A stretch of DNA of 64,000 bases from Candidatus Aegiribacteria sp. (GTDB lineage: Bacteria; Fermentibacterota; Fermentibacteria; Fermentibacterales; JCC-6): positions 241 through 64,240 of the forward strand of contig JAUVLV010000002.1 in NCBI GenBank assembly GCA_030600545.1, in the 5' to 3' direction. Below are positions 1 through 64,000 of the stretch, piece by piece. Within the stretch, counting starts at the first letter, position 1, and the number at the start of each line of letters is the position of its first letter. Below the pieces are notes generated by a model that saw only the letters and a list, made by a program, of their open reading frames with translations, ran no database searches and had not been told where the DNA came from. Both the position numbers and the translations under genes were made by a program.

Positions 1-1
1 A

Positions 2-1474
2 GGTATCGTCAGAGTAATCATCGACGTTAACGGCGAGCTTCTCAACTACAGCGCTTCACTTGATGGAAATCAGCTCATTCTCGAGATGCAGACAGATCCC
101 ACCGGCATACCTTTTGCAGCATGGTCAGCAACCTCAGAATACGTTGAACCCGTAATTACGGGTGGCGATGTGGCACCGTTATCTTCTCCCGCATACTCAA
201 CACTTTCGGGACAGCCTGTTATGACCTCATCAAGGGGTATCCGAATAAGTGAAAGTCAGCGCGAAGTAGACGACGGTTTTCCTGTGGAATGGTCCGGAGT
301 CGGTGGACGAAGGATAACCATCGATGTGATGGACGCAAGCCTGAGAACAGTTCTACGGGCAGTTTCAGATGTCAGTGGATTGAATATCATGCTTCCGGAA
401 GATTATTCCTCATCAGTTACTGCCAGACTGCAGAATGTTGGATGGAGAGATGCCCTGACCGCAATTCTTAATTCCCAGGGCCTTGTTGCCAGCATGCAGG
501 GTAACGTTCTCAGAGTAATGCCCAGGGAAGCATTCTATACGGAAATAACCCAGATGGCTTCCACCCGTAATGACAGAGAGAACCTGCAGGACCTCCAGAC
601 AGAGATATTTGTAATCAGGTATGCTACCGCGGAAAGCGTGAACAATGCTCTCAGCACCGCTCTGTCCGAGAGAGGTCAGATATCTGTAGATAACAGAACA
701 AACTCTATAATCATCACGGATATTCCGTACAAACTTGAGGAGGTCGGCAGACTTCTGCCGGTACTTGACAGCCCTACCGCACAGGTCATGATCGAAGCAA
801 AACTGGTTGAGATCGATGCAAGCTATGCTAATGAAATGGGTATAGACTGGTCGCTCGGGAATCTTTCAAGATCAAATGATCTCGTGCATGCCGGCATAAG
901 TTCAAGTGGTCTTTCCGTCGGAGATATGACAGCCAGTCTCGCATTCGGAACCATAGCCAGTATGTTTGATGTGAATGCGACTATTTCGATGCTGGAATCA
1001 CAGAATCATGCGCATATCCTTTCGGAACCAAGAATAGCGATAATAGATAACATGACCGGTACAGTTATATCCGGTAAGGAAATACCGTTAACTTTGAAGG
1101 ATGAGAGCGGAAACACTTATATTCAGATGTACCAGATTGGAGTTGAACTCACGGTTACACCTCATATCAACGCTGATAACAACGTAACTCTTGAGCTCCA
1201 ACCTATTGTAAGCGAACTCTCCGGAGAAGCCACATCTGCGCAGCAGCCGATAATCCTGACGCAAAGCGCAAACACAACGTTGATGATAGACGATGGTTCA
1301 ACGGCGGTTATCGGTGGAATAATGAGAAACAAGCGAACATCTGTAAGAAAGGCAATACCGATACTTGGTCAAATACCTCTGCTCGGTGATTGGCTTTTTT
1401 CCTACAACTCAGAGCGTGAAGAAAGTACAGAGCTTGTAATATTCGTTACCCCACACATTATCAGGCCTTACTAA
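2..1474 (+). CDS. pilQ: Secretin of the type IV pilus / type II secretion family (PilQ-like), 5' end cut by the window edge
   Basis: The frame is open from nt 2, with no stop before the ATG at 86, so the gene continues upstream. The C-terminal secretin signature is AVIGGIMRNKRTSVRKAIPILGQIPLLGDWLF...ELVIFVTPHII. Confidence 0.8.
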   Translation, partial: GIVRVIIDVNGELLNYSASLDGNQLILEMQTDPTGIPFAAWSATSEYVEPVITGGDVAPLSSPAYSTLSGQPVMTSSRGIRISESQREVDDGFPVEWSGVGGRRITIDVMDASLRTVLRAVSDVSGLNIMLPEDYSSSVTARLQNVGWRDALTAILNSQGLVASMQGNVLRVMPREAFYTEITQMASTRNDRENLQDLQTEIFVIRYATAESVNNALSTALSERGQISVDNRTNSIIITDIPYKLEEVGRLLPVLDSPTAQVMIEAKLVEIDASYANEMGIDWSLGNLSRSNDLVHAGISSSGLSVGDMTASLAFGTIASMFDVNATISMLESQNHAHILSEPRIAIIDNMTGTVISGKEIPLTLKDESGNTYIQMYQIGVELTVTPHINADNNVTLELQPIVSELSGEATSAQQPIILTQSANTTLMIDDGSTAVIGGIMRNKRTSVRKAIPILGQIPLLGDWLFSYNSEREESTELVIFVTPHIIRPY

Positions 1475-1486
1475 AACCAGGTCAGA

Positions 1487-2023
1487 GTGATTAGACTGGG
1501 GCGGGGAAAGTGGAAGGGTCACATTCTCCGCCCCTCTTCTAATCTGTGCAGACCCACTTCATCCCTTCTTCGTGCTGCTCTTATGGATATTGCCGGAAGG
1601 AACCACATAGATTCCGCTATTGTATGGGATTTCTGTGCAGGCAGCGGGGCTGTGGGACTTGAAGCTCTGAGCTGGGGAGCTTCACATTGTGTATTCATCG
1701 ACAGGAATCCCCGTTCAGCATTGTTCATCCGGGATTTCCTTACGAAACATGATGCTAATGATAACGCAACTGTCATCACCGGGGATTTCAAGGATTATAT
1801 TAACAGACTGAATTCATTACCTGATGTTGTTTTCATCGATCCTCCTTACAGATACACCAGGCTTTACGAATGGATAGATTTACTGCAATGGAACAGTATC
1901 CTGTCATCGGATGGAATTGTTTTTGTTGAATGCGGAAGTGAAACTGTGCTGCAGAAGGAATGGAGCAGGAGAAAGTACGGAGACAGTTACCTTAACTGGA
2001 AAAGAATGAAGGATGTACGATGA
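1487..2023 (+). CDS. rsmD: 16S rRNA (guanine-N2)-methyltransferase RsmD
   Basis: It has a SAM-binding loop (FCAGSGAVGLEALSWGA) and a DPPY motif. It is about 178 aa, starts at GTG, and overlaps coaD by 4 nt in the classical rsmD-coaD pairing. Confidence 0.8.
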   Translation: MIRLGRGKWKGHILRPSSNLCRPTSSLLRAALMDIAGRNHIDSAIVWDFCAGSGAVGLEALSWGASHCVFIDRNPRSALFIRDFLTKHDANDNATVITGDFKDYINRLNSLPDVVFIDPPYRYTRLYEWIDLLQWNSILSSDGIVFVECGSETVLQKEWSRRKYGDSYLNWKRMKDVR

Positions 2024-2502
2024 GAATTATTTATCCAGGAACATTTGATCCTGTAACACTCGGACATATCGATGTAATAAGAAGGGCACGAAAAGCATTC
2101 AGTGAAATTGAAATTGCCGTAGTGACCCGTTCTTCAAAATCTCTCTGCTTCCCGATCGAAGAGAGGGTAAGGTTTATCAGGGAATCCCTGGATGAGATCG
2201 GACTGAAAGGAATAAAGGTGACTGCATTCGATTGCCTTCTGATTGAATATATGAAGATGAAGGATTGTCACAATTTCATAAGAGGTCTTCGAGCCAATTC
2301 CGATTTTGAATACGAATTCCAGATGCAGCTGATGAATAGAAGACTGGCACCTGAGATAACAGGGCTTTATCTTATGCCTTCGGAAGATATGATGTATCTG
2401 TCTTCCAAACTTGTAAAAGAGATAGCGAAGTATGGAGGAGACCTTTCAACGATGGTCACAACCTGCGTAAGAAAAGCTTTATTTGACTATTTTGAACACT
2501 GA
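2020..2502 (+). CDS. coaD: Phosphopantetheine adenylyltransferase
   Basis: The N-terminus IYPGTFDPVTLGHIDVIRRA carries the T/HxGH nucleotidyltransferase motif. The 160 aa length is typical of CoaD. Confidence 0.9.
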   Translation: MRIIYPGTFDPVTLGHIDVIRRARKAFSEIEIAVVTRSSKSLCFPIEERVRFIRESLDEIGLKGIKVTAFDCLLIEYMKMKDCHNFIRGLRANSDFEYEFQMQLMNRRLAPEITGLYLMPSEDMMYLSSKLVKEIAKYGGDLSTMVTTCVRKALFDYFEH

Positions 2503-2519
2503 TCTATTACAGGAAATGG

Positions 2520-3686
2520 ATGCTTATGAATTATTCAAGAACCATAATGTCACTTTCTCCTTCAGCGACACTTCAATTGAGCGCGAAAGCAAAAGAATTG
2601 AAGAAATCAGGAAGGGATATCGTATCACTTTCCGCAGGACAGCCTGATTTCCCAACACCTGCACCAATCGCCGAGGCCGGTATTGATGCAATACGGGAAG
2701 GAAAAACAGGGTACACTGCCAGCACCGGAATCCCTGAGTTGAAAGAAGCTGTAGCGAGAAACTATTCCGCAAGAAGGAATATTGAATGGAAAGCTGAGAA
2801 TGTAGTAGTAAGCAACGGCGCGAAGCATGGTCTGGTAAATCTTATCAGATCCGCTATTAATCCTGGAGACAGAGTACTACTGCCAAAGCCATACTGGGTC
2901 AGTTATCCTGAAATGGTTAAAGCTTCAGGAGGAATACCGGTATATCCGAAAGAAAGTATCAATCCTGAAGAAATCGTTACAGCCGCATATCAGGGAGCGG
3001 TCGGCCTTCTCCTCAACTACCCTTCGAACCCCTCAGGCTGTGTTCCATCTGAAGATGAAATGAAAGGCATAGCCGATGCCATAGCTGATACAGATATGTG
3101 GGTTATCTCAGATGACATTTACGAAGACCTGGTTTACACTGAAGGCGGAACCCCCCATATACTTGATTACAGACCGGAGCTGAAAGAAAGGACTGCCGTT
3201 GTATCAGGTGTGTCTAAAACTTACTCAATGACCGGATGGCGAATCGGGTACTCGCTGGCAAATACGGAATGGTCAAAACTCTCCGGTGTACTTCAGGCGC
3301 ATTCCACATCGAATCCATGCTCTATTTCCCAGTGGGCTGCTCTGGCAGCAGTTGAAGGTAAAGCTGAGAGTGAAAAAAATGAAATGCACAATTCCTTCAG
3401 AAAGAGAAGGGATTTGATGTGTTCTTTACTTTTGGACGAAAAAGACTTACAATTTAAGAGACCGGAAGGAGCGTTTTACGTATTTTCCCGGCTGACTGCA
3501 GATACTGAACTTGACACTGAAAGCTTCTGCAGTGAACTTCTGGAAGAAGAGGGCCTAGCTGTAATACCGGGTTCCGCTTTTGGAGCTGAAGGATATATAA
3601 GGTTGTCTTTTGCGGCATCCGATGATGATATTCGGGAAGGTGTGAAAAGATTGAGAAGATTTCTGCACAGGAGGTATTTTGCATGA
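2520..3686 (+). CDS. Class I/II PLP-dependent aminotransferase (aspartate aminotransferase-like)
   Basis: The PLP-lysine region is SGVSKTYSMTGWRIGY, with an NPSNPSG-type motif (NYPSNPSGC). Length is 388 aa. Confidence 0.8.
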   Translation: MLMNYSRTIMSLSPSATLQLSAKAKELKKSGRDIVSLSAGQPDFPTPAPIAEAGIDAIREGKTGYTASTGIPELKEAVARNYSARRNIEWKAENVVVSNGAKHGLVNLIRSAINPGDRVLLPKPYWVSYPEMVKASGGIPVYPKESINPEEIVTAAYQGAVGLLLNYPSNPSGCVPSEDEMKGIADAIADTDMWVISDDIYEDLVYTEGGTPHILDYRPELKERTAVVSGVSKTYSMTGWRIGYSLANTEWSKLSGVLQAHSTSNPCSISQWAALAAVEGKAESEKNEMHNSFRKRRDLMCSLLLDEKDLQFKRPEGAFYVFSRLTADTELDTESFCSELLEEEGLAVIPGSAFGAEGYIRLSFAASDDDIREGVKRLRRFLHRRYFA

Positions 3687-4105
3687 TTGTGACCTGTCCC
3701 AATTGTAGCTGTAAGTACAATATTCCCGAAAACAAAATTGGAGACTCTCCGAAACGCTTTCGATGCAGAAAATGTTCAGAGGTTTTCATTATCAATCCTC
3801 CGAATAGCGATATGACCGGAACAGATGAAATGCCCCAGGAGAATGATAGTCCAGAACAGAAAGCTGCACGATTCGCGAGGGTTTTGTCAAGCGACATACT
3901 TATCTATAACCGGGATCTGATAGCTGAAGCCAGAAATGACGGGAACCTGCCCGAAGTAATGAATCAGGAAATTCAGAAATCCTGGGATCTATGGAAAAGC
4001 AGATTTCCAGAGGAAAGTGAAAACAATCCCGATATTTTCAGCGATGCGCTTAATCAGTATCTTGCCGATGGGGAAAAGATCTTCAGAAGCCAGGACTATT
4101 CCTGA
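3683..4105 (+). CDS. MJ0042-type zinc-ribbon protein
   Basis: The N-terminus MIVTCPNCSCKYNIPENKIGDSPKRFRCRKCSEVF has two CxxC pairs. The start overlaps the aminotransferase stop as ATGA. Confidence 0.6.
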   Translation: MIVTCPNCSCKYNIPENKIGDSPKRFRCRKCSEVFIINPPNSDMTGTDEMPQENDSPEQKAARFARVLSSDILIYNRDLIAEARNDGNLPEVMNQEIQKSWDLWKSRFPEESENNPDIFSDALNQYLADGEKIFRSQDYS

Positions 4106-4677
4106 AGCGGTTCATTTTCCCTGATCCTGTCACGGACCATCCTGAATATTATATGGCAGAGCATCAGATGAATATCTTCGATCTGCTGCATATCCTCACT
4201 TGGGACTATTATTGATTTCTTAACGATATTTATTGCTTCTCCGCCATTGAAACCCGAAAGCAGTACCGAGATTGCGCCTGCTTTGTTGGCTACCCTGAAA
4301 GCATTTATGACATTTGGGCTCATTCCGCTTCCGGAAAAGCCAACAACGACATCTCTTTCCTCAACAAGATTTCTCAGTTGTTCACCGAAGGTATTTGTGT
4401 AATCGGTATCGTTTGCCCATGCAGTTATCAGAGGGACGTTATCGGAAAGGCTGACAGCCTTAAGCCTGGGTTTTCCCGGAGTTGCGGTTCCCTTTGCGAG
4501 ATCACAGACGAAATGGCTGGAAGTGGCCGATCCTCCACCGTTGCCGAAAACGAAAACCCTCCTGCCATTCTCGTAGGCCTCAAGTATGATCATGACAAGC
4601 TCTTCTATATTCTTCGACGGAATTTTCAGAGCTAGAGCACTTACCTGATTAAGATATGTGCTTATTTCTTTCAGCAT
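4096..4677 (-). CDS. gmhA: SIS-domain sugar-phosphate isomerase (phosphoheptose isomerase GmhA-like)
   Basis: The SIS motifs are VFVFGNGGSATSSHFVCDL and GFSGSGMSPNVINA. Length is 193 aa. It lies downstream of a sugar nucleotidyltransferase. Confidence 0.7.
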   Translation of the reverse strand: MLKEISTYLNQVSALALKIPSKNIEELVMIILEAYENGRRVFVFGNGGGSATSSHFVCDLAKGTATPGKPRLKAVSLSDNVPLITAWANDTDYTNTFGEQLRNLVEERDVVVGFSGSGMSPNVINAFRVANKAGAISVLLSGFNGGEAINIVKKSIIVPSEDMQQIEDIHLMLCHIIFRMVRDRIRENEPLQE

Positions 4678-4688
4678 ATTCTCTCCAA

Positions 4689-5654
4689 TCAGAACACTTT
4701 CAGATATTTGTCATCAGCTATGGTATCTTCAGGTACTTCTGTTCCGGGCATTACAAGCGTGTTTTTCAATGAGCAGTTCCAGCCGATGGTCGCACCTGAT
4801 AGTACAACACAATTCTCAAGGGAGCAACCTCTTGAAATAAGGGATCCCTTTTCAATCCATATTGTACCTTTGAGCTCAATATCATCGTACGTTTGGCTGT
4901 TTTCAATCAATTTGCCATTCTGGATGTTACCGTTGTCCGCATACGGTATCAGTATGCCGGAAAGAACATCATGACAGGCCAGAAGGTAGCTTTTACACGT
5001 TCCTATATCCCTTGTATAGCCTCCTGGTGTATCTGCGGCAAGAACCCTTCCTTCCTTAAGAAGCGCAGGAAACACATCCATTCCAAAATCGGAGAATTCC
5101 CCATCGTGCAAATGCATAACCGCAGATTTCCTGCAAATATATAAACCCGAATTGGCAAAATTTGATTCTGCAACATCATTTGGAGGCTTTTCACGGAAAT
5201 GTGATATTCTTCCATCTGGTTCTGTCAGCACTATGCCTTTGCCGGAGGGTTCGCCTGTTGGAGCGAGGGCTATTGTTACTTCGGAATCCAGCCGGGAATG
5301 CAGTTCAAGCAGCGGTGCTACCGGCTGTCTTGTGAGGTTGTCGCCATAGACCACAAGAAAATCTTCCCCAAGGAACGGAAGGGCTTTCCGGACGGCTCCA
5401 GCTGTGCCAAGTGGTTTATCTTCCCTCTGGAAAAGGATTTTCAGAGGAAGATCAGTATTTTTGAGGTAATCCTCGATCATATCCGCCTTCCAGGAGCCGT
5501 TTACAACAGCTGTATCAATTCCCTCTGAAGCCAGGTGAAGAAGTGTATCATGGATGAGAGTAAAACCGGCTATTCTCACAAGCGGTTTTGGAACATTATC
5601 CGTCAGGGGTTGCAGTCTTGTGCCGTAGCCGGCGCATAAGACCATTGCATTCAT
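4689..5654 (-). CDS. NDP-sugar pyrophosphorylase (sugar-1-phosphate nucleotidyltransferase with a C-terminal left-handed beta-helix)
   Basis: The N-terminus is AMVLCAGYGTRLQPLTDNVPKPLV (GxGTRL motif). The C-terminus has hexapeptide-like repeats. Adjacency to the gmhA-like gene suggests an HddC-like heptose-1-P guanylyltransferase role (inference). Confidence 0.7.
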   Translation of the reverse strand: MNAMVLCAGYGTRLQPLTDNVPKPLVRIAGFTLIHDTLLHLASEGIDTAVVNGSWKADMIEDYLKNTDLPLKILFQREDKPLGTAGAVRKALPFLGEDFLVVYGDNLTRQPVAPLLELHSRLDSEVTIALAPTGEPSGKGIVLTEPDGRISHFREKPPNDVAESNFANSGLYICRKSAVMHLHDGEFSDFGMDVFPALLKEGRVLAADTPGGYTRDIGTCKSYLLACHDVLSGILIPYADNGNIQNGKLIENSQTYDDIELKGTIWIEKGSLISRGCSLENCVVLSGATIGWNCSLKNTLVMPGTEVPEDTIADDKYLKVF

Positions 5655-6598
5655 CGCGTTGTATCCTCACTGTCAGGTACGGCGTATCTGATAATACCAT
5701 TGCCAAGGCGCATCAATCTTGATGCTGCATAAAGAAAACGCTGCAGGCCAAGTCGGAAATATACAAACTGGAAAAATCCTTTAACAGGATTACTCATATT
5801 GATTGAAGGTGGATCAACCTGTCTTCTGATGGAACCGTAATTACCCGACTGTTTTGCGAAGATTCTGAAACCTCCCTTTTCCAGAACCGCTTCAAGGGTC
5901 CGGGGCTGGAAGAAGTAGAGATGGGCAGGTACCGAATCTGGTTCGATGGTGCCGGGTTTCATGTTCTTCAGAAGAGCTTCAGCGATTTCCTCCCAGTGAT
6001 AGAGTTCCCATGGGCATTGTACTACGAGAATACCTTCGGGAGAAAGGAGCTCTTTTATCCGGTGGAGTATATCGAAGGGTTTGTGAAGATGTTCGAGAAC
6101 GTCAAGCAGCAATACTACATCGAAGGAGTGTTCTTCAAGATCAACTGACTCAACACTCCCCGTATGTACATCAAGCCCCAGTTCATTCCGGGCAAATGCT
6201 GAAGAAAGAGGGCTTATTTCGACACCTGTTACTTTCCATTCCCTCTCGCGAAGATAATCCAGAAGGAATCCATATGCGCAGCCGATCTCAAGGAGACGCT
6301 TCCCCCTGGCTCTATGAAGCAGATCCCGGTGACGCCTGGCAAAGATCTTCATGAATGTGTCATTGTATTTTTCAAATGTTCGAATGTAGCCCTTGTATCC
6401 AACATCTCCATCTTCATAATACGATTTGCTGTACATATCGATGAGCGTTTTTTCAGCAGGCCTTTCGGACAGGTACACCAGCCCGCATTCCCTGCAGCGG
6501 ACAACAGGCCATGTATTATGTACGCTGAGAAGACAGCGGGAACTGGATCCGCAGAGGATACAGTCTGTCTTTTCTCTTGGGAAACTGCTCCAGTCCAT
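5651..6598 (-). CDS. Class I SAM-dependent methyltransferase with an N-terminal zinc ribbon
   Basis: The zinc ribbon is CILCGSSS...VVRCRECGLVYL and the SAM motif is LLEIGCAYGFLLDYL. The ORF is open up to 6766. I place the start at the ATG at 6598 (MDWSSF...) because GGCGGA lies about 5 nt upstream, while the extension carries a 24-bp palindrome and has no SD. The start is uncertain. Confidence 0.65.
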   Translation of the reverse strand: MDWSSFPREKTDCILCGSSSRCLLSVHNTWPVVRCRECGLVYLSERPAEKTLIDMYSKSYYEDGDVGYKGYIRTFEKYNDTFMKIFARRHRDLLHRARGKRLLEIGCAYGFLLDYLREREWKVTGVEISPLSSAFARNELGLDVHTGSVESVDLEEHSFDVVLLLDVLEHLHKPFDILHRIKELLSPEGILVVQCPWELYHWEEIAEALLKNMKPGTIEPDSVPAHLYFFQPRTLEAVLEKGGFRIFAKQSGNYGSIRRQVDPPSINMSNPVKGFFQFVYFRLGLQRFLYAASRLMRLGNGIIRYAVPDSEDTTR

Positions 6599-6719
6599 CG
6601 TTCCGCCTTGAAATGTCAACCCCCGGGGGCTTGACAGCTGCTGCAAAACGTACCAAATATCAGGTGTGTTCAGCAGTAATGGTTTCATAGAAGATTGAAT
6701 AACAATGACCTGCAATGTC

Positions 6720-6743
6720 AGGGGTTGACAATTGTCAACCCCT
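6720..6743. promoter_or_regulatory. 24-bp perfect palindrome AGGGGTTGACAATTGTCAACCCCT in a divergent promoter region
   Basis: I verified by hand that it is its own reverse complement. It presents TTGACA on both strands. A third TTGACA follows at 6743-6748. Confidence 0.6.
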
Positions 6744-6850
6744 TGACAGATTAGGCTACTACGCATTAATCTGAATTATGGCAGGAACCTTCTATCTATT
6801 TCTGAATTATAACACGTGAGATTGTGTATTGCACGTGAAAGGCGGCTGTT

Positions 6851-7693
6851 TTGGCAACAAAGCGTACAGAAGGAAGATCATTGGAACTGTACCTTAGAGA
6901 AATAGGCAGTAAAGAGACTCTTTCCTCAGCGGAGGAAGCTTCTCTTGCCAAACGCATCCGTACGGGAGAACAGGAAGCCCTTAATGAACTTACAGAAGCG
7001 AATCTCAGGTTCGTAGTCAGTATCGCGAAGCAGTACGCGAATCAGGGAGTCGCGCTGGAAGACCTTATCAACGAGGGAAATGTAGGGTTGATAAGGGCTG
7101 CGAAAGGATTCGATGAAAGTAAAGGATGCCGCTTCATAACATATGCGGTCTGGTGGATAAGACAGGCTATTCTTCAGGCTCTTGCGGAACAGTCCAGAAT
7201 AGTGCGTCTTCCGCTGAACCGTGTAGGAGAACTGTATAAAATGGGTCGTGCCGCCAGAGAACTAGGGCATTCTCTCGGCAGGAATCCCTCCACGAACGAG
7301 ATTGCCGATGAACTGGATGTATCAAGAGGTGATGTTGAAGGAATGATGTCGATCCACAGTACACACCTTTCACTTGACAGCCCTGTTTACGAAGGCAGTG
7401 ACAAAACTTTCCAGGAGATGATCGCCGATGATGACGATGTTCCCCCGGATGAAGCGGTAGTCCAGACAGCAATGAAGAGAAGCGTTGCGGGAATGCTGGA
7501 TATTCTTGACCAGCGTGAAAGAACGATAATCCAGCTGTTCTTCGGGATAAACACCGACAGAAGACACACACTTGCGGAGATAGGAAGAACGATGGGTATA
7601 AGCCGTGAGAGGGTACGGCAGTTGAAGAACAGGGCTATTTCCAAACTCAACGACAAAACCGACAGCAAGAACCTGCTGCTTTACCTGAAATAG
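6851..7693 (+). CDS. RNA polymerase sigma-70 family factor, short form (280 aa, no region 1.1)
   Basis: Region 2 is DLINEGNVGLIRAAKGFDESKGCRFITYAVWWIRQAILQALAEQSRIVRLP. Region 4.2 is LAEIGRTMGISRERVRQLKNRAISKL. It starts at TTG. From memory, it resembles the short primary sigma of Bacteroidetes. Confidence 0.85.
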   Translation: MATKRTEGRSLELYLREIGSKETLSSAEEASLAKRIRTGEQEALNELTEANLRFVVSIAKQYANQGVALEDLINEGNVGLIRAAKGFDESKGCRFITYAVWWIRQAILQALAEQSRIVRLPLNRVGELYKMGRAARELGHSLGRNPSTNEIADELDVSRGDVEGMMSIHSTHLSLDSPVYEGSDKTFQEMIADDDDVPPDEAVVQTAMKRSVAGMLDILDQRERTIIQLFFGINTDRRHTLAEIGRTMGISRERVRQLKNRAISKLNDKTDSKNLLLYLK

Positions 7694-7710
7694 GAAAACA
7701 GGATTCTTCT

Positions 7711-8619
7711 ATGCCAATAGGCACTATTCACTGGATACCACAGAGATCCAGCAAGATCGGTAAGAAATTCGTACTCACCGCAGGCCGGTTAAGGGTATTG
7801 ATACTCATATTCGCACTTCTCATGACCGGGCTATCGGCTCTGTTTTTTCAAGTAGGCAAAATGAACAGCAGATTTCAGTCAGCCAGCAAAAGGTATGATG
7901 AAATCACAATTGTTCGCGGAGAACTGTATCAGTTGTCTGAGCGTATTATGAACCTCCGATCACAGTTTGAAGAAATTGTAACCAGAGAGGAGCAGATTCT
8001 TGTCGCTGGTGCCGGGCTGAACCTTGATTTTTCGGAACTTCTTCCAAGGGATGTTCCGATGAACGAGCCTCCAAGTGATAACATGTTCAGGTACATAGAT
8101 GACATGGAAATGGAAATCATGCTCATGGAGAGGTTGGCCGATGCTGAACTGATGGCCTACGATTCCCTTGCCGGATATTTAATGGGTAAGGAAAGCGAAT
8201 TGGCGCACATTCCGTCTATCTGGCCTGTAGACGGCATCTTTGTCAGCGATTTTGGCCCCAGGATAGATCCTTTTACAGGAGCCGTACGGATTCATAAGGG
8301 AATCGATCTCGCATGCGTTGCGGGAACACCGATATACGCCCCTGCAGACGGTAAAGTTGTTTTTGCCGGCTGGACCCGCGGATGGGGGCTGAATATTGTT
8401 ATCAGGCATTCGGAAAGAGTCTCAACAAGGTATGCCCATTGTTCAGCCGCATGTACTGTTGTAGGCCAGGAGGTTGACAGGGGAGACCTGATAGCAAGGG
8501 TTGGTACAACGGGCAGATCGGTTGCTCCCCATCTTCATTATGAGGTTCTGATCGATGGAGTTCAGGTTGACCCGGAGGATTACATAATCAGGGAAGGGTC
8601 GGATTCAGCGATCTTTTAA
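7711..8619 (+). CDS. M23 family metallopeptidase (EnvC/NlpD-like) with an N-terminal membrane anchor and coiled coil
   Basis: The M23 motifs are HKGIDLACVAGTPIYAPADGKVVFAG and GRSVAPHLHYEV. Confidence 0.85.
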   Translation: MPIGTIHWIPQRSSKIGKKFVLTAGRLRVLILIFALLMTGLSALFFQVGKMNSRFQSASKRYDEITIVRGELYQLSERIMNLRSQFEEIVTREEQILVAGAGLNLDFSELLPRDVPMNEPPSDNMFRYIDDMEMEIMLMERLADAELMAYDSLAGYLMGKESELAHIPSIWPVDGIFVSDFGPRIDPFTGAVRIHKGIDLACVAGTPIYAPADGKVVFAGWTRGWGLNIVIRHSERVSTRYAHCSAACTVVGQEVDRGDLIARVGTTGRSVAPHLHYEVLIDGVQVDPEDYIIREGSDSAIF

Positions 8620-8770
8620 CCGGAATCCATCACAAACCTCATCAGCATTCTACCCGGATTCTGCCGATCCGGTAGAAATCAATATATTCACTACTGATTC
8701 TGAAAAATTCGAACTGAATAACACCTCAGTAACAATATATGGTGTTAAATATAGATGAGGAATAACACTC

Positions 8771-9193
8771 TTGAACGGTATCAGTCTTGTAAGCGCATGT
8801 CTGTGCGGTATATCCTGTAGGTACGATGGCAGATCAAAACCTGTTGACAGGTTTGTAAGAATGCTCCGGTCCGGGAAATGCGTGCCCTTCTGTCCGGAAA
8901 TACTCGGTGGCCTGACCACACCGAGAGAACCGGCTATTCTGTCAGGCGGTGATGGCTTTGCGGTTCTTGATGGAACAGGATCGGTAATACTCAGGGATGC
9001 TGAGGGAGATGTTACGGATGAATTCGTTAAAGGTGCCGGGCTATCTGTAAGATACGCCCTGGTTTTGAATCCCGAAATCATCTATCTCAAGGAGAAAAGC
9101 CCCTCTTGCGGAATAGGCCGTGGAGATAACATGCCTGGAGTAGCTGCAGCTGCTTTAATAAGGTCAGGCTTCAGGGTGGAGGCGGTGGATTGA
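8771..9193 (+). CDS. DUF523-family protein
   Basis: The N-terminus is SACLCGISCRYDGRSKP, followed by FCPEILGGLTTPREPA, as in DUF523/YbbK-like proteins. It starts at TTG. Confidence 0.6.
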   Translation: MNGISLVSACLCGISCRYDGRSKPVDRFVRMLRSGKCVPFCPEILGGLTTPREPAILSGGDGFAVLDGTGSVILRDAEGDVTDEFVKGAGLSVRYALVLNPEIIYLKEKSPSCGIGRGDNMPGVAAAALIRSGFRVEAVD

Positions 9194-9948
9194 ATCCGGA
9201 AGTACTTCTCTGGGAGCGATATGGTCCTCTGTTTTCGCTTGAGGAGGGAGAAATCTACCCTCCTGACATGATGGAGATCCGGTTCTACCAGAATTTTCGA
9301 AAAAAGCATCCCGGGAAGTGCATGGAACTCGGAGCCGGTGATGGAAGGCTTACAGGATATCTTGATGACGGTTCACATGTCATTGCCCTTGAACCTTCCG
9401 CCTCGATGCTGAATTCATGGCCGACAGGAATGTATCAGCGGATATCTCGCATAAGGGCCATCGCGCAGAACATACCTTTGAGAAATGCATCGCTGGACCT
9501 TATCCTGTTTCCATATAACGGTATACACTGTATTCTTGACAGAGATGAAAGAAAGCTGGCATTCAGGGAGATAGCCGCAGTGTTGAAACCCGGAGGGGAA
9601 TTCTTTGCTGAAACCTGTCCAGCATTTCACATTCGTGAGCAGGAAACCAGGAAAGAGAGATACGATTACAATGAATCGGGTACTTCACTAAGGCTTGTGG
9701 AATCGGTAAGCCATGACCGGGAAAAGGGTCTGATAGTATTCGATATGGAGTACTCAGGTTCTGCTGTAGTTGAAAAAAATATTAATATAAGGCTTGAGCT
9801 GGCTCTTATATCAGCTTCAGAGCTGCTTCAGGATATCAGGAATGAAGGTATGAAAATTACTGGAATCTGGGGTGATTACGATCTATCTCCCTGGGATGCG
9901 GATTGTTCACCAAGGCTTTTGGTACTGGCCGAGAGGGATGAAAAATGA
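9190..9948 (+). CDS. Class I SAM-dependent methyltransferase
   Basis: The SAM motif is CMELGAGDGRLTGYL and motif post-II is LKPGGEFF. It overlaps both neighbours by 4 nt. Confidence 0.65.
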   Translation: MNPEVLLWERYGPLFSLEEGEIYPPDMMEIRFYQNFRKKHPGKCMELGAGDGRLTGYLDDGSHVIALEPSASMLNSWPTGMYQRISRIRAIAQNIPLRNASLDLILFPYNGIHCILDRDERKLAFREIAAVLKPGGEFFAETCPAFHIREQETRKERYDYNESGTSLRLVESVSHDREKGLIVFDMEYSGSAVVEKNINIRLELALISASELLQDIRNEGMKITGIWGDYDLSPWDADCSPRLLVLAERDEK

Positions 9949-12900
9949 CTTTTCTAATCAACATGCTGGTTATCGGTTTGATTTCTGTTGGAATGTCCGA
10001 TATCAGGGAGCCCTGTCCATCCCCCGGCGGCGAGACAACCGTATTCTGTTTCAGAGGAGATATCTGGGAGGCCTCTCTGTCAGGAGGTATCATGAGATGC
10101 CTTGTGCCCGGAGAAAGCACGGAGACATCACCCTGTTATTCTCCCGATGGTCACTTCATAGCCTTCACCAGCGGAAGGACCGGGGGCGGAGACGTGTACG
10201 TCATGGATGCTTCAGGCGGTATTTCAACCCGGCTGACCTATCATGCAGGTTTGGACAGAGTCCTATGCTGGAATGCAACATCCGACAGTGTCTATTTCCA
10301 ATCATCCAGAGAAGGAGGAAACTCATGGGTTTATTCCGTCCCGGTGACCGGTGGCACTCCATCTTCCGTCGCAAGGGTTGAAACTGAGAATATGTGCCTG
10401 CTGCCAGGCGGCATGGCAATTGAGAGAGGGTTCACTAATTGGTGGCGGAAGCATTACAGTGGTTCAGCCTCCAGAAAGATCTGGACAGGTTCTGGAACCG
10501 ATTGGGAACTGCTTGTTGATTCGGAACTTGATTCCCGCTGGCCGATGTATTCATCTTTAATAGATGAAATACTATTTGTCAGAGAGGACTCGGAAGGACA
10601 TGCCGCAATATGGGGTATGCGGTCGGGGGGAGAGCCTCTGCAGAGAACATTCCTTACCGAAGGTGATATAACATTTCCCGCAATTAACTCGAGTGGCGAA
10701 ACCATCACCTTTGAACTCAACGGTGGACTCTGCTGTATGAGTGTTCCCGAATGGTCCATATCCAAAGTTCCGCTGATTCCCGGGTCGGATTTCCCGTTTC
10801 CCCTTGAGTATGGAGAATCGGTTGGTTTTTCCACCGACTGTTTCGATATAGATTCATCGGGAACACAGGTTGCTGTCGTAGGGACGGGAGACCTCTTCGC
10901 AGGAACACTGGAAGATGGAAGTATGGAAAATCTGGTTCAGGTTTACGCAGGCGCCTGGCGAGCCAGTGATCCTGTCTGGAGCCCTGATGGCAAAATCCTG
11001 GTATTCACACTGGAACATGATGGCGTTGTCCAGCTTGCTCGGAGTTTTCCGGATCATCTGGATTCCCTTCTGGTGGACTCCACATTCCCTGAGATTGATG
11101 TACTTTCCACCAGTTCTGATGTGGCATGCAAACCCGAATGGTCGCCTGATGGAGAACGGGTATCCTATCTCGACCATGATTGCAGGCTTCATGTTTTCAA
11201 TGTACTGACAGGGCACGATACAGTGATATGTGATACTCCGGATATAATTCACCATTCCTGGTCCCCCGACGGCAGGTGGCTTGCTTTCAGCGTACCGGTT
11301 CTTGCGCACAGGGAGGAGATTTATATTGTCCCCTCGGATGGCGGGGAACCACACAATATAAGCAGACATCCAAACGATGATTTCCAGCCCTTCTGGCCCT
11401 CCGACGGGCGCAGAATCCTCTACGCGAGCAGGACGGATGATGGTGATTATTCAATAAAGCAGGTCTGGTTCTCAAGGGAAGCATGGGATGGTGATAGTGA
11501 TGCTCGCGAAGAGCTCCTGGATGAACCGGTGTCCATGATTGATATAGAATGGGACGGTCTTCAGCGGAGAACTGAAACGCTTTGTACTGTGGAAGGTTAT
11601 TACGATTTCTATGGAGCTTCTCCAGACGGCAGGATCATCGCATTCCCCGGGTGGGATGACAAGGACAGAATGGATCTCTGGACAGTTGACTGGAAGGGAG
11701 AATCACTCCAGAGAGTCACTTTTTCAGGGGAGTTTCCCCGAGAAATCCTTGTAAATAACGAAGGTGATATCTACTATATATCCGTCAGCGGTTCCCTGCG
11801 GAAAGCATCAGCCGATATGGCTATAAGCAGCACACTTGGATGGCATATGCCGGTATGGCGATCCATAACCGAGATACAGGCCCAGAAATTTGATGAAGCA
11901 TGGAGACTGCTGCGAGACAATTTCTACGATCCGGATATGCATGAGGTAAACTGGGATTCTATGAGGACGATGTACAGAGAAAGAACTGTATCCAGCGTTA
12001 TAAACGAGGACTTCGATGATGTTGTAAGGAGAATGCTGGGAGAGCTGTCCGCTTCCCATCTGGGAATATACGGGCCCTGGCATTTTGATTCTTCTCCAGC
12101 TTCGGGTTCGATCGGCATCATACCCGATTACAGCTGGGCAGGACCCGGCATTCTTGTGGACAGTGTAATTCCCTATTCCCCCGCGGACCTTGAGGATTCG
12201 CATCTTTTTCCAGGAGATATCATTCTCTCAGTTCAGGGAATGAATGTTGGTCCTGAGGACAACCTTTACAGAGCACTGCTTCAAAGAAGGAATCGAATAA
12301 CGGAATTTCTGGTCAGGCGCGGTAGAGATCTTCTTGATATAGACATTGAACCCATTTCCATATGGGATATCCGGAGACTCATCTACGATGAGTGGATTGA
12401 AAGCAACAGAAGAGAAGTTGCCGGGCTTACAAATGGGAGGGTTGGCTATCTTCATATACCCTCTATGAGCAACAGCAGTGTGGAGAATTTCCTTGTTGAC
12501 CTGTTTGCGGAGGGTCTCGGAAGTGATGGTATGATAATCGATATCCGCAACAACGGAGGTGGAAGCACGCACGATGAAATAATCCGGGAACTGGGACGTC
12601 CGATATACATGTTCTCAACTAACAGGTACGGGAATATTACCTTTGAACCTCTTGGAGTCTGGCAGAAACCCCTTGTACTTATCATAAACGAGAGGTGTTA
12701 TTCCGACGGTGAGATATTCCCGGCCGGATGGAAACAACTGGACCTTGGCCCGGTCGTGGGCGAAACTACCTTTGGCGCTGTGATTGGAACATCCAATGTG
12801 ACCCTTGTAGACGGCACCGGTTTCAGAGTACCTTCAACAGGCTGGTATACGCTTACGGGAGAGAACCTTGAGAACAGCGGCGTTGAACCTGATATTCATG

Positions 12901-12983
12901 TGCCTGAGCTTCCCGCCGATGCCGGGCAGAACATCGACAGACAATTAGAGGCTGCCGCTGCGGCGATTATGGAGCTTATATAA
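9945..12983 (+). CDS. Tricorn-like protease (TolB-type beta-propellers, PDZ and S41 peptidase domain)
   Basis: Repeated SPDG/WSPDG propeller motifs are present (YSPDGHFIAF, WSPDGKILVF, WSPDGERVSY, WSPDGRWLAF). The S41 core is IIDIRNNGGGS ... CYSDGEIF. Length is 1012 aa, with an N-terminal hydrophobic anchor. Confidence 0.75.
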   Translation: MTFLINMLVIGLISVGMSDIREPCPSPGGETTVFCFRGDIWEASLSGGIMRCLVPGESTETSPCYSPDGHFIAFTSGRTGGGDVYVMDASGGISTRLTYHAGLDRVLCWNATSDSVYFQSSREGGNSWVYSVPVTGGTPSSVARVETENMCLLPGGMAIERGFTNWWRKHYSGSASRKIWTGSGTDWELLVDSELDSRWPMYSSLIDEILFVREDSEGHAAIWGMRSGGEPLQRTFLTEGDITFPAINSSGETITFELNGGLCCMSVPEWSISKVPLIPGSDFPFPLEYGESVGFSTDCFDIDSSGTQVAVVGTGDLFAGTLEDGSMENLVQVYAGAWRASDPVWSPDGKILVFTLEHDGVVQLARSFPDHLDSLLVDSTFPEIDVLSTSSDVACKPEWSPDGERVSYLDHDCRLHVFNVLTGHDTVICDTPDIIHHSWSPDGRWLAFSVPVLAHREEIYIVPSDGGEPHNISRHPNDDFQPFWPSDGRRILYASRTDDGDYSIKQVWFSREAWDGDSDAREELLDEPVSMIDIEWDGLQRRTETLCTVEGYYDFYGASPDGRIIAFPGWDDKDRMDLWTVDWKGESLQRVTFSGEFPREILVNNEGDIYYISVSGSLRKASADMAISSTLGWHMPVWRSITEIQAQKFDEAWRLLRDNFYDPDMHEVNWDSMRTMYRERTVSSVINEDFDDVVRRMLGELSASHLGIYGPWHFDSSPASGSIGIIPDYSWAGPGILVDSVIPYSPADLEDSHLFPGDIILSVQGMNVGPEDNLYRALLQRRNRITEFLVRRGRDLLDIDIEPISIWDIRRLIYDEWIESNRREVAGLTNGRVGYLHIPSMSNSSVENFLVDLFAEGLGSDGMIIDIRNNGGGSTHDEIIRELGRPIYMFSTNRYGNITFEPLGVWQKPLVLIINERCYSDGEIFPAGWKQLDLGPVVGETTFGAVIGTSNVTLVDGTGFRVPSTGWYTLTGENLENSGVEPDIHVPELPADAGQNIDRQLEAAAAAIMELI

Positions 12984-13070
12984 CACTGAGGGGTGTTTTC
13001 CGACTCAACCTGTATGTATCTTTGCCGGGTTGATTGTTCGATAATAAATCTTGATCGAAGGGAGTAACGG

Positions 13071-14258
13071 ATGAAGAGGACTGTAGTAACAATGCCTGGA
13101 GATGGTATTGGAGGCGCAGTGCTTGATGAAGCTCTTAGAGTTCTTGAAGCTGTCGGATTCGAGGCTGATTACGTTCATGCGGATATAGGATGGGAATTCT
13201 GGAAGAGGGAAGGGAATCCCCTCCCGGACCGGACAATAGATCTGCTTGAGAAACACAGGATTGCATTATTTGGAGCCATTACCTCCAAGCCCAAGGACAA
13301 AGCTCTGGCCGCTCTTGATCCTTCCCTTAGAGACAAAGGGCTTGTCTATTACAGCCCGATAGTCGCCATGCGGCAGCACTTCAATCTGGACATTTGTATA
13401 AGACCATGCAAAGCTTTCAAGGGCAATCCTCTCAACTTCATCCGCAGGGGGCCTGAAAACACGATAGAGGAGCCACCGGTTGATGTGGTGATTTTCAGGC
13501 AGAATACGGAAGGGCTTTACGGTGGTGTGGAGTGGACCGACCCTCCGGACAACGTGTACGATGCTCTTATGAGCCATCCGAAATTCAAGAAGAACTTCGC
13601 CGATGTTCCAAGGGAGGATCTTGCTGTTTCCACCCGGATCTTCTCCAGAAATGCCTGCAGAAGGATTCTCAAGGCTGCATTTGAGCACGCGGACAAATTC
13701 GGCTACAAGAGCGTTACCATATGTGAGAAACCCAATGTTATCCGCGAATCAAGCGGTATGATGAGGGAAGAGGGAAGAAAAATTTCAGAGAAATATCCTC
13801 AGATAGATCTCTGGGAGACGAACATCGATGCTCAGATGATGTGGCTTACCAAGAATCCCGAGAATTATGGAGTGCTCGTCTCCGGGAACATGTTCGGCGA
13901 TATCGTATCCGACGGATTCGCCGGGCTTGTGGGAGGCCTCGGATTTGCCTGCAGCGCCAATATCGGCGAGGAAGTATCGGTCTTCGAGCCTACACACGGA
14001 TCGGCTCCAAAGTATGCGGATTATAAGGTTTCAATTGTAAATCCTATAGCAATGATACTCTCTGCCTGCATGATGCTTGACCATCTTGGTGAGACGGAAA
14101 AGGCCACAAGGATCAGGAAAGCCGTTGAAATCGTAATAGCCGAAGGGAAAGTACGCAGCTACGATATGCTGAAACTGAAGGGATCTCCGGATGTTCTTGA
14201 GAACGGTGCCGCGAGCACAGCTGAAGTGACCGATGCCATTATCAGGGCAATGAACTGA
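13071..14258 (+). CDS. Isocitrate/isopropylmalate dehydrogenase family protein
   Basis: The N-terminus is MPGDGIGGAVLDEALRVL and the family signature is NMFGDIVSDGFAGLVGGLGFACSANIG. I could not decide the substrate (isocitrate, homoisocitrate or IPM) by eye. Confidence 0.8.
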   Translation: MKRTVVTMPGDGIGGAVLDEALRVLEAVGFEADYVHADIGWEFWKREGNPLPDRTIDLLEKHRIALFGAITSKPKDKALAALDPSLRDKGLVYYSPIVAMRQHFNLDICIRPCKAFKGNPLNFIRRGPENTIEEPPVDVVIFRQNTEGLYGGVEWTDPPDNVYDALMSHPKFKKNFADVPREDLAVSTRIFSRNACRRILKAAFEHADKFGYKSVTICEKPNVIRESSGMMREEGRKISEKYPQIDLWETNIDAQMMWLTKNPENYGVLVSGNMFGDIVSDGFAGLVGGLGFACSANIGEEVSVFEPTHGSAPKYADYKVSIVNPIAMILSACMMLDHLGETEKATRIRKAVEIVIAEGKVRSYDMLKLKGSPDVLENGAASTAEVTDAIIRAMN

Positions 14259-14357
14259 TCGGATTTAGTCCAGATAAAACTTGAGTTTCAGGAACAGTGA
14301 GCTGAGTTTCAGCTATATCGGGCAGGTAAGCCTCTGAATTTAGCGAAAGGAAAAGCA

Positions 14358-14834
14358 TTGAGGAAATTTTTACCCCTGTTGCTGGTTGTTCTGGCTGGCG
14401 TCGTTATATCTAACGAGCCCGGCGATGCATTTGAGAATCTGATGGATGCCTTCTACGAGGGTGATGCCTGTGCTTTTGAAGCTGGTCTTTCTTCGAATTC
14501 AATCGATTTGATTAACATGATGCTGCTGATGATTAAGTTGCAGCCTGATCAGGCTGCAGCCGAGCTCTCAGCGGAGTTCCAGATAGCACTGACCGGCGAA
14601 GAGCTGGTAAACTGGACATCCACTGATTTAATCAACGCTCTCATTAATGCGCCGGGTATTACCGACGGGTTTCCTCCAAGAGAAGATATAGAGGTCTCCG
14701 GTTCTGATATACAGGGTGACACCAGCACCGTATTCCTGAAAGTGACCGACTATCCCGAAGAGATTGAGGTTGCTATGATACGTGAAGGGAGCGACTGGAA
14801 GCTTGGAGAAAGTATGCTGCAATCGGAACTATAG
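14358..14834 (+). CDS. Secreted hypothetical protein (small NTF2/DUF4878-like C-terminus)
   Basis: It has a signal-peptide-like N-terminus (MRKFLPLLLVVLAGVVIS) and the C-terminus GDTSTVFLKVTDYPEEIEVAMIREGSDWKLG. It starts at TTG, preceded by AAAGGA. Confidence 0.5.
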   Translation: MRKFLPLLLVVLAGVVISNEPGDAFENLMDAFYEGDACAFEAGLSSNSIDLINMMLLMIKLQPDQAAAELSAEFQIALTGEELVNWTSTDLINALINAPGITDGFPPREDIEVSGSDIQGDTSTVFLKVTDYPEEIEVAMIREGSDWKLGESMLQSEL

Positions 14835-14875
14835 TATTAATTTGTTTGTAATAGATGATATGAGAAGGGTTATTC

Positions 14876-15475
14876 ATGAAAGACAGGATTGAGGAGCTTT
14901 TCAGAGAGCAGCTTGATAAAATAGGTGACACTGAACTCAGGCGGAAGACCGTTGAAATCTGGACTGCGGCTGCAGAAGAAGGTGGGTGGAAGACGGTTGA
15001 TCTGGAGAAAATCCCTTTCACGCTTCTTACCGACACGCATGGGATCAATCTTATTCAGCACACAATAGCTGTAACCGAAGGTGCCCTGGGTCTTGCCCGG
15101 GCAATACAGTCCAGCTGTAAGCTGCCGTTTGAGATAGACTATGATATACTGGTTGCGGGCGGACTTCTTCACGATGTGGGAAAACTGCTGGAAATTGAGC
15201 GTACCAAGGATGGCTATGCAAAGAGCCTTCAAGGTAAATACGCGAGACATCCCATATCGGGAGCGATACTTGCTTCCCGGTTCGATATGCCTATGGCTAT
15301 AATCAATATGATCGGGTGCCATGCGAAGGAGGGTGAGGGAAGACCCCAGAGGGTGGAGACTGTTCTGATCCACCAGGCTGATTTTGCAACGTTCAACCCC
15401 ATGGTCATGCTCCAGAAAGGCCTCCTGATTCAGGGGGACGTACCACACTTCTTCAACTTGTGCAACAGGATATAA
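14876..15475 (+). CDS. HD-domain phosphohydrolase
   Basis: The HD motif is H...GGLLHDVGKLLE. The antisense ORF at 14870..15448 has no recognisable motif. Confidence 0.7.
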   Translation: MKDRIEELFREQLDKIGDTELRRKTVEIWTAAAEEGGWKTVDLEKIPFTLLTDTHGINLIQHTIAVTEGALGLARAIQSSCKLPFEIDYDILVAGGLLHDVGKLLEIERTKDGYAKSLQGKYARHPISGAILASRFDMPMAIINMIGCHAKEGEGRPQRVETVLIHQADFATFNPMVMLQKGLLIQGDVPHFFNLCNRI

Positions 15476-15630
15476 TTGAATAAATCAATAAATATTCATT
15501 TATTGCATAAAATTGCATAATTGAGTAATAACAGTTTTTCGAATAATGTTGCGTAAACTTGAGTTTTTTAACAAGTTATATAATGACAATTTATTATACA
15601 ATATGTAAATTTGTAAGTGTCGCAAGTTAA

Positions 15631-15676
15631 GTCCGGTCCCTGATGCCGTCCGGCCCCTGATGCTGGCTCCTGATGT
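15631..15676 (+). repeat. Tandem 17-nt direct repeat (GTCCGGYCCCTGATGCY x2) plus a partial third copy (CCTGATG)
   Basis: The copies lie at 15631-15647 and 15648-15664, with the partial copy at 15668-15676. The block is GC-rich within an AT-rich 320-nt intergenic region and abuts a TTGACT hexamer. Confidence 0.6.
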
Positions 15677-15704
15677 TGACTTGTTCGTGTCTGGGAACTA
15701 TTTA
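15676..15704 (+). promoter_or_regulatory. Candidate sigma-70 promoter of the C25 protease gene
   Basis: TTGACT (15676-15681), a 17-nt spacer and TATTTA (15699-15704). This would give a ~90-nt leader. Confidence 0.35.
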
Positions 15705-15797
15705 TGATTATCTTAAGTTATACCTTACAGAAATTCTGGATCGTGGATCATTTTAACATGTATACATTATAAATCGCAGAATCCCAGGAGGTTCAAA

Positions 15798-18047
15798 ATG
15801 CTGAAAGTTCTTATCATTCCAATACTGCTGATAGCTTTTACGGCAAACGCCGAAGTAGTATACCGCAGCGGAGATTATGCGGAATCTGCTGAATACCTTG
15901 GTACGGATGGTGAAGGTATTCTTGTTGATTTCACCCTTCCAGCCCTTACAGCGGAAACCAGAATCGTTGAAGAATTCGGTTCCGGAACCGTTCTGAGAAT
16001 CCCGGAAGAAGGAATGGGCATGCCTGTGGGAAGCCCTGACCTGCCGGTTATCAGAAGAATGGTTCTTATTCCCAATACCGGTGATGTCAGTGTCGAGATC
16101 GTATCATCGGAATCCTCGCCCCTCGGGATCTACAGCATTCCTCCATTTCAGGAATACCCGACCAGGAGCGGTGGACCGGCACCTTACAGGATCAACGATG
16201 ATGTCTATTCAAATTCGGAATTCTACCCATCGCAATCTGTTGTTGTAGAAAGGGTAAGCATCCTCAGGGATATCAGAGTCGCATGGGTACGTTTCTCGCC
16301 TGTCCAGTACAATCCTGTTACGGGCGAGACTATAATTAACACGAACGTAACCATTCGCCTTACGACTGAAGGTGTTGGCGAGAACGAGATCCATAGACCT
16401 TTCTACGGATATACTCGAAGCTATTTGCCAGTTTATGAAGAAGTCCTGGGATTCGAACCCATGGGTACCGATGTTATCGATGGATCTTACCTTGTTATAG
16501 GAACTGAAGAGAGCATCGGCTACGCTCAGGACCTTATCGACTGGAAAAGACAGACCGGCCTGGATGTACAGTACGGAGTGGTACCTGACATCGGAAGCAC
16601 AGCAACAGAGATAGACGCCTGGATCGAAACTGCCTACAGCAGCTGGCCGAATACTCCCGAATGGATCCTTATTGTCGGTGACGAAAACGTTGTCCCGCCT
16701 CCATATGCAAGCGGAACAGAAGCTGACAACCAGTACGGTGTTATCGGCATCGGTGTTGATCCAAGTATTCATGTTGGAAGAATCTGCGGTGATACCGATT
16801 CTCTGCCGTACCAGTGCTGGAAGATCGAAAGCTACGAGAACGATCCTTTTGAACCTGCAGCAAGCTGGTTTCAGCATACCATAAGCATCGGTTCTTACTC
16901 AAGCAGTACGCCAAATGACCCTTGGATGGCTTACAGGTTTTACGAAATATTCATGAGCCATGGTATGCCAACCACTCTTTATACCGAGAATGGTTCATTC
17001 GGTGGTATCATTCCAACAAAAGCTCATGTAACCGATGAGGTTAACGGAGGGCTGTCTCTCCTGAGCTACATTGGTCACGGAAGCCATACATCCTGGGGAA
17101 CCACCGGATTCAGCAACAGTGATGTAGCAGCGCTATCCAACGGCCGCAGACTACCCTGGATAAGTTCAATTGCATGTTCAAACTGTGAATTCGATGATAG
17201 TAACCCATGCTTCGGTGAAGCATGGATGAACGAGGGTAGTATAAGTTCTCCCAAGGGAGCTGTAGGTTTCATGGGAGCAACAATGGGTAGCCCGATTGGA
17301 CCAACAGATTCTCTGGAATTGTACCAGTTCAGAGGTTACTTTGAAGAGGAAATGTACCATATGGGAGCGGCCTTCGATTATGGTAAAATCATGGCTTATT
17401 ACTATACGGGAAACACCAGCAACAGCAATATGCACATGATAATGGGCTGCCCGGAATTCGATATCTACACCGATTCATCACCTCTTGTACACCTGGTTGG
17501 TGACCATCCCTCAACAATAGTGGAGGGAAGTTTTGCTGTTACAGTTACAGCAGGGAGCGTATCTGTTAAAGGCGCAATGGTCGGTGTTGTTCAGGATACA
17601 ACACTTCTTCAGAGCGGCTATACGAATGCATCAGGTGTTGCGAACCTGACTATACCAACCATCCCCGGAGAAGAATTGGTAACAATTACCTGCACAGTCC
17701 ATAACCTTTACCCATACGTGGGCTCCGCGATTGTTTCTACTGAAATAGAGGATGGACCGGACGCGGTGTATGATTTCTCGCTTGCCGCTCCAAGCCCGAA
17801 CCCGTTTGCAGTATCATCAGTATTCACTTACACTCTTGCTTCTTCCGGAACAGCATCACTTGATGTTTACGATGTATCCGGAAGGATTGTACGGAATCTG
17901 GTTTCCGAGGAACATCTCTCCGGTACACACTCCGTTACATGGGCTGGTGACAACTCAGATGGATCACCAATTCCCGGTGGGATCTACCTTCTGAGGCTTA
18001 CTTCAGGAGGAGAAGCTGTGGTTCGATCCTGTGTGGTCATCAGATAG
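15798..18047 (+). CDS. Peptidase C25 (gingipain-like cysteine protease) with a T9SS-type C-terminal sorting domain
   Basis: It has a signal peptide, a catalytic His region (LLSYIGHGSHTSWG) and a Cys region (WISSIACSNCEF). The C-terminal ~80 aa (PNPFAVSSVFTYTL...LDVYDVSGRIVRNL...GGIYLLRL) match the Por/T9SS CTD pattern. A strong SD (AGGAGG) precedes the start. Confidence 0.8.
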   Translation: MLKVLIIPILLIAFTANAEVVYRSGDYAESAEYLGTDGEGILVDFTLPALTAETRIVEEFGSGTVLRIPEEGMGMPVGSPDLPVIRRMVLIPNTGDVSVEIVSSESSPLGIYSIPPFQEYPTRSGGPAPYRINDDVYSNSEFYPSQSVVVERVSILRDIRVAWVRFSPVQYNPVTGETIINTNVTIRLTTEGVGENEIHRPFYGYTRSYLPVYEEVLGFEPMGTDVIDGSYLVIGTEESIGYAQDLIDWKRQTGLDVQYGVVPDIGSTATEIDAWIETAYSSWPNTPEWILIVGDENVVPPPYASGTEADNQYGVIGIGVDPSIHVGRICGDTDSLPYQCWKIESYENDPFEPAASWFQHTISIGSYSSSTPNDPWMAYRFYEIFMSHGMPTTLYTENGSFGGIIPTKAHVTDEVNGGLSLLSYIGHGSHTSWGTTGFSNSDVAALSNGRRLPWISSIACSNCEFDDSNPCFGEAWMNEGSISSPKGAVGFMGATMGSPIGPTDSLELYQFRGYFEEEMYHMGAAFDYGKIMAYYYTGNTSNSNMHMIMGCPEFDIYTDSSPLVHLVGDHPSTIVEGSFAVTVTAGSVSVKGAMVGVVQDTTLLQSGYTNASGVANLTIPTIPGEELVTITCTVHNLYPYVGSAIVSTEIEDGPDAVYDFSLAAPSPNPFAVSSVFTYTLASSGTASLDVYDVSGRIVRNLVSEEHLSGTHSVTWAGDNSDGSPIPGGIYLLRLTSGGEAVVRSCVVIR

Positions 18048-18070
18048 ATAACTGAGAACAAATTATAAGA

Positions 18071-18100
18071 GGGGTATGCTTTTAAGGTGTACCCCTTTTC
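18071..18100 (+). terminator. Rho-independent terminator after the C25 protease gene
   Basis: GGGGTA ... TACCCC stem followed by TTTTCTT, 24 nt after the stop codon. Confidence 0.6.
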
Positions 18101-18119
18101 TTCAGGTACTTTCCGCATG

Positions 18120-18149
18120 TTGACGTATAGTACTCCGAATCACTAGATT
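18120..18149 (+). promoter_or_regulatory. Candidate sigma-70 promoter of rpsD
   Basis: TTGACG (18120-18125), an 18-nt spacer and TAGATT (18144-18149). This would give a ~120-nt leader. Confidence 0.4.
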
Positions 18150-18275
18150 TCAGCGTTGTTACAAATTGTGTCGAAGTATGGAGATGGCTGTCCAAGAACA
18201 GTTCACCGGCGGGTGTCCGGTGTTATCTTCATGCCACGATGAATTCGTGAGGCACAGAAAAATGGAGGTTGTTTA

Positions 18276-18884
18276 ATGTCAAGATATCGTGGTCCGAAGT
18301 TCCGTAAAATCAGATCTTTAGGGCCCCTGCCGGGGCTGACCAGAAGGGATCCTGCCAATCCGAATCCACCTGGAGAACATGGTGGCAGATGGCACAGAAG
18401 AAGAGCTTCGACGTACAGACTTCAGCTTATCGAAAAACAGAAGATCAGATTCAACTACGGCCTGTCTGAAAAACAGCTTCGGAAGTACTACAGAAAAGCT
18501 ACTTCAATGAAAGGTGAAACAGGCCATAACCTTCTTCAGCAGATCGAGCGAAGGCTGGATAATGTTGTCGCAAGGTCAGGTTTCACAAAATCCATACCTG
18601 CTGCCCGTCAGATTGTAGGACACGGCCACGTAACGGTTAACGGCAGGAAGCTGGATATCCCATCCTACTCTGTCAAGGTTGGTGATGTCATTTCACTGAA
18701 GGAGAAGAGCAAGAAGCTCAAGGTAATCGAGGAAAATATTACCGGGGGTTCCGGTATCGGAGTGCCTGCATATCTTGATGTTGACCCTGCTGCCAGAAAG
18801 ATAATAATGAAGGTTCTGCCCTCCCGGGAAGATGTTCCCCTTGAAGTAGACGAAACCATGGTTGTTGAGTTCTATTCGAAATAG
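18276..18884 (+). CDS. rpsD: 30S ribosomal protein S4
   Basis: The N-terminus is MSRYRGPKFRKIRSLG and an S4 RNA-binding domain follows (RLDNVVARSGFTKSIPAARQIVGHGHVTVNGRKLDIPSY). Length is 202 aa. Confidence 0.95.
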   Translation: MSRYRGPKFRKIRSLGPLPGLTRRDPANPNPPGEHGGRWHRRRASTYRLQLIEKQKIRFNYGLSEKQLRKYYRKATSMKGETGHNLLQQIERRLDNVVARSGFTKSIPAARQIVGHGHVTVNGRKLDIPSYSVKVGDVISLKEKSKKLKVIEENITGGSGIGVPAYLDVDPAARKIIMKVLPSREDVPLEVDETMVVEFYSK

Positions 18885-18901
18885 CCATTTCAGTATAAAA
18901 G

Positions 18902-18937
18902 AAAACCCGTGGAAAGCATTGCAATCCACGGGTTTTC
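18902..18937. terminator. Bidirectional rho-independent terminator between the convergent rpsD and lipoprotein genes
   Basis: AAAACCCGTGGA - 11-nt loop - TCCACGGGTTTT. The A/T runs on both sides allow it to work on either strand. Confidence 0.8.
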
Positions 18938-18964
18938 TGTTATTCAGAATTATTTGTTCAGTGT

Positions 18965-19969
18965 CTAATCAATATCATCAAGGGTTACTGACCATTCGTA
19001 GCCGTTCTCGTCAACATCGATTCCCCAGAGGGTGTAAGTATCGTCGTCTTCGTCCTGAACCTTTATATCATAGGATCCGGGGTCTACCCAGACTGTGATC
19101 TCACTTGAGCCTTCAAGGATGTCAGCTCCAAGGCGGTCTTCGCCCCAGGGAGAATCCGAAGGGTCTACGTAAACGTAGAGTATGTCCCAGCCGCCGAGAT
19201 TGTTGCTGATAGTGATCGGTGCGGTTCCTTCGCCTGTTTCGAGAGAAACGGCTTCCAACATTTCTATATCTTCGGGGGAATCCATATCGTCGAGGGTTAC
19301 ATTCCACTCGTAACCGGCTTCATCCACTTCGACTTCCCAGAGGGTATATGTGTCGCCGTCTTCATCCTCGACCTTGATGTCATAGGTTCCGGGGTCTACC
19401 CAGACAATGATCTGATCATCCTGGTAGAGAACATCCATACCCATAAGATCATCGCCCCAGGGTTCGTCGGTGGGATCAACGTATAACCAGAAAATGTCCC
19501 ATCCCTGCAGGTCGTTGATGATGGCGATCGGTGTGGTTCCTTCACCTGTTTCGAGAATCCGGGGTTCTGTGAATTCATCTTCACCCCATCCGCTGTCCAG
19601 GTCGTCGAGTGTAACGTTCCACTGGTAACCTTCGGGTCCTATCTCAATTTCCCAGAGTGTGTAAGTGTCACCGTCTTCATCGGTCACCATTATGTCCCAT
19701 GTGCCTTCTTCTACATCAACTGTAAAGGATTCGCCGATACTAAGGATCTCTTCTTCTCCGAGGAGATCATCGCTCCATGGTTCCTCGGACGGGTCTATGA
19801 ATATAGAATAGATTTCCCATGCTTCGAGTCCGTTCGTAATGGTAACTTCAACCGTTGCTACTTCTTCAGTGTCATCTGCAGGAGCTGGAGTTGCTTCATC
19901 CGCCTGTTCTCCGCATGCAGCGAACAAAGCAATAGTAAGCACACTCAGAAGTAATGCAAGTTTCTTCAT
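18965..19969 (-). CDS. Acidic lipoprotein built from three ~105-aa tandem repeats
   Basis: The lipobox is LFAAC at Cys19. Three repeats carry conserved W-(D/E)-I, DP(S/T)(D/E)xPW, DEDGDTYTLW, GY(E/Q)W(N/S)VTLDD. I recognise no family. Confidence 0.7.
   Translation of the reverse strand: MKKLALLLSVLTIALFAACGEQADEATPAPADDTEEVATVEVTITNGLEAWEIYSIFIDPSEEPWSDDLLGEEEILSIGESFTVDVEEGTWDIMVTDEDGDTYTLWEIEIGPEGYQWNVTLDDLDSGWGEDEFTEPRILETGEGTTPIAIINDLQGWDIFWLYVDPTDEPWGDDLMGMDVLYQDDQIIVWVDPGTYDIKVEDEDGDTYTLWEVEVDEAGYEWNVTLDDMDSPEDIEMLEAVSLETGEGTAPITISNNLGGWDILYVYVDPSDSPWGEDRLGADILEGSSEITVWVDPGSYDIKVQDEDDDTYTLWGIDVDENGYEWSVTLDDID
18968..19855 (-). repeat. Three in-frame tandem coding repeats (about 312-318 nt each; the last is shorter)
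   Basis: The anchor tryptophans W51, W157 and W261 give periods of 106 and 104 aa. The repeat blocks lie at about 19855-19538, 19537-19226 and 19225-18968. Confidence 0.7.
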
Positions 19970-20055
19970 TTATTTCCCTCTCTCCATGTTTTCCGGTTTT
20001 CCGAACCGGCACGGTTTAATATCTACTTATATCGGAATTATTCGACACCAGTCGA

Positions 20056-20511
20056 CTACCGAACATATGAACCCATGAGGGCAATATCAAGGTTGTTTCT
20101 GAATATGTCTGTAAGATCCAATCTCCAGCAATCCCCCTCCAGAATCATTGGAAACTTATGTGATTTGCCTGATGTAAGAGTGATTTCCGCCCTGTCACCC
20201 TCAATGAAAATCATAGTTACATTTCCATTGAAGTCAATGTATTCTTCGCACAGTATCGGAAGCAAATCAGTTCCTGACCTGTAAACCTGCAGTCCCCTGC
20301 TGGAAAGATCTGCAGCCAGTGAATCAAGAAAGAGCATTGTGGAGGAACTCATCGAAGATGCAGCGGGTTCCCAATCGTTCTCATTGATGTATCCAGCAGA
20401 CTCGTTGTATGTGTCCAGGATTTTTTGCTGCTTTGCTGACCAGGAGCATGACATCATGCTTAAAAACATTACTGAAAGCATCGCACGGACCGCAAAGCGA
20501 AACTTTGACAT
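20056..20511 (-). CDS. Hypothetical lipoprotein
   Basis: The N-terminus MSKFRFAVRAMLSVMFLSMMSCS is lipobox-like. GGAGGAAAA lies upstream of the ATG. The C-terminus GDRAEITLTSGKSHKFPMILEGDCWRLDL resembles small NTF2-like lipoproteins. Confidence 0.55.
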   Translation of the reverse strand: MSKFRFAVRAMLSVMFLSMMSCSWSAKQQKILDTYNESAGYINENDWEPAASSMSSSTMLFLDSLAADLSSRGLQVYRSGTDLLPILCEEYIDFNGNVTMIFIEGDRAEITLTSGKSHKFPMILEGDCWRLDLTDIFRNNLDIALMGSYVR

Positions 20512-20577
20512 GATTTTCCTCCATTTATACCATTTTCAACATAGTCTGCTTATTTCCAGTGCCCTCGTCAATGATCG

Positions 20578-20620
20578 GACAATGGGTATATGTATCGCTG
20601 CAGCAGAGTATTTGTGATAG
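20578..20620 (+). repeat. Intergenic element, copy A, carrying an 11-codon mini-ORF (MGICIAAAEYL, 20582-20617)
   Basis: It aligns with copy B over about 43 nt with few mismatches. The TGA falls at the same relative position in both. Confidence 0.7.
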
Positions 20621-20664
20621 TTCCGGTTGGTGCTTCCATTTATTCAATATCCTGTTATTATTCA

Positions 20665-20689
20665 TTAATGCGTATCCATCACAAGCGCT
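20665..20689 (-). repeat. Intergenic element, inverted partial copy C
   Basis: The reverse complement AGCGCTTGTGATGGATACGCATTAA matches the 3' part of copy B (AAGTGTTCGTGATGGATACGGATTAA), including 12 consecutive identical nt. Confidence 0.65.
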
Positions 20690-20796
20690 TGTAACAAAGC
20701 ATTGCAGATGGTTGTGAATACAAGGCATACGAAAGCAGACTCCGGAGACGTACTTGAATGGTACGTCGAGGACGGATACATGAGTATAACGAGGTA

Positions 20797-20849
20797 GACA
20801 TGGGTATTTGTATCGCTGCAGTAAAGTGTTCGTGATGGATACGGATTAA
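20797..20849 (+). repeat. Intergenic element, copy B, carrying an 11-codon mini-ORF (MGICIAAVKCS, 20800-20835)
   Basis: GAGG lies 5 nt upstream of the ATG. The mini-ORF ends 32 nt before the GTG start of the GGDEF gene. Confidence 0.7.
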
Positions 20850-20867
20850 ACCATGGGAGGTTTGTAG

Positions 20868-21755
20868 GTGCTATCCATGAACCGTAGTAATTCGCAGCTG
20901 GAGTTTCCCTGGACCGGGGAACTTGACTCAGTAACAGGAATACCTCCGAGAAAGGCTTTGGACATCAGTCTGCCCCTGCTGCTTCGGATCATGGGGGAGG
21001 AAGAACTGCCACTTTCGGCAATAATGATCGACATAGATCATTTCAAGAATTTCAATGACAAATGGGGTCACGATACCGGAGACAAAGTTCTAAGGCATGT
21101 CAGTACCATCATTCGCGAATCTGTAAAGTATCGTGGAGAGGTTTACAGGTATGGAGGAGAGGAGATCACCATTCTTCTTCCGAATACACTTTCGGACGAA
21201 GCTTCTCAGACGGCTGAACGGATTCGACAGAGCGTTTACGCTTCCCCCCTGAAAAGGCAATCCAAAGCAGAGGATGAATCTTCACTGATTCCCCTATCTG
21301 TGAGCATTTCGCTGGGCGTAAGTACTTTTCCCTCAGTTGATGGCAGCGAGCTGCTTGTCGCTGCCGATCAAGCCCTCTACGATGCAAAGAGGAGGGGCAG
21401 AAACACGATAGCCGTGTTTAACTCATGTAAGAAGAATGAGAGTTCACCGGTTGTAGTCGATGTCCGGTTTCCAGCTGCTTCTTCCATCAGCGAGGGCAAC
21501 TATGTGATCCTTACGCGTTGGTTCAGGCACAGGGGCGAGCTTACAGAGATTGAAGCCCGGGAAATATCCGTTCCCGGCAGGGGTCTCAGGGAATTCGCCG
21601 AGGGTCCTATGCCTCCGGGAGGAGCTGTTACAGCTGAGATAAGAGGCCGCGTTACTGCTGTTGAGAGGCGCGGTAAGTCGACATTTTTCAGTTTTGAGGT
21701 TGAAGCCGAAGTTCTTGACCTCATGTACCATCATCTGAAAGATCACGGTTCATGA
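20868..21755 (+). CDS. Diguanylate cyclase (GGDEF domain) with an uncharacterised beta-rich C-terminal ~100 aa
   Basis: The GGDEF-domain motifs are DIDHFKNFNDKWGHDTGDKVL, YRYGGEEITILL (GGEEx active-site variant) and ALYDAKRRGRN. It starts at GTG, 7 nt after GGGAGG. There is no N-terminal sensor domain. Confidence 0.8.
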   Translation: MLSMNRSNSQLEFPWTGELDSVTGIPPRKALDISLPLLLRIMGEEELPLSAIMIDIDHFKNFNDKWGHDTGDKVLRHVSTIIRESVKYRGEVYRYGGEEITILLPNTLSDEASQTAERIRQSVYASPLKRQSKAEDESSLIPLSVSISLGVSTFPSVDGSELLVAADQALYDAKRRGRNTIAVFNSCKKNESSPVVVDVRFPAASSISEGNYVILTRWFRHRGELTEIEAREISVPGRGLREFAEGPMPPGGAVTAEIRGRVTAVERRGKSTFFSFEVEAEVLDLMYHHLKDHGS

Positions 21756-23224
21756 AATCTATTCTCTGCGGAGGTATCTGGACCGGTCCTGGAGACAGAA
21801 TACTTTCTCAATCGAGAATAATCATTTCAGGTGATAGGATCACCGGGATATCTCCTGCTTCCAATGTGAATTCCCGGTTGTTTGTTATACCGGGTTTTGT
21901 AGATGCTCATTGTCATTTACTCTGGAGCGGGCTTGAAAGCCTGTTCATTGATCTTGGGAAAGCTGTTTCCGCATCGGATCTTCTTGACGTGGTTTCCTCT
22001 GAGATAAATTTGGAAAGAACGGGGCATATCGTAAGAGGATACGGATTCGATGAAAGCACATGGAATGATCCTGTTCTTCCCTCACTGAAGGAACTCGACA
22101 GAGCAACTGGAAGCCGCCCGGCATTTCTCAGAAGAGTCTGTGGACATGAAGCCCTTGTAAACTCAGCCATGCTGGAAATGCTTCCCCGGGAATCCCCCGG
22201 TGTTAACTATTCAACAGGCGTCATCAGAGAAGGGGTTATTTTCGATTTTGAAAGACTGTTCCCACCTGAACCTGGCCTTCTGGACAGGGCGTGCTCACTG
22301 GCTGTTGAACTTGCCTATTCCGGAGGAGTTACTGCGGTACATACCTTTGAGTCCTTCGTTACTGCTGAAATACTGTTGAAAAAAAGACTGCCCCTGAGAA
22401 TGTCCATCAGTCTTTTTGGAAAAGACGCAGGTTTTCTCAAAGAACCACCGGAGGGACTTGAAGAAGTACTTCCCGGTATTGATGGATTGAAATTTTTTCT
22501 TGACGGATCACTGGGAGCATCTACTGCAGCTGTTTCGGGAAGCTATTCGAACGGGATGATTGCTGAGCCTTTACTCTCCGATAAGCAGGTTATGCTCAGC
22601 CTCGAGCTTGCAGACAGCCTTTGCCTCATACCTGCTTACCATGCGATAGGGGGCAGGGCATTGGCGCAGATTGACCGGGTAAGCCATGAATTTCTTAAGA
22701 AGCGTACTGGCGAAGATGCTGTTTTAATAAGAATAGAGCATGCTGAAGAACTTACAACCGACTGGCCCGGAAAATGGAACCCTTCGAGTCACTCATTTGT
22801 CATGCAGCCTAATTTTGTAAGCAGATGGCAGATGCCCGGAGGATTGTACGAAAGCAAACTCGGAAAGGACAGGGCCATGGCCATGAATCCTTTCGGTCTG
22901 GTGAAAGATGCGGGTTTTCCAATGGGTTTCAGCAGTGACGGTATGCCCTTTGGTCCTCTCAGGGGGCTTGATGGTGCAACAGGTCATCCACTTGAGAAAT
23001 TCAGAATTGATACCGCCTCAGCTCTTAATGCATATACACTGGAGGCTGCATCCATTTGTGGTTTTCAGGATCTTGCTGAACATCTTTCACCCGGCAGAAA
23101 GGCAGACATTACGGTACTGTCAGCCGACCCCTTTAAAGTGCCCTGGGATAAGATTGAAGTAGTAGCAACCATCTGCGACGGTAAAGTTGTATATGGACAG
23201 GAAGCACTCCTGGAGGAAACCTGA
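21752..23224 (+). CDS. Metal-dependent amidohydrolase (YtcJ-like, amidohydrolase 3 family)
   Basis: The metal-binding motif is PGFVDAHCHLLWSG. Length is 490 aa. It overlaps the upstream gene by 4 nt. Confidence 0.75.
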   Translation: MKSILCGGIWTGPGDRILSQSRIIISGDRITGISPASNVNSRLFVIPGFVDAHCHLLWSGLESLFIDLGKAVSASDLLDVVSSEINLERTGHIVRGYGFDESTWNDPVLPSLKELDRATGSRPAFLRRVCGHEALVNSAMLEMLPRESPGVNYSTGVIREGVIFDFERLFPPEPGLLDRACSLAVELAYSGGVTAVHTFESFVTAEILLKKRLPLRMSISLFGKDAGFLKEPPEGLEEVLPGIDGLKFFLDGSLGASTAAVSGSYSNGMIAEPLLSDKQVMLSLELADSLCLIPAYHAIGGRALAQIDRVSHEFLKKRTGEDAVLIRIEHAEELTTDWPGKWNPSSHSFVMQPNFVSRWQMPGGLYESKLGKDRAMAMNPFGLVKDAGFPMGFSSDGMPFGPLRGLDGATGHPLEKFRIDTASALNAYTLEAASICGFQDLAEHLSPGRKADITVLSADPFKVPWDKIEVVATICDGKVVYGQEALLEET

Positions 23225-24102
23225 TGGAAACAATTGACTGGTCTGATCATGTATCGGTTGGAAGATTCATTGTGAGTAATGCCCTTGCTGAAGACAGGGT
23301 AAAGGATGACGTTACAACCTCATCCCTTGGAGTACCAGCTGACGATGTAAGTACCTGTGCTGTTTCGGCAAGGGAGGAGCTCATTGCAGCAGGATGGTTT
23401 CTTGTTGAGCAGGTGTACTCCGAACTTTCCGTTTTGTTGGGGATGAGTGTTCCACGGATTCAGAATATCATCCCTGATGGTTCAAGAGCACTTACCGGGG
23501 ATACAATCGGTCGTTTGTACGGCTCCGCTGATCTGCTTCTGAGAGGGGAAAGGGTGGCTCTGAACCTCCTCTGCCGCCTCTCAGGGATTGCGACGCTCAC
23601 AGCGGAATACGTTGAAGCCGTTAAGGGAACAGGGGTTGAAATTCTGGACACGAGAAAGACCGTTCCCTGTCTTCGAGCCCTTGAAAAATATGCTGTAAGG
23701 GCCGGTGGAGGTGTGAATCACCGTTTCAACCTTGCCGAGCTCGCCATAGTGAAGGACAATCATATAGCAGTTGCCGGTGGGGCGGGAGAACTGCACAGCG
23801 TAATCCTCCGTATAAGGGAGAAGGGCATCCCGATTGAAATAGAGGTTGATTCCGTAGATCAGCTGAGAAAAGTACTTGATGAGAAACCCGAGAGAATACT
23901 GCTTGATAATATGGAACCTGCAATATTGGTAAAGGCTGTACGAGCAGCTTCTGGCAGCGGCATCTATCTGGAAGCTTCCGGGGGAATTACACTGGAGAAT
24001 ATCAGGGAGGTTGCCGGCAGCGGAGTTGACGGGATATCTTCGGGTGCCCTTACGCATTCAGCTGCATCGGCGGATATCGGGTTCGACTGGAGGATGAAAT
24101 GA
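23224..24102 (+). CDS. nadC: Nicotinate-nucleotide pyrophosphorylase (quinolinate phosphoribosyltransferase)
   Basis: The motifs are ILDTRKTVPCLRALEKYAVRAGGGVNHRFNL and ILLDNM ... EASGGI. Confidence 0.85.
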   Translation: METIDWSDHVSVGRFIVSNALAEDRVKDDVTTSSLGVPADDVSTCAVSAREELIAAGWFLVEQVYSELSVLLGMSVPRIQNIIPDGSRALTGDTIGRLYGSADLLLRGERVALNLLCRLSGIATLTAEYVEAVKGTGVEILDTRKTVPCLRALEKYAVRAGGGVNHRFNLAELAIVKDNHIAVAGGAGELHSVILRIREKGIPIEIEVDSVDQLRKVLDEKPERILLDNMEPAILVKAVRAASGSGIYLEASGGITLENIREVAGSGVDGISSGALTHSAASADIGFDWRMK

Positions 24103-24860
24103 GAAGACTGGTACTTGATATAGGTAATACGAAAACCTCAGTAGGGATATTCGATAATGGAAAGCTTGATCTTCAATGGAGAATTACCACCAGTCACTGG
24201 ACTGCAGACGACCTGTGGGTTATCCTGAGATCGCTTCTGAAGACAGACGATTACGATCTCCCTGAAGGGGTTGCCTACGCATGCGTCGTTCCGCAGGTAC
24301 GCCATTCTCTACTGAATCTTTCCAGAAGGTACATAAATGTGAATCCGGTCGAAGTAACGGTAGAAACGGCTGGAATAGCGATTGATTACGAATTCCCTCA
24401 AGAGTTGGGAGCAGACCGGCTGGCGAATGCGGCAGGCGCACTCAAGCTTGGCTCATTTCCAGCTATTGTTGTGGATTTCGGAACGGCAACAACTTTTGAT
24501 GTTATCAACAGCAAAGGAGCTTACGCCGGCGGCGCCATAGCTCCCGGTGTAGGCACAGCCGCGGGAGAACTGTTCAAGAAGGCGGAGAAGCTCAACCCCG
24601 TGGATCTTGAGTTTCCGGTTTCCCCACTTGGCGGGAGTACGGTAGAAGCCGTCTGCTCAGGTGTTCTCCTTGGTGCTGTAGGAGCGGCTGATTACATTAT
24701 TGATGAACTTTTAAAGGTAATTGATGGCGATCCCTGGATCTGGGCAACGGGAGGCTGGGCACCTGGTATTGCCGGGAAGTGCAGAAACCGGATGAAGGTC
24801 TGCCCTGAACTTACACTTGTGGGAATAGACTGTATTGGAGAAAGGTATTCCAATGAATGA
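24099..24860 (+). CDS. coaX: Type III pantothenate kinase
   Basis: The N-terminus LVLDIGNTKTSVGIF and the motif VVDFGTATTFD place it in the ASKHA fold, CoaX pattern. Confidence 0.85.
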   Translation: MRRLVLDIGNTKTSVGIFDNGKLDLQWRITTSHWTADDLWVILRSLLKTDDYDLPEGVAYACVVPQVRHSLLNLSRRYINVNPVEVTVETAGIAIDYEFPQELGADRLANAAGALKLGSFPAIVVDFGTATTFDVINSKGAYAGGAIAPGVGTAAGELFKKAEKLNPVDLEFPVSPLGGSTVEAVCSGVLLGAVGAADYIIDELLKVIDGDPWIWATGGWAPGIAGKCRNRMKVCPELTLVGIDCIGERYSNE

Positions 24861-25401
24861 TAATCGAATACTGCTGGGAATCACCGGCAGCGCGGCAGCC
24901 TTCAAGGGAGTTATGCTTGCATCCCTCTTAAGAAAAGAAGGGTATGAAGTAGACGGTATACTAACTCAGGCCGCCCTGCAGTTCATCTCTGAAACTCAGT
25001 TGGCCTGCGTAACGGGAAGACCTGTTTACAGCTCGCTGTTTACAAAGCAGCCCGGAGACCCTGTTCCACATATCACACTGACAGATAGCATTGATCTTTT
25101 CGTTATCGTACCAGCCACTGCTGATTTTATTGGAAAAACCGCTAATGGACTGGCAGACGACCTTCTGTCTTCCGCTTTTATAGCCTGTGATGCTCCAGTT
25201 GTCATGGCACCTTCAATGAACACCAGGATGTGGAACAACAGTGCTGTCGCTGCCAATATCAAGATACTTGAGACCCGCGGTGTCATATTCGCTGGACCTG
25301 TCAGCGGGCCGCTTGCATGCGGCACGGAAGGCAGGGGCAGACTGATGGAACCCCAGAATATCCTTGAAATATGTTTGGACGTTATTTTTGGGGAAGACTG
25401 A
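24835..25401 (+). CDS. coaC: HFCD-family flavoprotein, stand-alone phosphopantothenoylcysteine decarboxylase-like (CoaC)
   Basis: The motifs are ILLGITGSAAAFKGVMLASLLRKEGYEV and PAMNTRMW-like (APSMNTRMWNN). At 188 aa it has no CoaB ligase domain, and the next gene starts 2 nt after its stop. Confidence 0.7.
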   Translation: MEKGIPMNDNRILLGITGSAAAFKGVMLASLLRKEGYEVDGILTQAALQFISETQLACVTGRPVYSSLFTKQPGDPVPHITLTDSIDLFVIVPATADFIGKTANGLADDLLSSAFIACDAPVVMAPSMNTRMWNNSAVAANIKILETRGVIFAGPVSGPLACGTEGRGRLMEPQNILEICLDVIFGED

Positions 25402-25402
25402 T

Positions 25403-26437
25403 ATGGTTCCTCTGCCAACATTGCAATGGATGGACGGTTTCCTGCGGCTGCTGGATCAGAGAAAACTTCCCTCCGAGGAAACTTACATTGACTGCAAAGA
25501 TATAGATACGCTGGCGGATGCAATCAAGTCCCTTGCTGTCAGAGGAGCACCCGCAATTGGAATTGCTGCGGCATTTGGTGCTGTAATTGCCGCTATAACC
25601 TCCGATCCCGGCAGAGCATTTGAAGCTGACTTCCATTCGAAACTTGATATACTCGAAGGAACAAGACCTACGGCGGTTAACCTGTTTAATTGTCTTGAAA
25701 TTCAAAGGGATGTTTTCCGCATGAGTTCGGTAAGGGAAAACGCTGTTCGAGACCTCCTGAAATCCGCTCGTGACATGGTGCGGGATGATCTTGAAGCCAG
25801 CAGACGGATGGGCCGTTTCGGGGCCGATCTGCTGAAAAAAGGTTCGACAGTTTTAACGCACTGCAATGCAGGCGGACTGGCAACAGCAGGTCTCGGGACC
25901 GCTCTGGCTGTGATATATGAGGCGTGGGATCGCGGCCTTATTAAAAAAGTGTACGCCGATGAGACCCGCCCCCTCCTTCAGGGCGCAAGGCTGACATCAT
26001 GGGAGCTTTCCAGAGCGGGTATCCCGGTTGATGTTCTTCCCGATTCCGCAGCGGCTTCGCTTCTAAGAAAAGGTGAGATCGATGCGATTATAGTTGGCAG
26101 TGACAGAATAGCCGTCAACGGAGATGCCGCTAACAAGATTGGCACCTATCCACTGGCGCTGGCAGCGTCAGCACATTGCGTTCCCTTTTACGTTGTTGCG
26201 CCGCTCTCCACTTTTGATTTTTCGACTGAATGTGGAAGTGAGATAGAAATAGAACAGAGGGACAGGAATGAACTGGCCACCCTTGGAGGCAGGAAGCTTC
26301 TTCCAGAAGGCGTGGGGGTATGGAACCCGGCATTTGATGTTACCCCGGCATTGCTTATAACTGCTATAATCTGTGAGAAAGGTGTGTTGTTTTCTCCGGA
26401 TGATGAAAAAGTGCTGTCAGTAGCAGGGAAATCATGA
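25403..26437 (+). CDS. mtnA: S-methyl-5-thioribose-1-phosphate isomerase (eIF-2B alpha/beta/delta family)
   Basis: The N-terminus is LQWMDGFLRLLDQRKLP, with VRGAPAIGIAAAFG and CNAGGLATAG motifs. I take the ATG at 25403 as the start; the ORF-track start at 25364 lies inside coaC. Confidence 0.8.
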   Translation: MVPLPTLQWMDGFLRLLDQRKLPSEETYIDCKDIDTLADAIKSLAVRGAPAIGIAAAFGAVIAAITSDPGRAFEADFHSKLDILEGTRPTAVNLFNCLEIQRDVFRMSSVRENAVRDLLKSARDMVRDDLEASRRMGRFGADLLKKGSTVLTHCNAGGLATAGLGTALAVIYEAWDRGLIKKVYADETRPLLQGARLTSWELSRAGIPVDVLPDSAAASLLRKGEIDAIIVGSDRIAVNGDAANKIGTYPLALAASAHCVPFYVVAPLSTFDFSTECGSEIEIEQRDRNELATLGGRKLLPEGVGVWNPAFDVTPALLITAIICEKGVLFSPDDEKVLSVAGKS

Positions 26438-26629
26438 AACAGAGTTTATTTATTTATTTGCTTTTACTGTTAAAGAGTTGACATTTTCTCGATTGCAGCG
26501 TACTGTTAACCTGACTTTTTTTGGAGGTTGGAATTTGGTTCGACTTCAACTATTTTACGATGTATTAGATTTTTTTACTCAGGCAGTACTGTCTATGAAA
26601 GCAAGGCTGTATATGTTTAAGGAGGGATT

Positions 26630-28492
26630 TTGAGTTGTATAATTGGTATTGACTTGGGAACAACCAATTCCTGCATGTCAATATCCGAAGGTGGAAACGC
26701 TATTGTAATACAGACCGGCGAAGGACCAAGGGTCATGCCTTCTGTTGTTGCGTTCACGCCTGCGGGAGACAAGCTGGTTGGCATTGTTGCCAAGAGACAG
26801 GCGATAACTAATCCCAAAGACACAATAACAAGCATTAAAAGGCTTATGGGAAGAAAGTACGAGGAGCTTGAAAAGGAAACTTTCAACGTATCCTACGACA
26901 TAATTCCAAACGACAAAGGTGACGCCGTTGTAAAGATCGGAGACGGCAGAACTTTTTCTCCCCAGGAGATATCCTCGATGATACTTCAGAAGATGAAATA
27001 CCGGGCAGAGGAATACCTTGGTGAGGAAGTAACCGATGTTGTTGTGACAGTACCCGCCCATTTCAATGAAATACAGAGAAAGGCAACAAAGGCCGCATGT
27101 ACAATTGCGGGTTTGAACGTGAAGCGCGTGCTTAATGAACCTACCGCAGCGGCGCTTGCATTCACCGATGCTGTCGAACGCAGAAAAATAGCTGTTTTTG
27201 ATTTTGGAGGCGGTACTTTCGATATAAGTGTTCTGCAGGTAGTGAACGGGATTTTCGAAGTTAAAGCAACTACTGGAAACACGCAGCTGGGTGGAGATGA
27301 TTTTGATGCGTGCCTGGTAGACTGGATCATGGACGAGTTCAAACGGGAGAAGGGCATCGACCTCAGGGAAGATCCCGTCGCGCCCCAGAGGGTTCGTGAA
27401 GCGGCTGAAAGAGCCAAATGTGAGCTCTCAACAGCGCTGGAAACTTCAATTAACCTTCCATTTATTGCCTCGAGTGATCAGGGGCCTGTACATCTTGAGA
27501 TGTCAATCACCAGGGGCATTTTCGAAGGACTCATCAGGGATATGGTTGAAAGCACCAGGCCACTATGTAAGCAGGTTCTGAAGGATGCCGGCATTACACA
27601 TGAAGACCTCGAGACAGTCGTTCTCGTAGGCGGATCCACCAGAATACCTATGGTCAGGCAGCTTGTTGAAGAAGCCTTTCTCCAGGAACCGGTTCACAGC
27701 GTGAATCCCGATGAGGTAGTAGCTATGGGTGCCGCAATAGCTGGATCCGTAGTATCCGGCCAGAGGAAGGATCTTGTCCTTCTCGATGTAACCTCACTTA
27801 CAATGGGGGTAGAGACCCTTGGTGGTGTTATGGCGCCGATAATAGCAAAGAACAGTCCATTGCCGATAAAAAGAAGTAAGATGTTCACCACAGCGGTTGA
27901 CAATCAGCAGGTAGTAGGCATTCATGTACTTCAGGGTGAGAGGGACCTCGCCGAAGATAACAGAAGTCTCGCAAGGTTTGAACTTGTCGGTATCAACCCT
28001 GCGCCAAGGGGTGTTCCCAGGGTAGAAGTATCATTCTCAATCGACGCCAACGGAATTCTTTTTGTTAACGCAAAAGATGCGGTTACCGGCAAACACCAGG
28101 AGATGACAGTCAACCCCAGTGGTGGACTCTCAGATGAAGATATCCGTGAACTTATACGTGATGCGAGGCAGAGCAGGGAATCCGACCGAGACAGGATAAA
28201 GCTGATCGAAAACCGGAATGTTGCCGATCAGTTAATATACGAGGCAACTAAGATGATCAAGACAAGCAGTGACAGACTTGACAGGGAATCCAGGGAAGAT
28301 CTCGAATCAGCTCTCAGTGAATTGAGAACTGCCCGTGACGGTACCGATATAGTCTCCATTGAGAAAGCCGAAAAGAATCTGTCTATAGTAATGCATACAG
28401 TACGCAACATAATGAATATGGTTGATACTCTTGATGAGAAAGACAGTTCTACCGACGTGAGCACACTCGATCAGGAGAACGGTATCAACTGA
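26630..28492 (+). CDS. dnaK: Molecular chaperone DnaK (Hsp70)
   Basis: The Hsp70 signatures are IIGIDLGTTNSC, VFDFGGGTFDISVL and VVLVGGSTRIPMV. It starts at TTG, preceded by AAGGAGGG. Confidence 0.95.
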   Translation: MSCIIGIDLGTTNSCMSISEGGNAIVIQTGEGPRVMPSVVAFTPAGDKLVGIVAKRQAITNPKDTITSIKRLMGRKYEELEKETFNVSYDIIPNDKGDAVVKIGDGRTFSPQEISSMILQKMKYRAEEYLGEEVTDVVVTVPAHFNEIQRKATKAACTIAGLNVKRVLNEPTAAALAFTDAVERRKIAVFDFGGGTFDISVLQVVNGIFEVKATTGNTQLGGDDFDACLVDWIMDEFKREKGIDLREDPVAPQRVREAAERAKCELSTALETSINLPFIASSDQGPVHLEMSITRGIFEGLIRDMVESTRPLCKQVLKDAGITHEDLETVVLVGGSTRIPMVRQLVEEAFLQEPVHSVNPDEVVAMGAAIAGSVVSGQRKDLVLLDVTSLTMGVETLGGVMAPIIAKNSPLPIKRSKMFTTAVDNQQVVGIHVLQGERDLAEDNRSLARFELVGINPAPRGVPRVEVSFSIDANGILFVNAKDAVTGKHQEMTVNPSGGLSDEDIRELIRDARQSRESDRDRIKLIENRNVADQLIYEATKMIKTSSDRLDRESREDLESALSELRTARDGTDIVSIEKAEKNLSIVMHTVRNIMNMVDTLDEKDSSTDVSTLDQENGIN

Positions 28493-28564
28493 CAGGTTTG
28501 CCACTGAAGCGTTGCATTCTCCATAAGAAGCAATTCCTTACTATATTTCTGTTTCGGAAATTGA

Positions 28565-28657
28565 ATGAGTAAATTTGATGAGGATGAGTCATATGCGTCA
28601 GTCCGGCAGTTAGCAGATGAAGAACCGATTGTGAACTCTATTACGGATGTGATTTGA
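28565..28657 (+). CDS. Candidate 30-codon upstream ORF (MSKFDEDESYASVRQLADEEPIVNSITDVI) coupled to dnaJ
   Basis: This is my own translation. Its TGA (28655-28657) shares one nt with the dnaJ ATG (28657-28659). The SD is weak (GGAAA) and I have no homology information. Confidence 0.2.
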   Translation: MSKFDEDESYASVRQLADEEPIVNSITDVI

Positions 28658-29718
28658 TGAGTAGTAATCCATACGAAATTCTTGGTGTTGGAAGGGAAGA
28701 TGATCATGCGACAATTAAAAGCGCATACAGAAAGCTCGCCCTGAAATACCATCCTGACAGAAACCCCGGAGACAGGGCAGCGGAGGAAAAATTCAAGGAA
28801 ATAACCCAGGCTTACGAGATCCTCAGCGATCCCGGCAAAAGGGATAGATTCGATAGAACGGGTTCAGTGGATGGAATGCCGGACATGTCCGATATCTTCG
28901 GCGGATTCGGAATGGATGATGCCCTCAGAGCCTTTCAGGATATTTTCGGGTTTGGTCAGTCAAGAGAAACTTCCACAGGTGGGGATACTGTCATCGATAT
29001 TGAGCTGGATCTGAACGAAGTAGCATTGGGCAGCTCCCGCGAATTGAAAATTGAAAGGAATGAGCATTGCAGATTCTGCGATGGAACTGGAGCAGATCCC
29101 TCCGAAGGATTAAAACAGTGTACCAGGTGCGGTGGGCATGGAAGGATAAGAACAGTCAGAAGAACACTCCTGGGAGCAATGCAGTCTGTTTCGATCTGTC
29201 CTTCCTGCAACGGCAGAGGTAAGATCCCCGTGAAAGTCTGTCCAAAGTGCCTGGGGTCAAAGCTTGAATCCAGGGGAAGGACGATCTCAGTAGATATTCC
29301 CGCAGGGATTACCGAGGGGCACTTCATAAGGCTCAGGGGACAGGGACATTTTCCCGGAGATAACGGTCCTCCAGGAGATGCTATTATGAGGATAAAGAAT
29401 ATCGATTACGGAGAGTTTCATCGTGATGGTTACGATCTTATTTACAGAACCATAGTATCTTTCCCCGATGCAGCCCTGGGTACTGAGATTACCATTCCCG
29501 CCATAGAGGAAGAAACAGTGAATATTTCTATTCCATCGGGAGTACAGCCGGGTGAAAGGCTTGTTCTGAAAAGAAAAGGGATAAAGAAACTGAAGGGATT
29601 CGGAAGAGGTGACATTGTCGTGATCGCCGATGTATACGTCCCGAAAAAGCTTTCAAGAAAGGAGAAAAAAGCACTGGAGGAGCTTGGTGAATCAGACCAT
29701 TTCATCCCCTCATCATAG
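28657..29718 (+). CDS. dnaJ: Molecular chaperone DnaJ
   Basis: The J domain is NPYEILGV...YRKLALKYHPDRNPGD. Four CxxCxGxG zinc-finger repeats are present (CRFCDGTG, CTRCGGHG, CPSCNGRG, CPKCLGS). An in-frame TTG at 28654 is an alternative start. Confidence 0.9.
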   Translation: MSSNPYEILGVGREDDHATIKSAYRKLALKYHPDRNPGDRAAEEKFKEITQAYEILSDPGKRDRFDRTGSVDGMPDMSDIFGGFGMDDALRAFQDIFGFGQSRETSTGGDTVIDIELDLNEVALGSSRELKIERNEHCRFCDGTGADPSEGLKQCTRCGGHGRIRTVRRTLLGAMQSVSICPSCNGRGKIPVKVCPKCLGSKLESRGRTISVDIPAGITEGHFIRLRGQGHFPGDNGPPGDAIMRIKNIDYGEFHRDGYDLIYRTIVSFPDAALGTEITIPAIEEETVNISIPSGVQPGERLVLKRKGIKKLKGFGRGDIVVIADVYVPKKLSRKEKKALEELGESDHFIPSS

Positions 29719-29738
29719 TTGCTGCAGGCTTTTTTACC

Positions 29739-32075
29739 ATGACCAATTCCCTTATTCGCCTGGAATTTCAGAAGGTTCTTAAGAATATCGCTGTAAGAAC
29801 TGCAAGCGGGGCAGGAGAAGCAGAGGTTCTATTACTTACACCTGGCTGGCTGAGGGAAACAGCCGATGAGCTTCAGCGGGAAACGGAAGCAGCGGCCGCA
29901 TTGTTCGATAACGGTATCATTATTCCCGCAGGCGGTAACGACAATCTCCATCAAGTCTGTGACCTTCTTGATAATGGCGTAATCGTACTTGAACCCATTC
30001 ACCTGAGAACAACCGGTTCCATACTTGCCGATCTTGATCGATTTATACAGTCCGTTGATTCCTCCAGGGATGAAGCGGTTGATTATTCAGCTCTTGAGAA
30101 ATACCTTCAGCGGATTCCACGGCTGCGGGAATTGTCAGACAGGCTTATTTCAATAACTACACCGGATGGAGAAATTTCTCCAGACGCGTCGAAGGAACTC
30201 TACAGACTCGTAAGACAGGTCGACAGACTCAAGAGGAAACTGTCAAAGAGGATCGATAAAATTTCATCATCCCTTTCCAGCAGGAACGTACTTAGAGATA
30301 TGCCACCTACGTTAAGAGACGGCCGGTACGTTCTTCCAGTTATCTCTTCAAGAAAAAATGATGTCCGCGGAATCGTTCATGACCGATCGGAAAGCGGCGA
30401 AACCATCTTCATTGAACCGTCTGTACTTGTAGAAGACGGCAATGCCCTCAGAGAAGCGTCGTTGGATCTTGATTACGAGAAGCGGAGAATTATCAAGGAG
30501 GCGTCACTTCAGATCAGGGAACACCTTGATTCCCTGAAACAGTGTTTTGACGCGTCGGCATCACTGGACGCTATTTTCGCAAGGGCTTCTTTCCATAAAG
30601 AATACGGAACGGTTTTCCCTTCCAGAGGCAGCCTTTCGCTTGTCAATCTAAGACACCCTCTGATACCTGAGAAAGAAGTTGTCAGGAATAGTATTGTAAT
30701 GCCTGAAGACTGGAGGGTACTTATCGTGAGCGGACCCAACGCCGGAGGGAAAAGTGTTCTACTCAAGGCAGTGGGACTGGCCATCGTTACATCACAGTCA
30801 GGAATAGGTTCCTGTGCGGATGCGGAGTCCACTCTGCCATTCTTTGACAGGATTCATGTTTCCATCGGAGACCAGCAGTCGATAGCCCAGCATCAGAGCA
30901 CATATTCAGCACGTCTGCTTGAACAGCTTGAAATGCTCAATGCACCCGGCGAAAGCTCACTTGCCCTTATCGATGAACCTGCTGCCGGTACGGATCCCCT
31001 TACGGGCGCTGCCCTTGCGGCTTCGGTTCTGGAGCATCTTGCGGGATCCGGCTGCAGGCTTATTGTCACTACCCATCAGGGACAGCTTAAGAGTTTTGCA
31101 CAGGGAAGATCCGGGTTCTACAACGGATGTATGAATTTTCAAAGCGATTCGCTGCAGCCGGATTACTCATTTATCGCGGGAATACCAGGATCTTCGTTTA
31201 CCCTTGAAATAGCAAAAAGGATGTGTTTTCCGGATACTGTTCTCGAAAGGGCTCAGGAGTTATCCGGTGATTCCTTCAAGCTGGACAGAATGCTTGAAGA
31301 GGTTACTTCCGCAAGGAAGGAAGTTCAGATCCAGCTGGAAAATCTTGAAAAAGAACGTGAGGAAAACAGAAAATCGCTGGAGAGGGAGGAAGCTGAACTG
31401 AAAAAGGCCAGAGACGATCTGCTGACTCAGAGGGGAAAGATCGAGAAGGACTATCAGGAAATAGAGCGCAGCGTTAATTCCAGAGCTGATTCACTTCTGG
31501 CCAGACTTGCGAAAACCGAATCCGCTGAAGAACGAAAGGAACTCAGGGCGGAGGTTCGCGTGATTTCAAGGATATCACATGATCAGAGGAAGGTATCTGC
31601 CATTGACAATAAGCCTGCTGATGGGGATATAGAGCCCGGTGACTGGGTCATCGTAAAGGGATGGAGCGGATGCGGAAAGGTTGAGGAAACCGGTAAGGAC
31701 CAGGCTTCGGTGATCCTTGGTAATCTCAGGCTTAGAAAACCCCTTTGCGACCTTGAAAAAGTACCCGCCCCCGATGAGAAACCCTCATCCGCAGGATGGA
31801 GCGTTCCGGTTGAAGCTGAAACCGAGCTGGATCTGAGAGGTATGTCCGCCGATGAGGCTCTTGCCGAGCTTGACCGTGCTCTTGATGATGGAATCGTCGC
31901 AAGTATTCCCTTTATTAATGTTATACACGGCAAGGGAAAGGGCATATTGATGAAGGCGGTTGTTGATATGGTCCGTAGCGACGGAAGGGTAGCAGACTTC
32001 AGGCAGGGAAAACCCTCAGAAGGAGGAACTGGAGTAACAATTGTATCCCTTCATCCACCTGAGAAGAAATCCTGA
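29739..32075 (+). CDS. mutS2: Endonuclease MutS2 (MutS domain V ATPase plus C-terminal Smr)
   Basis: It has a Walker A (VSGPNAGGKS), a Walker B (LIDEPAAGTDP), a coiled-coil linker and a Smr domain (LDLRGMSADEALAELD...VIHGKGKGIL). Confidence 0.85.
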   Translation: MTNSLIRLEFQKVLKNIAVRTASGAGEAEVLLLTPGWLRETADELQRETEAAAALFDNGIIIPAGGNDNLHQVCDLLDNGVIVLEPIHLRTTGSILADLDRFIQSVDSSRDEAVDYSALEKYLQRIPRLRELSDRLISITTPDGEISPDASKELYRLVRQVDRLKRKLSKRIDKISSSLSSRNVLRDMPPTLRDGRYVLPVISSRKNDVRGIVHDRSESGETIFIEPSVLVEDGNALREASLDLDYEKRRIIKEASLQIREHLDSLKQCFDASASLDAIFARASFHKEYGTVFPSRGSLSLVNLRHPLIPEKEVVRNSIVMPEDWRVLIVSGPNAGGKSVLLKAVGLAIVTSQSGIGSCADAESTLPFFDRIHVSIGDQQSIAQHQSTYSARLLEQLEMLNAPGESSLALIDEPAAGTDPLTGAALAASVLEHLAGSGCRLIVTTHQGQLKSFAQGRSGFYNGCMNFQSDSLQPDYSFIAGIPGSSFTLEIAKRMCFPDTVLERAQELSGDSFKLDRMLEEVTSARKEVQIQLENLEKEREENRKSLEREEAELKKARDDLLTQRGKIEKDYQEIERSVNSRADSLLARLAKTESAEERKELRAEVRVISRISHDQRKVSAIDNKPADGDIEPGDWVIVKGWSGCGKVEETGKDQASVILGNLRLRKPLCDLEKVPAPDEKPSSAGWSVPVEAETELDLRGMSADEALAELDRALDDGIVASIPFINVIHGKGKGILMKAVVDMVRSDGRVADFRQGKPSEGGTGVTIVSLHPPEKKS

Positions 32076-33817
32076 TGAGTGGAAACATCGGTTATTTCTC
32101 GAACGAGTCCGTCGAGCGTGTAAGAGCATCAACAGATATTGTTTCAATAATCGGCAGATATGTCAATCTTAAAAGATCCGGAAGAAGCATAAAGGGATTG
32201 TGTCCTTTTCATAAGGAAAAGACCCCTTCCTTTTTTGTTTCCCCTGAGAGGCAGATGTACCATTGTTTCGGGTGTGGTGCAGGAGGAGACGTATTCTCCT
32301 TTCTTATGAATTACCTGAGCTTCTCCTTTACTGAAGCTGTGGAAGAGCTTGCGTCGGAAGCCAGTATCAAGCTTGAAAGAACCGGCAGGGACACAACAAG
32401 AACCGACGTATTCAGGGAGATAGTTGCCCAGGCCCAGAGTTATTACAGGAAGCAGTTCAGGGGAAATGCAGGAGCAGCTGCAAGGGATTACCTGGAGAGG
32501 CGGAAACTGTCTGAGAAGACCGTTGAAAAGCTGGGTATTGGCTGGGCACCCCATGGAAACACTTTGTCCGCTCATCTGCGCGAAGAGGGATATTCGGAGA
32601 GCCAGCTTATCGAATCCGGTATGGTACTGAGATCCACCCAGGGCAGCGGGGTCTACGATAGATTCAGAGACAGAATACTGTTCCCGATCTCCGACAGAAG
32701 AGGCAGAGTAATAAGTTTCGGTGGCAGGCTGATCGAAGAATCCTCAACCGGGGCTCCAAAATACATGAACGGCCCCGATTCACCGATTTACAGAAAAGGT
32801 GATTACCTTTACGGTTACAGGAATGCCGCAAAAGCATCCAGAGACCTGGATATGGTCATACTGGTCGAGGGTTATTTCGATCATGCCCGCTTTGTAGATG
32901 CTGGATTTGAATGCGCCGTAGCCACATGCGGAACAGCTATATCACCACCCCAGGCACGTCAGATAGGAGCTCTTGCTTCTTCAGTATTAGTCTGCTATGA
33001 CGGTGACAGCGCAGGGCAGAGGGCATCCGTTAGAGCCGCTGAAATTATTATGGAGCAGGGATACCTCCCGGAGATAATCGCCATTCCCCAGGGCCAGGAT
33101 CCCGATGATTACATACTTGAGAGGGGTGGGGAATCCGTACTTGAATTGATTGGCAGGGCAAATGATCCCATAAGGTATGCCCTCGAACTTCTCGGTGGCT
33201 GGTCTTCGGTTACGGATTCGGGAAAAAAGGTAAAGGTTGTGAAAAGACTCGTAGAGATCGCTTCCAGCGCCACTGAGCCCGTTATCAGGGAAACAATGCT
33301 TAAAGTTGTTTCGGAGGAGACAGGCTACTCTATGAAGACACTTGAGCTTGAAATCCGGGAAGAGGACAGTAAAATCAGAAAACCTGCAGAAAGAAAATTG
33401 AAAGGTACAGAACTGAACAGATGGGACAGCAGAATACTGGGTTTAATTCTTCTCTCCCGGGAGGGATTGTCGAGTCCGATGGTTGATTTCATTCTGAAGG
33501 ATGATCTGCACAGCGAATCGGGAGCAAGAATATTCAATGAAATCAAAAGACAGGCCGATTCTGGAATGAAGTTCTTTCAGCTTTCACATCTTGAGGATAA
33601 TGACAGTTCTATATGTGCCAGATTGCTGACGGTTTATCCGGAACAGACCGATCAAGCTGACAGCGAGAGGCTGATGAAAGCTGTAGAAAAGGACAGGCTT
33701 CGGAGGGAGCGTAAACAGCTTAAATCGCAGCTGATCGCAGCGGAGGACGAAGAGAGTAAGGAACTGCAGCGCAGGATTAGAGAGATAGAAAAAATAGAAA
33801 AAAAGTACTACAAATAA
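32075..33817 (+). CDS. dnaG: DNA primase
   Basis: The zinc-binding motif is CPFHKEKTPSFFVSPERQMYHCFGCGAGGDVFSF. A TOPRIM region follows (ILVEGYFD ... CYDGDSAG). Confidence 0.9.
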   Translation: MSGNIGYFSNESVERVRASTDIVSIIGRYVNLKRSGRSIKGLCPFHKEKTPSFFVSPERQMYHCFGCGAGGDVFSFLMNYLSFSFTEAVEELASEASIKLERTGRDTTRTDVFREIVAQAQSYYRKQFRGNAGAAARDYLERRKLSEKTVEKLGIGWAPHGNTLSAHLREEGYSESQLIESGMVLRSTQGSGVYDRFRDRILFPISDRRGRVISFGGRLIEESSTGAPKYMNGPDSPIYRKGDYLYGYRNAAKASRDLDMVILVEGYFDHARFVDAGFECAVATCGTAISPPQARQIGALASSVLVCYDGDSAGQRASVRAAEIIMEQGYLPEIIAIPQGQDPDDYILERGGESVLELIGRANDPIRYALELLGGWSSVTDSGKKVKVVKRLVEIASSATEPVIRETMLKVVSEETGYSMKTLELEIREEDSKIRKPAERKLKGTELNRWDSRILGLILLSREGLSSPMVDFILKDDLHSESGARIFNEIKRQADSGMKFFQLSHLEDNDSSICARLLTVYPEQTDQADSERLMKAVEKDRLRRERKQLKSQLIAAEDEESKELQRRIREIEKIEKKYYK

Positions 33818-33890
33818 GGGAGTTCCTATTTCCGCTTACCGCAGAAACCTTGACTGTACATCAAGCACTATTTTCTTCCGGGAGCTTGAC

Positions 33891-35216
33891 GTGGTATCTC
33901 CCATGTCAGAGGAGGAGGAAAGAGAACTGGTAGAAGTGCAGGAAAAGGAAAGGTTCAATATGCTTGAATCGATCCTCTCGGTTAAGCTTGGCCGCCATAT
34001 GTTCTTCGAACCGTTCCGGAAGCTGTTGGATGGAAGTATCCCCGGGAGGAAAATGATCGATGAGTCCTACTGGTCTGTCATCAACGACCTTCTACCGGAG
34101 CCCAGAAAAAATGAACTCAGTGCAATTCTAGGGAACATGAAAGATCGTTACCTTAATCGAGAATCGGTGCGTGATCTTCATCTTCTCTGGCATACTGTGG
34201 AGAACATTGGCATAGAGCTTTTTGAGGGAATCGAAGAATGCAGAAAGCTGGTCAGTCGCCGAAAAAGCCTTATGATCTTTGTGGAAGACGAGCTTGCTCC
34301 AGTTCTTACAGGGGCGCTCAACCATGAATCACTTCTGAAACCTGCCATGCTGAACAGTTACAGAGCATGGGTACTCCTTCCCCTCTTTTCATCTATCCAG
34401 AACGAACTGGATCTTTTAGAGGTCAGGACAGGTTCGGGCATTCACGAATACTCTATCGCCGAAAAACGTTTCCGGAAAGCATTCCTGAAAAACGCGGAGA
34501 TCCTTGATCGATTCGTTGAAGCGAATCTCAAGCTTGTGGTTTCCAAGGTTCGGAAATACTACCCATGCAGTATCATGGAGGAAATGGACCTTGTACAGGA
34601 AGGATGTCAGGGTCTTATGGAGGCCGTCAAACGTTTCGATTTCCGTCGTGGATGCAAACTTTCCACTTTCGCAGTATGGTGGATCAGGCAGTACATCATC
34701 AAGGCCATCATCAGACATTCCAGGCTTGTTCGAGTTCCGGCGTCAGTACAAAAAGAGGATTCTTCAATAAACAGAGCTATCGATGATTTTACAATTGAGA
34801 ATGGCCGGATGCCTTCTTCGGCAGAACTATCCGCATACATGGGCAAGGACAGGGACGAAATAGAACAGATATACCTTACTACGGCTCCCTCATTATCACT
34901 TGATCATACCAGTGAAGAGCATGACGCAACCATAGCGGATTTTCTGGAGGGCCGTTTTCAGCAGCCTGATGTGAAAGCTATGCATTCCGATACAAGGGAG
35001 AGGATCGATGCTGCGCTTACTTCCCTCTCCGACAGGGAAAAAACCATAATCACACTGCGCTTCGGACTTCTGGATGGTGAACCGTGTACTCTGCAGGAGC
35101 TTGGAAGAATATTCGGAATCAGCAGGGAAAGGGTCCGGCAACTGGAATACAGAGCCCTTTCCAAACTCAGGGGGCACGGTCTGCTTTCAACGCTATCAGA
35201 GAACGGAGATCTATGA
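33891..35216 (+). CDS. rpoD: RNA polymerase sigma-70 factor in the dnaG-rpoD position (441 aa)
   Basis: Region 2 is DLVQEGCQGLMEAVKRFDFRRGCKLSTFAVWWIRQYIIKAI. Region 4.2 is LQELGRIFGISRERVRQLEYRALSKLR. It starts at GTG, 6 nt after GGGAG. The N-terminal ~200 aa are not recognisable. Confidence 0.8.
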   Translation: MVSPMSEEEERELVEVQEKERFNMLESILSVKLGRHMFFEPFRKLLDGSIPGRKMIDESYWSVINDLLPEPRKNELSAILGNMKDRYLNRESVRDLHLLWHTVENIGIELFEGIEECRKLVSRRKSLMIFVEDELAPVLTGALNHESLLKPAMLNSYRAWVLLPLFSSIQNELDLLEVRTGSGIHEYSIAEKRFRKAFLKNAEILDRFVEANLKLVVSKVRKYYPCSIMEEMDLVQEGCQGLMEAVKRFDFRRGCKLSTFAVWWIRQYIIKAIIRHSRLVRVPASVQKEDSSINRAIDDFTIENGRMPSSAELSAYMGKDRDEIEQIYLTTAPSLSLDHTSEEHDATIADFLEGRFQQPDVKAMHSDTRERIDAALTSLSDREKTIITLRFGLLDGEPCTLQELGRIFGISRERVRQLEYRALSKLRGHGLLSTLSENGDL

Positions 35217-36040
35217 AAACCGCAGTATTGATTACTCTATCAGCAATTTTCGTCTGTTGCTGTTCAAGTGTAGATGACGGCAAACCGGATGATACCAGAT
35301 TTGTTGTGCTCGGTCCTTCTCTTGTGGAACTGATGTATGTTTCCGGCCTGGGAGATAGAATAGTTGGTGTAGACCGCTACTCTGACTGGCCGGAGCAGAC
35401 CGGAAGTCTGCCGCAGGTTGGCGGTTATATTGATCCCTCACTTGAGAAGATAGTTTCACTGAACCCTACATCGATTCATATTTCCGGAACCAGCGCAGTG
35501 CTCAGGGAACTCGCAGTAACGCTGGGGATACCATGTTACTCGTACCGTTTCGACACGCTGGAGGATGTTTTCAATTCCCTTGATTCTCTGGATGTCAGAT
35601 ACGGTGCTGACGCCGCTTATTTCAGGAGAGAACTTTCAGAGAAGCTGGACTCACTGAAAGCGGTAATGGAAAATGTGGCTCCCATATCCGCGATGATCGT
35701 GGTATACCATGAAAAGGGTTCATCCAGCATGACCGTTGCCGGAGAGAGTACTTTTTTCGCGGATCTGCTTGGTTCTGTCAACTGTGAAATATCGGCTCCC
35801 GGAACCGGCTGCTGGCCCATGATATCCGCAGAAGGTGTAATCGACCTGTCTCCGGATCATATTATCTGTTTGTATCCCGGAAGAACGGATACGGTTGATA
35901 TCACCGAGTCGGAGGATAGTTTCTTTGCAGATATTGGGTTTGAACCAGACCGGGTGCACTGTATTTTTGAACCATACATAATGATTCCCGGTGGAAGAAT
36001 AGGCAGAACAGCTGAAAGGATATGCTATTGCCTGCTCTGA
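35213..36040 (+). CDS. ABC transporter periplasmic binding lipoprotein (BtuF/FhuD-like, cobalamin or iron-chelate type)
   Basis: The lipoprotein signal is MKTAVLITLSAIFVCCCSS. The domain pattern RFVVLGPSLVELMYVSGLGDRIVGV follows. The start is an ATGA overlap with the rpoD stop, and the ORF-track extension upstream lies inside rpoD. Confidence 0.7.
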   Translation: MKTAVLITLSAIFVCCCSSVDDGKPDDTRFVVLGPSLVELMYVSGLGDRIVGVDRYSDWPEQTGSLPQVGGYIDPSLEKIVSLNPTSIHISGTSAVLRELAVTLGIPCYSYRFDTLEDVFNSLDSLDVRYGADAAYFRRELSEKLDSLKAVMENVAPISAMIVVYHEKGSSSMTVAGESTFFADLLGSVNCEISAPGTGCWPMISAEGVIDLSPDHIICLYPGRTDTVDITESEDSFFADIGFEPDRVHCIFEPYIMIPGGRIGRTAERICYCLL

Positions 36041-36807
36041 GTATCAATAACCTTAATGCAGGTTATGAAGGTAACAGGGTACTGTCGGACATCAACCTTT
36101 CTATTGTACCGGGGCAGATATGCGGGTTGATAGGCCCCAATGGTTCCGGGAAAAGCACGCTGCTCAGGAGCATTCTTCAGCTTGGAGTTGAAGTCTCGGG
36201 AGAAATACTCATATGCGACAGAATGCTGTCTTCCCTTTCGGACAACCAGAAGGCAAGGATGGTATCGTACCTTCCCCAGAACTTCAATCCCCTTTCCCGA
36301 TTGACCGTTGCCGAAACGGTACTTCTCGGAAGGCATCCCTACAGAAGCGGATGGTCGCAGGATTCCGGACAGGATCTTGAAACAGCCGAGAAATGCATGC
36401 TTGAAACGGATACGTGGGATCTTAGGAACAGAGTATTCTCGAATCTTTCAGGTGGAGAGAAACGGCTGGTATTGCTTGCATCAGCACTTGCACAGGAACC
36501 CGATCTTCTCCTTCTTGATGAACCGGGTTCGTCCCTTGATTTCAAGCATCAGCTTAACATGTGGCTGCTTTTAAGGAAACTTTCCCTGAGAGGTATTTCG
36601 GTTCTTGTCAGCACGCACGAGGTTGCGCTTTCCGGACGCTTCCTCGATTCAGTGCTTGTACTGTCCGAGGGAAAGTCCAGAGCATTCGGCAGCCCCACTG
36701 ATGTCTTTACAACCAGTATCCTGTCTGAAGTATTCGATGTTCATCTTCATGTTTCACAGGACGAAGAAACTCGATCCTGGGTAATCGTGCCGGAAATGGA
36801 ACAATGA
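36022..36807 (+). CDS. ABC transporter ATP-binding protein (FecE/BtuD-like)
   Basis: It has a Walker A (GPNGSGKSTLLR), the ABC signature (LSGGEKRLV) and a Walker B (LLLLDEP). Confidence 0.85.
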   Translation: MLLPALSINNLNAGYEGNRVLSDINLSIVPGQICGLIGPNGSGKSTLLRSILQLGVEVSGEILICDRMLSSLSDNQKARMVSYLPQNFNPLSRLTVAETVLLGRHPYRSGWSQDSGQDLETAEKCMLETDTWDLRNRVFSNLSGGEKRLVLLASALAQEPDLLLLDEPGSSLDFKHQLNMWLLLRKLSLRGISVLVSTHEVALSGRFLDSVLVLSEGKSRAFGSPTDVFTTSILSEVFDVHLHVSQDEETRSWVIVPEMEQ

Positions 36808-37775
36808 AAAACGGGATTGCTTCCAGGCCGTCCTCAGTATTCTGGATACTTCTGGTACTGTCCGTTATTCTGGTTGGTGCTTTATCATTATTTGTCGGCC
36901 CCATGGAGCATCCTCCGGAGTGGGTGGTCATGAAGCTCAGGCTGCCCAGACTTGTGCTCGCGCTACTTACCGGGAGCGCCCTGTCCGTTTCGGGCTGTGT
37001 CCTTCAGTCCATACTGAGGAACGACCTGGCAACCCCCTACACACTCGGCATATCCGCAGGAGCGGGACTCGTGGCTGGCTCTGTGATCGTGTCCGGGTTT
37101 ATCATGCCTGTTATGGGGCTTGTCGCCGCCGGAACAGCGGGAGCTCTGCTGGCTGTCATTCTTGTGTACGTACTGGCTTCCCGCGGGAGGAGGGTGGAGT
37201 ACGGATCAACACTCCTTCTGGCAGGAATCACCATGAATCTTGTAGGCGCATCCATCCTTCTTCTGTTTGAGTATTTCAGCGATGCCTCAAGAATTCTGGA
37301 AATCGTTCGGTGGATGATGGGTGACATGGCAGTAATAGGATGGAGCAAACCGCTTTTCCTTGTACCGGCGGTAATTCTGGGAATGCTTGCCGTGCTTTCG
37401 AGAACCGGGGTTATGAACCAGATTTCACAGGGTGATGATATTGCTCGTACCAGGGGTGTTTCGGTGAAAATGGAAAGGAATCTTCTGCTAGCGTCCGCTG
37501 CTCTCCTTGCGGGATCAACCGTAGGCGCAGTTGGCCCAGTCGGATTTATTGGTCTGATGGTGCCACACATAATGAGAAGATTCGTCGGAGCTGACTACAG
37601 ATACCTTGTTCCCGCGTCAGCACTGGGAGGTATGCTGCTTGTCATTCTTGCCGATTCACTGTCAAGAGTGATTATCAGCCCCGCAGAGCTTCCAATAGGT
37701 ATTGTGATGTCACTGATAGGTGGTCCCTTTTTCCTTGTGCTTCTTCTGAGAGCTGGAGGGAAAAAGAAGCGTTAA
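36804..37775 (+). CDS. FecCD-family ABC permease (BtuC-like)
   Basis: It is multi-pass hydrophobic and carries the motifs LRLPRLVLALLTGSALSVSGCVLQSILRN and GPVGFIGLMVPHIMR. Confidence 0.85.
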   Translation: MKNGIASRPSSVFWILLVLSVILVGALSLFVGPMEHPPEWVVMKLRLPRLVLALLTGSALSVSGCVLQSILRNDLATPYTLGISAGAGLVAGSVIVSGFIMPVMGLVAAGTAGALLAVILVYVLASRGRRVEYGSTLLLAGITMNLVGASILLLFEYFSDASRILEIVRWMMGDMAVIGWSKPLFLVPAVILGMLAVLSRTGVMNQISQGDDIARTRGVSVKMERNLLLASAALLAGSTVGAVGPVGFIGLMVPHIMRRFVGADYRYLVPASALGGMLLVILADSLSRVIISPAELPIGIVMSLIGGPFFLVLLLRAGGKKKR

Positions 37776-38482
37776 CTTTTAATGTATGAATTGAACAGAT
37801 GTTTAATGTACTTAAGGGAATCCTCTATGACAAATGGAATAGCTTTAGCGTATGTATCCAATATTACAATGGCATTTACCGGCGAGTCAGTTTCACTTGC
37901 TGCCCTGAGCCTTTCAGCTACGGAGTAGTTCACTTCCTGGATGTTATCGTATATTCTTTTCAACCCCTCAAGCTGTAAATCCGCTTCCCTGCCTTCTCTG
38001 TGAAGGAAATACTGCGCGAGCAGATACATTGACGCAGCCCTGTATATGGTCTCATCTCTGCTGGCAAGCGGAAGGTGAAAACGTGCCATTGGCTTGAAGT
38101 ACTCCGTAAGCGGACAGCCGGAGGTTGCTATCAGGAGGCCCATAAGAGAACTCAGTCCCTGCTGCGCGGAGGTCTGCTGTGATATGTGCCTGTCTTTTGT
38201 AATGACTTCAAGAAGTATTCTATCGTAAGAAAGCACATGGTCGAAATGCTCCACAATATCAATTATGCTCAACGCGAGGGGGCAGTAGCTTTGACTGCCT
38301 GCATCCAGCGGACAGTTTGGGCACTGATGAAAATCAAGCTTCGTCCATGCCGGAGGCTTTTCGGGGATCTTGGCAAGCAGATTGAGACTGTCCGGATCCA
38401 GTTCTACACGGAACTCCTCCACCTTGTCATCCGACAATTTGAAGCGGTAGTCAATAATCACACTGTTCATAATTAACGTCAT
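37772..38482 (-). CDS. Hypothetical protein (236 aa) with Cys motifs
   Basis: The ORF is clean and I recognise no family. Notable motifs are HQCPNCPLDAGSQSYCPLA and SGCPLTEYF. Its stop codon overlaps the convergent permease stop by 4 nt. Confidence 0.5.
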   Translation of the reverse strand: MTLIMNSVIIDYRFKLSDDKVEEFRVELDPDSLNLLAKIPEKPPAWTKLDFHQCPNCPLDAGSQSYCPLALSIIDIVEHFDHVLSYDRILLEVITKDRHISQQTSAQQGLSSLMGLLIATSGCPLTEYFKPMARFHLPLASRDETIYRAASMYLLAQYFLHREGREADLQLEGLKRIYDNIQEVNYSVAERLRAASETDSPVNAIVILDTYAKAIPFVIEDSLKYIKHLFNSYIKS

Positions 38483-38558
38483 TTATTCATACCTGTGAAT
38501 TCAGTTTAACAATTCTCCAGGAAATGGCTAATGGTGAATGAGAACGATGAAGGGTTTT

Positions 38559-39098
38559 CTAAAAAGCATAGGCTATCAAATACATCTGTGCTTCATGAAA
38601 ATATTTGGGCGCTTTGTTAACTCTTCTGAAGTAGTGCTTCAATACATGCTTCCATTCGTACATAGTTTTTCCATTGATATGTGTTTTGTCTTTGACAAAG
38701 TTCGGACTATCTTTACTTGTAATACCTACCAATAATTTATCAGTGTGTTTTCTAATCCATGCCAAAGCTTCTTTAACCTGTTCATCTGTTAAGTGTTCTA
38801 GTACATCAATACTAAAAATAAGATCATATTTAGAACTGATTTCTGAAAGAGAAGTTGTTAATCTGTTTTCAGATTTGCCAAATGGATGTTGTGTTGCGTA
38901 TTCACTGATATCAAATCCAACGACATCTTGTATACCTTCTTCAACAAAACAATGTACGTGTTGGCCAAAACCACAGCCGTAGTCCAGTATTTTATCATGT
39001 TCTTGTAATCCCATAAAAGAAATACATTGAGCAACTTCAATAACATGTCTTTGTTCTAATTCTGGATTTCTTTCCTTAAAGTATTCTTCTTCATACAT
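38559..39098 (-). CDS. Class I SAM-dependent methyltransferase (179 aa) in a low-GC island
   Basis: The SAM motif is ILDYGCGFGQHVHCF, with DLIFSIDVLEHL. Hand counts on three 60-nt lines (38701-38880) give 18-19 G+C per 60, against 31 per 60 at 39181-39240. Confidence 0.7.
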   Translation of the reverse strand: MYEEEYFKERNPELEQRHVIEVAQCISFMGLQEHDKILDYGCGFGQHVHCFVEEGIQDVVGFDISEYATQHPFGKSENRLTTSLSEISSKYDLIFSIDVLEHLTDEQVKEALAWIRKHTDKLLVGITSKDSPNFVKDKTHINGKTMYEWKHVLKHYFRRVNKAPKYFHEAQMYLIAYAF

Positions 39099-39129
39099 TT
39101 AATATCTTTCTTTACTTCGAAGGAATATG

Positions 39130-41004
39130 TTACTCTTCCAGCTGCTCCTGCTCGATTATCAGGGAATCCTCGACGGTTTCGAGGTTCTGTGACCACTCTT
39201 CCCGCAAGTCATGGATATCGCTGATTGCTCTGAGGTTCTGGATAATATTCTCAGCTCCGAGCTGTTCATGTCCATACTGCGTGGAAATGTACGTCATTGT
39301 CTGCATGTTCTGGTTTTCGGCGGGGAGCTGTCTTGAGAGTATTTCAGCAATAACGCAGCTGGTTCCGATTTCGAAAGGTCCGATAACCTCGAATTCGGGG
39401 GCGATAAGTGCCGCTTCAGCGAATTCCTCGGAGTAAAGGAGTCCTCCTATTGCTTCGGGGTCAGTCCGAGCATTATTTCTTATCTGTGCCGCTGTAAAAG
39501 TAGGAGTTGTAAGAACCTGGAGTGATTCAATGGAAGCGTAAGTTGCCAGATTGATACCGCTGTTGCGAATATCATTCAACATGTCAAGAGCTTTTGCCCT
39601 CGTGGTTTCTCTTCTTAGAGTGTACATTGCTGCTTCCTGCAGAAGACCGGATTCAATGGTTTCTTCGTACCCGGAAGTATCAGCCGGGAAGTAATCCAGT
39701 CTTTTGACCATAGTGAACGCTGGGTAACCGCCGCGATATGAAGGGGTAAAGAATATCGGCCCAAGGGGATCGTTCCAAAGTGTATCGGATGCAAAGGTAA
39801 CAAGTTCTTCCGAAATGATGGCTGAGAATGGAGTATCCTGCTCCACCAGCATTTCCCCGAAATCAACTATAACCAAAGAATCGGGAACTTCCGGAACACT
39901 CTCTGCAAGCATATCTTCCATACCTGATTCAAGATCCCACATTATCCTTCTAACCGTTGAATATTGTGGGAGAACCGGAACTTCCCAGCTCTGCAGAAAA
40001 AGGGTATCATCTTGAATGGATGCTGAATCAAACGTAAGAGTATCGGTGGATTCGTGCAGAGAATCAAGAAGCAGGACATGATAACTGCTTATGGATGGGT
40101 TTGCTGAGTACATACCAAGGAATGGTTCAGTTCTTTCTCCCGTTTCAATTCTGATACTGTCCCCGAATACCTCTGTGATCTGAGACCTGGTGGCTGCTAT
40201 TCTTGAGCCTGCGGTTGAATATGCAAGGGAATCGATTCTGTTCATGGCGAATTCCAGGTCGGAGTATTCAGGCAGAACCTGAACCGTAATGTACCTTAGA
40301 AGAGATCCTGAAGGTCTGTTGAAAAATTCCGGTCTGCCTTCGTAGAACTCGATTAAATATGCTTCATCTGGCATAGGTGGTACCGTGTCGACCACGATGT
40401 ATCTGGCTGTTATCTGTCCTCTGTTGTCAAGGATCAGATAATCGACCTCTTCAAGACTGGCCATACTGACCATCCCGGAAGCCAGGGGGAATCTCAGGGA
40501 ACTTCCATTCATGTATGTCTGATATAGGTATTGCTGATACGTTCCGGGTTGTTCTGATTTGATCATGTCAAGATATTCCCGGGCTGTCATTTCACCCAGA
40601 TTCTGCATGCCAATCTGTGCAATAAGCAGTTCCTCTGCCTGTGCAGCAGTGAAATCCTGCCAATTATGATTCTGCAGGTAAATTCCCTGGAGCCTCTGGT
40701 TGATAAGACCTTCAAAAGCCTCTTCCGATATTTGATCGCTCATGAGCAGGAGCATGGATTCCGGGTCAGGATTGCCGCTCTGCTCGAGCATGCTGCGATA
40801 CCGCTGACTCCAGGATTGAAGAACCTGCTGGTACTCTTCAGGCAGAATATCCTTGCCGTTCACCGTAGCGATAGGGCGTTCATAAGGGTTTCTGGATATG
40901 TTTTCTCCTTCTCCCATGCCCCATCTCAGGAAGATAAGAGCAACGAATATGACAATTGTGGCGATCAGGAATATCTTAGCATTATCTCTTAACCAGGTTA
41001 ACAT
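39130..41004 (-). CDS. Periplasmic chaperone, PpiD/SurA-N-like, membrane anchored
   Basis: The N-terminus MLTWLRDNAKIFLIATIVIFVALIFL is typical of PpiD-type proteins. I saw no clear parvulin signature. I chose the ATG at 41004 (GGGGGA upstream); the ORF is open to 41073. Confidence 0.55.
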   Translation of the reverse strand: MLTWLRDNAKIFLIATIVIFVALIFLRWGMGEGENISRNPYERPIATVNGKDILPEEYQQVLQSWSQRYRSMLEQSGNPDPESMLLLMSDQISEEAFEGLINQRLQGIYLQNHNWQDFTAAQAEELLIAQIGMQNLGEMTAREYLDMIKSEQPGTYQQYLYQTYMNGSSLRFPLASGMVSMASLEEVDYLILDNRGQITARYIVVDTVPPMPDEAYLIEFYEGRPEFFNRPSGSLLRYITVQVLPEYSDLEFAMNRIDSLAYSTAGSRIAATRSQITEVFGDSIRIETGERTEPFLGMYSANPSISSYHVLLLDSLHESTDTLTFDSASIQDDTLFLQSWEVPVLPQYSTVRRIMWDLESGMEDMLAESVPEVPDSLVIVDFGEMLVEQDTPFSAIISEELVTFASDTLWNDPLGPIFFTPSYRGGYPAFTMVKRLDYFPADTSGYEETIESGLLQEAAMYTLRRETTRAKALDMLNDIRNSGINLATYASIESLQVLTTPTFTAAQIRNNARTDPEAIGGLLYSEEFAEAALIAPEFEVIGPFEIGTSCVIAEILSRQLPAENQNMQTMTYISTQYGHEQLGAENIIQNLRAISDIHDLREEWSQNLETVEDSLIIEQEQLEE

Positions 41005-41110
41005 CTTTTTTCCCCCGAAACTTGATTGGATTTTTGAAGAGGCAAAAATACTCACCTTCAATGTATTATGCAAGGTCTGTAAGGAAAACTAGGGATGAAA
41101 AACAAATAAT

Positions 41111-42109
41111 ATGAAGATAAAAAAATACAGTGAAATGAAAAATATGGCCAGTAACGCTTCAGACGGGATGATACTGGTAGCAATGGGACCTGACCTTTAT
41201 CAGTCGGGACGACTCCGTAGTACAATTGTTGACAGATTCAGAAAAACTCTGGATTACGAGATTCTCCGATATGAAGGTGATAGCCTGGGAGAGGGAGATC
41301 TGAAAAGGCATCTCCTCGAGAACTCCCTGTTTTCCAGAGGTAAACTGATAGTAATATCGAATGCTCATAAACTTGGGAAAGCCTCACAATTCGAACTGCT
41401 TGAGGCCATAGAAAATGGGATCAGCGATTCAGCTCTTTTCCTGACATCTTCGAAAGTTCCCAGAGAATCTGCAATATTGCGGAAACTGGAGAAAGAAGTT
41501 CCCGTTTATATATGTTACGAACCCTTTGACAGAGATATGCCCAGTTGGGTGAAAAGACTGGCTTCAGAGGAGAAGATCAGACTGAAGACGGATACTGTTC
41601 AGCTTCTGATAGAGTATTCGGGAAGGAATCTTCAAAGACTTTCGGATGCCGTAACAAAGCTGGCTATTTATCACGGTCCTGACTCCGTTGTTGGCAGAAG
41701 CGGTATGATCGAAGTGATCTCGGGAAAGGGCGGAACCGATATCTTCCATCTGGGAGATATGATCTTTAGCAACAGCAGGGGCGAAGCGGTTGACACTGCA
41801 TGGTCTCTTCTGAAATGCGGAGAGGAACCCATAGGGATGATTGCCTATCTTTTTAGTTTATGGAGGAAGGTAATCAGGGCAATCGAAATCGTCACGTCCG
41901 GCGGAGGCAGTAAAGAGGTGTCGGAGGAAACAGGAGCGAAGTATCCACTTATTAACAAGCTTATGAAATTCTCAGGAACCGCCAGTAAGGCTGATACAGC
42001 CGCTGCTGCAGAAGCGTTTGCGGAGGCTGACTATGGAATTAAAACAGGTGCAGATCCCCTTGTTATTTTTACCCGGTTGATCTTCACCTTGACAAGTGGC
42101 CGCTCATAA
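41111..42109 (+). CDS. holA: DNA polymerase III delta subunit-like protein
   Basis: The ~330 aa length and overall clamp-loader delta pattern fit (N-terminal GPDLY..., central LQRLSDAVTKLAIY). The call is by resemblance only. Confidence 0.5.
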   Translation: MKIKKYSEMKNMASNASDGMILVAMGPDLYQSGRLRSTIVDRFRKTLDYEILRYEGDSLGEGDLKRHLLENSLFSRGKLIVISNAHKLGKASQFELLEAIENGISDSALFLTSSKVPRESAILRKLEKEVPVYICYEPFDRDMPSWVKRLASEEKIRLKTDTVQLLIEYSGRNLQRLSDAVTKLAIYHGPDSVVGRSGMIEVISGKGGTDIFHLGDMIFSNSRGEAVDTAWSLLKCGEEPIGMIAYLFSLWRKVIRAIEIVTSGGGSKEVSEETGAKYPLINKLMKFSGTASKADTAAAAEAFAEADYGIKTGADPLVIFTRLIFTLTSGRS

Positions 42110-42174
42110 ACGACAATTGTGGTTATATAATGATTTAGTGAAAAACAATAGCTAACCTATCCTAGGAGGAGAGC

Positions 42175-42915
42175 ATGGCAGAGGTACTTGAAAAGAAGAT
42201 TCTTGATCTGCTTGATCGCAGGGAAGAACTTGTAGGCAGGTTGAATAATCTGGAAACCATGAAACCAGATACTAACGCCAGGGTGTACAAGAAGATTCGT
42301 GGGGATTACAGTACCAAACTTCAGGATGTACTCGAGAAAATAAATGAGAAGAGAGGTTCTCTCGAGACGAAGGCAGAAGAGTTAACAAATCAGATCAGTG
42401 AGAAAGAAAAGATATTTACCGACCAGTCTGACCAGGTTGATGAGCTTCAGATAAGGGCAAAACTCGGTGAATTCAATCATGATAATGATGAATTCAAAAA
42501 TGAACTGAACCAGGCGGAATCCGATCGTGATAAAACCTCAGGAGCACTTGATAAGCTCAGGAAGGAACTAAGCGATCTCAATGGCGTACTTAGCGATGTA
42601 GATCACGCTACTTCCGCAGGTGTGCCCGGCATGGATAATACGATTCAGACAAAGGTGGAAACGAAGAGTGAAGAGGATGTCATCGATTTAGAAGATGATG
42701 ACCTCGTCGAAGAAGTCGAAGAGGCCAAAATCGATAATCTTGACATGGACGTTGATGACATCAAAGATGAGTCGGATGAAAACAAGTGTCCCAATTGCGG
42801 GCATGTAAACCCTCCTCATCTTGTTGTCTGCGAAGAGTGCAATGCTGAACTCGAAGACCTGAGCCAGGATCTGGATGACGAGTTCGACTTCGACGACATG
42901 GATGTTGATATCTAA
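42175..42915 (+). CDS. Coiled-coil protein with an acidic linker and a C-terminal zinc ribbon
   Basis: Heptad-like sequence fills the N-terminal 150 aa. D/E-rich tracts follow (EDVIDLEDDDLVEEVEEAKIDNLDMDVDDIKDESDE). The zinc ribbon is CPNCGHVNPPHLVVCEECNAEL. A strong SD (AGGAGG) precedes the start. Confidence 0.55.
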   Translation: MAEVLEKKILDLLDRREELVGRLNNLETMKPDTNARVYKKIRGDYSTKLQDVLEKINEKRGSLETKAEELTNQISEKEKIFTDQSDQVDELQIRAKLGEFNHDNDEFKNELNQAESDRDKTSGALDKLRKELSDLNGVLSDVDHATSAGVPGMDNTIQTKVETKSEEDVIDLEDDDLVEEVEEAKIDNLDMDVDDIKDESDENKCPNCGHVNPPHLVVCEECNAELEDLSQDLDDEFDFDDMDVDI

Positions 42916-42947
42916 TAATCTGTTGAATAACAGATCACGGAAATAAG

Positions 42948-42975
42948 GCTGCCGATTCTGACGGCAGCTTTATTT
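42948..42975. terminator. Bidirectional terminator between the zinc-ribbon gene and asd
   Basis: GCTGCCG - ATTCTGA - CGGCAGC, followed by TTTATTT on the plus strand and CTTATTT on the minus strand. Confidence 0.7.
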
Positions 42976-43947
42976 CATGTTTCCTTTATTTCTCAGATAT
43001 TCTTCAGCTATTTGAACCGCGTTAAGAGCCGCGCCTTTTCTGAGGTTGTCCGCAAGGACCCAGAACTGCAGAACCGAGGGATCACCGGGATAATTGCGGA
43101 TTCTGTCAACAATTACAATATCTGTGCCTTCCGCGTCTACTGATGAAGAACCGGATCTGGTTACAGCAATTCCAGGGGATCGTTCAAGGGTCGCGGCAGC
43201 TTCATCGCGTTGAACAGGATTATCGAATTTCACAACGACCGCTTCTGTGTGTCCGATTCTTACCGGAACTCTTGCGGTTGAAGCGAATATCGGGAAGTTC
43301 AGCTCCATTATCTTACAGGTCTCGTTCATCAGCTTGATCTCTTCGTTGCAATAGCCGCCTGCGTCAGGTGGGCCGATGCTCGTTATGATATTCTCATGGA
43401 TCCTGACGGCGGGATTTTCAGGAGGATTTCCATTCTGCTGTCTCTGAAGCTCTTCAAGTGCCGGTGTACCGGCACCTGATACTGCCTGGTAAGTGGCTAC
43501 CGAAACCCACTGTATTCCTCCGAGTTGCTGCAGGGGGGCAAGGGCCACAACCAGCTGGATGGTTGAACAGTTGGGGTTCGCAATAATATTTTCCTTACCG
43601 GTAATAAGGTGTCCGTTAACCTCAGGAACCACGAGCAGAACATCCGGGTCCATTCTGTAGGCGGATGAATTGTCAATTACAAGTGCTTCAGCTTCAATGC
43701 ACATGGGTATCCATTTTTTTGCTATATTTGATGAAGTGGCACCGAAGAGAATCATCCCCTTGCTGATTGCTTCCGGTGTTATTATTTCAACCGGGTAGTC
43801 CGTGTTTCTGTATCGGATGATTTTTTCCTCCGATCTGCTTGAGGCAAAGGGATGAAAAGATTCAGAAGGAAAGGAGCGATCCTGAAGCACCTTGATCATA
43901 GTTTCGCCAACAAGTCCTGTTGCTCCGACAACACCGACTTTAATCAT
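42970..43947 (-). CDS. asd: Aspartate-semialdehyde dehydrogenase
   Basis: The N-terminus is KVGVVGATGLVGETM and the active-site region is IANPNCSTIQLV. Length is 325 aa. GGAGGTGG lies upstream. Confidence 0.9.
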   Translation of the reverse strand: MIKVGVVGATGLVGETMIKVLQDRSFPSESFHPFASSRSEEKIIRYRNTDYPVEIITPEAISKGMILFGATSSNIAKKWIPMCIEAEALVIDNSSAYRMDPDVLLVVPEVNGHLITGKENIIANPNCSTIQLVVALAPLQQLGGIQWVSVATYQAVSGAGTPALEELQRQQNGNPPENPAVRIHENIITSIGPPDAGGYCNEEIKLMNETCKIMELNFPIFASTARVPVRIGHTEAVVVKFDNPVQRDEAAATLERSPGIAVTRSGSSSVDAEGTDIVIVDRIRNYPGDPSVLQFWVLADNLRKGAALNAVQIAEEYLRNKGNMK

Positions 43948-44091
43948 TGTTCCACCTCCGTATTTAATTACCGATACATATTTGCAGCAGTTCTGTGGTC
44001 AACCCTTACTTTTGTTTCATGTTCAGGTACACGCATATTTACACTCGATCATCGAAGCACTGATTCAGCACCACCAGCATCCGAGAGCAGA

Positions 44092-45405
44092 ATGGTTCTT
44101 CCAGTTATGCAGGCTGGCGCGACGCGATATACCGATATTCATACAACGGATATACCGGCTTCCCTGGCAACCATTAGCGATATTCAGTATAGACCTGAAC
44201 GTTTTCCCGGAAGGGGAGATATAAAGGAATTGGTGGAACAGATACTAAGGAACGAAGGAGTTCCTCTTGAGGTAGCCGCGCTCGTATGGATAGAAAGTGA
44301 TTTCAGTGTGGGCTGCTATTCCAGAATGGGAGCAGCAGGTCCATGGCAGCTGATGCCCACCACTGGCCGGGAACTGGGTTTGACAATAGATGATTGCGTT
44401 GATGAAAGATATTCCTGGGTTGCATCCACAAGAGCTGCAGCAAGGTATCTAAGGTACCTGCATAACATTTTTGATGATTGGGTGCTTGCAATAGCGGCCT
44501 ACAACTGCGGACCTGGAAGGGTTCAGTCAGGCCTTCGGCTGGGGGGCAATACTTTTGGCGAAATAGATTTGCCCGGAGAAACCGATGCATTCGTTCCCCG
44601 TTTTGCCTCTGCTGCGGAAGCGTACGTCCAGGTTGAGCTTGAGTCGGACAGGCTGGCCGTTGTGTGGGTTCCCGCAGGTTTTGATCTCAGGTTGCTTGCT
44701 GCTGAAACAGATCTCGATATCGATACACTGATGGATATGAATAGATCGTATCTTCTGGAAAGAACACCTGCTGAAGGTGAAGCCTGGGAAATAGTTGTAC
44801 CTGTTGATTATACTGGAGAAGTATTCAACACAGCATGGACTATCGATCCCACAAGATACCTTGTCAAGGAGGGAAATTCCTGGATTGGAATAGCTTCTGA
44901 GCTGGGCGTTTCATCGGAAGTACTCATGGGTCTCAACCCTGCTGGATCGCTTCAACCTGGAATGTACATTGACATTCCGGAGAGCCAGCGGCAGCCGGTA
45001 AATGCCGGATACATAGAAAACCCTCAGTTTATCAGATATACAGTCCGCATGGGTGATACCATGGGCGCGATTGCTGCTACCGTAGGTGTGAGTTCCAGGG
45101 AGGTGGCTGCATGGAATGAGATGTCACCGGATGATACAATATTTCCCGGAGACGTTTTGCTGCTCCGCCGTTCCGGCAATTCATCGGCTCTGGAACAGCA
45201 GCTAAATATGCCCACCCTTCCCGAAGGTGATGAAATAGATATAGTATCAGGTGGAGGAAGAATTGAGCATACTATTGTTGAAGGAGATAATCTCTGGGAT
45301 ATTGCGCTAAGATACGGAGTCTCCATCGAACAGATAATGTACCTTAATTCCCTTGAAAGTAATATACTCTCGCTTGGAGATGTTCTGGTAATTATACCTG
45401 AATAG
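44092..45405 (+). CDS. Lytic murein transglycosylase (SLT domain) with C-terminal LysM repeats (MltD-like)
   Basis: The SLT catalytic region is ALVWIESDFSVGCYSRMGAAGPWQLMPTTG ... AAYNCGPGRV. LysM-like segments are YLVKEGNSWIGIASELGV, YTVRMGDTMGAIAATVGV and HTIVEGDNLWDIALRYGV. The first in-frame ATG after asd is at 44092. A signal/lipobox-like stretch upstream (IFAAVLWSTLTFVSCSG) has no canonical start codon. Confidence 0.7.
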   Translation: MVLPVMQAGATRYTDIHTTDIPASLATISDIQYRPERFPGRGDIKELVEQILRNEGVPLEVAALVWIESDFSVGCYSRMGAAGPWQLMPTTGRELGLTIDDCVDERYSWVASTRAAARYLRYLHNIFDDWVLAIAAYNCGPGRVQSGLRLGGNTFGEIDLPGETDAFVPRFASAAEAYVQVELESDRLAVVWVPAGFDLRLLAAETDLDIDTLMDMNRSYLLERTPAEGEAWEIVVPVDYTGEVFNTAWTIDPTRYLVKEGNSWIGIASELGVSSEVLMGLNPAGSLQPGMYIDIPESQRQPVNAGYIENPQFIRYTVRMGDTMGAIAATVGVSSREVAAWNEMSPDDTIFPGDVLLLRRSGNSSALEQQLNMPTLPEGDEIDIVSGGGRIEHTIVEGDNLWDIALRYGVSIEQIMYLNSLESNILSLGDVLVIIPE

Positions 45406-45415
45406 GTGAGTGAAA

Positions 45416-48400
45416 ATGACATTATTTGAATCAGGTTCCAAGAAAATACTGAAGAAGATCAGAAAATTTGCCAGCGAGGGAAGTGTTAATCGTGTTTCCT
45501 CTACCGTAAAGGAGGAAAAAAACGTCCTTCTTGAGGAAAGTAGTGTAGCGCTGGAATTGGTTGAACTGCTGCTTGACATCGGCCATCCAAATCTTGCGGC
45601 AAGCGTTGGTGAAGAAGTCATGCGGCGTCACAGACAGATCGCCAAAGAAGTGCGCAGTCTGTTCATAGGCAGGCTTAATGAATTTTCCAGATCAACTGAT
45701 CTTCTGAGAGTTACCTGGAAGAGTTTCATAAACATGCATGATTACAAAGGAGCCCTCAATGTTCTCCGCCAGGTGGACGAGATTACCGTTTCAAGTCTTT
45801 TCGATATCATAAGAGAAAAAATGCAAAGTTCAATGCGGTTTGACGGCAGTGTCCATCCTGAAGCTGACCAGATTTCACTGGTAGAATGGGGATTATGCCT
45901 GCATCGTGAACGAAGAACTGGCGAGGCTATCGATTTCCTATGGAAAGTCTGCAGGGAGGTTGAGTTTCCACACCGCGATATATCACTTCTGGCATTCTGG
46001 ATAGGTAATCAGGTTAAGGAGCTTGATAGCAGCTACTGGATCTCACTCATGGGTATTGCTGCGGTTTCGGGAAAAATGGACCGTGCACTGCAGTTCGCGA
46101 ACAAGCTGTCAGACAGTGAACCGTCACCTGATGAAGCGGTAGATGCTGCGAATGTAATTGAGAAATGGATGGTACCAGCTGACCGTTCTGGAAGATCGGC
46201 AGCAATTCTTGCTGAAATGTATACCGCAGCTGGTAAGACCGAGGCTGCCTCGAAAACCCTGGAGGGGATATACAGTGAAAGCCTGGACAGGGAGGAACTG
46301 GAATCAGCCATTGAGGATCTGGTAGCCCATCCTGATAGCGGAGCGGCTCCACTGCTTCTTTCAGCGCAGATGAATTTTGAAAAAGGTAGGATACCTGAAG
46401 CAATAGAAGCTGTTGAGAAGGCTTTCCAGGCAAAGGATGTCGACAGCACGAAACTCATCAGTATCTGCAGGGATATTCTTGCCGAGACCGGAGACAGTTC
46501 TGGCCCCATTGCCGTAGAACTTGCTCAATACCTGGTTGACAACGGAGACATCAAGGATGCTGTTTTCTCATTGCTTCCGATAGTTGACGGTGATGCGACA
46601 TGGGTTTTTGAACAGATACAAAGACTGATTTCCCGGGACAGGAATAACGCTTCCATACTTTCACTGCTTGCCGCGGTGCTGTTTGAAACTGGCAAGAGGG
46701 GTAAGGCTTCCGCAACCCTTGAGCATCTGTCCAGAAGAACTGACAAAAAATTCTGCAGTGATTCCGCAGCCGTTCTTGACACCATGGAAAACCAGGTCGG
46801 GAAATATCCCGAACTGCGAGAAGCAAGAGCTCTTTTCAGGCTTCGCTCAGAGAGAGCGCAGGATGCAGCTGAAGACTGGTTCAAGCTTATGTTGAAAGGG
46901 AGAATCCCCGCACCGGAAGGCCAGCAGCTGCTGACGAAGGATGAAACTATTGTTGGTTCGGTAGAGAAAATAACGGAATCCAGCTTTAGTCCTGGAGCTC
47001 CATGGCAGGCATTAGTAGTAGCACAGATATGCCTGCGGGAGAATAATATAGAAATGGCCAGTGACTACCTGACCCAGGCAATGGCCAGCGAAGAACTTCA
47101 GGAAGACATTGTAGACAGAATCGGAAAACTGCCTGAAAATCTTCGTAATCAGCTCGATCTGAAAGAAATACTCACCAGGATCTCTGCAGGAAGGGCTGCT
47201 GAAGGTGTAGCATCGATAGTCGAGAAGCTTGAGGGAGACGAAGACTGGAAGATCGCCCTTGCAACAGAGCTGAAATGGAACAATCCAGCGGAGGAAGCCC
47301 AGTTCAAATTCAAATATCTGCTTTCCCGCAACAGGATAATCCTTGCCGGATCTTCCTACGTTGAGGGAAGTATTGGTGAACCCCTGATTGAAAATGTAGC
47401 AAAGGCGTGTTCCGAAATCATAAAGGATAATTACCATGAAGCTCTGGAGCTTCTGAAAAAACCCGTGAAAAGACCCTGGTCAAGTTCGATGGCCAGAACC
47501 GTTCTGGAATTCATACTGCCGAAGGCACCGGTCCTGGGAGTTGAGATCAGGAAACTCATTGCTGAATCATTCAAAACCGAGAAAAGATTCGATGATGTGT
47601 CAGCCATTTTGAATCCTGTATTAAAGGAAGATGGTGTACTGGAGTTACTTGAGAGCATGATCGAAGGTCATCCCGGTGAATACGCTCTGACCAATTCACT
47701 TACCCGGACAGCGTCCATCAGGGCAGATTTTCAGAGATTCCATAAATACTCCGCAGTTATGCTCGATCTGGATTCCGACGCAGCTGAAGATATTGTGAAC
47801 ATGGCCGTTTCAATGGCAACCGACAGTTCTTCAGGCGAAGCATACCTTTACGCAGCAAGAGTAGCTTCACGAAACAGGATTGATGTTGATATTGATGATT
47901 TGATAACGAAGGCCGTGCTGCTTCAACCGGATCTGTCGCGCAAAGGGCTTAATGAGGAATTCCACACAATGGGGTCTGCTCCAGGCGCAATATGTGCTGT
48001 CGCATCCGCAAATGCGATAGTATTCAGCAAAATCTGTAAAGATAATCCTGGTATTAGTATTCCTCTGAATGAAAATATTCTTGACATAGTTGATGAATAC
48101 TGGACCCCCGAAGAGAATGCTGAAGCTCTGATTGATCTTGTTGAACAGATCATGTCCGGTGAGTTTTCTCAAAGAGCGGAGGATATACTCTGCAGCATTG
48201 CAGAAAAAAGTGAGGAACCGTGGAAGACAATAGCCTCAAGGAAACTTCTCGGTGAAGTTGAGGCTGGAAATGTTGACAGGATAAGATTCTGGGAATCCGT
48301 TGAAGTCAATACTGTGATCAAGGAGGCTCTTGAAAGGCTCGTTCCTGATGGATACAAGAAGATCAGCAGAGAGGAAGCAAAGGTTATCGCTCCCGCAGTA

Positions 48401-49087
48401 CTCAGTTCGGGCCAGGATATCAGAAGGCTGTTTCAGCTTGCGAACGATGAGATATTCTTTCCCCGTAATGATATACAACTCAGGAAAAAGCTGGCTGAAA
48501 CATGCATGAAAAGCTTTAATGGAATGACGGATGAAGATTCTCTATCGATTGCGGAAACGGGAAAATTATTGGATATTGTTCTTTCAGCAGGATTGCTTTC
48601 CGAAGCTGTTTCAATTGCCAGAGAGAACGGTTCGAATGAAATTCTGTCCAGATTAAGATCGGGGCTGTCTGTTGCCAGAAGGGAACTGGAAACCGAGGGC
48701 ATTGAGAAAGCTCTGAACCTGATAATTTCTGGAAAACCCGATGAAGCCCTGATTATCCTGGACGAAGAAGATATGGAATCTTCCAAAGTAATGGACACAA
48801 AAGCCCTCGCATTATGGAATCTCGGATATCGGGATCAGGCCATTTCAGCATGGATGAGTGAATACAGAAAAACGAGGGAGGCGGCTCCTCTGAAGCGACT
48901 TTTCTGGACACTGCAGCAAGCCGGGGCCTCAATAGAGAGAACCGCCCTGCGCAGATTCATTGTCGGAAGATTTCCTGGGTTAACAGGAATGCTTCCACAG
49001 GATGCTTCTGAAAACAATTCTGATCAGCTGGAATTAATATCGGGACTTCGGATCGTTTCGAACAAAGAGAAGGTGAAAAATGGCTAA
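45416..49087 (+). CDS. Large (about 1220 aa) all-helical repeat protein, no recognised domain
   Basis: This is a long uninterrupted ORF. It has no signal peptide, TM segment or nucleotide-binding motif. Composition is TPR/HEAT-like. The ATG at 45416 lies 7 nt after AGGTGA; GTG at 45410 is an alternative start. Confidence 0.6.
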   Translation: MTLFESGSKKILKKIRKFASEGSVNRVSSTVKEEKNVLLEESSVALELVELLLDIGHPNLAASVGEEVMRRHRQIAKEVRSLFIGRLNEFSRSTDLLRVTWKSFINMHDYKGALNVLRQVDEITVSSLFDIIREKMQSSMRFDGSVHPEADQISLVEWGLCLHRERRTGEAIDFLWKVCREVEFPHRDISLLAFWIGNQVKELDSSYWISLMGIAAVSGKMDRALQFANKLSDSEPSPDEAVDAANVIEKWMVPADRSGRSAAILAEMYTAAGKTEAASKTLEGIYSESLDREELESAIEDLVAHPDSGAAPLLLSAQMNFEKGRIPEAIEAVEKAFQAKDVDSTKLISICRDILAETGDSSGPIAVELAQYLVDNGDIKDAVFSLLPIVDGDATWVFEQIQRLISRDRNNASILSLLAAVLFETGKRGKASATLEHLSRRTDKKFCSDSAAVLDTMENQVGKYPELREARALFRLRSERAQDAAEDWFKLMLKGRIPAPEGQQLLTKDETIVGSVEKITESSFSPGAPWQALVVAQICLRENNIEMASDYLTQAMASEELQEDIVDRIGKLPENLRNQLDLKEILTRISAGRAAEGVASIVEKLEGDEDWKIALATELKWNNPAEEAQFKFKYLLSRNRIILAGSSYVEGSIGEPLIENVAKACSEIIKDNYHEALELLKKPVKRPWSSSMARTVLEFILPKAPVLGVEIRKLIAESFKTEKRFDDVSAILNPVLKEDGVLELLESMIEGHPGEYALTNSLTRTASIRADFQRFHKYSAVMLDLDSDAAEDIVNMAVSMATDSSSGEAYLYAARVASRNRIDVDIDDLITKAVLLQPDLSRKGLNEEFHTMGSAPGAICAVASANAIVFSKICKDNPGISIPLNENILDIVDEYWTPEENAEALIDLVEQIMSGEFSQRAEDILCSIAEKSEEPWKTIASRKLLGEVEAGNVDRIRFWESVEVNTVIKEALERLVPDGYKKISREEAKVIAPAVLSSGQDIRRLFQLANDEIFFPRNDIQLRKKLAETCMKSFNGMTDEDSLSIAETGKLLDIVLSAGLLSEAVSIARENGSNEILSRLRSGLSVARRELETEGIEKALNLIISGKPDEALIILDEEDMESSKVMDTKALALWNLGYRDQAISAWMSEYRKTREAAPLKRLFWTLQQAGASIERTALRRFIVGRFPGLTGMLPQDASENNSDQLELISGLRIVSNKEKVKNG

Positions 49088-50297
49088 AAAACCAAAAGAT
49101 GAAAACACTGAGCATACCATAGAGGAATTAATTACCGGAATCGGCAAACTTGTTTATAAGCTTAACGAATCTATGGTGAACATTGACAAGCGTATTGAGA
49201 AGCTTGAGACTGGTATTTCATCTCTGCTTGAAGAGAAGTTTGAAAGTATAACTGCAGAACTCATTAAGTCCAACGAACTCCTTACCGATATTGGAAAATC
49301 AGCACCGGCTGGCAGAACCGATACAAAGGAAACTGATAAATCCCTTTCCGGTGAATCGACCGATGTTTACGCTGGGGGACTTATAGAAAAGCTTGATCAG
49401 CTGAAAGCTGAAGTCACAGGTATAAGGGAGAACCTTACCGGTGCTGAGGAAAAGCTTCTGAAAGCTCTCGCTGAAGGACCGAAGGATTTCGTTAACAATG
49501 AACTCTTCAAAAAAGAATTCAGTGAAGTGTCTCTGATGATTTCCGAATCCGCCTCATCCCTTCAGAAGACAGTTGAGAACGTTATAGGTCAGTCTGATGA
49601 GAGCAGAGGGGTTGTTATTTCTGCGAACCTGAAAGTACTTACTGACGGAATCGGCGAAATTTCATCGAAAATGGATAAAGCCGGAGACAATATTCAGGAC
49701 AAGCTGAAAGAGATTAAGACTTCAACAACGGAAGAAGTTGGAGCGATTGGCATCAGCGTGAAGGAAAGCACCGATGCACAGAAGGAACAGCTGCAGCAGA
49801 TGAAGGAACTGCTTACGCTTCACTCGGTTGAAGTCAAGGATAACAGGGTAAAAAGTCTGAACCGTTCCGCAATAGTACATTTCAACAACGCGGAATACAA
49901 TCAGGCACTTGCAAAACTCAAAGAAGCTCTGGAGATCAGTCCCGACAATTCCGAACTGCTTGCGAACATGGCTCATGTTGAAGCGTCCCTGGGAAAACTC
50001 GAAGATGCAGAAGAGAATTTCAAGAAAGCTCTTGAGATTAATCCCGATCTGGAGCCTGCGATATCCGGCCTGGGAACAGTACTGGTAATGGCCGGGAGGT
50101 CAGAAGATACCATTGATTTTCTTCAGAGGTATCTGGATGAGGGTTCCAAGGCATCTACAGACATCATAATAGCCCTCAGCAGAGCTTATGCCTCGCAGGA
50201 TAACCATGAAAAAGCCCTGGCGCTGCTGGAGAGAGCCGAAAAGGTTGCACCGGGACATCCTGGACTGGAACAGGAACTTGCCAAGTACAGGAACTAA
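49080..50297 (+). CDS. Coiled-coil plus TPR-repeat protein (405 aa)
   Basis: The N-terminal 250 aa are coiled-coil-like. The C-terminus carries TPR repeats (NNAEYNQALAKLKEALEISPDNSELLANMAHVEASLGKLEDAEENFKKALEINPD). It overlaps the upstream gene by 8 nt. Confidence 0.6.
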   Translation: MAKKPKDENTEHTIEELITGIGKLVYKLNESMVNIDKRIEKLETGISSLLEEKFESITAELIKSNELLTDIGKSAPAGRTDTKETDKSLSGESTDVYAGGLIEKLDQLKAEVTGIRENLTGAEEKLLKALAEGPKDFVNNELFKKEFSEVSLMISESASSLQKTVENVIGQSDESRGVVISANLKVLTDGIGEISSKMDKAGDNIQDKLKEIKTSTTEEVGAIGISVKESTDAQKEQLQQMKELLTLHSVEVKDNRVKSLNRSAIVHFNNAEYNQALAKLKEALEISPDNSELLANMAHVEASLGKLEDAEENFKKALEINPDLEPAISGLGTVLVMAGRSEDTIDFLQRYLDEGSKASTDIIIALSRAYASQDNHEKALALLERAEKVAPGHPGLEQELAKYRN

Positions 50298-52479
50298 GTT
50301 CTTTGGATTCATTCTTGTAGTCGCGTCCGTACTCCTTGCGTGCAGAGCGCTTCAACCGGATGAAAACCTGGACAACCTCTCATGCCAGCAGAGAAGCATG
50401 TTTGCTGAAGCCAGCGGAGATTCCCTGCAGCAGGCAGGGATGGTTGACCAGGCCAGGGAAGAGTATTTAAGGGCTGCCCTGCTCAGAACGCCTGAAGACA
50501 GTCTTAGAGCCTGTCTTGTCTGGAAAGCTGCCGGGTCCTCTGATTTGCCAAGTGTGCTTACTTCCCAGTTGCTGCTTGAGCTGACGGATTCACTGGCTCC
50601 ATACAGGGCACTTGAACTGGGAGGCGCCAGTATCGGCAGGGAACTCCTTTCCTGCATCTCCCGCAATAATCGCGTGATGCCTGAATATCTTCGCCTTGTT
50701 CTTGCCGATTCCCTTCTAAAGGTCGGTGAAGCAGAATTAGCGCTAACCGCTCTCAGTGGAGTTCCGGGAAACCTACCCGAAAGGGCTCTCAGAAGAAGGA
50801 CAATACTCTTCTACAGGGGTTTTCTTGAAACGCAGCGGCTATCGTTATCGGATTCTCTGTTCAACCGGGCTGAGAACTCAGGTGACGATGAACTTCTATC
50901 CCTTCTATGTCATTACAGGGGGATGTGGATGGCTGATGAAGGCATTTCCGGATACCGAAACGTTTTTCTGAAGTCCTTTGAACTCTGGCCAGCGGCTCCT
51001 GTCCATGCCAGTGCGTATGACGCATTAAGGCCGGAGATACTTGCGGACAGGAATTTTGCCGGTTCAGTTGCCGACCAATTTTATAGCGGAGGGCTCTGGA
51101 ACGAACTGTATGATATAGCTCAGAATTCTCTCGATCCCGACCCTCACCTCTGGTACCTTGCTGCACGTACAAGGGACAGGCTGGGGTTTTACGATGCCGC
51201 CATTGACATGCTTGAACAGTATCTTGACAGGTGGCCTGAAGGGGCGGATACACCCAACGCCATGATTTATCTGGGGCGTAATCTGGGACGTTCCGGTGAC
51301 TGGCAGAGCGGACTTGCGGTTTTAAAGCAGTACGGGGAGGATTTTTCAGACCATTACAGAATAGGAAACCTTCCCTGGTATATCGGTGACTTGCTGGTGG
51401 AAAACAGGCAATGGCAGCAGGCCATTCCCTGGTTTCAAATAACCCTTGAGCGTTACCCGTACAATGTTACAGCCGACGACGCGCATTTCTATCTCTGCTT
51501 TTCGCTCCTCAAGTCAGGCAGAATAGTTGACGCGATAGCCGAATTTGAGAGTTTCATTTCAAAATGGACTGGAAGCGTATACCTTTCATCCGCTAAATAC
51601 TGGCTCGGCAAACTTCTTTATACCGAAGGTAACCCTGAAGGTACAGTCATACTTGAGGCTCTCATTCAGGCAGCTCCAGCAAGTCTTCCCGCCTTTTTCG
51701 CAAGGGAATTGCTGGGATGGCCTGCCTGGGAACCTGAATTTACAGATGAGCCACTTGATCGATGGATGATAAGAAATGGAATTTCACCCGCATTGCCGCC
51801 TGAGGCTGCTCTCAGGGGATTGTTTCTTCAGGAAGCGGGACTGAGGCATTTCGCGGATGGTGAGTTCAGGAAGGCGGAAGAAATTGTAGGCGGACCGGAA
51901 TACCTTGCGCCTTTCTACCTTAATAACGAAGTCTGGGAAAGAAGACCCATTTCAGGATACAACATGTGGAATCTTGCTGATAACGACAGGCCCAGGGAGC
52001 TGTGGATGCTGCGCTACCAGATGGCATGGCCGGAGCTTGTGGTTCCGGCAGGTGTGAAATACGGATTGGATTCACTCCTGGCATGGGCTATCATCAGGAA
52101 TGAAAGCATGTTCCAGCCAACCTGCTATTCCGTAGCGGGGGCAAGGGGACTCATCCAGATGATCCCCAGCACTTCTGAGTACGTTGCAATCGAGCATGGG
52201 TGGGATGATTACTCACCTGACAGGCTTTACGATCCGGCGGTTTCCATCGAATACGGAATAAGCTACATATCCGATGTAAACCGGGATTTTGGTGGCAATC
52301 CTGTTATTACCGCGGCGGCTTACAACGGAGGTCCTCACAATGCTGTTCACTGGGGCGCTGTGGATATGAATACTGATGAGTTCTTTGCGCTTATAACCTA
52401 CAATGAGACGAAAAATTACGCCCAGAATGTTCATCATGCCTACATGATTTATAAGGCTTTATACAGAGGTCGGACTTAA
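50278..52479 (+). CDS. Soluble lytic transglycosylase, Slt70-like (superhelical N-domain plus SLT domain)
   Basis: The SLT catalytic region is AWAIIRNESMFQPTCYSVAGARGLIQMIPST ... AAYNGGPHNAV. A TTG at 50278 gives the lipoprotein-type signal (M)PSTGTKFFGFILVVASVLLAC. The ORF is open from 50188, so the start is uncertain. Confidence 0.7.
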   Translation: MPSTGTKFFGFILVVASVLLACRALQPDENLDNLSCQQRSMFAEASGDSLQQAGMVDQAREEYLRAALLRTPEDSLRACLVWKAAGSSDLPSVLTSQLLLELTDSLAPYRALELGGASIGRELLSCISRNNRVMPEYLRLVLADSLLKVGEAELALTALSGVPGNLPERALRRRTILFYRGFLETQRLSLSDSLFNRAENSGDDELLSLLCHYRGMWMADEGISGYRNVFLKSFELWPAAPVHASAYDALRPEILADRNFAGSVADQFYSGGLWNELYDIAQNSLDPDPHLWYLAARTRDRLGFYDAAIDMLEQYLDRWPEGADTPNAMIYLGRNLGRSGDWQSGLAVLKQYGEDFSDHYRIGNLPWYIGDLLVENRQWQQAIPWFQITLERYPYNVTADDAHFYLCFSLLKSGRIVDAIAEFESFISKWTGSVYLSSAKYWLGKLLYTEGNPEGTVILEALIQAAPASLPAFFARELLGWPAWEPEFTDEPLDRWMIRNGISPALPPEAALRGLFLQEAGLRHFADGEFRKAEEIVGGPEYLAPFYLNNEVWERRPISGYNMWNLADNDRPRELWMLRYQMAWPELVVPAGVKYGLDSLLAWAIIRNESMFQPTCYSVAGARGLIQMIPSTSEYVAIEHGWDDYSPDRLYDPAVSIEYGISYISDVNRDFGGNPVITAAAYNGGPHNAVHWGAVDMNTDEFFALITYNETKNYAQNVHHAYMIYKALYRGRT

Positions 52480-52681
52480 CTTTTACTCGGGCGGATTTGC
52501 ATGAATTCCAAACAGTGAAAAGCAGATGTATATAAAGATGGTAGATGCATGCATTGAATGCAACGATTGTTTAAATTGTAACTTCCTGTCCGATAGCATT
52601 ATAAAAAACTGTATCAAATTGAATGGATTCTAGTCTTTTAAACCCCTTGACAAACCTGTTTCCCGTATCTATTTCATTGCC

Positions 52682-53698
52682 ATGCTTTTCATAAAACGGG
52701 GCAATCTTGACCAGCTGCTTGAATCCCTGAGGGGGGGGTACAGGGTATATGTTCCTCGCAAAATGGGGGACAGTACAGGCTACTCCCTTTTGGGTGAATC
52801 CGATACGGATTATGTGATCGGAGAGATCAGATCATTTGAACCTTTAAAATCTTTCTTTTTCCTTGGTAGAGAAAAAGTTGCGGAAGATTTCAAGCCGGAT
52901 GTTCTCCGTGATGATAAACCACCCTGCATTGTTGGCGCAAAAGCATGCGATCTGAAAGGTTTCAGAATTCTTGATTTCGTATTCATTGACGATGAATACG
53001 GCGATCCCACCTACATGAAAGCAAGAAAAGATGGGTTGATAATATCGGCTGACTGCACAGGTGTTGGTGAAACATGCTTCTGTACGGCGGTAGATATCAA
53101 TCCCTGGCCCGATTCCGATTTTGATATAAACCTGTCTCCTGTAGATGACGGTTTCGTTGTAACTACCGGAAGCGAAAAAGGCCGCGATACCGTAGAAAAC
53201 AATAAGAGCCTGTTCCAGGAAGAAACTGAAGCTCAGGTTAGGGCCGTCAAGCAGAACAGAAATACTGTGAAATCCGATGTAATGAAGAAGGCACAGGAGA
53301 AGCGGATTCCTTCCGCCGATAGACTCCAGCGTATTGTTAATAAACAGTACGAATCAAATATCTGGGAAGAGGTTTCTGAAAACTGCGTGGAATGCGGAGC
53401 CTGCAATACGATATGTCCCACATGTCACTGTTTCCTTCTGTACGATCAGAAATCTGATGGCAAACTCGCCAGATTCAGAGTATGGGATTCATGCATGATC
53501 AACGACTTTGCTACGGTAGCAGGAGGAGAGAACCCTCGAGATAGATTATGGATGAGGCTTAGAAACAGATTCGATAAGAAATTCAACTATTTTCCCGAGG
53601 TGGCCGAAGAGATAGGCTGCACGGGATGCGGCAGATGCATAGCTGCCTGTCCCGGCAAGATCGACATAAGAGATGTCCTGGCAAGACTGGAAACATGA
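52682..53698 (+). CDS. 4Fe-4S cluster protein, sulfhydrogenase beta (HydB) / AsrA-like
   Basis: The Cys patterns are CTGVGETCFCTA, CVECGACNTICPTCHC and CTGCGRCIAACP. It sits next to an AsrB/HydG-like partner, with an ATGA overlap. Confidence 0.7.
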   Translation: MLFIKRGNLDQLLESLRGGYRVYVPRKMGDSTGYSLLGESDTDYVIGEIRSFEPLKSFFFLGREKVAEDFKPDVLRDDKPPCIVGAKACDLKGFRILDFVFIDDEYGDPTYMKARKDGLIISADCTGVGETCFCTAVDINPWPDSDFDINLSPVDDGFVVTTGSEKGRDTVENNKSLFQEETEAQVRAVKQNRNTVKSDVMKKAQEKRIPSADRLQRIVNKQYESNIWEEVSENCVECGACNTICPTCHCFLLYDQKSDGKLARFRVWDSCMINDFATVAGGENPRDRLWMRLRNRFDKKFNYFPEVAEEIGCTGCGRCIAACPGKIDIRDVLARLET

Positions 53699-54513
53699 TG
53701 AAGAATCCATACCGCTCCATTGAAGCTGAAGTACTGAAGGTTACCACGGAAACCGATACAATAAAAACCTTCCTTCTAAAGCCAAAAGAAGAACTCACTT
53801 TCAAACCCGGGCAATTTATGGAATTTTCCGTTCCCGGTGTGGGTGAAGCTCCGTTCACTCCATCATCGGATTCACAGATAACTGAAACGATGGAAATAAC
53901 CATTGTCAGGGTCGGCAAGGTTACCGATGCCATACACGAACTGAAACCCGGCGATACCATCGGTCTGAGAGGGCCACTGGGTAAAGGATATCCACTTACG
54001 AAATTCATAGGCCAGGATATATTGGTCATTGGCGGCGGTGTTGGACTCGCACCTATCCGGACTCTGATGTACGGTCTTTTTCACATGAGAGAGCAGTTGT
54101 CTGCAATTGTTTACAGAGGTGGATGCAGAAACCCCGAGGAATTCCTGTTCCGAGAGCAGCTTGAGGAATGGATTAAGCGGGATGACATTGATATAAGACT
54201 TACCGTTGATGCAGGTAACGATTCCTGGGATGGTTCAGTCGGAGTTGTTACAACAATAATGGATGATATTAACGTTAATTTTGCGAGGGCAAAAGCAATC
54301 GTATGCGGCCCTCCGATAATGATGAAATTCGCCACATTCAAATTGCAGGAACTGGGCGTAAGAGACAGGAATATCTACCTGTCCATGGAGAAAAACATGT
54401 CCTGTGGTTTCGGCAAATGTGGGCATTGCAGGATTGGACCTTATTACTGTTGCAAGGACGGCCCTGTATTTACTTACGATATGATCCGGGAATACCCGGG
54501 AATCTGGGAGTAG
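53695..54513 (+). CDS. FAD/NAD(P)-binding 2Fe-2S oxidoreductase, sulfhydrogenase gamma (HydG) / AsrB / PyrK-like
   Basis: The motifs are FKPGQFMEFSVPGVGEAPFTPSS (flavin site), ILVIGGGVGLAPI (NAD(P) site) and MSCGFGKCGHCRIG...CCKDGPVF (2Fe-2S). I take the ATG at 53695 as the start. Confidence 0.75.
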   Translation: MMKNPYRSIEAEVLKVTTETDTIKTFLLKPKEELTFKPGQFMEFSVPGVGEAPFTPSSDSQITETMEITIVRVGKVTDAIHELKPGDTIGLRGPLGKGYPLTKFIGQDILVIGGGVGLAPIRTLMYGLFHMREQLSAIVYRGGCRNPEEFLFREQLEEWIKRDDIDIRLTVDAGNDSWDGSVGVVTTIMDDINVNFARAKAIVCGPPIMMKFATFKLQELGVRDRNIYLSMEKNMSCGFGKCGHCRIGPYYCCKDGPVFTYDMIREYPGIWE

Positions 54514-54514
54514 G

Positions 54515-55066
54515 ATGGCTATGGAGATGAACAAAACAACGTTTGATCAGCTTCATGGTAACATCGATGCTATAGAGAAGAAGAAAAGTGACAAAAGGCT
54601 GTTCATTGATCTTGATATATGCAATTCTGATCAGTGCGATGAATGTGTTATTGAATGCAGCTATTTCTATCATCCTGTTAACAACGGAATGATTTCTCTC
54701 ATCGAGCTTGCAACCTACGCGCTTATCTGCAGGCAGTGTGAAGAACCTCACTGTGTTAATTCGTGCCCGAGGGATGCCCTCGAAAAACTTGATGACGGAA
54801 TGCTTGTAAGACATACTGCGCTGTGTGTAAGTTGCAGTACCTGTTCACATGCATGTCCTTACGGAACCATCTACCCGGAGATAGTGCCTCATCTGTCAAA
54901 TATCTGTGATTACTGCAAAGACAGAGGAAACTTCACCTGCATTCCCACATGTCCGTATGGAGCACTTGCGATTGCGGGTAAAAGAAATACCGGGGGAGAT
55001 AATATTTTCGAACTGGGAAATCGGCTTGTTGTGCATTCAACTCACTGGGACAGGGGCAAGACATGA
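54515..55066 (+). CDS. Multi-cluster 4Fe-4S ferredoxin-type subunit (HycB/DmsB-like)
   Basis: The Cys motifs are CRQCEEPHCVNSCP, CVSCSTCSHACP and CDYCKDRGNFTCIPTCP. Confidence 0.7.
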   Translation: MAMEMNKTTFDQLHGNIDAIEKKKSDKRLFIDLDICNSDQCDECVIECSYFYHPVNNGMISLIELATYALICRQCEEPHCVNSCPRDALEKLDDGMLVRHTALCVSCSTCSHACPYGTIYPEIVPHLSNICDYCKDRGNFTCIPTCPYGALAIAGKRNTGGDNIFELGNRLVVHSTHWDRGKT

Positions 55067-55974
55067 CGTTCGTCTACCTTGTTGTTTTCGGATTCGCAGC
55101 TACGGCTCTTCTCGGTCTGATAACCAGCTGGATTGACAGAAAAGTTACCGCAAGGGTTCAATACAGGGCAGGTCCCCCATTCCTTCAGCCTTTTTACGAT
55201 ATAGTAAAGCTTCTTGGAAAAGAAACCCTTATACCTGCGGGGGCTTCAAAGGGTGCGTTTCTCATTGCTCCGGTTATTGGAATTTCAGGTGTGATAGTGG
55301 TTTCTACGCTTTTCTGGGTTAATCAGTTCTTCTCCGAGGGTTTCATGGGAGACTGGATCGTGGCTATGTATCTTCTAACAGTTCCCTCACTCAGTTTAAT
55401 TCTAGGCGGATTCGCTTCAGGAAATCCTCTTGCAAGTCTGGGAGCTTCAAGGGAGATGAAGCTTGTTATCGCGTACGAACTCCCCTTCATACTTGTAGCT
55501 CTGGTTCCGGTAATCAGCGCACATTCCATTCGTCTTGGTGATATTATCAATGTTCAGGCAGGGGGAGTATTTGCCGGCAGCATATCCGGCATACTGGCTT
55601 TGATAGTTGCCATTCTATGTGTTCAGGCAAAGCTCGCACTGGTTCCCTTTGACATCCCAGAAGCCGAAACGGAAATTGTAGAGGGTCCGATTGTGGAATA
55701 CTCAGGCCCCGGGCTTGCCATGTTCAAATTGATGAAGAACATGCTTCTATTTGTTCTTCCGTTCTTCCTGATTATTCTCTTCTTCGGAGGGCTTCGATTC
55801 GACGGAATAAACATTCTCTGGACCGTTCTTGAATACTTGGGAATTGTAGCAATAATTACAGTTATCCGTAATACCAATCCCAGGGTTCGGATAGATCAGG
55901 CTGTTAGATTTTTCTGGGGACCTATGACATTGTTAGCTATTGTTGCCGTTATATTGGCACTTAAAGGTTTATAG
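55063..55974 (+). CDS. Membrane subunit, NuoH/HycD/MbhM family
   Basis: The motif is RKVTARVQYRAGPPFLQPFYDIVKLLGKE, and the protein is multi-pass hydrophobic. Confidence 0.8.
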   Translation: MTFVYLVVFGFAATALLGLITSWIDRKVTARVQYRAGPPFLQPFYDIVKLLGKETLIPAGASKGAFLIAPVIGISGVIVVSTLFWVNQFFSEGFMGDWIVAMYLLTVPSLSLILGGFASGNPLASLGASREMKLVIAYELPFILVALVPVISAHSIRLGDIINVQAGGVFAGSISGILALIVAILCVQAKLALVPFDIPEAETEIVEGPIVEYSGPGLAMFKLMKNMLLFVLPFFLIILFFGGLRFDGINILWTVLEYLGIVAIITVIRNTNPRVRIDQAVRFFWGPMTLLAIVAVILALKGL

Positions 55975-55995
55975 AAGGGTAAGGCTGCAACTGTA

Positions 55996-56421
55996 ATGAG
56001 CCTGAAGCTAAAAGCACTTCTGAAATCACCGTGGGTGTTTCATCTGTCTACCGGCAGCTGCAACAACTGTGATATTGAAATTCTGGACTGTCTTACCCCC
56101 AGGTTCGATCTTGAACGGTTCGGAATGCTATTGGTGGGAAGCATCAAACATGCTGATGTTCTTCTCGTTACCGGTTCGTGCAACAGGATGTCCGTTGAGC
56201 GGCTGAAAGAACTTTACAAACAGGTTCCGCAGCCATGCCTGGTGGTTGCCGTAGGAACGTGTGCGGCGTCCAGGGGGATATTCAAGGACAGTTATAACTG
56301 CCCCGTACCGCTTGATAAGATAATACCGGTCGATGTCTACATACCCGGCTGTCCACCTAAACCTGAAGCGATGATCGCAGGTGTAGTAAAATTGATTGAG
56401 AAAGTTGGCGGCGCCAAATGA
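55996..56421 (+). CDS. Group-4 hydrogenase small subunit, NuoB/MbhJ family
   Basis: The four proximal-cluster cysteines are at CNNCDIE, GTCAASRG and IPGCPPKPEA. Length is 141 aa. Confidence 0.85.
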   Translation: MSLKLKALLKSPWVFHLSTGSCNNCDIEILDCLTPRFDLERFGMLLVGSIKHADVLLVTGSCNRMSVERLKELYKQVPQPCLVVAVGTCAASRGIFKDSYNCPVPLDKIIPVDVYIPGCPPKPEAMIAGVVKLIEKVGGAK

Positions 56422-56891
56422 CAAGAGAAGAAGTACTTATGGATTTCACAAGCCGTTTTAACGAAGATATACTTGATTTTGAAGACAAATCTAACACTCG
56501 CGTATATGTTAATATCAAACCTGAGGCAATTGTCAGAATCGGAACCTATCTGTTCAGAAATGTTAATGCCAGGTTCAATATAGCCAGTGCTACTGACATG
56601 CCTCCCAACATTGAAATTCTATACCATTTCATCGTTGAGGATATCAATCTGGTTATTTCACTTCGAGTTTTTCTCAACAGGGAGAATCCTGAGATCGAGT
56701 CTCTTGGAAAAGAGATTGAAGCTTTCAACTGGATAGAGAGAGAAATGAGCGAGCTGCTGGGAATAACCTTCATCGGCCACCCTGACCCAAGGAGACTTTT
56801 ACTTGCCGACAACTGGCCGGAATGTGTATATCCCCTGAGACAGGATTATGAGGAGTGGGATGAGAAAGCCGACAGGACAAGGGGTGTGTAA
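56418..56891 (+). CDS. NuoC/MbhK-family subunit
   Basis: The motif is NWIEREMSELLGITFIGHPDPRRLLL. Length is 157 aa. Confidence 0.75.
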   Translation: MTREEVLMDFTSRFNEDILDFEDKSNTRVYVNIKPEAIVRIGTYLFRNVNARFNIASATDMPPNIEILYHFIVEDINLVISLRVFLNRENPEIESLGKEIEAFNWIEREMSELLGITFIGHPDPRRLLLADNWPECVYPLRQDYEEWDEKADRTRGV

Positions 56892-58075
56892 TGGGTAAAA
56901 CAATAATACCTATAGGCCCGTACCATCCTCTTCAGGAAGAACCGGAATTTTTCACCCTTACCGTTGAGGGCGAGACGGTTATTGATATCGATATGAGAAT
57001 GGGTTACAACCACAGAGGCATCGAGAAGCTGTCCGAAAGAAAAACATTCGAGAACAGCACTTTCGTAGTTGAGAGGATCTGCGGCATCTGTTCCACAAGC
57101 CATCCATACGCCTATACAAGGGCGGTTGAAGATATTTTTCCGATGGAAGTATCAATGAGGTCCAAGTACATAAGAACCATTATAGCTGAAGGCGAGAGGA
57201 TCCATTCACACCTTCTCTGGTTGGGTCTTGCAGGACATTTCCTGGGTTACAACACTGTTTACATGTGGGCCTGGAAACTACGCGAGGAAATCCTTGACGT
57301 CATGGAGATACTTTCAGGCAACAGGAATGCCTATGCCATGTTCAAACCCGGTGGCGTCCGCAGAGACATAAAGCCTGAGGATGTTCCATTATCTGTAAAG
57401 AAGATCGATTCCATACTCCCAACCCTTGATATGATTAAGAAAGCCGTTCTTGACGATCCAGTTCTCCACGCCAGACTCAAGGGTGTCGGCGTTCTGAGTT
57501 ACCAGGAAGCCATTGACTTCAGTGCGCTGGGTCCTACATCCAGGGCATCTGGTGTTGCCCGTGATGTGAGAAAGGATTCCCCCTACGGCGCATACCAGGA
57601 GATGGAATGGGACATGATAGTTACCGAGAACGGTGATGTTTTCGATAAGGCTGTTGTTCGAATTCTCGAGATGTTCGAAGCTGCGAAGATAATGAAATAC
57701 TGTCTTAACAATCTCCCGGATGGCGAGATAGACGCGAAGATAAAAGATGTTCCTCCCGGCGAGGGAATAGGTCATGTAGAAGCTCCAAGGGGTGAGACTT
57801 TCCATTATGTGAAAAGCGATGGAACTAACAGACCCATTCGGCACAAAGTACGTGCTCCGACATTCATGAACCTTCCTACTTACAAGGCGACCGTGAAGGG
57901 TCAGACGATTTCAGACGCAACTATAATCCTTGCCGCAATTGATCCGTGCTACTGCTGTACCGAAAGAATAGCTGTAAAGGATGCTAAAGGCAGGATGCTT
58001 TACGACGGGAAGGATCTTGTACAGCTCAGCCGTGAGAAAACCGCGAAGATGAAACGGAGGATGGGTGTCAGATGA
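56891..58075 (+). CDS. [NiFe]-hydrogenase large subunit, group 4 (NuoD/MbhL/EchE family)
   Basis: The N-terminal ligand motif is RICGICSTSH (Cys codons at 57080 and 57089). The C-terminal motif is DPCYCCTER (Cys codons at 57947 and 57956). A 35-aa tail follows. Confidence 0.85.
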   Translation: MGKTIIPIGPYHPLQEEPEFFTLTVEGETVIDIDMRMGYNHRGIEKLSERKTFENSTFVVERICGICSTSHPYAYTRAVEDIFPMEVSMRSKYIRTIIAEGERIHSHLLWLGLAGHFLGYNTVYMWAWKLREEILDVMEILSGNRNAYAMFKPGGVRRDIKPEDVPLSVKKIDSILPTLDMIKKAVLDDPVLHARLKGVGVLSYQEAIDFSALGPTSRASGVARDVRKDSPYGAYQEMEWDMIVTENGDVFDKAVVRILEMFEAAKIMKYCLNNLPDGEIDAKIKDVPPGEGIGHVEAPRGETFHYVKSDGTNRPIRHKVRAPTFMNLPTYKATVKGQTISDATIILAAIDPCYCCTERIAVKDAKGRMLYDGKDLVQLSREKTAKMKRRMGVR

Positions 58076-59775
58076 GTTTTAATCTGATAATAGATGCCCT
58101 TAAAAACCCGAACGGCTATTTCGCCAGCACTCCTCTATCACTCCTTTGTGCGCTGTTTGCCGCCATGTTCTTCATATTCACGGTTATTTACTCCATGAAG
58201 CACATGAAAGGCCGTAGCGGCCTATGGCGCTATTATTTCTATCTATTGGCCACTTTTATTTCTACGCTTGGTGTACTGCTTACCAACAATTTCATCGTTC
58301 TTCTGGTTTTCTGGGGTTTCCTTGGACTGCTCCTTTACCTTCTAATTGGTTTTGGCAGACGGGAAGGAACGCCTGAAACTGCACGAAAGACACTGGTAAT
58401 AGTTGGAGGAACCGATGTCCTGATGCTTTTAGGGATAGTTTTAATCTGGAAGCTTACTGCCGGCTCCTCCGGGCTACCAGGACTGTTTTCAATGCCTATC
58501 ATCAGCGGTATGAAAATACAGCTTGATGGAACGGTTTCAATTGTTGCGTATATCTGCCTTGCATCTGCAGCGTTTGCCAAAGCAGGAGCGATGCCCTTTC
58601 ATACCTGGGTTCCGGATGCAGCGGAAAATGCTCCAACACCTGTTGCTGCGTATCTTCCAGCCTCACTCGACAAACTACTCGGAATTTATTTCCTGACCCG
58701 GATAACTCTTGATGTATTTGTGATGACACCGACCATGAATACAATCCTTATGGCTCTGGGAAGTATTACTATCATTGCAGCTGTAATGATGGCACTTATT
58801 CAGCACGATCTGAAACGTCTGTTAGGGTATCATGCAGTCAGCCAGGTGGGATATATGGTTCTTGGAATAGGTACAGGTAATCCGATAGGGATTGCAGGTG
58901 CGCTTTTTCACATGTTCAACCATGCTATCTACAAGTCCTGTCTGTTTCTGGCAGGTGGTGCAGCTGAAAGAAAGGCAGGCACGAGTAATCTCGCGAAGAT
59001 GGGGGGGCTGGTAAAGTCAATACCTCTTGTATTTGTTACATTCCTTATAGCTTCTCTGGCAATCTCAGGAGTGCCTCCTATGAATGGGTTTGCATCGAAA
59101 TGGCTTGTATACCAGGGAGTTATTGAATCAGGCGGCTCATTATGGGTTCTCTGGCTTATCGTAGCAATGTTTGGAAGTGCTCTTACTCTTGCGAGTTTCA
59201 TGAAATTGATACATGCCGTTTTCCTTGGTCAGCCTTCAGAGGGAGTGAAAAAGATTCTTTCCAAAGAGAAGAAGGGAACGGGACTCTTAATGGGAATACC
59301 TCTTGTGGTACTTTCCATGCTCTGTATCGTTCTTGGGGTATTTGCCTGGAAGATACCGTTCGGAGAGTACTTCAGCCCTGAAATAAGTGGACAGGTGAAT
59401 TATCTTGGCATATGGCAGTCCGGGCTTGCCACACTGATGATAATAGCCGGGATGGTGATTGGATCCCTGATATACCTTGCAGGCACGATGAAGAAGGCAA
59501 GAATTGTGGCTCCTTTCATAGGTGGCGAAAAATTTGAGAAAAATCCTGATATGCGAGTATCCGGTGTTGATTTCTACAAGACCGTTAAGGACATCGGTAT
59601 TCTTAAGTTTATATACAGACTTGCCGAGAAGAAGCTGTTCGACCTGTACGAAGTGTCAATGAAAATTGTTGCCGGATTTGGCATAGTTTTATCTTTCATG
59701 CATAATGGCATACTTTCCAGATATTTTCTCTGGTTTGTCGTTGGGCTTGTGGTATTGTGCATAATGCTGATCTGA
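58072..59775 (+). CDS. Antiporter-like membrane subunit (NuoL/MrpA/MbhH family), 567 aa
   Basis: The proton-conducting transporter motifs are GAMPFHTWVPDAAENAPTPVAAYL and HMFNHAIYKSCLFLAGG. A C-terminal amphipathic extension is present. Confidence 0.8.
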   Translation: MSFNLIIDALKNPNGYFASTPLSLLCALFAAMFFIFTVIYSMKHMKGRSGLWRYYFYLLATFISTLGVLLTNNFIVLLVFWGFLGLLLYLLIGFGRREGTPETARKTLVIVGGTDVLMLLGIVLIWKLTAGSSGLPGLFSMPIISGMKIQLDGTVSIVAYICLASAAFAKAGAMPFHTWVPDAAENAPTPVAAYLPASLDKLLGIYFLTRITLDVFVMTPTMNTILMALGSITIIAAVMMALIQHDLKRLLGYHAVSQVGYMVLGIGTGNPIGIAGALFHMFNHAIYKSCLFLAGGAAERKAGTSNLAKMGGLVKSIPLVFVTFLIASLAISGVPPMNGFASKWLVYQGVIESGGSLWVLWLIVAMFGSALTLASFMKLIHAVFLGQPSEGVKKILSKEKKGTGLLMGIPLVVLSMLCIVLGVFAWKIPFGEYFSPEISGQVNYLGIWQSGLATLMIIAGMVIGSLIYLAGTMKKARIVAPFIGGEKFEKNPDMRVSGVDFYKTVKDIGILKFIYRLAEKKLFDLYEVSMKIVAGFGIVLSFMHNGILSRYFLWFVVGLVVLCIMLI

Positions 59776-59788
59776 TTGGGTTTGGAAT

Positions 59789-60337
59789 ATGATTGAATTA
59801 TACGTACTTCTGGGTTTGATGATCGCTGGAGCGATAATAGCGATAGAGGTGAAGAACCTTCTGTCAGCTGTTGTGGCTGTAGGTATCGTGGGGCTTGGAC
59901 TATCTGTCATTTTCCTTTTACTGAAGGCACCGGATGTGGCAATTACACAGATTGTGGTTGAAATTGCAGCTGTAATACTTCTCATAAGGGCAACGCTTCA
60001 TAGAGAAATTGCCTTGAAATCATGTGGAAGCAGGCCCTTCGGAGCTCTTATGGGGATTATATTCCTCGGCCTTGCTGTTATCGCAGCATTTGCAACGTTC
60101 AGCAGCGGCCTTTCTCCATTTGGAGAACCTTTGATGACTGTCTCGAGTTTCTATCCCATGAATGCCATCTCCGGAACAGGGGCTACTAATGTTGTAACCT
60201 CTGTAATTCTTGACTATCGAGCCTACGATACTCTTGGAGAGGCTACAGTGCTTTTTACCGCCGTAATTGGTGTACTGACCGTTATGCGAAGCGTTGGTAA
60301 GAAAAAAGAGGAAGATTTGCAGGAGAACAATGAGTAA
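59789..60337 (+). CDS. MbhD (DUF4040)-like fused to the N-terminal part of MnhB/MbhE
   Basis: The motifs are APDVAITQIVVEIAAVILLI and NVVTSVILDYRAYDTLGEATVLFTAV. Confidence 0.65.
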   Translation: MIELYVLLGLMIAGAIIAIEVKNLLSAVVAVGIVGLGLSVIFLLLKAPDVAITQIVVEIAAVILLIRATLHREIALKSCGSRPFGALMGIIFLGLAVIAAFATFSSGLSPFGEPLMTVSSFYPMNAISGTGATNVVTSVILDYRAYDTLGEATVLFTAVIGVLTVMRSVGKKKEEDLQENNE

Positions 60338-60785
60338 AGAACATGAACATGGAATGACTGTCATTGTAAAAACGGTAACAAGGCTTACCGTTGGTCTGAT
60401 ATTCCTATACGGGATTTACATCATTCTGCACGGGCATCTTACGCCCGGTGGAGGATTCGCCGGCGGGGTTATCATAGCACTCTCTTTCATGAACCTTGAC
60501 CTGGCCTTCGGCGGCAGCGTTTCCGCGAAGGTATTCTCGAAGGGAAGCACCGGTGTTGTCGAGGCGCTGGGGGCTGTCATGTTCCTTGCTCTGGCTCTCA
60601 TTGGACTGAGATATGGAGGGTTTTTTGATAACTTCCTCCATCCGGATGGAGACCCTGGACAGCTTGTAAGTGCCGGTATAATACCCCTTGAGAACATTGC
60701 CATCAGCCTGAAGGTTGGTGCCGGTCTGTTCGGTATTTTCCTTACTTTGATAGTACTGCAGAAATTTGAATCGGAGAAGAAGTAA
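60330..60785 (+). CDS. MrpB/MnhB-domain subunit (MbhF-like)
   Basis: The motif is HGHLTPGGGFAGGVIIAL. The ATG at 60330 is preceded by AGGAGA and overlaps the upstream gene by 8 nt. Confidence 0.7.
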   Translation: MSKEHEHGMTVIVKTVTRLTVGLIFLYGIYIILHGHLTPGGGFAGGVIIALSFMNLDLAFGGSVSAKVFSKGSTGVVEALGAVMFLALALIGLRYGGFFDNFLHPDGDPGQLVSAGIIPLENIAISLKVGAGLFGIFLTLIVLQKFESEKK

Positions 60786-61138
60786 TGAACGCGTATATGC
60801 CCTATGTCCTCTGCACTGTACTCTTCTGTATCGGTATCTACGCAATACTCTCGAAAAAGAATATCATCAAGATCATACTGGGAGTCGTGATAGCGGAGTA
60901 CGCTGTAAACCTTTTTCTTGTTCTTGTGGCCTACAAGGCAGGAGGAAGAGCAGCGATATTCTCAGAGACAGAGGTTATTTATCCCGAATCAATGGTCGAT
61001 CCGCTTCCACATGCTCTTGTTCTTACATCCATAGTGATTGGGCTCGCGACAACAGCTTTTCTTATTGCTTTGGCCATACGACTGTACGGTAAATACGGAA
61101 CCTTTGATGTAACCAGAATGCGGGAGCTAAGAGGATGA
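60785..61138 (+). CDS. MrpC/MnhC (NuoK-like) subunit
   Basis: It is 117 aa with three TM segments. The motif is FCIGIYAILSKKNIIKIILGVVIAEYAVNLF. Confidence 0.75.
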   Translation: MNAYMPYVLCTVLFCIGIYAILSKKNIIKIILGVVIAEYAVNLFLVLVAYKAGGRAAIFSETEVIYPESMVDPLPHALVLTSIVIGLATTAFLIALAIRLYGKYGTFDVTRMRELRG

Positions 61139-62628
61139 TAAGTGAAAATATAATACCTCTTTTTGTAGCGATCCCGCTTGCAGGGGCTTTCCTGACTGTT
61201 CTTTTTAAGAGAATAAAGGGAATTCCCGATACTCTTGGCGTTATGGCTTCTGCAGGAGCATTCGCTCTTTCCATCCTGTTTGTTCTGAAGATGGAAATTG
61301 GTCAGAGGATAATCTACAACGTTGGTAACTGGGGCGGATTCCAGGAGGTACTGGGAAAAATAGTTGGCATTCAGCTGGTTGTTGATGGATTAACAACTTT
61401 TATGCTGGTAACGGTCAACCTGATAGCGTTTCTTGTGGCTGTATACTCTATCAGTTACATGACCAGATATACCGAGAAATGGCAGTTCTATTCTCTATTC
61501 CTTCTTATGCTTGCTGGAATGAATGGCGTCCTGATTACAGGTGATATGTTCAATCTCTTTGTTTTCGTTGAGATAGCTTCCCTGGCAAGTTATGCACTGG
61601 TAGCGTTCGGCACCGAAAAACGGGAACTTGAAGCCTCATTCAAATACGCTGTTATGGGTGGTATAGCTTCGCTTCTGATACTGTTGGGAGTGATCTTCCT
61701 CTACAGCAATACAGGCACGCTTAACATGGGAAACATGGCAAAGATCCTGGACAGTTCTGAGGAGCCCGTTCTGATATATCTGGTATTCGGTCTTTTCCTT
61801 GCGGGATTTGGTCTCAAGGCAGCGATAATTCCATTTCATGCGTGGCTTCCCGATGCTCATCCATCTGCTCCCGCTCCTATTTCCGCAATGCTTTCCGGAG
61901 TTCTCATCAAAGCGCTGGGAGTCTATACACTCGTACGAGTATTCTACTGTGTATTCGGTTTCCCTGAGCAGGTATCCTCCATTTTTATGACTCTGGGAGC
62001 ACTCTCAATGATCATTGCTGTACTTCTCGCTCTCAAGCAGTGGGACATGAAACGTCTGCTCGCGTATCATTCGATCAGTCAGATTGGTTATATCATACTC
62101 GGGTTTGGTATTGGATCGCATCTGGGCATAATGGGTGGCCTTCTGCATTTATTCAACCACTCGGTATTCAAATCTCTTCTTTTCCTCAATGCCGGATCAC
62201 TGGAGTATGCTACCGGAACCAGGAATCTCAAGGAAATGGGTGGTTTGACCAAACAAATGCCTGTTACCAGTTGGACAACACTGTCAGCCTCTATGTCGAT
62301 TTCGGGTGTACCACCTTTTGCAGGATTCTGGAGCAAACTTATCATTATTCTGGCATGCATTGAGAGAGGATTATGGTTCTATGCGATAATTGCTGTACTC
62401 GCAAGTATTCTTACTCTTGCATCCTTCATGAAAGTAACAAGGTATGCTTTCCTGGGAGATATTCGGAAAAAGCTCAGAAATGTTGTCGAAGTTCCCGTTC
62501 CTATGCGGATTGTGATGATCATTCTTGCGATTATGTGCATATTTGGTGGGGTTCTTTTACTACCCGGAGTTCGGCAGGGGTTCCTGGACCAGGCTGTTGA
62601 AGTTCTTTCCGGTGTGAGAGGGGTGTAG
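61135..62628 (+). CDS. MrpD/NuoN-like antiporter subunit, 497 aa
   Basis: The motifs are AAIIPFHAWLPDAHPSAPAPISAMLSG and HLFNHSVFKSLLFLNAG. Confidence 0.85.
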   Translation: MISENIIPLFVAIPLAGAFLTVLFKRIKGIPDTLGVMASAGAFALSILFVLKMEIGQRIIYNVGNWGGFQEVLGKIVGIQLVVDGLTTFMLVTVNLIAFLVAVYSISYMTRYTEKWQFYSLFLLMLAGMNGVLITGDMFNLFVFVEIASLASYALVAFGTEKRELEASFKYAVMGGIASLLILLGVIFLYSNTGTLNMGNMAKILDSSEEPVLIYLVFGLFLAGFGLKAAIIPFHAWLPDAHPSAPAPISAMLSGVLIKALGVYTLVRVFYCVFGFPEQVSSIFMTLGALSMIIAVLLALKQWDMKRLLAYHSISQIGYIILGFGIGSHLGIMGGLLHLFNHSVFKSLLFLNAGSLEYATGTRNLKEMGGLTKQMPVTSWTTLSASMSISGVPPFAGFWSKLIIILACIERGLWFYAIIAVLASILTLASFMKVTRYAFLGDIRKKLRNVVEVPVPMRIVMIILAIMCIFGGVLLLPGVRQGFLDQAVEVLSGVRGV

Positions 62629-62636
62629 TAGGAATT

Positions 62637-63149
62637 ATGAAGAGCCGAATTATCATGTTCGTAGTAGCCTTCGTAGTATGGTGCATCCTTTGCTGGATAC
62701 CGGATATACAACAACTGATTGCAGGGGCGGTTGTATCTCTGATCGTTGCCGCCGTTATGGGCTCGATGTTCGTCACAAGGCCGCATATGTTCTTCAATCC
62801 GATTCGGATATTCTATTTCCTGTTCTGGTACATTCCCGTATTCATCTGGGAGCTTATAAAGGCCAATTTCGATGTCGCGTATCGTGTCATTCATCCCTCA
62901 ATGCCGATAAAGCCAGGTATAGTAAGGCTCAAAACAGAGCTGAAATCTGACACAGGACTGACTTTCCTGGCAAATTCAATAACACTGACCCCAGGCACGC
63001 TTACAGTCGACATAGATCAGGATAACGGTATTCTATACATTCACTGGATTAACGTTGTGGGCTCCGATCCGGAAACAACGTTCCGGGAGATAGGAAGCCG
63101 ATTTGAACCGATGCTTAAGAAGATTTTCGAAGAAGATGTGGTAAAATAA
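62637..63149 (+). CDS. MrpE/MnhE subunit
   Basis: The motif is ELIKANFDVAYRVIHPSMPIKPGIV ... LANSITLTPGTLTVDID. Confidence 0.7.
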   Translation: MKSRIIMFVVAFVVWCILCWIPDIQQLIAGAVVSLIVAAVMGSMFVTRPHMFFNPIRIFYFLFWYIPVFIWELIKANFDVAYRVIHPSMPIKPGIVRLKTELKSDTGLTFLANSITLTPGTLTVDIDQDNGILYIHWINVVGSDPETTFREIGSRFEPMLKKIFEEDVVK

Positions 63150-63520
63150 TGAAGTTAGCGAGATGGATTGCAGGCACAGTAGTACTGCTGGCGGTTTTTG
63201 TCCTTATTATTGTGCTTCCATTCAAGAGTATCTTTTTTGAGCAGGATACAGGACATATCGGCTTTGCAGGCAGAATGATCTACATACTGATACTCTCCTC
63301 GATCATGGTTCTGTTCAGGATTCTCAGAGGGCCGTCGGCCGCTGACAGGATCGTTGCCATTGATATTTTCGGTATACTGATCGTCGGCCTCTGCGCAGTA
63401 CTCAGTATAGCTACGGGCCGTTCATGGTACATTGACATCGGTATCGCCTGGGGGCTTCAGAGCTTCATCGGCACACTGGCTCTTGCCAAGTATCTGGAGG
63501 GAAGAAGCTTCGATGATTGA
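63149..63520 (+). CDS. MrpF/MnhF subunit
   Basis: The motif is RILRGPSAADRIVAIDIFGILIV. Confidence 0.7.
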   Translation: MKLARWIAGTVVLLAVFVLIIVLPFKSIFFEQDTGHIGFAGRMIYILILSSIMVLFRILRGPSAADRIVAIDIFGILIVGLCAVLSIATGRSWYIDIGIAWGLQSFIGTLALAKYLEGRSFDD

Positions 63521-63851
63521 TATAATAGGAATGATATTTGTTGGAGTAGGAGTAGCTTTTGATGTCCTTGGCTGCCTTGGCCTTGTAAGACTTCCGGATG
63601 TTTACAACAGGCTTCAGGCCGCCACCAAGTGCGTAACACTGGGAACATGCAGCATTTTGTTCGGAACGTTCCTTATATCGGGCGGATTTACATCAACAGG
63701 TTTCAAGGCTCTTTTAGCAATTGTTTTCATTGTTCTAACATCACCAGTGTCGGCACACGCGGTTTCGCGCGGTGCGCACAGGGCCGGGCTCAAACTCTGG
63801 GATAAGAGCGTGATAGACAGTTATGCGGAAGACAAAGAAGGAGAAAAATAG
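63513..63851 (+). CDS. MrpG/MnhG subunit
   Basis: The motif is GCLGLVRLPDVYNRLQAATKCVTLG. I take the ATG at 63513 as the start; the ORF-track extension upstream lies inside mrpF. Confidence 0.75.
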   Translation: MIDIIGMIFVGVGVAFDVLGCLGLVRLPDVYNRLQAATKCVTLGTCSILFGTFLISGGFTSTGFKALLAIVFIVLTSPVSAHAVSRGAHRAGLKLWDKSVIDSYAEDKEGEK

Positions 63852-63890
63852 AATAGCGGATTGCGGAAGCGATTCGTTACGGATGGAAAT

Positions 63891-64000
63891 ATGAAATACC
63901 CTAAGCTCAGAGAACTCGCAGAAGCGATTAAAGCGGTTATCAAGGGGCCTTACACAACGAAGTTTCCGGCGGAACCCTTTACACCCCACCCCAATTTCAG
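63891..64000 (+). CDS. Start of a further subunit, possibly NuoI/MbhN-like ferredoxin (3' end beyond the window)
   Basis: My own translation gives MKYPKLRELAEAIKAVIKGPYTTKFPAEPFTPHPNF. This N-terminal pattern resembles MbhN/NuoI-type subunits, but the Cys motifs would lie beyond the window. Confidence 0.4.
   Translation, partial: MKYPKLRELAEAIKAVIKGPYTTKFPAEPFTPHPNF

Follow-up and report, generated by a model that had tools for sequence, protein, structure and literature searches.

The region from position 52682 to position 64000 of the window (the whole stretch of 64,000 nucleotides that was analysed) is, as judged from its gene order and signatures, the hun operon of a Candidatus Fermentibacteria/Aegiribacteria bacterium, with hunA to hunO intact and hunP truncated where the window ends. 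The best explanation of this gene set, with a probability of roughly 0.6, is a 16-subunit membrane hydrogenase-Mrp complex with an NAD(P)H-type input module. The cassette has already been published as the 16-subunit "Hun" supercomplex, hunA-P, with examples from Kosmotoga, Atribacteria, Omnitrophica and Elusimicrobia (Glass et al., bioRxiv 10.1101/536078), and the novelty implied by the first-pass annotation of this DNA has to be given up. The window operon has the same gene order and the same HunG CGIC...CYCC signature, and by these marks is a Fermentibacteria/Aegiribacteria member of the described Hun. Cultured carriers are Kosmotoga olearia and Desulfosarcina variabilis. No biochemical characterisation of any Hun complex was found in the literature, and the remark in the annotation that the arrangement matched no characterised complex still holds, no characterised enzyme of this kind having been found. 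Published proposals for the electron donor conflict, with ferredoxin proposed by Glass et al. by analogy with AsrAB and NADPH proposed elsewhere. In 2019 a variant carrying an additional molybdopterin protein was pointed out, and a 2026 group-4 study proposed that the molybdopterin variant couples H2 and NADPH via homologues of the beta and gamma subunits of sulfhydrogenase I (SHI).

Gene content of the operon

Fifteen complete genes and the 5' start of a sixteenth lie on the same (+) strand, and the Hun letters were given to them by gene order. The tight packing of sixteen reading frames reported in the first-pass annotation was reproduced by the ORF list, translations and junction check, as were all of its ATGA and TAATG positions, with neighbouring genes overlapping by 1-8 nt or separated by at most 39 nt. 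Overlaps of 4 nt (ATGA type) occur at 53695, 55063, 56418, 58072 and 61135, of 1 nt (TAATG) at 56891, 60785 and 63149, and of 8 nt at 60330 and 63513; the remaining intergenic gaps measure 1, 21, 13, 8 and 39 nt. Three start codons were set shorter than the longest ORF, at 53695 (not 53626), 60330 (not 60294) and 63513 (not 63432), by matching the gene calls of contig L001, whose large subunit is 93% identical to that of the window. Pfam assignments agree with the family that had been proposed for each gene. The upstream intergenic region (52480..52681, +) contains elements conserved among Fermentibacteria/Aegiribacteria relatives in an alignment of seven upstream regions, including a candidate promoter, ATTGTTnAAATTGTAAC...TATAAA, near 52566-52610 (+), and an invariant CCCCTTGACAAA near 52644-52655 (+).

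The first three genes encode the predicted input module. HunA (52682..53698, 338 aa; Fer4_22, E 1.3e-30) is an SHI-beta/AsrA-like iron-sulfur protein and HunB (53695..54513, 272 aa; FAD_binding_6, NAD_binding_1 and DHODB_Fe-S_bind) an SHI-gamma/AsrB-like FAD / NAD(P) / [2Fe-2S] flavoprotein. Both resemble, over their full length, subunits of the NADPH-dependent SHI of P. furiosus, for which the NADPH module has been solved (9nez), HunA matching SHI-beta (9nez_B, E 2e-45) and HunB SHI-gamma (9nez_C, E 1.2e-54). Scores against the NCBIfam ShyB, HydB, HydG, AsrA and AsrB models all fell below the curated cut-offs, and by this measure HunA and HunB are relatives, not equivalogs, of those proteins. 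Fifteen Cys of HunA are 100% conserved (68 sequences), and the GGGxGxAP, CGPP and PFTPSS motifs and four cluster Cys of HunB are 96-100% conserved across the clade. Position 145 of HunB, which aligns with an Arg of SHI-gamma, is K or R in all 72 ungapped sequences, and no acidic residue replaces basic positions 141 and 145 in the aligned sequences. The corresponding motifs are degenerate in L085 and L091, two distant relatives with no Mrp genes alongside, and retention of the nucleotide and FAD motifs within Hun therefore looks to be under selection. HunC (54515..55066, 183 aa; Fer4_11) is a CooF/HycB-type polyferredoxin with 16 Cys in four cluster motifs, all of them 97-100% conserved. Its PDB relatives are MvhB, an AOR Fe-S subunit, HDCR HycB4 and HycB of formate hydrogenlyase (FHL), and proteins of the CooF/HycB type are known adaptors joining donor modules to group-4 hydrogenases.

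The hydrogenase core follows, with a NuoH/MbhM-like membrane anchor, HunD (55063..55974, 303 aa; NADHdh, E 1.2e-67), a NuoB-like small subunit, HunE (55996..56421, 141 aa; Oxidored_q6), in which Cys 22, 25, 89 and 119 are 100% conserved, and a NuoC-like subunit, HunF (56418..56891, 157 aa; Complex1_30kDa). The [NiFe]-hydrogenase large subunit, HunG (56891..58075, 394 aa; Complex1_49kDa and NiFeSe_Hases), bears the motifs RICGICSTSH and DPCYCC, is extended by 35 aa at its C-terminus, has Cys 64, 67, 353, 355 and 356 100% conserved, and is 42.7% identical to P. furiosus MbhL and 37.8% to E. coli HycE. The remaining gene of the hydrogenase part, hunP, lies at the window edge (63891..64000) and encodes the start of a NuoI/HycF-like 2x[4Fe-4S] subunit. 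Its 36 codons at 63891-63998 alone gave no Pfam match, and the 36 residues match the N-terminus of a 204-aa NuoI/HycF-like protein at the same position in L001. A full-length HunP orthologue aligned best with FHL HycF (7z0s_F, E 1.1e-13), and HunP is closer to HycF than to MbhN, with a C-terminal extension; together with a HunC of the HycB/CooF type, this suggests FHL-like wiring. A HycI protease gene follows hunP in 54 of 58 relatives' loci.

Between hunG and hunP lies a complete Mrp set. HunH (58072..59775, 567 aa; Proton_antipo_M) is antiporter-like (MrpA N-terminal / MbhH-like), although its matches to the NCBIfam MrpA, MrpD and NuoL/M models are below cut-offs, and HunI (59789..60337, 182 aa; MbhD and MbhE) is an MbhD-MbhE fusion that matches the MrpA C-terminal region in NCBIfam. 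These are succeeded by MrpB/MnhB-like HunJ (60330..60785, 151 aa; MnhB; start by agreement with L001), MrpC/NuoK-like HunK (60785..61138, 117 aa; Oxidored_q2), the MrpD-like antiporter subunit HunL (61135..62628, 497 aa; Proton_antipo_M and Proton_antipo_N), MrpE-like HunM (62637..63149, 170 aa; MNHE, E 1.4e-47), MrpF-like HunN (63149..63520, 123 aa; MrpF_PhaF) and MrpG-like HunO (63513..63851, 112 aa; PhaG_MnhG_YufB).

Synteny, co-inheritance and Rex association

The clade-specific large subunit is present in at least 581 species genomes. The beta/gamma/polyferredoxin trio lies directly upstream of the hydrogenase genes in 62 of the 63 orthologous loci with at least 4.6 kb of upstream DNA, across about 13 phylum-level groups, and of the 50 loci covered by DNA on both flanks, 46 have all 16 genes, 42 of these 46 being colinear with the window; the arrangement is therefore far beyond chance. 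Synteny and Pfam thus bear out the architecture that had been proposed, in which a group-4 [NiFe]-hydrogenase and a complete Mrp set are combined with an SHI-beta/gamma module and a polyferredoxin. Operons of this subgroup routinely carry the beta/gamma genes, a situation that the first-pass annotation had set against its own reading if their role were known, but the role given to them is a proposed one. The trio stays with the hydrogenase genes despite rearranged gene order in Spirochaete loci (L041, L056 and L061), where the Mrp genes sit apart on the opposite strand (L059 and L067), and in L085, which is without adjacent Mrp genes. HunA, HunB and HunC diverge in step with the large subunit, their pairwise identities correlating with its own at Spearman 0.78-0.84, compared with 0.84 for the core subunits NuoB and NuoI. 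Input trio, hydrogenase and Mrp genes are inherited as one unit. Most hosts are fermenters, but the cassette also occurs in sulfate reducers (Desulfosarcina variabilis and a Desulfococcus MAG) and in Nitrospinaceae/Nitrospirota MAGs.

In K. olearia, RNA-seq places Kole_0568-0575, comprising the trio and the NuoH/B/C/D genes, in one transcription unit, and RPKM is uniform over Kole_0560-0574. Cells grown on pyruvate express the operon only weakly, at RPKM 30-200 where the [FeFe] hydrogenase reaches about 2000. At least 26 of 80 loci have a rex gene, a Rex operator (TTGTGAAn4TTCACAA, at most 2 mismatches) or both alongside the operon. In 15 loci rex immediately precedes the operon on the same strand, and in 4 others it comes just behind hunP. 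Rex boxes lie ahead of hunA in 12 loci and ahead of rex-hunA in 9; their density in the DNA upstream of hunA is 12 per 42.6 kb, compared with 9 per 862 kb in the rest of the loci. The K. olearia box, with one mismatch, lies 15 nt upstream of hunA and is the sole match in a 21-kb locus. No box with up to 2 mismatches was present in 52480..52681 of the window. The lineage of the window also lacks a neighbouring rex gene and, apart from one 2-mismatch box in a relative (L005), any Rex box.

Electron donor and direction of the reaction

In the preferred explanation the 16 proteins would form one complex, with a peripheral arm consisting of the group-4 [NiFe]-hydrogenase HunE/F/G/P (NuoB/C/D/I-like), anchored by NuoH-like HunD, and a membrane arm consisting of the Mrp-type ion-translocating set HunH-O. 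The input module would be built like the FHL input branch, with the formate dehydrogenase of FHL replaced by an SHI-beta/gamma-type NAD(P)H:iron-sulfur flavoprotein. Electrons would pass from NAD(P)H to the FAD and [2Fe-2S] cluster of HunB, the [4Fe-4S] of HunA and the four clusters of HunC, and onward through the two clusters of HunP and the HunE cluster to the [NiFe] site of HunG. At in-situ H2 levels, NAD(P)H + H+ <-> NAD(P)+ + H2 lies close to equilibrium, so that the Mrp arm could conserve a little energy when H2 is low, or a Na+/H+ gradient could drive H2 evolution through it at higher H2. The computed free energy of H2 formation from NAD(P)H ranges from +18 kJ/mol (1 bar H2) to -16 kJ/mol (10 Pa H2, reduced/oxidised ratio 100), and moving one ion costs 12-17 kJ/mol; the reaction is uphill at standard conditions, and a hydrogenase that is driven by NAD(P)H and pumps outward can work only when H2 is low. 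Rex control in many lineages points to a role as a redox valve, by which excess reduced pyridine nucleotide would be disposed of as H2. SHI homology, the conserved NAD(P)/FAD motifs and Rex association favour an NAD(P)H link, although the lines differ on the cofactor, Rex sensing NADH and the HunB motif looking more NADPH-like. The ion-translocating, NAD(P)(H)-wired hydrogenase of the first-pass annotation is thus supported as regards this link, whereas its coupling, direction and ion translocation are what we infer.

The published proposal (Glass et al., bioRxiv 10.1101/536078) that HunABC would do no more than pass electrons from reduced ferredoxin on to the [NiFe] site, with MBH-like H2 formation and Na+ export, is rather unlikely. 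Ferredoxin is assumed in HydDB-based papers for the Mrp-linked 'group 4g' of Omnitrophota, Cloacimonadota and Auribacterota and is used by the characterised Mrp-linked relative, P. furiosus MBH; the thermodynamics would be comfortable, and the degenerate NAD(P) motifs of L085 and L091 imply that the module can exist as a pure electron relay. However, those motifs are maintained in Hun proper, HunA and HunB match the SHI NADPH module throughout, a relay between Fe-S centres needs no flavoprotein with a nucleotide site, and Rex control suits a pyridine-nucleotide-linked enzyme. Moreover, the small NuoI-type subunits (119-127 aa) expected for direct ferredoxin docking sit in the nearest large-subunit relatives without HunAB (L084, L087 and L089), whereas HunP is HycF-like and extended.

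It is improbable that protons are reduced jointly by NAD(P)H and another low-potential donor (ferredoxin or some other substrate), or that the reverse occurs, with or without ion coupling. Such confurcation or bifurcation would lift the thermodynamic difficulty, and was proposed in the 2026 study for SHI-beta/gamma homologues with a catalytically dead Fdh-like protein; a variant of that kind, L086, whose large subunit shows 58-59% identity, falls with the Hun clade in an NJ tree. The window cassette and the best 80 species loci, however, are without a molybdopterin/Fdh-like third branch, the sole predicted flavin site is in HunB, and the full Mrp arm already gives another way to balance the energetics. 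In NfnAB, the subunit homologous to HunB (NfnA) is the non-bifurcating site, which also argues against this mechanism.

More doubtful still is that the same wiring serves physiological H2 uptake, whereby an energy-conserving H2:NAD(P)+ oxidoreductase would export ions, in line with the recycling of H2 into NADPH that is proposed for SHI. Reduction of NAD(P)+ by H2 is exergonic by 18 kJ/mol at standard conditions, about one ion per 2 e-, and the sulfate-reducing and Nitrospinaceae/Nitrospirota hosts would suit it, but Rex derepresses its targets at high NADH, which fits an NADH consumer and not a producer, hosts are mostly fermenters and group-4 enzymes are classed as H2-evolving.

Two independent enzymes on one transcript, namely a soluble HunABC oxidoreductase (sulfite-/sulfur-related or NAD(P)H:ferredoxin, for example) and an ordinary ferredoxin-dependent Mrp-Mbh (HunD-P), are scarcely credible, for although AsrAB and SHI-beta are linked to sulfite and sulfur reduction and the Hyd24-12 genome paper has separate entries for a 'sulfhydrogenase' and a membrane hydrogenase, neither the cassette nor the window ORFs that were scanned contain an AsrC, siroheme or group-3 alpha/delta gene, HunC is of the adaptor type, and the trio, kept through rearrangements, co-diverges with the large subunit as tightly as core subunits do.

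The hun operon and its published counterpart

The genes at 52682-64000 form an orthologue of the Hun hydrogenase-antiporter cassette in a genome of the Fermentibacteria/Aegiribacteria lineage, a cassette type that has already been published. Glass et al. (bioRxiv 10.1101/536078) described exactly this 16-gene cluster, named it the 'Hun' Ni-Fe hydrogenase-Na+/H+ antiporter supercomplex, and recorded it in Atribacteria (JS-1), Firmicutes, Omnitrophica, Elusimicrobia, Bacteroidetes and Kosmotoga. The window has the same gene order, including the hydrogenase and full Mrp modules, with AsrAB-like HunA and HunB, AsrC absent, and a polyferredoxin, HunC. The large subunit, HunG, carries RICGICSTSH and DPCYCC, which fits the CGIC...CYCC mark given for HunG by the same authors. 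Only the host lineage differs, together with the reading of the electron donor, which was ferredoxin in the functional guess of Glass et al. and for which NAD(P)H is favoured here. The first-pass annotation had found no characterised complex to match the unit; this is literally true, but novelty was overstated, as the cassette had already been published as Hun. The journal version of that study reportedly appeared in Environ Microbiol in 2021. No assay, purification or structure of Hun was found in the literature searched, in which a Methylocystis group-4f preprint, a Staphylothermus genome, and Moorella and Nobu eco-thermodynamics papers dealt with subjects other than the hun cassette.

Fifteen complete forward-strand ORFs, hunA to hunO (52682-63851), are followed by the first 36 codons of a sixteenth, hunP (63891-64000), as had been proposed from the sequence alone. 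Inspection of the junctions bore out the five ATGA overlaps (53695, 55063, 56418, 58072 and 61135) and the three TAATG overlaps (56891, 60785 and 63149); the remainder are 8-nt overlaps at 60330 and 63513 and gaps of 1, 21, 13, 8 and 39 nt. The starts at 53695, 60330 and 63513 lie later than those of the longest ORFs and agree with the gene calls of L001, a contig encoding a 93% identical large subunit. Pfam matched every gene assignment of the first-pass annotation, whose structural reading was right. Genes 1-3 gave Fer4_22, then FAD_binding_6 with NAD_binding_1 and DHODB_Fe-S_bind, then Fer4_11; genes 4-7 gave NADHdh, Oxidored_q6, Complex1_30kDa, and Complex1_49kDa with NiFeSe_Hases. Genes 8-11 matched Proton_antipo_M, MbhD with MbhE, MnhB and Oxidored_q2, and genes 12-15 matched Proton_antipo_M, MNHE, MrpF_PhaF and PhaG_MnhG_YufB. 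Gene 16 resembles the N-terminus of a 204-aa NuoI/HycF-like protein of L001, and all 16 genes, then hycI, are found in L001 and in Kosmotoga olearia. Siroheme or sulfite-reductase domains were absent from the cassette and from the other window ORFs scanned.

Between the unit and the unrelated TPR/SLT lytic-transglycosylase gene upstream lie 200 nt of intergenic sequence. This gene is the last of three large TPR-repeat genes at 45410-52479 (1225, 405 and 763 aa), the 763-aa protein having a C-terminal SLT lytic-transglycosylase domain, and the three-gene synteny upstream of hun also occurs in L001. The last TPR ORF overlaps the preceding one by 110 nt, so that its true start is probably further downstream. 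Other window genes outside the hun unit are housekeeping; AsrC, Fdh, CODH, rex and hyp genes were absent from the remaining window ORFs scanned, and two ORFs (18965-19969, reverse strand, 334 aa; 42175-42915, forward strand, 246 aa) had no Pfam match at E 1e-6. Scans of 52000-64000 for generic sigma-70 promoters and intrinsic terminators gave counts equal to the shuffled expectation and are uninformative on transcript structure.

An identical cassette, followed by hycI and hypF/C/D, is present in the cultured K. olearia TBF 19.5.1 (CP001634, 608398-629606). A review by Schut et al. is said to have been the first to list these Kosmotoga genes as a hydrogenase. Pollo et al. (PMC5674127) treated Kole_0560-0574 as one 'Hydrogenase', including the FAD/NAD(P) protein Kole_0573 and the Fe-S protein Kole_0574, with uniform, low expression on pyruvate (RPKM 30-200). 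Their RNA-seq operon table places Kole_0568-0575, that is, the HunA-C genes with NuoH/B/C/D, in one unit and Kole_0555-0566 in a second, the two being parted solely by a gene annotated as a pseudogene (PMC5674127). A membrane hydrogenase co-transcribed with an oxidoreductase is also described for Baltic Sea Atribacteria, in a report as cited by Glass et al. (bioRxiv 10.1101/536078). Co-inheritance and co-expression give only indirect support to the view that the 16 Hun proteins may form one H2-evolving, ion-translocating complex.

Subunits and relation to known enzyme systems

HunA aligns over its whole length with the beta subunit of the Pyrococcus furiosus soluble sulfhydrogenase I (SHI; 9nez_B, E 2e-45), and HunB is a full-length homologue of SHI gamma (9nez_C, E 1.2e-54). 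The NCBIfam scores stay under the family cut-offs (ShyB 173/690, HydB 161/750, HydG 188/650, AsrA 137/323, AsrB 219/289), so that the two proteins are relatives and not equivalogs. Predicted metal ligands are 97-100% conserved across 64-82 orthologues and comprise 15 cysteines in HunA, four in HunB ([2Fe-2S]), 16 in HunC (four clusters), four in HunE, eight in HunP plus a further four-Cys set, and the [NiFe] cysteines of HunG (64, 67, 353, 355 and 356; 100% conserved, n=82). HunG extends by 35 aa at its C-terminus after DPCYCCTER. Both CxxC pairs are present in the large subunit, the NuoB-like subunit has a single 4-Cys cluster, and the partners are NuoC/H/I-like, all of which are features of a group-4 hydrogenase. 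Many loci of relatives have the maturation genes hypA, C, D and F downstream, the window stopping short of this region. The membrane arm is a complete Mrp set, with MrpA split into HunH and HunI, then MrpB-G, and contains two antiporter-like subunits. In L001, the hunP orthologue (L001:17005-17619) encodes a C-terminal extension with extra C131, C134, C193 and C196 (L001 numbering; 97-100% conserved, n=64), which suggests a putative added metal site, either a zinc ribbon or an extra Fe-S cluster, absent from MbhN.

Close published relatives include group-4 clusters with a molybdopterin or Fdh-like protein (PMC6349859, PMC13582414), in which AsrA/B-like and CooF-like genes likewise adjoin an Mrp-linked group-4 hydrogenase. 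These clusters have a 535-aa molybdopterin-domain insert and a NuoC-NuoD fusion, neither of which occurs in the window or in the best 80 loci. Glass et al. (bioRxiv 10.1101/536078) had already noted a molybdopterin protein between HunB and HunC in some MAGs, and Matheus Carnevali et al. (PMC6349859) called the variant, found in Saganbacteria RX5A, 'enigmatic'. A 2026 study (PMC13582414) identified its extra genes as homologues of SHI gamma and beta 'involved in NADPH oxidation', proposed bifurcation or confurcation, and placed the variant in 'group 4b' clades. Published subgroup calls differ, as HunG is assigned by HydDB to group 4g, yet is 'evolutionarily distant' from other 4g enzymes (Glass et al., bioRxiv 10.1101/536078). 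Mrp-linked 'group 4g' hydrogenases, which may or may not be Hun, also appear in genome papers on Omnitrophota, Cloacimonadota and Auribacterota, with ferredoxin assumed as donor.

A formate- or CO-respiring enzyme of group 4b (sensu HydDB) would share much of the Hun architecture. In Escherichia coli formate hydrogenlyase (FHL-1, 7Z0S) a soluble donor enzyme passes electrons through a HycB/CooF polyferredoxin and a HycF-like protein to the small subunit and the [NiFe] site, and the Thermococcus onnurineus Fdh-Mrp-Mbh and CODH-Mrp-Mbh enzymes add an Mrp module to the same modular logic. HunC belongs to the HycB/CooF/DmsB polyferredoxins, and E. coli HycF and P. furiosus MbsN give better alignments to full-length HunP than any other protein, MbhN being poorer, so that the soluble arm is built like that of FHL, with the flavoprotein pair replacing FdhF. 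The adaptor and Mrp modules of group 4b are thus present, but neither the cassette nor the 80 loci contain an Fdh, molybdopterin or CODH gene; where those enzymes use FdhF or CooS, Hun has a FAD, NAD(P) and [2Fe-2S] flavoprotein pair as donor module, and HunG is 37.8% identical to HycE.

The group 4d membrane-bound hydrogenase of P. furiosus (MBH, 6CFW) is the best PDB match of the Hun large subunit (E 4.9e-88), and is likewise Mrp-linked with NuoB/C/D/H/I-like, MrpB/C/E/F/G-like and MbhD/E-like subunits. MBH has one antiporter-like subunit, whereas Hun has two. Ferredoxin feeds MBH directly, in the absence of any HunABC, whereas Hun has three extra soluble subunits; HunP is nearer HycF and MbsN than MbhN, and HunG, 42.7% identical to MbhL, lies outside the MbhL branch in a neighbour-joining tree. 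Membership of group 4d was rejected on these points. The soluble SHI (group 3b, 9NEZ) and Salmonella AsrABC share with Hun full-length homologues of SHI beta/gamma and AsrA/B, but the Hun partner is a membrane-bound group-4 hydrogenase with a NuoD/NuoB-type catalytic pair, not group-3 alpha/delta or siroheme AsrC. Of the SHI heterotetramer only beta and gamma homologues are present, and an AsrABC-type sulfite reductase or soluble sulfhydrogenase was rejected because Hun lacks the catalytic partners and its scores fall short of the family cut-offs. Complex I has a comparable plan, a pyridine-nucleotide-oxidising arm on an Mrp-derived ion-translocating arm with NuoB/C/D/H/I/K and antiporter-like homologues, but the Hun input module is unrelated to NuoEFG, whose genes are absent, and the NuoD homologue keeps its [NiFe] cysteines, implying H+ and not quinone as acceptor.

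Distribution, gene order and association with Rex

One genome per GTDB species was scanned for the large-subunit peptide motifs V[YF]MWAWK and IGPYHPLQ, which were confined to this clade among 86 group-4 large subunits compared, and a relative was confirmed in at least 581 species. The closest large subunits (91-94% identity) belong to Candidatus Aegiribacteria/Fermentibacteria MAGs, and Omnitrophota proteins are still about 80% identical. The loci of the best 80 of these species, with large subunits 63-94% identical, were inspected and fall in Omnitrophota (26), Planctomycetia (11), Fermentibacteria (9), Spirochaetes (5), Hydrogenedentota (4), Elusimicrobiota (4), Desulfobacterota (3, including the cultured Desulfosarcina variabilis str. 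Montpellier), Clostridia (3) and Nitrospinaceae (2), with one each in Atribacterota, Nitrospirota, Acidobacteriota and Binatia and nine unclassified. In a library of 1.84 billion representatives, two large subunits were close, a NuoC-NuoD fusion (59%) and that of Kosmotoga (55%); every other full-length representative, all of them non-Hun, was at most 45% identical to the window protein. Hun occupies its own branch in the neighbour-joining tree, which has no bootstrap support, is anchored by two references (MbhL and HycE) and serves for coarse grouping only.

The first-pass annotation had suggested looking in other genomes for HydB/HydG-like genes immediately upstream of the hydrogenase genes, and tblastn with the window proteins placed the hunA-C trio directly upstream in 62 of the 63 loci with at least 4.6 kb of upstream sequence. 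The sole exception is a Nitrospinaceae MAG (CP070799; L062:5400-13500) with a fragmentary hunA, the only amply flanked locus without an intact one; most of its Mrp genes after hunH are absent, and either decay of the copy or faulty assembly may be the cause. Of the 50 loci with DNA on both sides, 46 have the full set of 16 genes (42 colinear with the window), and the HycI protease gene comes next after hunP in 54 of 58. Spirochaete loci are rearranged to trio, NuoB, NuoC, NuoD, NuoI, then NuoH and Mrp, while two further loci (L059 and L067) have the Mrp genes apart on the opposite strand and the trio still with the hydrogenase genes. The trio thus remains attached to the soluble hydrogenase genes when gene order changes. 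Pairwise identities of HunA, HunB and HunC also track those of the large subunit (Spearman 0.84, 0.78 and 0.81), compared with 0.84 for the core NuoB and NuoI proteins.

Clustering of flanking ORFs across loci revealed a gene for a 211-aa Rex protein (Pfam Put_DNA-bind_N and CoA_binding), which in 15 loci immediately precedes hunA in the same orientation and in four more comes after hunP, 19 in all. Boxes resembling the Rex operator consensus TTGTGAAn4TTCACAA (PMC2883068), with at most two mismatches, lie in the 400 nt before hunA in 12 loci and upstream of rex-hunA in nine, 21 loci in total. Their density is 12 per 42.6 kb upstream of hunA versus 9 per 862 kb in the rest of the loci, about 27-fold lower. 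In K. olearia a one-mismatch box, TTGTGAATTTTATCACAA, lies 15 nt upstream of hunA and is the sole match in the 21-kb locus. Rex is described as repressing its targets until the NADH/NAD+ ratio rises, and the Caldicellulosiruptor Rex regulon as including hydrogenase-related genes. The association ties hun expression to the pyridine-nucleotide redox state and argues for a consumer of reducing equivalents, i.e. for H2 evolution. The window has no rex gene and, upstream of hunA, no Rex box at up to two mismatches; most Fermentibacteria relatives are likewise without them. Between 52480 and 52681, the elements common to Fermentibacteria/Aegiribacteria relatives are the mostly conserved ATTGTTnAAATTGTAAC...TATAAA and the invariant CCCCTTGACAAA, whose end lies about 26 nt upstream of the hunA ATG. 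A three-mismatch Rex-box match overlaps the invariant element and is not regarded as a Rex site. Near 52549-52561 the window has a perfect inverted repeat, TGCATT-G-AATGCA, which relatives do not share.

Several other genes flank hun in some lineages. Downstream of hycI, seven loci (L036:16790-18097 and six others) encode a 435-aa HypC/HupF-radical-SAM fusion, unusual for a [NiFe] maturation factor. In L001 (18212-21185) the same position is taken by a 531-aa protein without a Pfam domain, 81-90% conserved in two other loci (L004 and L055). Genes for a radical-SAM activase and a glycyl-radical enzyme come next, and this group of genes may or may not be linked to hun. Four Omnitrophota loci (L071:4895-5302 and three others) have a gene for a 135-aa protein with a NIL domain and a 2x[4Fe-4S] ferredoxin just upstream of hunA on the same strand.

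Electron donor, energetics and divergent relatives

The most far-reaching interpretation, with a probability of roughly 0.45 and hence slightly short of even odds, is that Hun is a chemiosmotic, Rex-controlled NAD(P)H:H+ oxidoreductase through which fermenters, across at least 581 species, would dispose of surplus NAD(P)H as H2. The competing view, in which ferredoxin is the donor, is that of the original description, and metabolic models of the carrier phyla routinely score the cassette as a ferredoxin-dependent Mbh. Motif conservation bears directly on this choice. PFTPSS (FAD), GGGxGxAPxR (the nucleotide loop) and CGPP are kept in 96-100% of HunB orthologues; position 141 is Arg in 90%, and position 145 is always Lys or Arg, aligned to the Arg of NADPH-dependent SHI gamma, with no acidic replacement at either position among the aligned orthologues. 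Such a pattern of basic residues fits 2'-phosphate binding in the FNR family, and by inference from the alignment only, the residues at 141 and 145 may have this role in HunB. On present sequence evidence NAD(P)H is favoured over ferredoxin as the probable donor. The NAD(P)H hypothesis, already advanced in the 2026 paper (PMC13582414), is reasonable and strengthened here, although not proven.

Outside the clade, four loci with large subunits 40-45% identical (L084, L087, L088 and L089) have no AsrA/B-like genes, and the NuoI-type subunits of L084, L087 and L089 are short (119-127 aa), as expected for direct ferredoxin docking. In the unsupported neighbour-joining tree, all large subunits with an identified AsrA/B-like pair lie on one side of the midpoint root and MbhL and HycE on the other. 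Grouping with the Hun clade in that tree is L086 (large subunit 58-59% identical), which has the 535-aa molybdopterin-domain protein between AsrB-like and CooF-like genes and NuoC fused to NuoD. A more distant locus (L085:5808-12011; large subunit 40-42%) has AsrA/B-like, CooF, NuoH/B/C/D and NuoI genes, preceded by rnf genes and with no adjacent Mrp. Another (L091:5377-11098; about 40%) has rex, AsrA/B-like, small ferredoxin and NuoH/B/C/D genes, the contig ending after NuoD. In the HunB-like proteins of these last two the NAD(P) loop and CGPP motif are degenerate. This result points in two directions: a flavoprotein module can persist as a mere electron relay, but in Hun proper the motifs are strictly kept, as if nucleotide binding were under selection.

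The computed free energy of H2 formation from NAD(P)H is +18 kJ/mol at 1 bar H2 and near zero at 100 Pa, and at 10 Pa the reaction yields 5 to 16 kJ/mol for reduced/oxidised ratios of 1 to 100, while moving one monovalent ion against 120-180 mV takes 12-17 kJ/mol. The reaction thus lies close to equilibrium in H2-scavenged habitats, where a Mrp arm working in both directions could either capture a modest gain or spend the gradient to push H2 evolution. The computed energetics rule out outward pumping at high H2. Venting at low H2 would then gain a fraction of an ATP, and at higher H2 the Na+/H+ gradient would be spent. In the triangle formed by ferredoxin, NAD(P)H and H2, Rnf (ferredoxin-NAD) and Ech or Mbh (ferredoxin-H2) are two ion-coupled sides, and Hun would be the third, so far missing. 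To our knowledge, no enzyme with ion coupling between NAD(P)H and H2 has been demonstrated biochemically.

Hun is very widespread and its electron donor is disputed in print. In anoxic sediments, in digesters and in the subsurface, H2 turnover sets the energetics, and the carriers include Omnitrophota, Planctomycetota, Fermentibacteria, Hydrogenedentota, Elusimicrobiota, Atribacterota and Spirochaetes, as well as some sulfate reducers. If NAD(P)H and H2 are indeed linked through an ion gradient, redox balancing, H2 thresholds, the need for syntrophy and ATP yields would change for hundreds of uncultured species. The donor question is testable in cultured carriers, K. olearia TBF 19.5.1 (Kole_0560-0575) and D. 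variabilis. Two Omnitrophota loci (L044:19445-21182 and L048:18895-21182) also have, immediately after hun but in opposite orientation, genes for a second group-4 hydrogenase of divergent sequence, with NuoD-like and NuoB-like subunits of 41-42% and 52-53% identity, respectively.
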